The notes: generated by a model from the sequence alone, not told the origin. 32,000 nt of DNA from Candidatus Methylomirabilis limnetica (GCF_003044035.1 NZ_NVQC01000008.1:75890-107889), one strand, 5' to 3'; positions 1 through 32,000 are shown, numbered from the stretch's first letter. Made by a program: numbers and translations.

Positions 1-775
1 ACACTGGGCCCTGCGTGGACCAATGCACGACCAGTTGTCCCTTCGCAGCAACTCCATCCGTTCCACTTCCGTTGGACACGATGACCGTGTAACCCGGGTC
101 CACGCTCACATCAGGGAAGACGTATCTCTGTCCCGCCTCATTCGATAACACATAGCCGACCAGATTGATAGTGGCGTTGCTGAGATTGGCGATGCGAACG
201 TAGGAGGGGTACTGGTCGTCTTGAGTGGGATCAACAGGGTGCACGGTGGTGATTTTTAGGTCTCTGGCGCGACCTCGTGCAGACCACATACCGACCTTGT
301 GTTGTTGCGCCTCGGCTTGGAGTCGAAGGAGCAGGGCGTGATGCTTCCGATTAGGTCCTATAAAGAAGGCCTGCGCCAAGCCCTCCTGAACCAACCTGGC
401 ATTGACCATCTCGTTGCCCGCAAAGACATAGGCCAGGACGCGGCCGTAACTGTCGGTTCTCTCCTGATCGAACTCCAAACGGATTTCCCGTCCCATGACG
501 AGCGATTCGTTGAGCCGTTTGGCCTTCAAATAGAATGGCTCCTGAAATTCGGGCGAGTTGATGCCCAGATACCGAACTTTACGGCCATCTTCGAGAAGAA
601 TGGTATCCCCATCGTAGACCCGCTTGACCTGGACGAGTTCATCTGCGACTACTGGAGCGGCGATTGCCACCGCGCCCTGACCACGTTCGTCCTTTGTATA
701 GGCGCTACTACAAGAAGTGCAGGACAGCACCCCGATGAGTACCAACACCGGTAGCCATAGGCGGCGCCAGCTCAT
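1..775 (-). CDS. Secreted/lipoprotein thermonuclease (SNase-like) with C-terminal lamin-tail-domain-like region; 3' end runs off the window
   Basis: Absent from the ORF track because there is no stop in the window. My own minus-strand translation from ATG 775-773 gives MSWRRLWLPVLVLIGVLSC (signal peptide plus lipobox-like Cys). It continues with VKRVYDGDTILLEDGRKVRYLGINSPE...DSYGRVLAYVFAGNEMVNARLVQEGLAQAF, a staphylococcal-nuclease signature. Then comes YVRIANLSNATINLVGYVLSNEAGQRYVFPDVSVDPGYTVIV, which looks LTD-like. The frame stays open to position 2. Confidence 0.75.
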   Translation of the reverse strand, partial: MSWRRLWLPVLVLIGVLSCTSCSSAYTKDERGQGAVAIAAPVVADELVQVKRVYDGDTILLEDGRKVRYLGINSPEFQEPFYLKAKRLNESLVMGREIRLEFDQERTDSYGRVLAYVFAGNEMVNARLVQEGLAQAFFIGPNRKHHALLLRLQAEAQQHKVGMWSARGRARDLKITTVHPVDPTQDDQYPSYVRIANLSNATINLVGYVLSNEAGQRYVFPDVSVDPGYTVIVSNGSGTDGVAAKGQLVVHWSTQGPV

Positions 776-871
776 TTGCCATGTACTCGACCGATCAATC
801 CATTTCGACGTATGTCTCATACCTGATTGTGGTTTAGTGGAAGGGGATGCAGGGACGGCGGCACGAAAACC

Positions 872-1171
872 TCAAATATGCGCCAACTCGATAACTACCT
901 TCAGTTGCCGGCCCATAGCCGCCTCGGCGGTTTTCAGGTCATAGGTCGCTTGCAAGTTGAGCCAATATTGCGGCGACTGACCGAACGCCCGGCCGAACAA
1001 TAACGCCAATTCCGCCGTCACCGGGCGCGCACAGTTTACAACATGGGACACCCGCATAGGAGAAACGCCAATGGCACGAGCGAACTGCGCTTGAGAAATG
1101 TCCAGTTCATCGAGTATTTCGCGCAGGAACTCTCCCGGATGCATGGGCAGTAAACCGTTCTTCAACATCAT
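872..1171 (-). CDS. higA: HigA-family antitoxin (XRE-type HTH)
   Basis: 99 aa. HPGEFLREILDELDISQAQFARAIGVSPMRVSHVVNCARPVTAELALLFGRAFGQSPQYWLNLQATYDL is the typical HigA/VapI HTH. It starts 9 nt downstream of the higB stop. Confidence 0.9.
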   Translation of the reverse strand: MMLKNGLLPMHPGEFLREILDELDISQAQFARAIGVSPMRVSHVVNCARPVTAELALLFGRAFGQSPQYWLNLQATYDLKTAEAAMGRQLKVVIELAHI

Positions 1172-1180
1172 AACCTCCTG

Positions 1181-1462
1181 TCAGTGATAGTCTACAATCT
1201 CGACATCGAACGCATCGCCGCTCTCGAAGCGGAAGCACACGCGCCATCGGTCATTAATGCGGATGCTCCATTGGCCGGCGCGGTCATGCTTCAAGGCTTC
1301 CAACCGGTTCGAAGGCGGTAAGCGCAAGTCTTCAATCCGAGTCGCGCCATTCAATTGCGTAAGACGCATCGCAGATCGCATCTGAATGGCCGGAGGAAAG
1401 CGGCGCGATTTGCCTGTCGCGTAGAAGCGTTTGGTCTCGGCATCAGTGAAAGATCGAATCAC
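1181..1462 (-). CDS. higB: HigB toxin (RelE/ParE superfamily, plasmid-maintenance killer type)
   Basis: From VIRSFTDAETKRFY to WRVCFRFESGDAFDVEIVDYH it is colinear with the classical about 92-aa HigB (MIKSFKHKGL...YEDYH, recalled from memory). GTG at 1462-1460 is therefore the likely start. The track ATG at 1501 lies inside the predicted -35. Confidence 0.85.
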   Translation of the reverse strand: MIRSFTDAETKRFYATGKSRRFPPAIQMRSAMRLTQLNGATRIEDLRLPPSNRLEALKHDRAGQWSIRINDRWRVCFRFESGDAFDVEIVDYH

Positions 1463-1468
1463 GACACA

Positions 1469-1497
1469 AACGTAAACTATTAGTTTATGTTTGTCAA
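1469..1497 (-). promoter_or_regulatory. Putative sigma70 promoter of higBA with palindromic operator
   Basis: The minus strand reads TTGACA (1497-1492), a 17-nt spacer, then TACGTT (1474-1469). The spacer and -10 contain the perfect 13-nt palindrome AAACTAtTAGTTT (1474-1486). The -10 ends 6 nt before the GTG start, which would give a leaderless or near-leaderless mRNA. Confidence 0.4.
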
Positions 1498-1646
1498 GCA
1501 TCGAGTTCGTTGTCGTGATGGTGGGGTATTAGGCGGCGGGATTCGCGTACAGCGCAGTAGGCTGGCATGAGGGAGGTGAATCCCAGCAATCCGCTTACCG
1601 TCATCGACAGGCCACGACTTCCGGCGATACCATCAAGGTTATTGAG

Positions 1647-1674
1647 CTGGGTTGTGTTCCTCAACCCGGCCTAC
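1647..1674 (-). repeat. REP-like hairpin with GTAGG head (family A)
   Basis: The minus strand reads GTAGG-CCGGGTTG-aggaaca-CAACCCAG. It has the same architecture as 4238-4266. Confidence 0.5.
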
Positions 1675-1873
1675 CGTACTTTAGGACTTCAGCTAGCAGT
1701 TAAGATACGGGGATTCCTTGTTGTGGTCAAGTGGAAGGGGGTCGAGGGCTGAAGCGGCGTTTCGGGGCCGATCGAAGCGGGGAACGGTAGGGATGCAATG
1801 AGGGTAGGCTGGAACCGCTGTGGGATTCGGGCGGCTGCCTCTGCCTTGAGACAGCCGCCGCCGCCCGTTACCT

Positions 1874-3274
1874 TCAGAACTGATAGATCAACTCGCCCTG
1901 GATAGTATTTTGCGAGTTGGCATTTTTGGTCCCATCGCCTCGGTCAAACACCAATTTATTGTCCCTCGCCTCATCGTGGCGGTACTCAATACTGGCGAAG
2001 AGGTGATCGAAGAGCTTATACCGGCCGGTGAGTGTCGTCTCCCAGACCTCTAGCTTGCTACCCGGCGTTGCGCCTGGGAGCCTGAAGCCATCCTGGTCCC
2101 TAAAGTACTCACCCCGCACGCCAACCGACAGTCTGTCGGTCACGTCGTAGACGGCATAGGCCGCCACCGCGTGCCAGATCGCGGTCTGGCCGTTATCGAC
2201 GAAGGCTTCCTCCTGCCTCCCATAGTCATAGTTCAGTGTGAGGGTCAATGGCGCGATCGGTTTATAGGTGGCGACGAGATCGATCAGGCCTCGCTTTGGG
2301 CCATTGCGATTAATGTCACGAGTAGGGTCGAACGCATTAGAGACTTGCTCAGCCCCCCATGTCCCACCGAGGGTGAGCGTGAAATCTTTCAGGAAGGGGG
2401 GTGTGACGGTAGCCGAACCATGAAACGATTTCCCTCTGTTATTATCGTCGGTATTGTCCCATCCGTTTACGATGCCAAGGGTTGTCGAAAGCCAGTCAGT
2501 GACAGGATAGGTTGCCATCACACCCGTGTGGGTGAAGGGGATAGCGTAGGCGAAGGCCATCGACCGAGAGATATTAAAATTACCGGTCCGCCTGATCACT
2601 TCGGCGCCGTGCAGGGTCACGAACTTTCCGCCTTTCAGGTCCAGGCCCTTGCCGATCGGTACCTTGTAGGTCACATAGGCCTGCGTCAGGTCAAAGGGCT
2701 CCGTCTTCGTGGGATCATCACCGCTGTCGATACCGAGGCCCAGGGAGTGGATCTTCTTCGCGTCCCGTCCAAAAAGTACGTCCACCCCAAAGCCGATTGG
2801 TGAAGCCTCGGTTGTCGGTTTTTCCACATAAAGCTCTGCCTGGTTGATATCAAACTGATTCGCCTTGTCGTCAAAGAGCCTGAGACCGTTGTTCTGACTC
2901 TTCGGGTCCCTAAAGTTATAGTTGTAAGACACGGCGACGTGCCCTCCAAAGTTCCAGTCCTTCATGGTGGAGAGCAGAGGCACAGTCTTGATCGTCTCCT
3001 CAATGCTTCTGACCCGATCGCTGATGCTCTGCGGAGCCTCTGCTGCTCCAGCGAGGGCCCCGGGTGCCGGTGCGGCAGCCGGAGTCGGTAGAGCCCCAGC
3101 CTTTGCGCCAATCATGTGCTCCAGTCGCTCCAGCCGTTGCCGCAGCTCTCGAATTTGGCGATCCTTGTCGTCCTCGGCCCATGCCGCAGGTACCGCAACT
3201 GCGGCGGCGAGGAGGAGCACTCCACCAATTACTAATCTGGTTACCGTCAGATGCTTCAACTTCCGCATTCTCAT
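1874..3274 (-). CDS. Outer-membrane beta-barrel porin-like protein with N-terminal coiled coil
   Basis: 466 aa. Signal peptide ...AVPAAWA/EDD, a charged heptad stretch RQIRELRQRLERLEHMI, alternating beta-strand-like composition, and a C-terminal ...GELIYQF with terminal Phe (OMP signature). SD GGGGAGGG lies upstream. Confidence 0.8.
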   Translation of the reverse strand: MRMRKLKHLTVTRLVIGGVLLLAAAVAVPAAWAEDDKDRQIRELRQRLERLEHMIGAKAGALPTPAAAPAPGALAGAAEAPQSISDRVRSIEETIKTVPLLSTMKDWNFGGHVAVSYNYNFRDPKSQNNGLRLFDDKANQFDINQAELYVEKPTTEASPIGFGVDVLFGRDAKKIHSLGLGIDSGDDPTKTEPFDLTQAYVTYKVPIGKGLDLKGGKFVTLHGAEVIRRTGNFNISRSMAFAYAIPFTHTGVMATYPVTDWLSTTLGIVNGWDNTDDNNRGKSFHGSATVTPPFLKDFTLTLGGTWGAEQVSNAFDPTRDINRNGPKRGLIDLVATYKPIAPLTLTLNYDYGRQEEAFVDNGQTAIWHAVAAYAVYDVTDRLSVGVRGEYFRDQDGFRLPGATPGSKLEVWETTLTGRYKLFDHLFASIEYRHDEARDNKLVFDRGDGTKNANSQNTIQGELIYQF

Positions 3275-3608
3275 CGATCCCTCCCCTCATTGGGTGTGAC
3301 TACTTAGAAAGTCTCCGATGATCGAGTCTCATGGATATGATTCGCAAGAAGCGGGCCAGCTTTCGCTAACGACAGATGACCGGTAGTGGCAGCGACCTGA
3401 AGCAGAGCTAGGAAGAGGGGGGAGCAGTGAAAAAACGTAGTGTTAGGCGACGAGCTTTGAAGGAAAATGGTTCGCGGACGGTTGTGCAAGAAGGGGAGTT
3501 CCTTACAAAAATGAAAAAATTGTCATATTCGCCAGAATGGCGAGTGGTTATCTTCTAGGCAGGGCGACAAGGGTGATGCGCAAGAGAGATGCATAAGAGG
3601 GGTGCGAC

Positions 3609-3633
3609 GTAGGGGCAGCCCTCGTGGCTGCCC
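3609..3633 (+). repeat. REP-like hairpin with GTAGG head (family B)
   Basis: GTAGG-GGCAGCC-ctcgt-GGCTGCCC, a perfect 8-bp stem. A near-identical copy lies at 18163-18187. It sits just 3' of the thioredoxin gene stop. Confidence 0.5.
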
Positions 3634-3639
3634 TCATTG

Positions 3640-4185
3640 CTACCTCAAGAGGCTCTCAACCAGTGTCCTCGAAGCCTTGTTGGCCCAGTCATGGTATCCA
3701 ATGTCTTTGGCGCGAATGATGCCTTGGCGGTCGATCAGGATCGAGACAGGAAGCCCGATAAGCCGGAACTTCCGACTGGCCTTCATATCAGTGTCGAGCG
3801 CTACGGGAAAGGTGAGGCGAAGCTCCTTAATGAAGTCGCGGATCTCTTGCTGTGCGTCCGGCTCGATGTTGACAGCGAGGATCTCCAACCCTTTTGCCTT
3901 GTACTCGGAGTAGACCTGCTGCATCGTCGGCATCTCTAGCCGGCAAGGGGGGCACCAGGTAGCCCAGAAGTTGATCAGCACAACCTTCTGGCCCCGAAAC
4001 TCCGAGAGCCGAACGGTGTTTCCCTCAAGCGTCTTCAGCGTAAAGTCAGGCGCGAAGTGTCCCTCTTCGGGTCGCACATCATTAGCCCATACGTCAGTTC
4101 CTCCTGGCGTGCCACCTATAACGAGTCCGAGAATGATGGAGATGATCGCTATCTGGGATAGTAAACAGCAGAGATAGCGTCTCAT
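3640..4185 (-). CDS. TlpA/ResA-family membrane-anchored thiol:disulfide oxidoreductase
   Basis: 181 aa. N-terminal TM anchor, and the thioredoxin-fold motif VVLINFWATWCPPCRLEMP (WCPPC). Confidence 0.85.
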   Translation of the reverse strand: MRRYLCCLLSQIAIISIILGLVIGGTPGGTDVWANDVRPEEGHFAPDFTLKTLEGNTVRLSEFRGQKVVLINFWATWCPPCRLEMPTMQQVYSEYKAKGLEILAVNIEPDAQQEIRDFIKELRLTFPVALDTDMKASRKFRLIGLPVSILIDRQGIIRAKDIGYHDWANKASRTLVESLLR

Positions 4186-4237
4186 ATTCCGGCCATTCCT
4201 TTCTTAGTAAGCAGTATGCAGCAGTCAGCGCTCAGTT

Positions 4238-4266
4238 GTAGGTCGGGTTAGCCCAGCGTAACCCGA
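4238..4266 (+). repeat. REP-like hairpin with GTAGG head (family A)
   Basis: GTAGG-TCGGGTTA-gcccagcg-TAACCCGA, a perfect 8-bp stem, in the divergent intergenic region. Confidence 0.5.
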
Positions 4267-4394
4267 CAACTCGGCCAGGGCGAAGGGGGTATCAGAAGCT
4301 GAATGCTGACCGCTCCCTCAGAGTGGCATTTCCATGCCCAGTGGTGCGGCGTCGCCTCATGGGATCTTGCCAAGCTTAAAACTACCGGAAAAAC

Positions 4395-4449
4395 CGCCGC
4401 AGGTCAAATCGTGATTGACATTAGGGGGTGAAACGATTGACCTGCGGCG
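4395..4449. promoter_or_regulatory. Long inverted repeat / candidate operator overlapping the crp-family gene promoter
   Basis: CGCCGCAGGTCAAaTCGT (4395-4412) pairs with ACGATTGACCTGCGGCG (4433-4449): 17 bp with a one-nucleotide bulge. GATTGAC occurs at 4413-4419 and 4435-4441, and once inverted (GTCAAaTC, 4403-4410). Confidence 0.4.
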
Positions 4450-4465
4450 TTCGTCCGCCTACAAT
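4437..4465 (+). promoter_or_regulatory. Putative sigma70 promoter of the Crp/Fnr-family gene
   Basis: TTGACC (4437-4442), an exact 17-nt spacer, TACAAT (4460-4465). This sits about 47 nt upstream of ATG 4513. Confidence 0.45.
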
Positions 4466-4512
4466 AAGACCGGCGTTCGGGACTTCCCCCGTTTCGTTAT
4501 CCCAGGGTAGCC

Positions 4513-5178
4513 ATGTTGCCAGAGCAGTTGAAGTCGATTCCGTATTTCCAGGACCTCGATGCGCGAGCACTGGAGGGTATCCGGGCTCACGCATTTGAGG
4601 TACGGTTGCAGAAGGGACACGTTCTCTTTACGGAGGGGGAGCCGGCCCAGGCGATGTACGTGATTCGGTCCGGTAAGGTCAAGATCTTCAAGCTGTCCCC
4701 CGACGGACGCGAGCAGGTCCTCCGGATTGCAGAGGCCGGAGATTGTTTCAATGAGGTCCCGATCTTCGATGGTGGGCCGAACCCCGCCAACGCCCAGGCG
4801 GTGGAGCCGGCGGCGCTCTGGGGCATCCGGCGGGAGGAGATGCGGCGCCTGGTAGAGGAGCACCCGGCGATCGCGATCGGCTTTCTCAAGGCGTTTGCGG
4901 GGAAGCTTCGCTACTTCACCCGCAAGGTGGAGGACCTGTCCTTCCGTAGCGTGACAAGCCGCGTGGCCAAGTTCCTCTTGGAGATGGCCGAGGATGACGG
5001 CAGAGGAGGTCTGCGCCTGAAGCAGCAGTTCACGCAACAGGAGATAGCGTCCGTTGTGGGAACGGCCCGAGAGATGATCGGCCGGGCCTTCAAGGCCCTG
5101 GAAAAGGAAGGAGCCATCAAGCTCGATCGCCACCAGGTCATCATCGTAAGCCGGGCTGCCATGATTCGCCTGCTCTGA
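4513..5178 (+). CDS. Crp/Fnr-family transcriptional regulator (effector domain plus C-terminal HTH)
   Basis: 221 aa. cNMP-binding-like beta-roll (FTEGEPAQAMYVIRSGKVKIFKLSPDGREQVL) and HTH QQEIASVVGTAREMIGRAFKALEKEGAI. There is no N-terminal Cys cluster, so it is not a classical [4Fe-4S] FNR. Confidence 0.9.
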   Translation: MLPEQLKSIPYFQDLDARALEGIRAHAFEVRLQKGHVLFTEGEPAQAMYVIRSGKVKIFKLSPDGREQVLRIAEAGDCFNEVPIFDGGPNPANAQAVEPAALWGIRREEMRRLVEEHPAIAIGFLKAFAGKLRYFTRKVEDLSFRSVTSRVAKFLLEMAEDDGRGGLRLKQQFTQQEIASVVGTAREMIGRAFKALEKEGAIKLDRHQVIIVSRAAMIRLL

Positions 5179-5300
5179 CCTCACCGTTGCCCTTCTTGTA
5201 ATGCGTGAGACTAAAGTCGCATACACCTCTGAATCACCCCCCTATGCTAGAATGGACGCTGAGCAAACAACAACCTGAGAAAAAAGGAGGCAAAAGACTT

Positions 5301-5915
5301 ATGACCAACGAGAGCAGTTGCCATGAAGGGCACGTCAGTCCAACGCCCGAGCCAAAGACCTGCGACACCCAATCGACGGGTACGCCAATGCCAGAGGTAC
5401 TTCGAGATCTACCCGATGATCGCGTGGTAATCCTGGATATTCGTGAACAGGTGCGGGGAGGCGAAGAGCCGTTTCAGAGGATCATGCAAACCGTCATGTC
5501 CCTCCGAGACGACCAGGTACTCAAGCTATGTAATATCTTCGAGCCGATACCGCTTTACGCTGCCTTGGCGCAACGGGGTCTCGCTCACTGGACGCAGCGG
5601 CGTGGCCCAGAAGATTGGTGCATCATGTTTTATCGAGCGGGGGCCGAGGCCGCGACCTCTCCGGCGTCCTGCACCTCGTCGAGGCCAGCGGAGCCTGTCG
5701 GGGACGCCATCGTTGTTGACGCCCGTGGACTAGAGCCACCACAGCCGATGGCGAAGATCCTGGAGAATCTCCCTCAGATTGCAGCGGGTGGAAAGATCCT
5801 GGCCATGACCGACCGGCGGCCGATGCTGCTCTACCCGAAGTTGGAGGAGCGGGGCTTCGTCTTCTCCACCGAGGAAACGACGCATGGCTGGTTCGAAACC
5901 CGGATCTGGAAGTAG
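5301..5915 (+). CDS. Protein with two tandem DUF2249-like domains and a Cys/His-containing N-terminus
   Basis: Start chosen at ATG 5301, preceded by AAAGGAGG; the track ORF starts at 5205. Domain 1 is VVILDIREQVRGGEEPFQRIMQTVMSL...LYAALAQRGLAHW. Domain 2 is IVVDARGLEPPQPMAKILENLPQIAAGGKILAMTDRRPMLLYPKLEERGFVF. Both match my memory of DUF2249 (PF10006). The N-terminus carries SSCHEGH...KTCD. Confidence 0.75.
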   Translation: MTNESSCHEGHVSPTPEPKTCDTQSTGTPMPEVLRDLPDDRVVILDIREQVRGGEEPFQRIMQTVMSLRDDQVLKLCNIFEPIPLYAALAQRGLAHWTQRRGPEDWCIMFYRAGAEAATSPASCTSSRPAEPVGDAIVVDARGLEPPQPMAKILENLPQIAAGGKILAMTDRRPMLLYPKLEERGFVFSTEETTHGWFETRIWK

Positions 5916-7209
5916 CGCCCCGGCCAGGCTGCCATCCCTCTGGGTGCCGCTACGCTATTTTGTGACGGCTCAGGTAGCCTTCGTGACCGCCATGCTCTGG
6001 GCGCCATGGCAGGTCAGCAATCTGCTGGACTTTTACTATCAGGGGCATGACCTCGCCCTCACCCATCTGCTGACTCTTGGGTGGATCACGATGACGATCA
6101 TGGGGGCGTCGTTCCAGTTGGTCCCGGTCGCCCTGGAGACCACGCTGTGGAGCGAGCGCCTGGCCTGCTGGCAGTACTGGATTATGCTGCTCGGTGTCGC
6201 GATTATGGTGAGCCATTTCTGGATCGGTCATCACGAGGGTTTGGCCTTCGGCGCCGGTCTGGTGCTGGTTGCCGTGACACTTTTCCTGATCAATATGGGG
6301 CGCACACTGTGGCAGCTCCCCCACTGGGACATCGTGGGGCGACACATGGCGGCTGCGCTCGTCTACCTGGCCTCCACCGTGGTCATGGGAAACCTGATGG
6401 CGCTCGATAAGATTTTCGACTTCTTAGGAGGTCAGGTCCTGACGACGATACACGCCCACGCCCACCTGGCCGGCATCGGCTGGGTCACCATGATGATCTT
6501 CGGGGCGAGCTATAAACTGATCCCCATGTTCAGCCTGAGTGAGCTTCGCGATGAGCGGCTGGCCTACTGGGAGTTCTGGCTGCTCCACGTCGGTCTAGTC
6601 GGCCTCTACATGACGCTCCTGCTGCAAAGTCCGTGGGCCACGCTGTTCGCTCTCCTGATCGCCACAGCGGTGGGCCTGTTCCTCTGGACGATGCGCGATG
6701 TCATGCGGGTACGCCGGCGTCCGCGATTGGACTGGGGGCTGCGGCATACTATGAGCGCCATGACCACGCTCGCGATCGTGACGATCCTGGGTCTATGGCT
6801 GAGTACCGGTTGGCTCCCGAGCGATGAGTTTGCCGCCCGGCTGGCCTTTGGCTATGGGGTCCTGGCACTCCTGGGCTGGGTCTCCGCCATGATCATCGGC
6901 CTGATGTATAAGATCATCCCGTTCCTGGTTTGGCACCACCGTTACAGCGATCTCATAGGACTGCGGTCTGTTCCAGCCGCCGCCCAGATTCTTGGTGAGT
7001 CAACGCCTCGGATGGAGTTCTGGCTGCTCTATGCGGGTATCGCGATGACCGTTACCGGAGTGATCTTCACGTCCTGGCTGCTCGTGCAGGTGGGTACGCT
7101 CGTGTTGGCACTGGCGGGTCTGACGTTCGCCGTCGCCGTCTGTCGGATCTACTGCCATCTGGTTCCACGCCTGACGCCGCTTCCGGAGGCGCAGATTGTG
7201 GGAACATAA
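5884..7209 (+). CDS. Polytopic (about 12 TM) His-rich membrane protein, heme-copper-oxidase subunit I-like / NnrS-like class; function unknown
   Basis: 441 aa, overlapping the upstream gene by 32 nt. A motif recurs three times: LTHLLTLGWITMTIMGASFQLVPV, HAHLAGIGWVTMMIFGASYKLIPMF and GVLALLGWVSAMIIGLMYKIIPFL. His clusters are HFWIGHHEG, IHAHAHLAG and VWHHRY. The exact start is uncertain. Confidence 0.8.
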   Translation: MAGSKPGSGSSAPARLPSLWVPLRYFVTAQVAFVTAMLWAPWQVSNLLDFYYQGHDLALTHLLTLGWITMTIMGASFQLVPVALETTLWSERLACWQYWIMLLGVAIMVSHFWIGHHEGLAFGAGLVLVAVTLFLINMGRTLWQLPHWDIVGRHMAAALVYLASTVVMGNLMALDKIFDFLGGQVLTTIHAHAHLAGIGWVTMMIFGASYKLIPMFSLSELRDERLAYWEFWLLHVGLVGLYMTLLLQSPWATLFALLIATAVGLFLWTMRDVMRVRRRPRLDWGLRHTMSAMTTLAIVTILGLWLSTGWLPSDEFAARLAFGYGVLALLGWVSAMIIGLMYKIIPFLVWHHRYSDLIGLRSVPAAAQILGESTPRMEFWLLYAGIAMTVTGVIFTSWLLVQVGTLVLALAGLTFAVAVCRIYCHLVPRLTPLPEAQIVGT

Positions 7210-7232
7210 GACCCGCAGTTGATCCGCTTGGA

Positions 7233-7403
7233 GAATGACCGACCTCGCACAAGCTACGGGGTATCGTCTTCTGTTCTGGCCCGTCATTCCGTGCTTGACA
7301 CGCCTGCCCCGTACTTGATGCGGGGGAATCCAGTCGGGTCCTCTGGATACCGGCTTCCGCCGGTATGACGAACTCGGGGCAAGCCGCGGGGAATGAACCC
7401 CCC
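7233..7403 (-). repeat. 171-bp structured intergenic repeat, copy 1 (inverted relative to copy 2 at 14486-14637)
   Basis: My by-eye alignment of the reverse complement to 14486-14637 shows long identical runs, for example CGTCATACCGGCGGA, GCCGGTATCCAGAGG and GTGTCAAGCACGGAATGACGGGCCAGAACAGAAGACGATAC. The same DNA produces the shared peptide VKHGMTGQNRRRYP in two track ORFs. Confidence 0.85.
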
Positions 7404-7451
7404 TCAGTAGGTTCAAGAAGTGAAGGTACTAAAGGTACATGAAAAGGAGGC

Positions 7452-7796
7452 ATGATGACGGAACCAGAAACATCACCAGTGACTGAAGAGCAGATCTACA
7501 CCACGCTCCGAAAGCTCATTGATCCGGAATTAGGAGTCAACATCGTGGATCTGGGCCTCGTCTACAACGTACAGATTGATGATGGCGAGGTCACCGTCCG
7601 TATGACCCTTACCACACGCGGCTGCCCCCTGCATGGCACTTTCGTCCAGGCGATCGAGCGCAGCCTCAATGAGCTGGACGGCGTGACCGGCGTGACCGTC
7701 GATGTCGTGTGGGAACCCGCCTGGAATCCGGACATGATCACCCCTGAGGGGAAGCAAACGATGTCCAGCGCTGGACGTGGTGGGCCCGCATGGTGA
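7452..7796 (+). CDS. DUF59 / MIP18-family Fe-S cluster assembly protein (SufT/PaaD-like)
   Basis: 114 aa. SD AGGAGG. IYTTLRKLIDPELGVNIVDLGLVYNVQIDDGEVTVRMTLTTRGCPLHG is the canonical DUF59 core with its conserved Cys. Confidence 0.85.
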   Translation: MMTEPETSPVTEEQIYTTLRKLIDPELGVNIVDLGLVYNVQIDDGEVTVRMTLTTRGCPLHGTFVQAIERSLNELDGVTGVTVDVVWEPAWNPDMITPEGKQTMSSAGRGGPAW

Positions 7797-8866
7797 CGCC
7801 AGCGTTGACGGTCGATACGGTTATCGCGGCGCTTCGGCAGATAAAGTACCCGGGGATGAGTCGCGACATCGTGTCTATCGGTGTGGTGAAGGATACGCAA
7901 CTGGATGGCGCTGACGTGTACCTCGACCTCCAGGTCCCGACGGAGGATCGCGAGGTCATCGCCAAGGTGGAGGCTGCGGTTCGCGAGACGCTCGCCCGCG
8001 TGCCTGGGATCGGTGATATGCGGATCCAGATCGGCCCACGCCCTGCATCTCCGGATTCCGCGCCCGGACCGTCTCCGCTCCCTGGCGTTCGGCGTATCAT
8101 CGCCGTCGCTTCAGGTAAAGGCGGTGTGGGCAAGACGACTGTATCCGTCAACCTGGCCTTGGCCCTGGCGCAGTCGGGGGCTGCGGTGGGCTTGCTGGAT
8201 GCCGACATCTACGGGCCGAATGTTCCGCGGATGCTGGGCGAGCCGGGCCGTCCCAAGGCGGATGAGGGCAAGATTGTCCCGCTTGTGCGATACGGCCTGA
8301 AGGTGATATCGGTGGGGTATCTGCTGGGGGATCGGTCGCCGATAATCTGGCGTGGGCCTTTGGTGGCCCAGGCCTTGCGCCAACTCCTGCATGATGTACG
8401 GTGGGGCGAGCTGGACTACCTGATCGTAGATCTTCCCCCAGGGACGGGGGACGCCCAGTTGACCCTCGTACAGTCCGTACCGTTGACCGGTGGGGTCATC
8501 GTGACTACCCCCTCCGCCGTGGCCCTGATGGACGCAGAGAAAGGCCTGCAGATGTTTCGTGAGGCCCGCGTCCCGATTCTGGGCATTGTGGAGAACATGA
8601 GCTACTTTATCTGTCCCCACTGCCAGGGAGAAACCGACATCTTCAGCCGGGGCGGTGGACGTACGGTGAGTGAATCGCTTGGAGTGTCTTTCCTGGGGGA
8701 GATCCCCATCAACCCGGCTATCCGCGAGGGCGGGGATATCGGCGCGCCCGTTGTCGTGGCGAAGCCGGAGTCCCCCGAAGCGCTGATCTTCCGCAATCTC
8801 GCGGAAAAGGTTCGCCTGGAGGCCGAGGCTGCCGCCGTGGCGATGCCTCAGGTGATCATCCGCTAA
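7790..8866 (+). CDS. apbC: Mrp/ApbC/NBP35-family Fe-S cluster carrier ATPase with N-terminal DUF59 domain
   Basis: 358 aa, overlapping the upstream stop by 7 nt. Deviant Walker A IAVASGKGGVGKTT, and the CPHC cluster-ligand motif in ENMSYFICPHCQGETDIF. Confidence 0.9.
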   Translation: MVTPALTVDTVIAALRQIKYPGMSRDIVSIGVVKDTQLDGADVYLDLQVPTEDREVIAKVEAAVRETLARVPGIGDMRIQIGPRPASPDSAPGPSPLPGVRRIIAVASGKGGVGKTTVSVNLALALAQSGAAVGLLDADIYGPNVPRMLGEPGRPKADEGKIVPLVRYGLKVISVGYLLGDRSPIIWRGPLVAQALRQLLHDVRWGELDYLIVDLPPGTGDAQLTLVQSVPLTGGVIVTTPSAVALMDAEKGLQMFREARVPILGIVENMSYFICPHCQGETDIFSRGGGRTVSESLGVSFLGEIPINPAIREGGDIGAPVVVAKPESPEALIFRNLAEKVRLEAEAAAVAMPQVIIR

Positions 8867-8905
8867 TAACCAATAACTCTGTATCTTTCCAAGGAGGAAG
8901 TCACG

Positions 8906-9790
8906 ATGTCAGCAAGCTATGCAACAACCGTCGATGCCCGCATCCTACCGGTCCCGCAGAAGCACCCAACCATCTTCCGTGCCTTCGATGGGCTGGCGGT
9001 CGGGACTGCCATGCTCTTGGTCAACGACCATGATCCCAAGCCGCTTTACTACACATTCGCCGCAGAGCGGGCTGGGGAGTTCGAATGGCGCTATCTGGAG
9101 AAGGGTCCAGAGGTGTGGCAGGTGGAGATCAGCCGGATTGCCGATGCCACAGGCAGACAGGCGCCCCCTGATACAATGGGCTGTGGTGGACTCCACGCGC
9201 ACCACGAACATCACGATCATCACGCGCACCAGCATGCCCACACCGGTTCTCCGACCCAGATCCTCAAGGACGAACATACCCTGATCCTTGAGGCTTTGGA
9301 TGGGGTGGAGCGCAAGCTCGCCGCATTAGAGTCCGGCGCCGCCCCGGATCGAGCCTATTTCGAGAAGGCGGTAAGGTTTATCCGAACCTTCGCTGACGAG
9401 TGCCATCACGGCAAGGAGGAGAACCTGCTGTTCAAGACCATGGTGGACCGCGGCTTTCCATTGCAAGGGGGACCTATCGCGGTCATGCTGTCGGAGCACG
9501 AAGCCGGCCGCGGATACATCCGTGAGATGGCCGAGGCCTCGGCGAGCGTGGTGCAGGATAAGGCTGCGACAGAGAAGATCATCCGGAACGGGCGTGCTTA
9601 CATCCAGATGCTGCGGCCTCACATCGATAAGGAGAACATGATCCTGTATGCGATGGCGGACAATATGTTTAGCCCTGAGGACCAGGCGGAGATGGGAAAG
9701 GCGTTCGAGCGCTTCGAGACTGAAAAGATCGGCGCGAACGTCCATGAGGAGATGATGACACTACAGGCGGAGTTGAAGGCGGGCGCCTAA
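8906..9790 (+). CDS. DUF2249-like domain / His-rich tract / hemerythrin-like (HHE) di-iron domain fusion protein
   Basis: 294 aa. SD AAGGAGGAAG. N-terminal region KHPTIFRAFDGLAVGTAMLLVNDHDPKPLYYTFAAERAGEFEWRYLEKGPEVWQVEI. His tract HAHHEHHDHHAHQHAH. The C-terminal half has ILKDEHTLI...ECHHGKEENLLF...MLSEHEAGRGYI...HIDKENMILY, which are hemerythrin cation-binding His/Glu motifs. Confidence 0.85.
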   Translation: MSASYATTVDARILPVPQKHPTIFRAFDGLAVGTAMLLVNDHDPKPLYYTFAAERAGEFEWRYLEKGPEVWQVEISRIADATGRQAPPDTMGCGGLHAHHEHHDHHAHQHAHTGSPTQILKDEHTLILEALDGVERKLAALESGAAPDRAYFEKAVRFIRTFADECHHGKEENLLFKTMVDRGFPLQGGPIAVMLSEHEAGRGYIREMAEASASVVQDKAATEKIIRNGRAYIQMLRPHIDKENMILYAMADNMFSPEDQAEMGKAFERFETEKIGANVHEEMMTLQAELKAGA

Positions 9791-9806
9791 TAAAGGCATA
9801 GTCGGA

Positions 9807-9855
9807 GCATCCCAGCCGTTCGTCCTGAGCATATCGAAGGAAACGGCTGGGATGC
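9807..9855 (+). terminator. Strong hairpin closing the cluster (no T-tract; REP-like core CCTGAGC...TCGAAGG)
   Basis: GCATCCCAGCCGTT (9807-9820) pairs perfectly (14 bp) with AACGGCTGGGATGC (9842-9855), with a 21-nt loop. It starts 17 nt after the stop codon. Confidence 0.5.
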
Positions 9856-9893
9856 TCAGGATATGCTTATCGAATCAGATGGTTCCTCGCTGT

Positions 9894-9924
9894 TTGGAGT
9901 TGGTATAACCTTGGAGTATACTCC
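9894..9924 (+). promoter_or_regulatory. Putative sigma70 promoter with overlapping 12-nt palindrome in an AT-rich spacer
   Basis: TTGGAG (9894-9899), a 17-nt spacer, TATACT (9917-9922). The perfect palindrome GGAGTATACTCC (9913-9924) covers the -10. Confidence 0.35.
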
Positions 9925-9983
9925 ATCGAGTCCGTCCATCTAATAACCGTTAGGAAGCCACTTTAACCACGAGGAGAAATACT

Positions 9984-10055
9984 GTGCAGGGATATGTTGC
10001 TTTAATTGGTATGATCGTCCTTATACTACTGTATGTGTGGTTCCAGTTCGGGTGA
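9984..10055 (+). CDS. Candidate 23-aa hydrophobic single-TM peptide (speculative)
   Basis: GTG 9984 is preceded by GAGGAG (9971-9976). It encodes VQGYVALIGMIVLILLYVWFQFG then a stop. It lies about 55 nt downstream of the predicted TSS of the 9894-9922 promoter. It is too short for the ORF track. Confidence 0.25.
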   Translation: MQGYVALIGMIVLILLYVWFQFG

Positions 10056-10208
10056 CCAAAAAGTCTTTATGATAACGATGCTTCTGGCGGAAGCGTATTG
10101 ATCGTCTTCGGCACATTGTATCTAAAACGTGGAAAGCAAGTTACAATCAGATTGGCTCAGATTTGGCCCATCACATTACGCCGCCGCAACGCACCCCGTG
10201 AAAAAACA

Positions 10209-10415
10209 TCACGCCGCCTTTCCCGCTTCCTTGACTTCATCGACCTGATGAGGCTCGATCGCCGTCTCCTCAACCAGCTTGCCGTCACGCATCACGACCA
10301 CGGCGGTGCCGGTTTGTCTCGCGATTTCGCGCGCTCGCCGTCCAGCCCTTAACAGCGCGGCGGGCGCAGCTTGCATGTCTGCATCCGGCAGCTTCGAAAC
10401 CAGCGACTTGCTCAT
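10209..10415 (-). CDS. 68-aa partner protein of the zeta-like kinase (candidate antitoxin/regulator)
   Basis: MSKSLVSKLPDADMQAAPAALLRAGRRAREIARQTGTAVVVMRDGKLVEE... Strong SD GAAGGAGGAAACCC lies before the ATG. An ATGA start/stop overlap joins it to the zeta-like gene. The longer track ORF 10209-10844 is out of frame with the zeta gene over most of its length. Confidence 0.6.
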   Translation of the reverse strand: MSKSLVSKLPDADMQAAPAALLRAGRRAREIARQTGTAVVVMRDGKLVEETAIEPHQVDEVKEAGKAA

Positions 10416-10939
10416 GGGTTTCCTCCTTCGTCGTTCAGGATGGGGGTATCGCCGCTGTTGTCGAACCACTGCCAGTAATCGACGCGGTGGCGATAAATAT
10501 CGTGAAAATTGCGCCGTCCGGCTGCAAAGCGGCGGCGAATGATCTCCGGCGGCACATCGTGCCCGCCCTGCCGCACCCGCATTGCTACGCGTGCGATCGC
10601 CTCTTCTGGGGTGGCCAACGACAGGAAAATCAGCTTCACCGCAAAGCCCGCCGCCCGCCAGCCGGTGATCATGCGCGCATAGGTCAGGCCTGACAGGGTT
10701 GTCTCGAAGGCGAAGCTGCGGCCTTCGGCAGCGTGGCGCGCGATTTCTTCCAGCATCAGGCGTCCGGCGCGGAACGCCACCGTTTCCGGCTGGAATGGCG
10801 ACAGCCCGGCGGCGATCAGGTCGGCGTTGACGAACACCGGGCAACTAGCTTCCTTGGGTAGAAACTCGCGAGCGAAGGTTGTCTTGCCCGCCCCGTTGGG
10901 GCCGGCGATGATGACGATCTTCCTGCCGCCCGTACTCAT
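10412..10939 (-). CDS. Zeta-toxin-family P-loop kinase-like protein (COG4185-type ATPase)
   Basis: 175 aa. Walker A IIAGPNGAGKTTFAREF, then VNADLIA, FAFETTLSG and RVAMRVRQGGHDVPPEIIRRRF, which are typical of the short zeta/PezT-like family. SD GGGGAGG. Confidence 0.85.
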   Translation of the reverse strand: MSTGGRKIVIIAGPNGAGKTTFAREFLPKEASCPVFVNADLIAAGLSPFQPETVAFRAGRLMLEEIARHAAEGRSFAFETTLSGLTYARMITGWRAAGFAVKLIFLSLATPEEAIARVAMRVRQGGHDVPPEIIRRRFAAGRRNFHDIYRHRVDYWQWFDNSGDTPILNDEGGNP

Positions 10940-11094
10940 AGGGCGACCTCCCCGCTCATCAGGCGCGGCAGCAGCAGGTCGCGGGCGGCGCGAAGCTTTT
11001 GATTCTGCCTATAAAGGCCGAAGTCCAGGTCGGTCTGGTCGAGCTGTAACAGCTCCTGCAGCAGGGTCTTCAGCTTGTCGTATTTCTGGCTCAT
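10936..11094 (-). pseudogene. 52-codon chimeric ORF: N-terminus of a helicase-associated DNA methyltransferase-type gene fused in frame to an HsdS-like C-terminal tail
   Basis: MSQKYDKLKTLLQELLQLDQTDLDFGLYR resembles the N-termini (..LFQLD..DLDFGIYRIMN..) that I recall from large R-M-type methyltransferase/helicase genes. ARDLLLPRLMSGEVAL resembles the canonical end of type I specificity subunits. The stop overlaps the zeta start (ATGA). The assignment is from memory only. Confidence 0.4.
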
Positions 11095-11128
11095 CGTGGA
11101 TCCCGTTCGTTGTTGGTCCTGCTCGCGT

Positions 11129-12376
11129 TCATGTCAGCTCCCACAGAGCGCGGATGGGGACCGCGAAGAGTCCCTCACCAAAGCCCAGGCTGGCCTCACC
11201 GTCATACAACACCACGCCGGCGGCAAAGCGCTTGCCTGCAGCCTCCCGCAGCTTGCGCAAGCCGCGAAAATCCGAGGCCATCACCGTCGCAGCGGCTTTC
11301 ACTTCCACCCCGACCAACTCACGACCGCCACGCTCCAGCACCAGATCGACCTCCACGCCATCCTTGTCGCGGAAGTGGTGGAAGCGGATGTCGTCGTCGC
11401 GCCAGCTCGCCTGTCGGCGCAGTTCCTGGTACACAAACGTTTCCAACAATTGCCCAAGGGTGCTACGGTCCAGCCACAGCAACTCGGCGTCAAGGCCAAG
11501 CAGAGCGCAGGCCACCCCGGTGTCCCCAAGATGCAACTTTGGCGTCTTGATGAGGCGGCTCAGCCGGTTGCTGTGCCAGGGCGCAAGTTGTTCGAGCAGA
11601 AAGACCCGCTCCAGCAGGGTGACATAGTCCTTGATGGTTGGGCGGCTCAACTGGAAGGGTGCCGCGAGATCGCTCACGTTCAGTAGCCGAGCCGTCTGGC
11701 CTGCCGCCAGCGCCAGCAGCCGTGGCAGTGCATCGAGCGAGGCGATGCGCGCCAGGTCGCGCACGTCGCGCTGGACCAGCGTCTCGATGTAGTCGCGGTA
11801 CCATGTGGCACGGCGGCGCGGGATGGCGCGGGCCAGCGCTGCGGGATATCCGCCTGCCGCGATGCGTGCCGCCAGTTCTTTACCCAGCCGCCCGTAGTTG
11901 CGTGCCTTGAAGCGACCCTCTAACAGCGCGTTGAGGAATCCCGGTGGGCGACCGGCCAGTTCGCACTGGGCCAGCGGGTGTAGCCGCAGAATCTCCATTC
12001 TTCCGGCCAGGGAATCGGCGAGCTTAGGAGCCAGCAGCACGTTTGCCGACCCCGTGAGCAGAAATCGACCGGGGCGGCGTCCGCGATCCACGGCCGCCTT
12101 GATGGCGGTGAACAAGGTGGGAACCCGCTGGACCTCGTCCAGAATGGCGTGATCGGGCAGGTCGGCAACGAAACCAACGGGATCGGCAATAGCCGCGCCG
12201 AGAGCCACCGCGTCGTCGAAACTGAAGTAGGCGTAGCCTCTGGACTCGGCGATCCCTTGCGCGAGGGTCGTCTTGCCACACTGCCGCGGTCCGTGGATCA
12301 GGACAACGGGCGTGTCGGCCAGCGCGTTGATCAGGGCCGAGACGGCAAAACGGGGATGAAGGTGGTTTGTGCTCAT
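11129..12376 (-). CDS. AAA-family ATPase with C-terminal DUF4143-like domain
   Basis: Start chosen at MSTNHLHPRF (ATG 12376); the track ORF starts 26 codons earlier. Walker A LIHGPRQCGKTTLAQ, Walker B HAILDEVQRVP, and a C-terminal segment HFRDKDGVEVDLVLE typical of AAA_14/DUF4143 proteins. Confidence 0.85.
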   Translation of the reverse strand: MSTNHLHPRFAVSALINALADTPVVLIHGPRQCGKTTLAQGIAESRGYAYFSFDDAVALGAAIADPVGFVADLPDHAILDEVQRVPTLFTAIKAAVDRGRRPGRFLLTGSANVLLAPKLADSLAGRMEILRLHPLAQCELAGRPPGFLNALLEGRFKARNYGRLGKELAARIAAGGYPAALARAIPRRRATWYRDYIETLVQRDVRDLARIASLDALPRLLALAAGQTARLLNVSDLAAPFQLSRPTIKDYVTLLERVFLLEQLAPWHSNRLSRLIKTPKLHLGDTGVACALLGLDAELLWLDRSTLGQLLETFVYQELRRQASWRDDDIRFHHFRDKDGVEVDLVLERGGRELVGVEVKAAATVMASDFRGLRKLREAAGKRFAAGVVLYDGEASLGFGEGLFAVPIRALWELT

Positions 12377-12531
12377 GGCGGTCAAAAGTAACTCAAAACG
12401 TCGGCTGATTGCAAGGATTATATGCGTCTTATTGTAAGGATGAAGAGGAGCCAAGCGGCCGCCAGGTCGGAAGTTGGCCTAGCAACGCCGGGGAGTGCTC
12501 TCCAGCCTTTCGAGTCCGGCTCCTGCTCGCC

Positions 12532-12909
12532 TTACAGGACCATAGCCGATAGAGAAACTGGCCGCGCTCCTCGCCGCCGTCGGCCTGCGCCGCCTTGGGG
12601 GAGGACTTGGAGATCAGGTGGTAGCGGCCGATCGCGATCTCCGCGCTCGGCGGGGGGCTCCAGGTCGAAGGCTAGTGCGGCATCGTAGAAGCGGGCGCGG
12701 TCGTAGAGCAGGAAACGGGTCAGTGACCAGAAGCGCTGGCCGAAACGATCGAGCTGAGCCTTCGTATTGTCGAGCTGCGGTCGCAGGCGCTGACGCACGG
12801 CCTCGTCGAAGTGCTTGAACAGTGTTCTACGCGTGTCGTCCATCCGCGTGCGGATGCTCTCGTCCATCTCTGCCTGCAGAGCGCGGAACGCGGTGTCGAT
12901 TCCTACAAG
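12532..12909 (-). pseudogene. Internal fragment of a large restriction/defence-type helicase gene, 5'-truncated, frameshifted and 3'-truncated
   Basis: The open frame begins just after an in-frame TGA at 12910-12912, with no start context. It reads ...LFKHFDEAVRQRL...QLDRFGQRFWSLTRFLL...ALAFDLEPP. A +1 shift near 12640 restores EIAIGRYHLISKSSPKAA...GQFLYRL. From memory, that matches the G-YHLIS / YRLSHPLG repeats of such helicases. Similarity stops near 12540. Confidence 0.5.
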
Positions 12910-12944
12910 TCAGATAAGCGCCGCGCGTCAGAGCTGCCCATCCA

Positions 12945-14324
12945 TCACAGAATGTACGCGGTCTCATCGTGCTGGCTCAGGTCGAGACCGATCCCCTCCT
13001 CCTCATCGCTGACTCTCAGGCCCATCAGCGCATCAACGATCTTGAGCAGGATAATCGTGCCGACGAATGCGAGCGCCATGCTTGCGAGCACCGCGATCGC
13101 CTGCACCCCCAACTGGCTGGGATTACCAAAGAACAGCCCATTGGCGCCATCGGGATTGATCGCCTTTGAGGCGAACAGACCGGTTGCCAGGGCTCCCCAG
13201 GTCCCGCCAACGCCGTGTACGCCCACGACGTCCAGCGAATCGTCGTAGCCGAGCCGCGCCTTGAGGATACAGGCAGAGTAGCAGAGGACCCCTGCGCCGG
13301 CCCCGATGATGATGGCTGATAACGGACCGACGAAGCCGGAGGCGGGGGTGATGGCCACGAGCCCGGCCACGGCGCCGCTGGCCGCCCCCAGAACGGTTGG
13401 TTTACCCCTGGAGCTCCACTCCGTAAACATCCAGGCCAGAGTCCCTGCGGCGGCCGCGACGTGCGTTACGACGAAGGCGCTTACAGCCAGCTTGTTGGCG
13501 GCGATAGCGCTCCCTGCGTTAAAGCCGAACCAACCGAACCAGAGCAGCGCTGCGCCCGTGACCGCCATGGTGAGGTTGTGTGGCGGCATCGGGTGCGTAG
13601 GATGGCCGCGGCGTCGGCCAACGACGAGGGCAGCGGCCAGGGCCGAAGCACCGGAACTGATGTGGACGGCCGTTCCGCCGGCAAAATCAAGCGCCCCCAT
13701 CTTGCGTAGCCATCCACCAACGCCCCACACCCAGTGCGCGAGTGGATCATAGATGAACGTCGACCAGAGAAGGATAAAGAGCAAGAACGAACTGAACTTC
13801 ATCCGTTCTGCGAAGGCACCGGTGATAAGCGCAGGGGTGATCGCAGCAAACATCATTTGATATGCCATAAATGCCTGGTGAGGGACGGTAGCCCCATAGT
13901 CGGGGTTAGGGTCCAGCCCTACACCTCGAAGACCTACCCAGGCGAGGTTCCCGATAACGCCCCCTATATCCGAGCTGAATGCCAGAGAGTACCCAAACAG
14001 TATCCATTGAATGCTGATCAGGGCTAAGGCGATGAAGCTTTGCATGATTGTCCCCAGCGCATTCTTTCGACGGACAAGCCCGGCGTAAAACAGCGCAAGC
14101 CCAGGCGCCGTCATCAGCAGGACCAATGCCGAGGAGGTGAGCATCCATGCCGTATCTCCCGAGTCGATCTTCGGCGCCGATGGCGGGGGTGATTCAGGCG
14201 CTTGTACTGATGAAGAGGCTCCGGGAGGAGGGGCCTGTTGGGCGAGGACCATTGCTGGGGCTTGCAGCAGTGCGCCCCCCAGAACCAGCAGGATCGCGAT
14301 GTTCATGCTGAGTCGATTTGGCAT
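12945..14324 (-). CDS. amtB: Ammonium transporter (Amt family) with signal peptide
   Basis: 459 aa. Canonical Amt blocks: [57 protein letters not shown] and [20 protein letters not shown]. Confidence 0.95.
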
Positions 14325-14416
14325 GGCTGCTCCTTACCTCGATGTGGGAGAACGAGAGAAACGAATAAGCATATAGACGATGGCATTCCTGTCGTGAACC
14401 CTAGAAGATCGGAGTG

Positions 14417-14432
14417 AGCAGTTTCTGTGCCA
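14417..14432 (-). promoter_or_regulatory. Putative sigma54 (-24/-12) promoter of amtB
   Basis: The minus strand reads TGGCACAGAAACTGCT. The GG and GC elements have canonical spacing (consensus TGGCAC-N5-TTGCW, one mismatch). It lies about 95 nt upstream of ATG 14324. Confidence 0.45.
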
Positions 14433-14485
14433 ATACGTCAGCGCCATTCGCTTTCGCGAGAAGGCTCGGAAGGCTCGAATCCACT

Positions 14486-14637
14486 GGGGGTTTATTCCCA
14501 GCGACTTGCCGCGAGGTCGTCATACCGGCGGAGAGAAGCCGGTATCCAGAGGGCCCGACTGGATTCCGTGTCAAGCACGGAATGACGGGCCAGAACAGAA
14601 GACGATACCCAGCGACTTGCCGCGAGGTAGTTCATTA
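14486..14637 (+). repeat. 152-bp structured intergenic repeat, copy 2
   Basis: Perfect 21-nt terminal direct repeats CCCAGCGACTTGCCGCGAGGT (14497-14517 and 14608-14628). Internal hairpins ATACCGGC-ggagagaa-GCCGGTAT and ATTCCGTG-tcaag-CACGGAAT are enclosed by CGTCAT...ATGACG. Confidence 0.85.
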
Positions 14638-14767
14638 ATTCACCCGTGAGGCTTCGACGTGGTTGTGAGATGATCTCGCCTGACCCAGTGGCTGCCCATT
14701 CTCCTGACTATGAAATGGGCAGGCTGAAATCGCGCTGCTTATAACTTGGGCGCGACGATTTTAGATA

Positions 14768-14796
14768 TTGACAAGGAGCGAATCCGTCACAATACT
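14768..14796 (+). promoter_or_regulatory. Putative sigma70 promoter of the ccp / phosphoesterase / cytochrome c operon
   Basis: TTGACA (14768-14773), a 17-nt spacer, AATACT (14791-14796). Confidence 0.35.
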
Positions 14797-14946
14797 AGTC
14801 CTAGTGTTTCATCGCGCCCTGGAGGACCTGGTAGGAAAGCCGCTGGAGCGGCATTGTGGAGCGGTTCGCTAAGGCGATCACAGTTCGATATAAGAGCAAT
14901 GCCTCAATACTCTTAGACGGCCATATAGATTGCTCAGGGGGATGAG

Positions 14947-16116
14947 ATGGGAACGGGCAACCAATCGAAGTCCGGATTCGTCAGGAGCGGGATAATCATT
15001 TTGGGCGGCGTGCTCCTTGGAGTGGGCCTCTGGCCGATAAGCGGGGGGGTTATCAGTTTCGCTCAAGGTCAAAAGTCAACACCTTACGCGTTGAAGCTGC
15101 CACCTGGTGTCCTCGAGCCAATCATTCCGGAAGACAACCCGCTTTCAGTAGAAAAGGTGGCATTGGGTAAGACGCTCTATTTTGATAAACGTCTTTCCGT
15201 GGATAACACAATTAGCTGCGCTGGCTGCCACGACCCCAGGCTTGGATTCGCGGATGGGAAAAAGGTTGCGGAGGGGATCGAACAGAAAAAAGGGGCCAGG
15301 AGCAGCCCCACGACGTTAAACACCGCCTTTCTTGATACCCAGTTCTGGGATGGCCGGGCTTCGAGCCTGGAAGAACAAGCCAAAGGACCTCTTGTGAACC
15401 CCGTTGAGATGGGGATGCCATCGCATGATGTCCTTGTGACCAAACTTCGGAAGATTCCGGAGTACCGCCGGGGATTCCTGGAGGTCTTTGGGACAGAGGA
15501 CTTTACTATCGATCATGTGGCGAAAGCCATCGCATCCTTCGAGCGGACCCTTAATACCTTTAACTCCCCCTTCGATCGCTTCATTGGCGGCGATAAAGGT
15601 GCCATTAGTCCATCTGCGCAGAGGGGATGGGAGCTTTTTCAGGGGAAGGCCCGCTGCCTCACCTGCCATGAGTTCAACACCGCTTACCCCTTCTTCACCG
15701 ACAATAAGTTCCACAACATCGGGGTGGCCACGAAGGCGGTGAACTCTGAAGTCCTGGCCAGGAGGGCGGCAGTGGAAACGGATGTGGCGAGGCTGACCCG
15801 CGAGCCAGGGGCTTCCGAATTGGGCCGGTATCTCGTCACACAACAGCCTAAGGACATCGGGGCTTTTAAAACCCCCGGGCTCAGGGAGATCGCGCACACA
15901 GCCCCATACATGCACGACGGGAGTGAACCGACACTGGATACCATGATCGATTTCTACGATAAGGGCGGAATTCCCAATCCGAATCTGGATGGCGGCATGC
16001 GACCTCTTAGGCTGACCTTAGAGGAGAGGAAGGATCTTGTAGAGTTTCTGAAGGCCCTGACAAGCGACGATCTGGCCCGTTTCGTTAAGGATCTCGATGG
16101 CATAGTGGGTCGATAG
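14947..16116 (+). CDS. Di-heme cytochrome c peroxidase (CCP/MauG family)
   Basis: 389 aa. N-terminal membrane/signal segment, CAGCH and CLTCH heme motifs, plus FWDGRASSLEEQAKGPLVNPVEMG and GAFKTPGLREIAHTAPYMHDGS family blocks. Confidence 0.9.
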   Translation: MGTGNQSKSGFVRSGIIILGGVLLGVGLWPISGGVISFAQGQKSTPYALKLPPGVLEPIIPEDNPLSVEKVALGKTLYFDKRLSVDNTISCAGCHDPRLGFADGKKVAEGIEQKKGARSSPTTLNTAFLDTQFWDGRASSLEEQAKGPLVNPVEMGMPSHDVLVTKLRKIPEYRRGFLEVFGTEDFTIDHVAKAIASFERTLNTFNSPFDRFIGGDKGAISPSAQRGWELFQGKARCLTCHEFNTAYPFFTDNKFHNIGVATKAVNSEVLARRAAVETDVARLTREPGASELGRYLVTQQPKDIGAFKTPGLREIAHTAPYMHDGSEPTLDTMIDFYDKGGIPNPNLDGGMRPLRLTLEERKDLVEFLKALTSDDLARFVKDLDGIVGR

Positions 16117-16134
16117 TTCAAGGAGGAGGGACAG

Positions 16135-17244
16135 ATGAAGCGACAGACGCTACGTCCAGAGGAACGGAAGCAGTTCTTCACATCTCTTCGAAAGATGAGC
16201 CGACGGGAGTTCTTTTCTACCGCCGGGAAGGTGGCCGCCATGGCTGCGGCCTCGGACCTGGTGATCAGATTCGGGAACCACATCATCTCCAACTCGCCGC
16301 ACTCCTTTCAGCCCGTGGAACTGGCCTATGGCGCCGAGAAGTTTACCTTCGCCTACGTGTCCGACACTCACCTCCTTGCCAAAGGAATGACGCACCGGTT
16401 CGCGAAGGCTGCATTGAAGGCTGTCAGAGACGTTAACGCCATGAGTCCCCAGCCGGACTTCGTTCTTTTCGGGGGGGACCTGGCCCAGCTTGGCCAGGCC
16501 GAGGAGCTGAAGCTCGGGAAAGAGATCCTCGATGAGCTGAAGCCGAAGCGTCACATGATGGTCGGGGAGCACGACTGGTACTTGGATATGGGCGAGAAGT
16601 GGCGCGAGCTGTTCGGCGACCCGTGGTACGCCTTCGACCACAAGGGGGTCCATTTCGTCGTCCTGAACAGCGTCATCGTGGAGGACTACTGGACGGCCCC
16701 CAAGATGAAGCCGATGGAGCGGATGCTCTTCATGGCTCAGCTCGACAACCCGAAGGGGAAGCCGTTCACAGTCGGTGAGGAGCAGCGGGACTGGCTCCAG
16801 AAGAACCTGGCCAACGTGGACAAAGGGACGCCCGTCGTGATTTTTTCCCACTCGCCCCTGTATAAGTACTACAAGCCCTGGAACTTTTGGACCGACGATG
16901 CCGAGGAGGTGCAGAAGCTCCTGGCGCCCTTTACGTCTGTGACGGTGATTCACGCCCACACCCACCAGGTCCTGACGAACAGAATCGGCAACATCCACTT
17001 CCACGGCGTGCTCTCCACGGCTTGGCCGTGGCCATACGCTCCCGAGGGGCTCCCAGGGCTCACCGTGCAGATGGACCGGGCTGATCCGTTCAACCAGTTC
17101 GATGCCTGTGGATGGGGGACGGTGGATGTTCTCTCGACCGGACGGGCCAATAAGAGCTATAAACTGTGGGACCGGAACCCGATGAATGTGACCGCTGCTC
17201 AGCTTGAATCCGGCAAAGCGGCCGCCCCAGGGCCTTCGTATTAG
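16135..17244 (+). CDS. Tat-exported calcineurin-like metallophosphoesterase with atypical motif III
   Basis: 369 aa. SD AAGGAGGAGGG. Twin-arginine signal SRREFFSTAGKVAAMAAAS. MPE motifs are YVSDTHL, FGGDLAQ, VGEHDW (GEHD where GNHD/E is expected), FSHSPL and IHAHTH. Confidence 0.85.
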   Translation: MKRQTLRPEERKQFFTSLRKMSRREFFSTAGKVAAMAAASDLVIRFGNHIISNSPHSFQPVELAYGAEKFTFAYVSDTHLLAKGMTHRFAKAALKAVRDVNAMSPQPDFVLFGGDLAQLGQAEELKLGKEILDELKPKRHMMVGEHDWYLDMGEKWRELFGDPWYAFDHKGVHFVVLNSVIVEDYWTAPKMKPMERMLFMAQLDNPKGKPFTVGEEQRDWLQKNLANVDKGTPVVIFSHSPLYKYYKPWNFWTDDAEEVQKLLAPFTSVTVIHAHTHQVLTNRIGNIHFHGVLSTAWPWPYAPEGLPGLTVQMDRADPFNQFDACGWGTVDVLSTGRANKSYKLWDRNPMNVTAAQLESGKAAAPGPSY

Positions 17245-17267
17245 GATTGAGGCAGAGGAGAAAAGCA

Positions 17268-18008
17268 ATGCAAACGCGAGTCGTTGTCAGGGTGCTCATC
17301 GTAGGTGTGTTCATGGCTGTGGCTATCGGTCCCTTGACTGCCGACCAGGTCAAAGCCACGGATGCTGCCACCCCTTCGTCCTCTCAGATAGCAGCCGCAG
17401 CTTCAGGAGAGGCATGGGTGACGAAGACGGTTACGGCATGCGATAAGAAGAAGACGGTCATCGTCGAGGGGTACCGTGCAGGAGAGGTGCTGCCCCAGGA
17501 GAAGGCCCGGCAGGTGGCGAAGCTGCTCATGGCGCTGATGAAGTACTGTGACTACCAGGTCATTGCCAGACTCCCCCAGCAGGAGACGACGGTTTATCTC
17601 TCCATCGAGGGCCAGCCGTTCGTTGAGATGCAAGAAGTCGAACAGAAGTTGCCCATCCTGCTTGTCCAGGGGGTGCTGCCCACAGAGCGGGAAAAGCGCG
17701 TTTGGGCCGCCGAGCAGAAACGGATGATCGAAGAAGGCTATAAACTCTTTCACAGCTCGGCGCTGGGGACCAACGGCATTTCCTGTGACATGTGTCATCC
17801 GGATGCCTCGAACACGCATCCGGAGACCTATCCCAAGTTCCAGACGCAGCTAAAGACGGTCGCCCTCCTCAGGGACCAGATCAATTGGTGCATCGAAAAT
17901 CCGTTGGAGGGTAAGAAGCTCTCTGGCGACGATCCCGAGATGAAAGCATTGGAGGCCTATATCTACTCTGCGCGGTCAGGGAAAAGCCTGGAGCCTGGAA
18001 AGCACTAA
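17268..18008 (+). CDS. Periplasmic mono-heme c-type cytochrome, SoxA/TsdA-like C-terminal domain
   Basis: Start at ATG 17268 after GAGGAG; the track ORF uses TTG 17247. It has a signal peptide and a single CDMCH. RDQINWCIENPLEGKKLSGDDPEMKALEAYI resembles the INxC...L...E..AL.AY block I recall from SoxA-type cytochromes. Confidence 0.8.
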   Translation: MQTRVVVRVLIVGVFMAVAIGPLTADQVKATDAATPSSSQIAAAASGEAWVTKTVTACDKKKTVIVEGYRAGEVLPQEKARQVAKLLMALMKYCDYQVIARLPQQETTVYLSIEGQPFVEMQEVEQKLPILLVQGVLPTEREKRVWAAEQKRMIEEGYKLFHSSALGTNGISCDMCHPDASNTHPETYPKFQTQLKTVALLRDQINWCIENPLEGKKLSGDDPEMKALEAYIYSARSGKSLEPGKH

Positions 18009-18078
18009 GACCCGGGAAGTTATCCGACAGGGTTCGTTTTTCGCGAAGTAATCTCGACGTCGTTAGTTCACACTTCCC

Positions 18079-18116
18079 CACCTGTGAGGACCCCCGTTCT
18101 CACAGGTGTATTTTTT
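18079..18116 (+). terminator. Rho-independent terminator of the ccp operon
   Basis: CACCTGTGAG (18079-18088) pairs with CTCACAGGTG (18099-18108), followed by TATTTTTT. Confidence 0.8.
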
Positions 18117-18162
18117 CAATGGGCAAGAAGGGTCGATTGCTAAAGAGATAGTGCAAGCTGCG

Positions 18163-18187
18163 GTAGGGGCGCCCCTTGTGGGTGCCC
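18163..18187 (+). repeat. REP-like hairpin with GTAGG head (family B)
   Basis: GTAGGGGCGCCCCTTGTGGGTGCCC. It is near-identical to 3609-3633, including the flanking ..CTCAT. Confidence 0.5.
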
Positions 18188-18501
18188 TCATGCGAGGTGC
18201 GGCGGAGCCTGATTGAGGACTTAGCGGGTAGGGGGCTTACATGAGGGGTGAAGAAGCCTTTCAGGCTGCTCCCTTTTCGCCTTTTTCACCTTAGTAGAGA
18301 GTGCTATACTGCGTATGCTATGTTTGGGGTTGAAAGAGATGGGGTTGACGGGGATAGCGTCTATTGCGTCCAGAGCGTCGGTGTGTCTGTTGCGTTGATT
18401 GGGTCGCTGAGTCGGTTGCGCTCCACGCGACGACGCTAAAGACGCGATGACGCCATAGCTTGGTGGCGTGGCGAAATCAATCGTTACGGCAGAGGTGAGT
18501 T

Positions 18502-19062
18502 TTGGCCGATCACGGCACTGCGGGAGAGGATAAGGAAGATCGTTTGGTCGTGACGCCGGAGGAGAGCGACGCGACCCTTTGGTCTCGACGGGATTTTTTT
18601 TGCCTCGCAGGGTGGGGCGGGATAGCGGGGGCGCTCGGTGTCGGCGGCTTGGCGTTCGGACGCTTGATGTTCCCCAGAGTGCTCTTCGAGCCATTAGCGG
18701 TCTTCAAGGCCGGCCTGCCGGAGGAGTACCCGATCGGAACCGTCAGCGAACGGTGGAAGCAGGAGGAGCGCGTGTGGATCGTCCACGAGCCTGACGGATT
18801 CTACGCGCTCTCCGCGATCTGCACGCATCTCGGTTGTACCCCAAACTGGTTGAATGCGGAGGACAAGTTCAAATGCCCCTGCCACGGCAGCGGTTTCCGT
18901 AGGACTGGGCTCAACTTCGAGGGTCCCGCCCCTCGGCCGCTGGAGCGAGTTAAGATTGCTCTGGGTGACGACGGGCAACTTGTGATCGATAAGGGCGTTC
19001 AGTTCCGCTTTGAGAGAGGAGACTGGACCAGGCCTGGGGCTTTTCTCAAGCTCAAGGTCTAG
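18502..19062 (+). CDS. Rieske [2Fe-2S] subunit of a cytochrome bc-type complex (Tat signal)
   Basis: 186 aa. TTG start after AGAGGTGAG, SRRDFF twin-arginine motif, and the cluster boxes CTHLGC and CPCHGS. Confidence 0.9.
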   Translation: MADHGTAGEDKEDRLVVTPEESDATLWSRRDFFCLAGWGGIAGALGVGGLAFGRLMFPRVLFEPLAVFKAGLPEEYPIGTVSERWKQEERVWIVHEPDGFYALSAICTHLGCTPNWLNAEDKFKCPCHGSGFRRTGLNFEGPAPRPLERVKIALGDDGQLVIDKGVQFRFERGDWTRPGAFLKLKV

Positions 19063-19084
19063 CTGAGAGAGGATCAGAACGCGG

Positions 19085-19855
19085 ATGCCCAACCTGAACG
19101 AGTTGAAGAAAAAGATCGTTGAGTCGCAGCTATGGCGCTCGATGTTTCGTCACGATTATCTGGACACCCCACGCAACCGGGTGCTGCAGATCATGGCGAA
19201 TGTCTGGCTCCACCTGCACCCTCCTAAGATCCGACGCCACGCCCTCAGAGTTCGCTATACCTGGTGTATGGGTGGCATCACCTTCCTGGTGTTCCTGGTA
19301 ACGGTGGTGACCGGTGTCATCCTGATGTTCTACTATCGCCCGGTAGCTGAGTACGCCTATGCTGACATGAAATACCTGCAGCACGATGTCCCGTTTGGCA
19401 TGATCATGCGCAACATGCATCGATGGGCGGCGCATGCCATGGTGATCACGATCTGGCTGCACATGTTTCGAGTCTTTATGACCGGCTCATACAAACCGCC
19501 GAGGGAATTCAACTGGGTTGTGGGGGTCGTACTGCTTACCATCACGCTGCTCCTGAGTTTTACCGGCTACCTCCTGCCATGGGACCAGCTTTCGATCTGG
19601 GCCGTAACGGTCGGAACCAACATGGCCCGCGCCACCCCACTTCTTGGGAGTGAGGGTCCATTTGGCGAAGTGGTCGGCGTTACCTCGCGGTATGACGCCA
19701 GGTCCTTCTTGCTTGGTGGCACCCTCGTTGGACCTCCTGCGCTCCTTAGATTTTACGTCCTGCACTGTATCTTGTTACCCATCCTGGCCGGCCTCCTCAT
19801 GATCGTACATTTCTGGAGGATCAGGAAAGATGGGGGGGTCTCGGGTCCGTTATAG
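19085..19855 (+). CDS. Cytochrome b, b6-type split N-terminal subunit
   Basis: 256 aa. It has the cytochrome b N-terminal domain pattern ([23 protein letters not shown]...[13 protein letters not shown]). Its length and the following separate subunit-IV gene indicate a split b6-like organisation. Confidence 0.9.
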
Positions 19856-19886
19856 CGATGAATGAAGAGTAGCGACGAGCGAAACG

Positions 19887-20696
19887 ATGGCTGAAACAAA
19901 ACAGGATACAGAGGCGAAACCGGCCGTACGATCTGCCGACACGAGGGAACCAGCAGTGGCCGATCGAGTCCACGTCTGGCCCTACCTCGTTCGCAACGAG
20001 TTCATCGCCTCGATCATTGTGATGGTTATTCTGACCGTTTGGTCGATCACGATCGATGCCCCTCTGGAGGAGGCAGCCAATCCCACACAGACCCCCAATC
20101 CAAGTAAGGCTCCATGGTATTTCCTTGGGCTTCAGGAGCTGCTGGTCTATTTCGATCCTTGGTTTGCCGGTGTCGTCCTGCCGAGCTTGATCATCGTTGG
20201 GCTTATGGTCATCCCGTATGTCGATATCAACCCCAAGGGCAACGGGTATTACACCTTCAGAGAGCGGCCCTTCGCCATCTCGACGTTTCTCTTCGGCTTT
20301 TTATTCCTGTGGGTCTCGCTGATCATTACTGGAGTTTTCTTCAGGGGCCCCGGGTGGAATCTCTTCTGGCCGTGGGAGGCCTGGGATCCCCACTTGGTCG
20401 TTGCGATCACCAATATCGATCTTTCCGCTTGGGGTCCGTTCAAGTGGATGGGCAACCCCAAGATCTTCGGGGTTGAGATGATCGGGTTTGTGCTGATCTT
20501 TCTCTACTTCAGCACGGCGGTCGTTTTTTACTACCTAAAGCGGGACATGAGCGACGCTATCCGTCAGTTGGGCCCTATGCGCTACGGGATCGTGGCCTTC
20601 CTCTTTCTGACGATGATGAGCCTTCCGATCAAGATTATCCTCCGCCTGGCATTCAACATCAAGAATGTCTGGGTGACTCCATGGTTCAACATTTGA
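19887..20696 (+). CDS. Cytochrome b C-terminal domain / subunit IV homologue with extra C-terminal TM helices
   Basis: 269 aa. The Qo-loop region NPSKAPWYFLGLQELLVYF aligns to the PEWYF block of subunit IV or cytochrome b. Confidence 0.8.
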   Translation: MAETKQDTEAKPAVRSADTREPAVADRVHVWPYLVRNEFIASIIVMVILTVWSITIDAPLEEAANPTQTPNPSKAPWYFLGLQELLVYFDPWFAGVVLPSLIIVGLMVIPYVDINPKGNGYYTFRERPFAISTFLFGFLFLWVSLIITGVFFRGPGWNLFWPWEAWDPHLVVAITNIDLSAWGPFKWMGNPKIFGVEMIGFVLIFLYFSTAVVFYYLKRDMSDAIRQLGPMRYGIVAFLFLTMMSLPIKIILRLAFNIKNVWVTPWFNI

Positions 20697-20722
20697 CGTT
20701 ACTGTTCGGTTGAGGTTGCCTG

Positions 20723-23449
20723 GTGCAGATGTGGAGAAGATGGCGCACGAGTAAGCTGGCAGAGCAGCGATCCTTACGGGTCTTGTTCTTTACTGTGAGC
20801 ATGCTCTTTCTCCTGGTTACTGTATGGGCAGTGTGGGACGAGGGGAAGACCAGACGCCCGTGGAAAGCATACCAGCAAGAGTTCCACCGGCTGGAGCGTG
20901 AGCGGGTCGCTCTGGAACTCGCCACGGAGCGATCGAAGCTTGGCGCGCCGGAAGTTCAGGCTGCCATTGCCAAGCTTGGCGAGGACCTGAAAGCGGCGCA
21001 GGCGAGGTTGGCCGGACCCGAGTCCGTCAAAGCGCAGCAAGTCCTTGCTCAACGTGAGACCGAGCATACAGAGATGAACACAAAGGCCCAGTTTATCAAG
21101 AGCGAGCTGGATGAAGCGCTCTACTGGGTGGAGCATGCCATTCACAGCAAAAATGACAGCACAAAGCCCCGAGCGAAGGTGGCGGAGATTGAAAAGCAGT
21201 TGCGTGGACTCACCGCGCAGGTCAATATGCTGAACGCAAGGGCAGAGGAAGCTCGGGGGATTGTCAAGCGGTTTCATGTCGATGTGGATACTATTCGTGG
21301 CAGGATTGACGAGCTGACCGCTCCGGCTGTTACTATCGAGAAACGCCTGGAGTCAATCGGGGTCCGCCCCCTCGAGGTCAAGCAGATTGTCGTGGAGGGT
21401 CTGGCGATCAACGAGTTCAAGGTACCGATCCTGACCGTCGATCGCTGTGCGACATGCCATCTTGCGATCGATCGGCCTGGGTTTGACCAGGTCAAGCAGC
21501 CCTTCCGCACCCATCCGTATCGGGAGGTCCTGTTTGGCAATCATCCGATCGCCCGCTTCGGTTGCACAGCTTGCCACCAGGGGCAGGGGCCGACCCTCGA
21601 GGTTGAAGCGGCACACGGCGAGGTCCCTCACTGGGCGCGCCCGCTGCTGCGTGGCGACTTCGCGCAGACGAGTTGCCGAAAGTGCCATGCCGAAAAGAAG
21701 GAGTTTGCGCTGGCGCCAGTCTATTCGCGCGGCAGACAGATGGTAGAGGAGCTCGGCTGCTTCGGCTGTCACGCGATGGCGGGGTTCGAGAAGGTTCAGA
21801 AAGTGGGACCGGATCTGACACGGATCGCCAGCAAGGTTGATCCGAGCTGGCTCGTTCGGTGGATCAAAAAGCCAAGAGAGTATCTTCCCAAGACTAAGAT
21901 GCCCCATTTTGGGCTGTCTGATGATGACGCATTGAGCATCGCGGCGTATCTTCTTCGTGCTTCTAAGCCTATGCCGGAGCTTCATGGTGCGTTTAAGGCC
22001 CCCACTTCGGTCGAGCGTGGAAGGGAGATCGTGAGCTCGGTTGGCTGCCTCGGCTGCCACCGGATCCCTGGCATGGAGGCGAAGGCCCCGCTTGCCGGCG
22101 CTCCGCCCGCTGTGGCGTCGGTCCATACTCTCGCAGCGCAGTCGGAAAGCGAAAAAGAAGCACCGGGGGGAGCCGCCAAGACAGCGCCTGAACCGAAACC
22201 GGTGAAAGCCTGGCTGGTCGCTCCTCCTCCATTGCCGGAGAATCAGGATTTCGCGCCGGATCTCTCAAAGATAGCCGGCAAGGTGAACGCGGACTGGCTC
22301 TTCGCCTGGGTCAAGAATCCGAAGCAGTTTCGGCCAACAACCCGGATGCCCGATCTGCGCCTCTCCGACGACGAGGCTCGGGCAGTCACCGCCTTCCTGA
22401 TGACGCTTGGGCAGAAGCGAATGGTTGGCGGCCTGGAACAGGAGGTGAGGAAGGCCGAGCGGATCGCGGCGGGTGAGCGTCTGATCCGCAAACGGGGCTG
22501 TTTTGGTTGCCACGACATGAAGGGATTTGAGACGTCGGAGAAGATTGCGCCGGATCTCAGCAACTTCAGCCAGAAGCGATTGCTGGAGCTGTTCTTCGGC
22601 GAGGCCGTTCAGGTGAAGCAGACCTGGCAGGACTACACCTTCTGGAAGCTGAAGGATCCCCAGATTTACGCCACCGAACGGGTTGAGCAATTAATGCCGA
22701 ACTTTAGTTTCAGCGACGAAGAGGCGAAGACGCTGAGGGTCTTCCTGAAGAGTCTCAGCACCGAGCGTGTGCAGCCGCAGTTCCAGCGGAGCCTTTCTGA
22801 CGAGGAGCTGGCTATTCAGAACGGGCGGACCCTTGTGAAGCGCTACAACTGTAACGGGTGTCACGTCATCGAAGGGCAGGGCGGCGCCATTGCCGCCTTT
22901 TACGCCAACGAGACCAAGGCCCCGCCTCCTCTTGAGGTGGGGATGATACATGAGGGGGAGAAGGTTCAGGCCACATGGCTGTACCAATTCCTTGGGCGGC
23001 CTACACCGCTCAGGCCGTGGCTCGATGCCCGGATGCCGACATTCGGTCTCAGCATCGAAGAAGCCACCACCCTGACGAAGTATTTCGCGGTGATGGGCAA
23101 GCAGCAGGTTCCCTATGAGTATGTCTCGGTGGGGGAGCCGGCCCCAGAGATGATTAAGGCCGGACGATTGCTGATGTCGAAGGACTACTTTGACTGCTTC
23201 ACCTGTCACCAGCAGGGCGAGAAGAAGCCCGAGGGCCCGCCTGAGGGCTGGGCGCCGGATCTCGGCCTGGCCAAGCGCCGCTTACGGCCGATCTGGATCG
23301 GTAAGTGGATGAAGGACCCGCAGAAGATCCAGCCGGGAACCAAGATGCCCAGCTACTATCCTGACGGTCCGGACGATATCCTTGGAGGGAAGGAGGACCT
23401 ACAGATCCAGGCCATTACTGAATACCTGATGCATTTGGGTGAGAACTGA
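20723..23449 (+). CDS. Membrane-anchored octaheme c-type cytochrome with long N-terminal coiled coil
   Basis: 908 aa, starting at GTG 20723 or ATG 20729. There is one TM helix. Eight CXXCH motifs are present: CATCH, CTACH, CRKCH, CFGCH, CLGCH, CFGCH, CNGCH, CFTCH. The last five sit in repeated class-I-like modules, each ending with ..MP.F.LSD.EA..L..YL. Confidence 0.85.
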   Translation: MQMWRRWRTSKLAEQRSLRVLFFTVSMLFLLVTVWAVWDEGKTRRPWKAYQQEFHRLERERVALELATERSKLGAPEVQAAIAKLGEDLKAAQARLAGPESVKAQQVLAQRETEHTEMNTKAQFIKSELDEALYWVEHAIHSKNDSTKPRAKVAEIEKQLRGLTAQVNMLNARAEEARGIVKRFHVDVDTIRGRIDELTAPAVTIEKRLESIGVRPLEVKQIVVEGLAINEFKVPILTVDRCATCHLAIDRPGFDQVKQPFRTHPYREVLFGNHPIARFGCTACHQGQGPTLEVEAAHGEVPHWARPLLRGDFAQTSCRKCHAEKKEFALAPVYSRGRQMVEELGCFGCHAMAGFEKVQKVGPDLTRIASKVDPSWLVRWIKKPREYLPKTKMPHFGLSDDDALSIAAYLLRASKPMPELHGAFKAPTSVERGREIVSSVGCLGCHRIPGMEAKAPLAGAPPAVASVHTLAAQSESEKEAPGGAAKTAPEPKPVKAWLVAPPPLPENQDFAPDLSKIAGKVNADWLFAWVKNPKQFRPTTRMPDLRLSDDEARAVTAFLMTLGQKRMVGGLEQEVRKAERIAAGERLIRKRGCFGCHDMKGFETSEKIAPDLSNFSQKRLLELFFGEAVQVKQTWQDYTFWKLKDPQIYATERVEQLMPNFSFSDEEAKTLRVFLKSLSTERVQPQFQRSLSDEELAIQNGRTLVKRYNCNGCHVIEGQGGAIAAFYANETKAPPPLEVGMIHEGEKVQATWLYQFLGRPTPLRPWLDARMPTFGLSIEEATTLTKYFAVMGKQQVPYEYVSVGEPAPEMIKAGRLLMSKDYFDCFTCHQQGEKKPEGPPEGWAPDLGLAKRRLRPIWIGKWMKDPQKIQPGTKMPSYYPDGPDDILGGKEDLQIQAITEYLMHLGEN

Positions 23450-23489
23450 CCCGTCCATAGCGTCTATTGCGGCAGCGTCCATTTCCTCT

Positions 23490-23530
23490 ACGCAACAGAC
23501 GCAACAACGCAACAGACGCAATGACGCAAC
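23490..23530 (+). repeat. Tandem ACGCAAY array (five units, period 8-9 nt; 2.4 copies of a 17-mer)
   Basis: ACGCAAC ag ACGCAAC a ACGCAAC ag ACGCAAT g ACGCAAC, with unit starts at 23490, 23499, 23507, 23516 and 23524. It lies between the octaheme stop (23449) and the cupredoxin start (23554). Confidence 0.9.
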
Positions 23531-23553
23531 AAGAGAAAAGGAGGCGATACTCC

Positions 23554-24276
23554 ATGCGCAGGAAGCGCGAACTGATCGCAGCGACCGTAGTGGCGGGATT
23601 TTTCCTTGCGACCGTCGCTCAGGCTTTGGCTTATGAGGGCGGCGAGGTGAAAGACGGCGGGACGATCACCGGTACGATTAAATTTGCCGGGACCCCACCA
23701 GTAAGGAAGGAGCTCCAAGTGACCAAAGACAAGGATGTCTGCGGCAAGGATAAGCACCTGAGCTGGGATCTCATTGTCGGTCCTCAAAAAGGCATTGAAA
23801 ATGCTGTGGTGAGATTGATTGATGTGAGTAAGGGGGAGAAGTGGGCGATCACGAAGGCAACAGTGGATCAGAATGGGTGTGTATATACGCCCCATGTCGT
23901 CGTGGTTCCCGCAGGTGGCACGCTGGATATCCTGAACAGTGATGGGATTCTCCACAACATTCATACTTATAGCAAGGCGAACGCCTCGATCAATAAGGCC
24001 CAGCCGAAATTCAAGAAGGTGCTGACCACGGAGTTTGCGAAGCCGGAGATTGTCAAGGTGACCTGTGATGCCCACAGTTGGATGCTTGGCTGGCTCGTTG
24101 TCTCCGACCATCCGTACGTGGCTGTTACCAACGATAAGGGTGAGTTCACCCTTAAAAATGTTCCACCAGGAAACTATAAGATCGAGGTCTGGCAGGAGAC
24201 GCTCGGTAAGAAGGTGCAGGACGTCGCCGTCAAGCCGAAGCAGGAGACCAAGCTCACTATCGAACTGGCAAAGTAG
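23554..24276 (+). CDS. Periplasmic cupredoxin-like (type-1 Cu site) protein with C-terminal carboxypeptidase-regulatory/Ig-like domain
   Basis: Start at ATG 23554 after AAAGGAGG; the track ORF starts at 23467. Signal peptide ...VAQALA/YEGG. Candidate T1 Cu ligands are ILHNIH and CDAHSWM (C-x2-H-x2-M). The C-terminus has DKGEFTLKNVPPGNYKIEVWQ. Confidence 0.75.
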   Translation: MRRKRELIAATVVAGFFLATVAQALAYEGGEVKDGGTITGTIKFAGTPPVRKELQVTKDKDVCGKDKHLSWDLIVGPQKGIENAVVRLIDVSKGEKWAITKATVDQNGCVYTPHVVVVPAGGTLDILNSDGILHNIHTYSKANASINKAQPKFKKVLTTEFAKPEIVKVTCDAHSWMLGWLVVSDHPYVAVTNDKGEFTLKNVPPGNYKIEVWQETLGKKVQDVAVKPKQETKLTIELAK

Positions 24277-24343
24277 CGTGCGGCGTACAGCGTGCCGCTC
24301 CACGCACGACGCTGAACGCAATAACGTGGGGGAAAAAATACAA

Positions 24344-27007
24344 ATGGCGACTGCAAAGAAATATGTGTACTTCTTCGGAAAGGGTCGGGCGGAAGGAAGG
24401 GCTGAGCAGAAGAATCTTCTCGGGGGAAAGGGGGCGAACCTCCATGAGATGACCACCCTCAAGATCCCCGTGCCGCCTGGCTTTACCATCTCGACGGAAG
24501 CCTGCATTGAGTACGTGAAGCGAGGCAGGCGTTTCCCTCCCCAGCTATGGGCGGAGATCGAAGCGGATATTACCAAGCTGGAGCGGGCTATGGGAAAGCG
24601 GTTCGGCGATCCGAAGGATCCGCTCCTGGTCTCCGTCCGCTCTGGGGCGCGGATCTCCATGCCGGGGATGATGGATACCGTGTTGAACCTGGGGTTAAAC
24701 GACAAAACGATCCAAGGCCTCGTCCAGCGTTCTCAAAACCCCCGCTTCGCTTACGATAGTTACCGGCGACTCCTCCAGATGTTCGGGGATGTGGTGCTGG
24801 GCATCAAAAAGATTGCTTTTGAGGGGCTCCTCAGCGAAAAGAAGCGGCAGAAGGGGGTTACGGCCGACACGGCACTCAGCGCCGAAGATCTTATGGACCT
24901 GGTCGAACAGTTTAAAGGGGTCATTCGGCGCGAGGCTGGGAGGGAGTTTCCCCAGGATCCGAAGGAGCAGCTTCGAATGGCGATTGCGGCCGTATTCGAG
25001 TCCTGGAACAACAAACGGGCCATCGAGTACCGACGGATCTATAAGGTTCCGGATAACTGGGGTACCGCCGTGAATATCCAGTCCATGGTCTTCGGCAACC
25101 TGGGGGATAATTCCGGGACCGGGGTGGCCTTCACCCGCGATCCGTCTACAGGGGAGAAACGCCTCTATGGTGAATTTCTCCTCAATGCCCAGGGGGAGGA
25201 CGTAGTAGCGGGGATCAGGACCCCGCGTCCCATCGTTGCCATGAAGAAGGCTTGGCCGCAGGTGTATCGGGAGTTTGAGCAGATCTGTCGATCCCTCGAG
25301 CATCACTATCGGGACATGATGGACATTGAGTTTACCATTGAGGATGGAAAGCTCTATATGCTGCAGTGCCGCATCGGCAAAAGGACAGCCCACGCTGCCA
25401 TTAAGATCGCAGTTGATATGGCCAAGGAGCGATTGATAGACCAGAAGATTGCCGTTCTGCGGGTGGAGCCATGGCAACTTGAACAGCTTCTGCATCCTAC
25501 GATCGATCCGAAGGCCAAGGTTCAGAAGATCGCGAAGGGCCTATCGGCCTCGCCGGGAGCGGCAGTTGGGAAGGCCGTCTTCACGGCGGAGGAGGCGGTG
25601 GAAGCAGCGGAGCGGCACGAGAAGGTGATCCTGGTCAGGCCCGAGACCTCCCCGGAGGACATTGCGGGTATGGTTGCCGCCCAAGGGATCCTCACCGCCA
25701 GGGGTGGTCTCACCAGTCACGCCGCTGTGGTTGCGCGAGGTATGGGGAAAGCCTGCGTCGTCGGCTGCTCCGATATCCTCGTCAACGAGGAGGAGGGGTA
25801 CTTCGAGGTCGCGAATCTGACCGTTCGGCGAGGAGACCTGATTACCATCGATGGCAGTACAGGCAATGTCATCCTCGGGGAGGTGGCGTTGAGGCAGCCT
25901 GAAAAACTGACGGGTGAGTTCGGTACCCTGATCTCGTGGGCGGACCGCTTCCGGAAGATCGGTGTGAGGACCAACGCGGACACTCCAAGGGACGCACAGG
26001 TCACGCGACAATTTGGGGGCGAGGGGATCGGCCTCTGTCGGACCGAACACATGTTCTTCGAGGGGGATCGAGTCGTCGCCGTGCGAGAGATGATTCTGGC
26101 CAAGGATGCTGATGAGCGGCGCAACGCCCTGGCCAAGCTGCTGCCCATGCAGAAGCAGGACTTCAAGGCGATCTTCGAACTCATGGATGGTTTGCCTGTC
26201 ATCATCAGGACGCTCGATCCTCCCTTGCATGAGTTCCTGCCGAGGAAGGACGAGGAGATTCGAAAGGTGGCGGAAGGCATGGGGGTGTCGGAGAAGACCC
26301 TCAAAGACAAGGTCAACTCCCTGCAGGAATTCAACCCGATGCTCGGGCACCGTGGCTGTCGTCTGGGGATCAGCTACCCGGAGATCACAGAGATGCAGGC
26401 CCGGGCGATCTTCGAAGCGGCCTGTGAACTTAAAAAGAAAGGGAAACGCCCCTTCCCGGAGATCATGATCCCTCTCGTTGGCCATGTGAAGGAGTTCCAG
26501 ATCCAGCGGGATATCGTGAAGCGGGTAGCCACCGAGGTGATGAAAGCGTACGGCGTAAAGGTCCGCTACCTGATTGGAACGATGATCGAGCTACCCAGGG
26601 CCTGTATTGTGGCTGATCAGATCGGAGCGATAGCCGACTTCTTCTCCTTCGGGACAAACGACCTGACCCAGACCGCTTTCGGGTTTTCCCGTGATGACTC
26701 CGGCCGCTTCCTCCCTCAGTATTTGGATGAAGGGATCCTTCAGGCGGATCCCTTCGCCGTGCTCGACGAAGAAGGGGTTGGAGAGCTCATGCGAATAGCG
26801 ATCGAGAAGGGGCGAAAGGCCAAGCCAAAACTGGAGATCGGCCTCTGTGGCGAGCACGGAGGCGAGCCCATGTCCGTTGATCTCTGTCATCGACTGGGTC
26901 TGGATTACGTCAGTTGCTCCCCCTATCGGGTCCCCATCGCCAAGCTGGCGGCGGCCCATGCCGTCCTGAAGAAACAGGTCAAGATCAAAGAGATGGGGGA
27001 GAAGTAG
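24344..27007 (+). CDS. ppdK: Pyruvate, phosphate dikinase
   Basis: 887 aa from MATAKKYVYFFGKG...GGKGANLHEM. Catalytic His loop GGLTSHAAVVARGMG. PEP-utilising TIM-barrel blocks GLCRTEHMF and FFSFGTNDLTQ. The 24065 start in the track would overlap the cupredoxin gene. Confidence 0.95.
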   Translation: MATAKKYVYFFGKGRAEGRAEQKNLLGGKGANLHEMTTLKIPVPPGFTISTEACIEYVKRGRRFPPQLWAEIEADITKLERAMGKRFGDPKDPLLVSVRSGARISMPGMMDTVLNLGLNDKTIQGLVQRSQNPRFAYDSYRRLLQMFGDVVLGIKKIAFEGLLSEKKRQKGVTADTALSAEDLMDLVEQFKGVIRREAGREFPQDPKEQLRMAIAAVFESWNNKRAIEYRRIYKVPDNWGTAVNIQSMVFGNLGDNSGTGVAFTRDPSTGEKRLYGEFLLNAQGEDVVAGIRTPRPIVAMKKAWPQVYREFEQICRSLEHHYRDMMDIEFTIEDGKLYMLQCRIGKRTAHAAIKIAVDMAKERLIDQKIAVLRVEPWQLEQLLHPTIDPKAKVQKIAKGLSASPGAAVGKAVFTAEEAVEAAERHEKVILVRPETSPEDIAGMVAAQGILTARGGLTSHAAVVARGMGKACVVGCSDILVNEEEGYFEVANLTVRRGDLITIDGSTGNVILGEVALRQPEKLTGEFGTLISWADRFRKIGVRTNADTPRDAQVTRQFGGEGIGLCRTEHMFFEGDRVVAVREMILAKDADERRNALAKLLPMQKQDFKAIFELMDGLPVIIRTLDPPLHEFLPRKDEEIRKVAEGMGVSEKTLKDKVNSLQEFNPMLGHRGCRLGISYPEITEMQARAIFEAACELKKKGKRPFPEIMIPLVGHVKEFQIQRDIVKRVATEVMKAYGVKVRYLIGTMIELPRACIVADQIGAIADFFSFGTNDLTQTAFGFSRDDSGRFLPQYLDEGILQADPFAVLDEEGVGELMRIAIEKGRKAKPKLEIGLCGEHGGEPMSVDLCHRLGLDYVSCSPYRVPIAKLAAAHAVLKKQVKIKEMGEK

Positions 27008-27028
27008 ACCAGGGAGAAGCAGGTAGAT

Positions 27029-27091
27029 AGACTGAAGGCTGAAGGTATTAAGGGGTAAGGGATTCACCTAAAAGCCTTCAGCCTTCAGTCT
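27029..27091. terminator. Bidirectional hairpin between convergent ppdK and ccp genes
   Basis: AGACTGAAGGCTGAAGG (27029-27045) pairs perfectly (17 bp) with CCTTCAGCCTTCAGTCT (27075-27091). There is no clear U-tract. Confidence 0.55.
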
Positions 27092-27100
27092 AAACTGCTA

Positions 27101-28120
27101 TCACTTTGGCAATGCAGGGGTGGCTACTTGCAGATCAGGGCAGCTCAGCGACTTCAGGAATGCCACCAAATCGGTCTTTTCTTTGGCCGTAAGGTTTAGC
27201 GGTTTGATCTCTTTCGAGAGCTGGGGATTCTTGATTCCTCCCTTATTGTAGAACTCGATCACCTCTGCGAGGCTTTTAGAAGTCCCATCGTGCAAGTAGG
27301 GCCCACTGGCAGTAATGTTACGGAGGGTCGGTGTCTTAAAAGCCCCTTTGTCTGACTCTTTCTTGGTGACGCTAAACCGCCCAAGATCGGGTTTCGGCTT
27401 ATCCATGCCTACGCCGATATTATGGTATCCTTCATCGGTGAAATTGAAGCCGGTGTGACAGGTCTCACAGTGCGCCTTTTCTCGAAAAAGGACGAGACCA
27501 GCCTTAGCGCTCACAGTGATGGCCTTTTGGTCCCCGGCGGCGAACCTGTCAAAGGCGGAGTTGCCGCAGAGCAGGCTTCGCTCGAAGGAAGCGATGGCCT
27601 GGCCGACCCCCTCTTTCGTTACCTTGGTGCCGAAGACCTTCTGGAACTGCGCCCGGTATCCCTGCACCTTATCCACGGCCACGATCATCCCTTCCAGGGT
27701 ATGGCCCATTTCGATGGGGTTCTGGACCGGGCCCAGAGCCTGGTCCTCCAGCGAGGGGGAGCGACCGTCCCAGAACTGCTCCTGGCTGAAGAGGCGATTG
27801 ATCGTTACGGGGGCACTGCGCCCGCCGACTTGGCCTTTGATCCCTGTGGAGGTGGGGCGGTCGTCAGAGAACCCTTTCTCTGGCGCGTGACAGGTGACGC
27901 AGGCAACGGTGCCGTCCGCTGAGAGCCGCTTGTCAAAATAGAGCTGTTTGCCCAGGTCGATCTTCTCGGCAGTCAACGGATTGTCCGGGGGAATAAATCC
28001 GGCCTCCTCTTGCAGCCCGAGTGGCATCTTCAGTTTGTACGGCCCATCAGCCTCGCTCTGCCTGACGGGAAGGCTCAAAACCATGACCAATGCGCTGAGA
28101 ATCCATACCCCCTGTTTCAC
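27101..28120 (-). CDS. Di-heme cytochrome c peroxidase (CCP/MauG family), second paralogue
   Basis: 339 aa. Signal peptide ...VRQSEA/DGPY, CVTCH and CETCH, FWDGRSPSLEDQALGPVQNPIEMG, GAFKTPTLRNITASGPYLHDGT. Confidence 0.9.
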   Translation of the reverse strand: MKQGVWILSALVMVLSLPVRQSEADGPYKLKMPLGLQEEAGFIPPDNPLTAEKIDLGKQLYFDKRLSADGTVACVTCHAPEKGFSDDRPTSTGIKGQVGGRSAPVTINRLFSQEQFWDGRSPSLEDQALGPVQNPIEMGHTLEGMIVAVDKVQGYRAQFQKVFGTKVTKEGVGQAIASFERSLLCGNSAFDRFAAGDQKAITVSAKAGLVLFREKAHCETCHTGFNFTDEGYHNIGVGMDKPKPDLGRFSVTKKESDKGAFKTPTLRNITASGPYLHDGTSKSLAEVIEFYNKGGIKNPQLSKEIKPLNLTAKEKTDLVAFLKSLSCPDLQVATPALPK

Positions 28121-28224
28121 CGTGCTCCTCCCGGTCCTCTGCGGACCACCGTCTTACCGCGGTAATTGAGGTACCGCCACCTCTATCTCTTTAGCAGCAG
28201 GCCAGTTTAATCGTCACGGCGCTC

Positions 28225-28253
28225 TATATAGCACATCTGAAGACGCGAAACAA
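28225..28253 (-). promoter_or_regulatory. Putative sigma70 promoter of the second ccp gene
   Basis: The minus strand reads TTGTTT (28253-28248), a 17-nt spacer, TATATA (28230-28225). Confidence 0.3.
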
Positions 28254-28373
28254 TTACCGAGGCCGCAATTATTTTATGCACGATGGGTTGGGTGGGCTGC
28301 AGTCGTGAAAGGATCGAGAGAGACATTGTTTGTGGTTGACTTCGCTTCGTGGCTCAGCTAGAAGACATAGTCT

Positions 28374-29345
28374 ATGTCAGATCATAGCAAAAGATCAATA
28401 ACCCATACGCGCGCACGGGTCCACAGCCCGTGGCCTCATCGATTCGCATTAGTGACTGCGGCATCAACCTTGTTGTTGATCTTCGTCGGCGGCCTGGTCA
28501 CGAATACTGGGGCGGGGCTGGCGGTGCCGGATTGGCCGACCACGTTCGGGTACAACATGTTCCTCTACCCATGGTCGCAAATGGTGGGGGGCATCTTCTA
28601 CGAACACAGTCATCGGCTGATCGGTTCTATCGTGGGTCTGCTCACCATTGTATTGGCCACTCTGCTCTGGGTGAAGGAGTCATCGCGAACGGCTCGATGG
28701 TTGGGCGTTACTGCCGTAGGCGCGGTGATCATTCAGGGGGTGCTTGGCGGCCTTCGAGTGATCCTGATATCGGTCGGCAATGAACTCGCACTCACCCATG
28801 GCCTGTTTGCCCAAGCATTCTTCGCCCTTACGGCGAGCTTGGTGGTGTTGACCTCTGCCGAGTGGACACACAGGCCCCGGCAGGTCGTCGTTGCTGATAC
28901 CGGAGCGATCAAGCGTCTCTGCCTCCTGACAACCGGTTGTGTGTACATCCAGATATTCTTTGGAGGCATGCTGACACATATCGGTGACTGGATCCTAGCC
29001 CATCTGGTCTGTGCCGCGCTTGTGACTTTCCTTGTCTGGCGCCTGGCGATACGTATCTTTACACCTCATTCGGATCAGATGAAGCTCGCGCAACCCGTCA
29101 CTCTACTCATCGGCCTGTTGGTGCTGCAGCTTCTGTTGGGTCTTGGGTCGTATGTCAATCGCTTCACGTCCGTCGAAATTCCCTACGCGGCATTTGCTCA
29201 GTTGGCGCTTCCAACCACTCATAGAATTACAGGTGCGCTGATGCTGGCAGTCTGTATCGTGCTCACGCTGCGAGCCTATCGGTTGCCGGCGTTACGGCAG
29301 GCCGCCCCCAGCCAGGGATTGCTCGCCGAGCGGGTACGCGCATGA
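28374..29345 (+). CDS. ctaA: Heme A synthase (COX15/CtaA family)
   Basis: 323 aa with multiple TM helices. FVGGLVTNTGAGLAVPDWPTTFG and YEHSHRLIGS are typical of the family. Confidence 0.85.
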   Translation: MSDHSKRSITHTRARVHSPWPHRFALVTAASTLLLIFVGGLVTNTGAGLAVPDWPTTFGYNMFLYPWSQMVGGIFYEHSHRLIGSIVGLLTIVLATLLWVKESSRTARWLGVTAVGAVIIQGVLGGLRVILISVGNELALTHGLFAQAFFALTASLVVLTSAEWTHRPRQVVVADTGAIKRLCLLTTGCVYIQIFFGGMLTHIGDWILAHLVCAALVTFLVWRLAIRIFTPHSDQMKLAQPVTLLIGLLVLQLLLGLGSYVNRFTSVEIPYAAFAQLALPTTHRITGALMLAVCIVLTLRAYRLPALRQAAPSQGLLAERVRA

Positions 29346-30247
29346 TATCCACGTCTGAAACATTAGGCGCCGAGTTCACGCGTCCATGTAGGCGAGCGGC
29401 AGATTTCGTGCTACTGATGAAGCCGCGCATCGTGATGATGGTGCTGCTGACCACATTCGCAGGCTTTTATCTCGGCGTGAGCGGCACGCCGGACTACGCG
29501 GTACTGCTGCAGGTGCTCACCGGTACGGCGCTTGCGGCGGGTGGAACCCTTGCGCTGAATCAGTTCCTCGAGCGGGACATAGACGCACGGATGGTGCGTA
29601 CACGGCTCCGGCCATTACCGGCAGGACGACTACAGCCCACAGAGGCGCTCCTGTTCGGATTGTTGATCTTAGTTACGGGCCTGCTGTACCTGGCTGTCTC
29701 GGTCAACGCCCTGAGTGGTGTGGTGGCGGCGGTTATCGTGGGAAGTTATCTGTTTCTTTACACGCCGCTCAAGCGCAGGACCGCTTTCTGCACGGTTGTG
29801 GGAGCGGTGCCGGGGGCATTGCCGCCGGTTATCGGCTGGGCAGCAGCCACGGGAAGACTCGGAATCGAGGCGTGGGTATTGTTCGCCATCATGTTTCTCT
29901 GGCAGCTTCCCCATACGCTGGCAATCGCCATGCTGTACAAGGACGATTATAAGCGGGCAGGGATTCACCTCCTCCCAGTGATCGATCCGGACGATAAACT
30001 TACGGGATGTCAGATTGTCTGCGACTCCCTGGTCTTACTTGTCGTCAGCCTGCTGCCGACCCTCATCGGGTTTGCCGGCCCAGTCTATTTCGCGGGTGCG
30101 CTTACGCTGGGTATTGGCCTGCTTGGGTGCGGGTGTGCCTTTATCCTCTGGCGATCGACAACAGACGTGAGGCGTCTGGTGTTCGCGTCGCTTGTGTACC
30201 TACCGGCGCTGCTGTTACTGATGGTGCTAGACAGGGTGCCATTCTAA
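29342..30247 (+). CDS. ctaB: Protoheme IX farnesyltransferase (heme O synthase, UbiA family)
   Basis: 301 aa. ATGA overlap with ctaA. LLMKPRIVMMVLLTTFAGF, LNQFLERDIDARMVRTRLRPLP and YTPLKRRT motifs. Confidence 0.9.
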   Translation: MISTSETLGAEFTRPCRRAADFVLLMKPRIVMMVLLTTFAGFYLGVSGTPDYAVLLQVLTGTALAAGGTLALNQFLERDIDARMVRTRLRPLPAGRLQPTEALLFGLLILVTGLLYLAVSVNALSGVVAAVIVGSYLFLYTPLKRRTAFCTVVGAVPGALPPVIGWAAATGRLGIEAWVLFAIMFLWQLPHTLAIAMLYKDDYKRAGIHLLPVIDPDDKLTGCQIVCDSLVLLVVSLLPTLIGFAGPVYFAGALTLGIGLLGCGCAFILWRSTTDVRRLVFASLVYLPALLLLMVLDRVPF

Positions 30248-30278
30248 TGTCTCTCGGCAGTAAAGTGTAGGCAGATCC

Positions 30279-30320
30279 CTTCCCCCCCACGAGGGGGAAG
30301 GTGAGGATGGGGGGGGTGGG
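30279..30320 (+). repeat. G/C-tract hairpin repeat, left copy flanking the DUF559 relic
   Basis: CTTCCCCC-ccacga-GGGGGAAG followed by GTGAGGATGGGGGGGGTGG. It is a direct repeat of 30562-30600. Confidence 0.7.
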
Positions 30321-30327
30321 CAGGAAA

Positions 30328-30485
30328 GCCAGGACGCCGAGGAAGCGTCCAACGGATACCGAAAGCGCCCTGTGGCGGCAGTTGCGGTTGCGCCGGATCG
30401 AAGGACGCAAGTTCCACCGACAGCATCCTATCGGACCGCTTGGCTTGAGAGCGTCGGGTACCGAGTGGTTCAGTTCTGGGATCAC
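30328..30485 (+). pseudogene. DUF559 (Vsr-like endonuclease domain) gene relic with internal deletion and frameshift
   Basis: Frame 1 gives ARTPRKRPTDTESALWRQLRLRRIEGRKFHRQHPIGP, a DUF559 N-terminus. From about 30429 another frame gives YRTAWLESVGYRVVQFWDH, a DUF559 C-terminus. The roughly 45 central codons, including the catalytic core, are missing. Confidence 0.6.
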
Positions 30486-30561
30486 CCCCCCCACCTTAAT
30501 CCTCCCCCTCAAGGGGGGAGGAGATCCATAAGGGGAGGGGAGGAATCCACAAAAGGTGTCA

Positions 30562-30600
30562 CTTCCCCCCATGAGGGGGAAGGATAGGATGGGGGGTGGA
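30562..30600 (+). repeat. G/C-tract hairpin repeat, right copy flanking the DUF559 relic
   Basis: CTTCCCCC-catga-GGGGGAAG followed by GATAGGATGGGGGGTGGA. A third related hairpin, CCTCCCCC-tcaa-GGGGGGAGG, lies at 30501-30521. Confidence 0.7.
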
Positions 30601-30709
30601 GGATCGAAGCGTAGCCATGCTTTCGTGCCAGGAGCCATCCTAACGATGGCCTTGAATCTATCTAGAAAGGCATCCCTCAGGAGGTCTACTCATCCTTTCC
30701 GTTACCGCC

Positions 30710-31120
30710 TTGCCTACCATCAATGCCGCACTCAATGGGACCAGCGCGCTTTTGCTGAGCCTCGGCTACCTGTTGATCCGACAGCGAAAGATCACCGCGC
30801 ACAAGCTCTGTATGGGGGCGGCCCTTGGGACCTCGACCCTCTTTCTGATGTCCTATCTGACGTATCACTATCAGGTGGGATCGATTCCTTTTGCAGGGCA
30901 CGGAGGCATTCGAGCGCTGTATTTTACGATCCTGATCTCTCATACGGTTCTGGCCGCGGCGATTCCCCCATTAGCCCTCATCACGGTCTATCGCGCACTG
31001 AGAGGGCGCTTTGACCGACACGTGAGGATTGCCCGGTGGACCCTTCCGCTGTGGCTGTATGTCTCGGTCACCGGCGTTATTATCTACTGCATGCTATATC
31101 ACCTCTACCCGCCAGCCTAG
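30710..31120 (+). CDS. DUF420-family membrane protein (CtaM-like, cytochrome oxidase-associated)
   Basis: 136 aa from TTG 30710. PTINAALNGTSALLLSLGYLLIRQRKITAHKLCM...YLTYHY...HTVLAA...RGRFDRHVRIARWTLPLWLYVSVTGV matches the DUF420 pattern. The frame is open upstream to 30656, with no ATG or GTG and no clear SD. Confidence 0.75.
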   Translation: MPTINAALNGTSALLLSLGYLLIRQRKITAHKLCMGAALGTSTLFLMSYLTYHYQVGSIPFAGHGGIRALYFTILISHTVLAAAIPPLALITVYRALRGRFDRHVRIARWTLPLWLYVSVTGVIIYCMLYHLYPPA

Positions 31121-31559
31121 CGATTAGCATTCAGCGAGCAGCACTCAGCGAACAGGAAGACACGAATCAGCTTTTGGTCTTGAGTTGACAGCCGAGGGTT
31201 GGAGGCTTCAGAGGTGGCCATGGCGAGAGCCGCCCCACCGGTAGGTAGGTTGTGCTATCGGGATGTCAGGAGAGGGCAGCTTCTTGAGGAGAGGGCTAAG
31301 AAGTGCATATTACGGGGGTGTAATCTACACTTACAAGGTGAGGGGAGCCGGCTATTGCTTCGGCGTCTTTATGGTGATGATAAGGCATTGCTTTCGATGG
31401 CTGAAAGGATAGGAAGGCATTTTTGCTTGTCAATGGGTATTTGACATCGAAAAGCAGGGACTGGCGATGGTTGGGCAGGAAAGATGGATCGGCGGGCGCT
31501 GAGAGCATCCGAGCCTTGATCCTACGAATGACCCTGTCCCGATGAAGCTGAAGCTGAAG

Positions 31560-31751
31560 GACTACCTCCGCAACAGGCTCGCTGGCCTCAAGCACCTCCC
31601 AGATGAACCCGTCTCTTCCAGTAGCTGCTCTGTCATCGTGTGCCTTCGAATCGCTGTCGTTCCGAAAGATCGCCTGACGATCATTCCCTCGTTGCCTCAC
31701 AGGATACGGGTGGCTGGGTGCAACGATTAGGGTAATCCGTGGCAGGCACGA
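31560..31751 (-). pseudogene. Decayed REP-associated tyrosine transposase (RAYT / IS200-like, COG1943-type) gene fragment
   Basis: The minus frame reads LPRITLIVAPSHPYPVRQRGNDRQAIFRNDSD. The consensus I recall is ..PR...PG.PHHV.QRGN.RQ.IF..D.D. It has no start codon. Downstream similarity decays and shifts frame (RRHTMTEQLLEET in another frame), and no HUH (NHVHLL) block is recognisable. Confidence 0.5.
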
Positions 31752-32000
31752 TCATAACCGCGAACACCACGAATTGTTACGATAATAGTGTCTGTCCCTA
31801 TTTTTAATACGTGCCCCCAACCGGGTCAGCAATCGCATTGTGTTGATACCCCTAACGTTGCGTTGAGCGGCCCGCGCTCGGCGAAGCACGTCCTCGGCCC
31901 GGCTCTCGGTCACCAATCCCTGTTCCAATTCATCCAAACGGTGCTCTGCTTCCTCGGCCCACAAGGCCTCGATCTCAGTTTCTGAAAGCTCGTCGGGGTT
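31752..32000 (-). CDS. Addiction-module antitoxin (putative addiction module component, CHP02574 / Unstab_antitox-like); 5' end outside the window, abnormal C-terminal tail
   Basis: My minus-strand translation is NPDELSETEIEALWAEEAEHRLDELEQGLVTESRAEDVLRRARAAQ. This matches the ..AW..E..RR..E...G.V......V..R.R core. It is followed by about 35 unrelated residues before the stop at 31752. Confidence 0.55.
   Translation of the reverse strand, partial: NPDELSETEIEALWAEEAEHRLDELEQGLVTESRAEDVLRRARAAQRNVRGINTMRLLTRLGARIKNRDRHYYRNNSWCSRL

Follow-up and report, generated by a model that had tools for sequence, protein, structure and literature searches.

DrpA and DrpB of Thermus thermophilus were studied genetically as regulators of nitrate respiration (Chahlafi et al., 2018; PMC6282519). 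Their expression is dependent on DnrT, loss of DrpB renders Pnar and Pdnr constitutive, and in a drpAB double mutant nitrate dependence is lost (PMC6282519). The double mutant makes abundant NarG, with nitrate reductase activity at about 10%, and in single drpA and drpB mutants promoter activity is altered even aerobically without nitrate (PMC6282519). DrpB is partly membrane-associated despite having no transmembrane (TM) segment, and periplasmic sensing of nitrate by DrpA, not sensing of NO, was proposed by the authors (PMC6282519). The drpAB genes were handled as a two-gene operon and the genes downstream were never considered (PMC6282519); the drp mutations may be polar on those genes. When Haloferax denitrifies, expression of its DUF2249 genes rises 3- to 8-log2-fold, and one of them encodes an Mrp-like NTPase–DUF2249 fusion within the nar operon (PMC11218638). 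Families with homology to heme-copper oxidases (HCOH families), which include NnrS, were described by Pei, Li, Kinch and Grishin (2014, Protein Sci 23:1220, as cited in PMC11218638).

The DUF2249 proteins and the conserved module

The window analyzed here (32,000 nucleotides of Candidatus Methylomirabilis limnetica, NC10) carries a cluster of six open reading frames, all on the + strand (4513-5178, 5301-5915, 5884-7209, 7452-7796, 7790-8866 and 8906-9790; genes 1 to 6). Six co-directional genes, with overlaps of 32 nt (5884-5915) and 7 nt (7790-7796), had been claimed in an earlier note made from the sequence, and all were recovered. The Pfam families proposed for the proteins (PF10006, DUF59, PF10609, PF01814, PF00115 and the Crp domains) scored above their gathering thresholds, with the exception of NnrS (PF05940), which left the membrane protein unmatched even at E ≤ 1.

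Gene 2 (5301-5915, +) encodes a DrpB-like protein with two DUF2249 domains (PF10006, 104 bits), which align in order with the DUF2249 pair of Thermus DrpB (32% identity, E = 1e-24). The DUF1858 domain of DrpB is lacking; the full architecture (DUF1858 and two DUF2249) is carried by a sister NC10 clade. The second domain is TusA-like, with DARGLEPPQP replacing the TusA Cys motif. The start was placed at ATG 5301, preceded by AAGGAGG (5284-5290); an alternative GTG further upstream, at 5205, is a less likely start. The product of gene 6 (8906-9790, +), which matches CLG94_00965 of Ca. M. limnetica at 100% identity, consists of a DrpA-type DUF2249 domain (aa 1-77; PF10006, 96 bits), a His-rich linker (aa ~93-113) and a RIC/YtfE-like hemerythrin (aa 116-294). 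The N-terminal domain is 57% identical to Thermus DrpA over the full length of the latter (E = 4e-31). The three DUF2249 domains anticipated earlier were thus located, two in gene 2 and one in gene 6, and the two proteins are assigned as orthologues of DrpB and DrpA. The statement that DUF2249 has no known function had overlooked these clear homologues (PMC6282519).

The Thermus gene order is nar-drpA-drpB-4TM HCO homologue-protoglobin-HCO homologue-DUF59. Thermus and Methylomirabilis share the linkage of these genes to a Crp-family regulator (the Crp protein of the window and DnrT are 35% identical), and in each an HCO homologue and a DUF59 gene belong to the string. They differ in that the window has the DrpB-like gene first and the DrpA-like gene last, DrpA fused to hemerythrin and DrpB without DUF1858; the nar operon is adjacent in Thermus and not in the window, and a protoglobin and the 4-TM HCO homologue stand in place of the hemerythrin and Mrp.

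Neighbourhoods were surveyed in 80 genomes or loci; the family of the membrane protein itself comprises 897 clusters at E ≤ 1e-30. A DUF2249 gene lies immediately upstream of the membrane gene in 73 of 76 loci, DUF59 immediately downstream in 70 of 73, and a DrpA-type DUF2249 gene downstream in 43 of 70. The conserved core is therefore of four genes (double DUF2249, 12-TM HCO homologue, DUF59 and single DUF2249), and not the six proposed at first: Mrp is present in only 4/80 loci, hemerythrin in about 12/80, and a Crp gene within 5 kb in 19 of the 41 loci with full flanks, at variable positions and without consistent adjacency outside NC10. Of the 44 Crp genes seen in the surveyed loci, 24 have a DUF2249 gene immediately before them. 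Mrp, the fusion to hemerythrin and the Crp gene at the head of the cluster were added in particular lineages.

The link to NO and N-oxides suggested for the cluster was upheld by the gene context elsewhere. The module adjoins nar in Thermus, where dnrST is also followed by feoAB and a hemerythrin gene, and in Rhizobium etli the order is norECBQD-hemN-[module]-nnrS-nirK-nirV-Crp/Fnr-nnrU. It is found near nirK in Haloferax gibbonsii and, in Verrucomicrobia, beside YgbA_NO, nirK-like, nirV-like, SCO1 and Crp genes. The distance to nirK is 8 kb or less in 21/80 loci. Some loci (L084, for example) have no N-oxide genes nearby, and no nir, nor or nod gene lies within the window. We hold with high confidence that the module travels with genes of N-oxide respiration in Bacteria and Archaea.

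The membrane protein and its iron-centre partners

Gene 3 (5884-7209, +) encodes an HCO homologue of 441 aa with 12 TM helices, identified by Pfam, a structure model and Foldseek. The COX1 profile (PF00115) was matched over only part of its length, at 60.3 bits (cutoff 34.8). The AF2 model (pLDDT 84) matched cbb3 CcoN (E = 1e-7) and NorB (1.7e-6) in Foldseek searches, with TM-scores of 0.65-0.73 to CcoN, NorB and CoxI (0.65-0.70 to CcoN and NorB). The N-in/C-in topology (K+R 13 inside, 1 outside) is also that of CcoN and NorB. The protein is built of three 4-helix repeats (HHalign between repeats, E = 1e-14 to 1e-16), and the correspondence to HCOs in sequence is rotated by one repeat, repeats 1 and 2 matching HCO repeats 2 and 3.

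H61, H192, H194 and Y324 are invariant in the NC10/Verrucomicrobia clade. H192 and H194 align with CcoN H345 and H347, in a motif like the HxH of helix X, and H61 matches CcoN H207 of helix VI by spacing; both the Thermus and the R. etli homologue retain equivalents of H61 and H192, and this pair could bind haem. Unlike CcoN and NorB, gene 3 has no His-His pair in helix VII (CcoN 'GPHHLHY' aligns on 'gmvvhFw') and therefore no CuB/FeB site; no partner equivalent to subunit II, CcoO or NorC is present. Since two of the three CuB/FeB histidines are missing, the protein would be unable to reduce O2 or NO, and a functional oxidase or NOR was ruled out.

The description of this membrane family as undescribed was overstated. 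In the account of the HCOH families available through PMC11218638, 12 TM helices made of three four-helix repeat units, a conserved His pair as possible haem ligands and a genomic association with denitrification genes and DUF2249 are shared with gene 3. Relative to that account, the NC10/Verrucomicrobia clade adds a third invariant His (H194) and Y324, and the same account makes no mention of the obligatory DUF59 partner, of the fusions or of DrpA and DrpB as the DUF2249 partners. Among these families, Pfam NnrS does not match the window protein.

Gene 4 (7452-7796, +) encodes a stand-alone DUF59 protein (FeS_assembly_P, 75 bits) that keeps the conserved cysteine (TTxGCP) of SufT/PaaD/CIA2-type proteins. 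The proposed association with iron-centre proteins is borne out by DUF59, a near-obligatory partner that in four homologues (P0313, P0359, P0378 and P0367) forms the C-terminal part of a fusion with the membrane protein. It appears dedicated to a predicted membrane haemoprotein instead of a Suf or Paa system. Gene 5 (7790-8866, +) encodes an Mrp/ApbC-type Fe-S carrier ATPase with the architecture of ApbC (N-terminal DUF59, GKGGVGKT P-loop and CPHC motif; PF10609, ParA/NUBPL, 335 bits). Both proteins score below the cutoffs of the equivalogs for Fe-S trafficking (gene 5, ApbC NF008669, 331.7 bits against 348; gene 4, SUF_assoc, 95 against 143). A 242-nt untranslated gap (7210-7451), absent from the earlier note, separates the membrane gene from the DUF59 gene.

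The hemerythrin half of gene 6 (PF01814, 71 bits) has YtfE as its best solved relative (E = 0.002), with the HxxxEE, SEH and HxxxEN motifs in the aligned stretch of both proteins. Like RIC/YtfE, gene 6 joins a small N-terminal α/β domain to a C-terminal hemerythrin-like four-helix di-iron domain; the N-terminal domain is DUF2249 of the DrpA type, however, and not ScdA_N, the YtfE NCBIfam score is 25 bits (cutoff 254) and the structural comparison was not significant.

Possible functions of the module

With high confidence, the cluster is the form taken in Methylomirabilis by a conserved module of four proteins (DrpB-like, HCO-fold, DUF59 and DrpA-like), to which NC10 has added an inserted Mrp/ApbC, the fusion of DrpA through a His-rich linker to a RIC-like hemerythrin, and a DnrT-like Crp gene in front. 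The domain calls, the NO link and the iron-centre link of the original reading stand; the conservation of six genes and the novelty of DUF2249 and of the membrane family do not. Our preferred explanation, held tentatively and at somewhat less than an even chance, is a haemoprotein system in the membrane that responds to NO or N-oxides and has ties both to a Crp-type regulator and to the upkeep of iron centres. H61 and H192, in register with residues lining the binuclear-centre pocket of real oxidases, would bind a b-type haem towards the periplasmic side, where the haems of HCOs lie; H194 and Y324 may form a second site in NC10 and Verrucomicrobia. Membrane-soluble NO (or O2) would bind at the haem and at the di-iron hemerythrin. 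The membrane protein and DUF59 probably form a complex on the cytoplasmic face, because natural fusions of the two exist, and the conserved 'SER..WQ' loops on that face (between TM2-3 and TM6-7) may be docking sites for the DUF2249 proteins. By analogy with the genetics of DrpA and DrpB in Thermus, the DUF2249 proteins would act on the Crp-family regulator and adjust its activity, and this regulator would drive the module from a promoter with a conserved GTGA-N8-TC[G/A]C box; the conservation of this box is limited to four close relatives, which counts against the proposal. The loci with no N-oxide genes nearby, the lack of nir, nor and nod genes in the window, the inconstant adjacency of the Crp gene in other lineages, the possible polarity of the drp mutations and the nitrate sensing proposed for Thermus DrpA also weigh against it. 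DUF59 and Mrp would supply or maintain an iron or Fe-S centre for the complex or for neighbouring respiratory enzymes. Ca. Methylomirabilis is a nitrite-dependent methane oxidiser with NO as its central intermediate, and the system, if so constituted, would act there as a sensor and protector in NO homeostasis.

The near-universal DUF59 gene and the low Nar activity despite NarG fit maturation or repair at least as well as signalling. A machine for protection or repair without a signalling role, in which DUF59, Mrp, DUF2249 and the RIC-like hemerythrin strip NO from, or rebuild, the Fe-S and iron centres of membrane respiratory enzymes, and the membrane haemoprotein acts like NnrS, is rather unlikely, albeit with several points in its favour. 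DUF59 is adjacent in 70/73 loci and fused in several genomes, Mrp/ApbC is present in the window and in Sulfotelmatobacter, the hemerythrin has YtfE/RIC as its closest relative, Thermus dnrST precedes feoAB and a hemerythrin gene, and nnrS adjoins the module in R. etli; the Haloferax NTPase–DUF2249 fusion (PMC11218638) and the residual nitrate reductase activity of about 10% alongside NarG (PMC6282519) agree with it. The regulatory phenotypes in Thermus would then be indirect, through accumulation of NO or nitrite or an inactive nitrate reductase, but single drpA and drpB mutants alter promoters aerobically without nitrate, where NO damage is unexpected (PMC6282519). Most loci also lack Mrp and hemerythrin, the DUF2249 domains have neither the TusA cysteine nor evident catalytic residues, and DUF2249 genes are frequently paired with Crp genes.

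The HCO fold without a catalytic site, and the inactive NarG of the drpAB double mutant (PMC6282519), would also suit a factor dedicated to assembling respiratory metalloenzymes, of the HCO type or others (NOR/NOD, cbb3 or Nar), with the copper-less protein as scaffold or surrogate subunit and DUF59/Mrp delivering iron or Fe-S during maturation. The module adjoins nor in R. etli and nar in Thermus, and ctaA/ctaB and respiratory complexes are encoded further downstream in the window. Yet the neighbouring enzyme varies by lineage (Nar, NirK, Nor or none), therefore no single client is indicated; Thermus NAR1 is a nitrate-respiring model strain (PMC6282519), with no nor genes in the Thermus stretches examined, and swappable gas-binding accessory domains (hemerythrin, protoglobin) are unexpected of such a factor, which makes this role improbable. 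A new kind of NO- or O2-consuming enzyme, a haem-only HCO relative receiving electrons from cytoplasmic partners, is highly improbable. The HCO/NOR fold, the equivalent of the proximal His (H192), the distal His (H61), the possibility that H194 and Y324 hold a second haem for electron entry and the dependence of the host on NO turnover speak for it; against it, the protein lacks two of three CuB/FeB ligands, the neighbouring genes supply no cytochrome c, quinol-site or subunit II/NorC partner, the partners that are there consist of small domains without redox function, and Methylomirabilis already has dedicated NOD/NOR enzymes.

The Crp regulator and transcription signals

Gene 1 (4513-5178, +) encodes a Crp/Fnr-family regulator of 221 aa (cNMP_binding, 92 bits; HTH_Crp_2, 59 bits) in which an N-terminal Cys cluster is absent. 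The identity to orthologues within NC10 is 80-94%. Of the three regulators compared, Thermus DnrT (35%, E = 3e-35) is closest, ahead of one verrucomicrobial Crp (27%) and the R. etli regulator (24%).

A sigma-70-like promoter for the Crp gene, TTGACC-17-TACAAT (10/12 consensus matches), was found at 4437-4465 (+). Its -35 element is overlapped by the right arm of a 13-bp perfect inverted repeat, CGCCGCAGGTCAA ... TTGACCTGCGGCG, with a 29-nt spacer (4395-4449), which may serve as an operator or in autoregulation. Its arms CAGGTCAA/TTGACCTG are kept in the closest relatives (L002 and L083) with a different spacer length, and TTGACCTG is identical in 7/7 aligned NC10 sequences, all with a -10-like hexamer (TACAAT or TAGAAT).

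The Crp gene and gene 2 are separated by a gap of 122 nt, absent from the earlier note, in which further promoter-like elements lie. An alignment of close relatives revealed an invariant box, CGTGAGACTAAAGTC[G/A]CA, at 5204-5221 (+), with a Crp-like arrangement of half-sites (GTGA-N8-TC[G/A]C) and one occurrence in the window against 0.03 expected. It is identical in the window, L001, L002 and L083, with varying flanking bases, and a -10-like TAGAAT (5248-5253) follows about 27 nt downstream. The box may be the Crp operator of a second promoter, from which genes 2-6 would be transcribed.

The unit is closed by a stem-loop (9796-9866, +), detected by inverted-repeat search and folding and stronger than the 14-bp hairpin noticed earlier. 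A consensus terminator scan was silent here because there is no U-tract. The arms (9796-9820 and 9842-9866) are of 25 nt and 88% complementary, with a perfect 16-bp core (9805-9820/9842-9857), and the structure folds with -45.6 kcal/mol (z = -7.7), a value reached by 0/200 shuffled sequences.

Gene content of the six-gene unit

The six genes at 4513-9790 (all +) are a lineage-specific elaboration, by a Crp-family regulator, an Mrp ATPase and a hemerythrin fusion, of a conserved module made of a DrpB-like protein, a membrane protein of the haem-copper oxidase (HCO) fold, a DUF59 protein and a DrpA-like domain; the identity of the locus is secure, and the module is associated with N-oxide respiration. 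Each part belongs to a known family, and genetic studies of two components have been published. The six co-directional genes of the earlier note were recovered with their two overlaps of 32 nt (genes 2/3) and 7 nt (genes 4/5), and in a profile search of the six proteins every domain call lay above the Pfam gathering threshold. Gene 1 (4513-5178) encodes a Crp-family regulator (cNMP_binding and HTH_Crp_2), gene 2 (5301-5915) two DUF2249 domains, the second also weakly TusA-like, and gene 3 (5884-7209) a membrane protein that matched COX1 over profile positions 282-399 only (60.3 bits against a cutoff of 34.8). Gene 4 (7452-7796) encodes a DUF59/FeS_assembly_P protein, gene 5 (7790-8866) a DUF59 (PF01883, 40 bits) plus ParA/NUBPL (PF10609, 335 bits) protein and gene 6 (8906-9790) a DUF2249 domain fused to hemerythrin (PF01814, 71 bits); the fusion is CLG94_00965 of Candidatus Methylomirabilis limnetica (100% identity). 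M. oxyfera shares all six genes, and the genes around them are similar too (porin, redoxin, Amt).

The N-terminal domain of gene 6 was 57% identical to Thermus DrpA over 69 aa (E = 4e-31) and carried the KHP...NDHDPKPLYY signature; DrpA is a 72-aa single DUF2249 protein encoded with DrpB, whereas its counterpart in the window is fused to hemerythrin. Both DUF2249 domains of gene 2 were collinear with those of Thermus DrpB (32% identity, E = 1e-24), which has a DUF1858 domain in addition; gene 2 is without DUF1858, and a sister NC10 clade has the full architecture. The DUF2249 positional classes had distinct conserved motifs, and in the window hemerythrin is fused to the class found after DUF59 (KH...NDHDPxPLYYQF). 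A search by sequence for a solved DUF2249 structure returned only spurious P450 matches (E ~0.06).

The AF2 model of gene 6 was of moderate quality (pLDDT 76; DUF2249 half 66-78), and a Foldseek search with it, made to test for a RIC-like two-domain architecture, returned nothing at E < 0.3; an FBXL5 hemerythrin and a SirA-like protein were weak matches only. The DrpA-type domain is joined to hemerythrin by a Cys/His-rich linker, GCGGLHAHHEHHDHHAHQHAH (9185-9245, aa ~93-113 of gene 6), the length of which differs among orthologues. Stand-alone hemerythrins that are 66-72% identical to the C-terminal half also begin with a His-rich stretch.

Gene 5 resembles Mrp/ApbC in its N-terminal DUF59, deviant Walker A motif (GKGGVGKT), CPHC (CxxC) and PF10609 domain, and its NCBIfam ApbC score fell just under the cutoff (331.7 against 348). 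The gene 1 regulator (221 aa) was closest to DnrT, the Thermus Crp-family regulator, among three regulators compared (35% identity; the Crp/Fnr regulator that occupies the nnrR position in R. etli gave 24% and a verrucomicrobial Crp 27%). An Fnr-type O2 sensor was rejected for gene 1, the product of which has C78 as its only Cys and lacks an N-terminal extension or Cys cluster; its NCBIfam Fnr score was 52.7 against a cutoff of 228.

Fold and histidines of the membrane protein

The membrane protein was modeled with 12 TM helices (AlphaFold, AF2; pLDDT 84, pTM 0.85), and its best structural matches were cbb3 CcoN, cNOR NorB and aa3/bo3/ba3 subunit I (CoxI), at TM 0.65-0.73 (Foldseek). Three homologous four-helix units make up the protein (E = 1e-14 to 1e-16 between pairs, HHalign), and an N-in/C-in topology was backed by the K+R count (13 inside, 1 outside). 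The family comprised 897 clusters (50% identity) at E <= 1e-30.

Across 21 homologues (38-84% identity) H61, H192, H194 and Y324 were invariant and H425 nearly so. When the repeats are set in the register of the motif xxHxxxxGWxxxxxxGxxYxxxP, H61, H194 and V326 share one position and L59, H192 and Y324 another. In the family profile H192 and H194 aligned on the CcoN helix-X ligands H345 (haem b3) and H347 (haem b), and the CcoN helix-VII "HH" CuB pair with Met/Val; H61 matched the helix-VI CuB ligand H207 by spacing, and the helix-II haem-ligand position is L59 (repeat 1) or Y324 (repeat 3). Since Met/Val replace the helix-VII CuB pair, no binuclear centre is possible. Functional HCO and NOR enzymes have six conserved His, two for low-spin haem, one for high-spin haem and three for CuB/FeB; the membrane protein has their 12-TM core with three-fold pseudosymmetry but only three invariant His (H61, H192 and H194). 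Real oxidases have a pocket lined jointly by the helix-VI His of one unit and by the first helix-X His of the unit after it, and by analogy H61 and H192 would point into a common pocket. It is these two histidines that the distant Thermus and R. etli homologues retain, which would fit a single haem site; H194 and Y324 may form a clade-specific second site.

The protein fits the three-unit HCO-homology (HCOH) proteins of Pei et al. (2014), with 12 TM from three 4-TM units, about two haem-capable His and no CuB. The earlier note had brought NnrS into the comparison; membership of that family was ruled out, as PF05940 gave no match to the membrane protein at E <= 1 (Pfam). Precomputed PF05940 matches were present only on some more distant NC10 paralogues. 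One NC10 paralogue (loci L008, L009 and L085), ~42-45% identical to the membrane protein, is without DUF2249 or DUF59 neighbours, and some of its close relatives have a precomputed Pfam NnrS match.

Conservation of the module and its genomic settings

Eighty loci from NC10, Verrucomicrobiota, Acidobacteriota, one "Deltaproteobacteria" MAG and Binatia were scanned with HMMs built from the window's domains, and adjacency was counted on domain coordinates. DUF2249 lay directly upstream of the membrane gene in 73 of 76 loci (two domains in 52, one in 20 and three in 1), DUF59 directly downstream in 70 of 73, and a further single DUF2249 within 1.2 kb in 43 of 70; the consistent exceptions were the NC10 paralogues without partners. 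Of the neighbourhood proposed in the earlier note, the pairing of DUF2249 with the membrane family stood, whereas the six-gene set was ruled out as a conserved unit, with an Mrp ATPase in 4/80 loci and a hemerythrin in about 12/80. Crp was found within 5 kb in 19 of the 41 loci with full flanks, and 24 of the 44 Crp genes seen had their own DUF2249 gene just upstream. NirK lay within 8 kb in 21/80 loci, against ~0.3% expected for a single-copy gene by our own rough estimate.

Of six family members of unusual length, four (P0313, P0359, P0378 and P0367) are membrane proteins with DUF59 fused at the C terminus. Given the N-in/C-in topology, these natural fusions point to a complex on the cytoplasmic face. 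Another long member, P0337, has DUF3108 in place of DUF59, and in P0244 (862 aa) two stretches match the family profile, with no Pfam match.

On Thermus thermophilus megaplasmids the order is narGHJI-narK-narT, drpA, drpB, a 144-aa protein, protoglobin, the membrane homologue and DUF59. The 144-aa protein is a 4-TM HCO homologue with a weak COX1 helix-X match; the membrane homologue (383 aa, E = 2.5e-37) overlaps the DUF59 gene. On pTthSNM6-6b (NZ_AP025614.1, 82704-86502) the gaps from drpAB through DUF59 were 0-50 nt. Expression of drpAB needs DnrT, loss of DrpB renders the nar and dnr promoters constitutive, and in a drpAB double mutant nitrate dependence is lost and NarG protein is made with ~10% activity (PMC6282519). 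DrpB is partly membrane-associated; drpAB was treated as bicistronic, and the downstream genes go unmentioned (PMC6282519). Because the mutants carry cassette insertions (PMC6282519), they may be polar on the downstream HCO homologues, protoglobin and DUF59. Downstream of dnrS (GAF) and dnrT (Crp), and in the same orientation, NZ_AP025614.1 (66994-72677) has feoA, feoB and a gene for a hemerythrin-domain protein; this protein was rejected as a counterpart, having no similarity to the window's hemerythrin.

On R. etli p42f the module (DUF2249, HCO homologue, 2xDUF2249, DUF59) is flanked by norECBQD-hemN on one side and by nnrS-nirK-nirV-Crp/Fnr-nnrU on the other, so that a separate NnrS is encoded beside it. 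Nothing on R. etli RHE_PF00520-523, S. meliloti SMa1255-1262 or "HCOH" was found in the literature searched. In S. meliloti strains the match to the R. etli membrane protein is confined to residues 151-450, with no gene annotated there; the match in strain 1021 (pSymA, NC_003037.1, 688234-689145) may be a truncated copy or pseudogene. The module is near nirK in Haloferax gibbonsii and, in a verrucomicrobial genome, beside YgbA_NO, NirK-like, NirV-like, SCO1 and Crp genes. Denitrification induces all four DUF2249 genes of Haloferax mediterranei, one of which encodes an Mrp-like NTPase fused to DUF2249 and belongs to the nar operon (PMC11218638).

The earlier note had suggested an undescribed system. 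That holds in part: the association of DUF2249 with HCO homologues was noted computationally in 2014, being credited by PMC11218638 to Pei et al. (2014), a source available in part. In the literature searched, the four-gene module as a unit, its obligatory and sometimes fused DUF59 partner, the extension of the Thermus drp locus to the membrane protein and DUF59, and the NC10-specific DrpA-hemerythrin fusion appear to be unreported.

Possible function, control and surroundings

N-oxide perception and survival are only partly understood in many denitrifiers and in NC10 bacteria living on NO, and we know of no classical NarXL, NorR or NsrR sensors in Thermus and haloarchaea. We tentatively favour, with somewhat less than even confidence, an NO/N-oxide-responsive membrane haemoprotein complex in which DUF2249 proteins would signal to a DnrT-like Crp and DUF59/Mrp would maintain an iron centre. 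The main rival, a machine purely for protection or repair, analogous to NnrS plus RIC, is possible if doubtful. The gene 6 hemerythrin matched YtfE (E = 0.002) with common HxxxEE, SEH and HxxxEN motifs, positions that were invariant or nearly so in the family alignment, and judging from these residues it would share the di-iron domain of RIC/YtfE with its His/Glu ligand set; RIC/YtfE has, however, an N-terminal ScdA_N where gene 6 has DUF2249, and gene 6 scored 25 bits against the NCBIfam YtfE cutoff of 254. A role of the unit as an assembly factor is improbable, and a new catalytic role more improbable still. A functional oxidase or NO reductase was rejected, the CuB/FeB His pair being absent and no electron-entry subunit (subunit II, CcoO or NorC) being encoded; the unit has no cytochrome c or CuA subunit, and the neighbours in 70-73 loci are DUF2249 and DUF59.

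The NO/N-oxide-responsive reading can be extended, more speculatively, to an unrecognised class of membrane-bound NO/O2 signal transduction formed by the four-protein module from Thermus and rhizobia to haloarchaea, Verrucomicrobia and NC10. The degenerate oxidase subunit would be the receptor and the TusA-fold DUF2249 proteins the transducers switching Crp-family activators such as DnrT, and the Thermus drpAB "nitrate sensor" phenotypes would reflect the whole six-gene unit. The module ties together DrpA/DrpB, defined genetically but mechanistically opaque, a large family of copper-less oxidase homologues (~900 clusters at 50% identity), the haloarchaeal DUF2249 genes induced by denitrification and a dedicated DUF59 partner, and is testable in cultured Thermus, Rhizobium etli and Haloferax. 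It also suggests another look at the Thermus drpAB phenotypes, in case the mutations are polar on the haemoprotein and DUF59 genes downstream. Should the membrane protein prove to be a receptor that binds NO, a respiratory enzyme fold would have been reused as a sensor.

DrpA/DrpB-like control at this locus, with expression dependent on a Crp-family activator and modulation of N-oxide-dependent promoters, is predicted; the adjacent DnrT-like Crp gene and a conserved Crp-like box are indirect evidence. The Crp gene is preceded by a promoter, TTGACCTG-N17-TACAAT (4437-4465, +), kept in all NC10 loci aligned, and a 13-bp perfect inverted repeat (4395-4407 / 4437-4449; repeat search) overlaps its -35. 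The arms of this repeat are kept in M. oxyfera and another relative, with spacers of different length. Between the Crp gene and gene 2 lies the box, CGTGAGACTAAAGTC[G/A]CA (5204-5221, +), invariant in four relatives with varying surroundings, occurring once in the window and ~27 nt upstream of a -10-like TAGAAT. Together these make a candidate Crp-dependent promoter, and the alignment of close relatives suggests that genes 2-6 are separately controlled from it. A hairpin closes the unit, with arms of 25 nt (9796-9820 / 9842-9866) rather than the 14 bp first noted; it folded at -45.6 kcal/mol (9796-9866; z = -7.7 against shuffles), without a U-tract.

A non-coding gap of 242 nt (7210-7451) separates the membrane gene from DUF59; it is about 60-215 nt in other NC10 loci, and the two genes abut or overlap in most other lineages. 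Its fold was no better than that of shuffles (z = -0.9), and no riboswitch or ncRNA was matched in the intergenic gaps at 4000-10300 (Rfam, E <= 1).

The flanking genes, some of them on the opposite strand, are unrelated to the cluster: porin and TlpA-like thioredoxin genes lie upstream, and genes for a zeta-toxin-like kinase, an AAA ATPase and Amt lie downstream. The kinase (175 aa) and the ATPase (AAA_14 + DUF4143, 441 aa) occupy 10412-12454 (-), just downstream of the cluster, and because M. oxyfera has a Usp gene at the equivalent position this appears to be variable, possibly mobile DNA. Respiratory genes follow at 14947-30247. They comprise di-haem cytochrome c peroxidases (14947-16116, +, and 27101-28120, -), Rieske, cytochrome b and cytochrome b C-terminal genes (18502-20696), a SoxA/TsdA-like cytochrome c, a 908-aa multihaem cytochrome c and PPDK, with CtaA and CtaB at 28374-30247.
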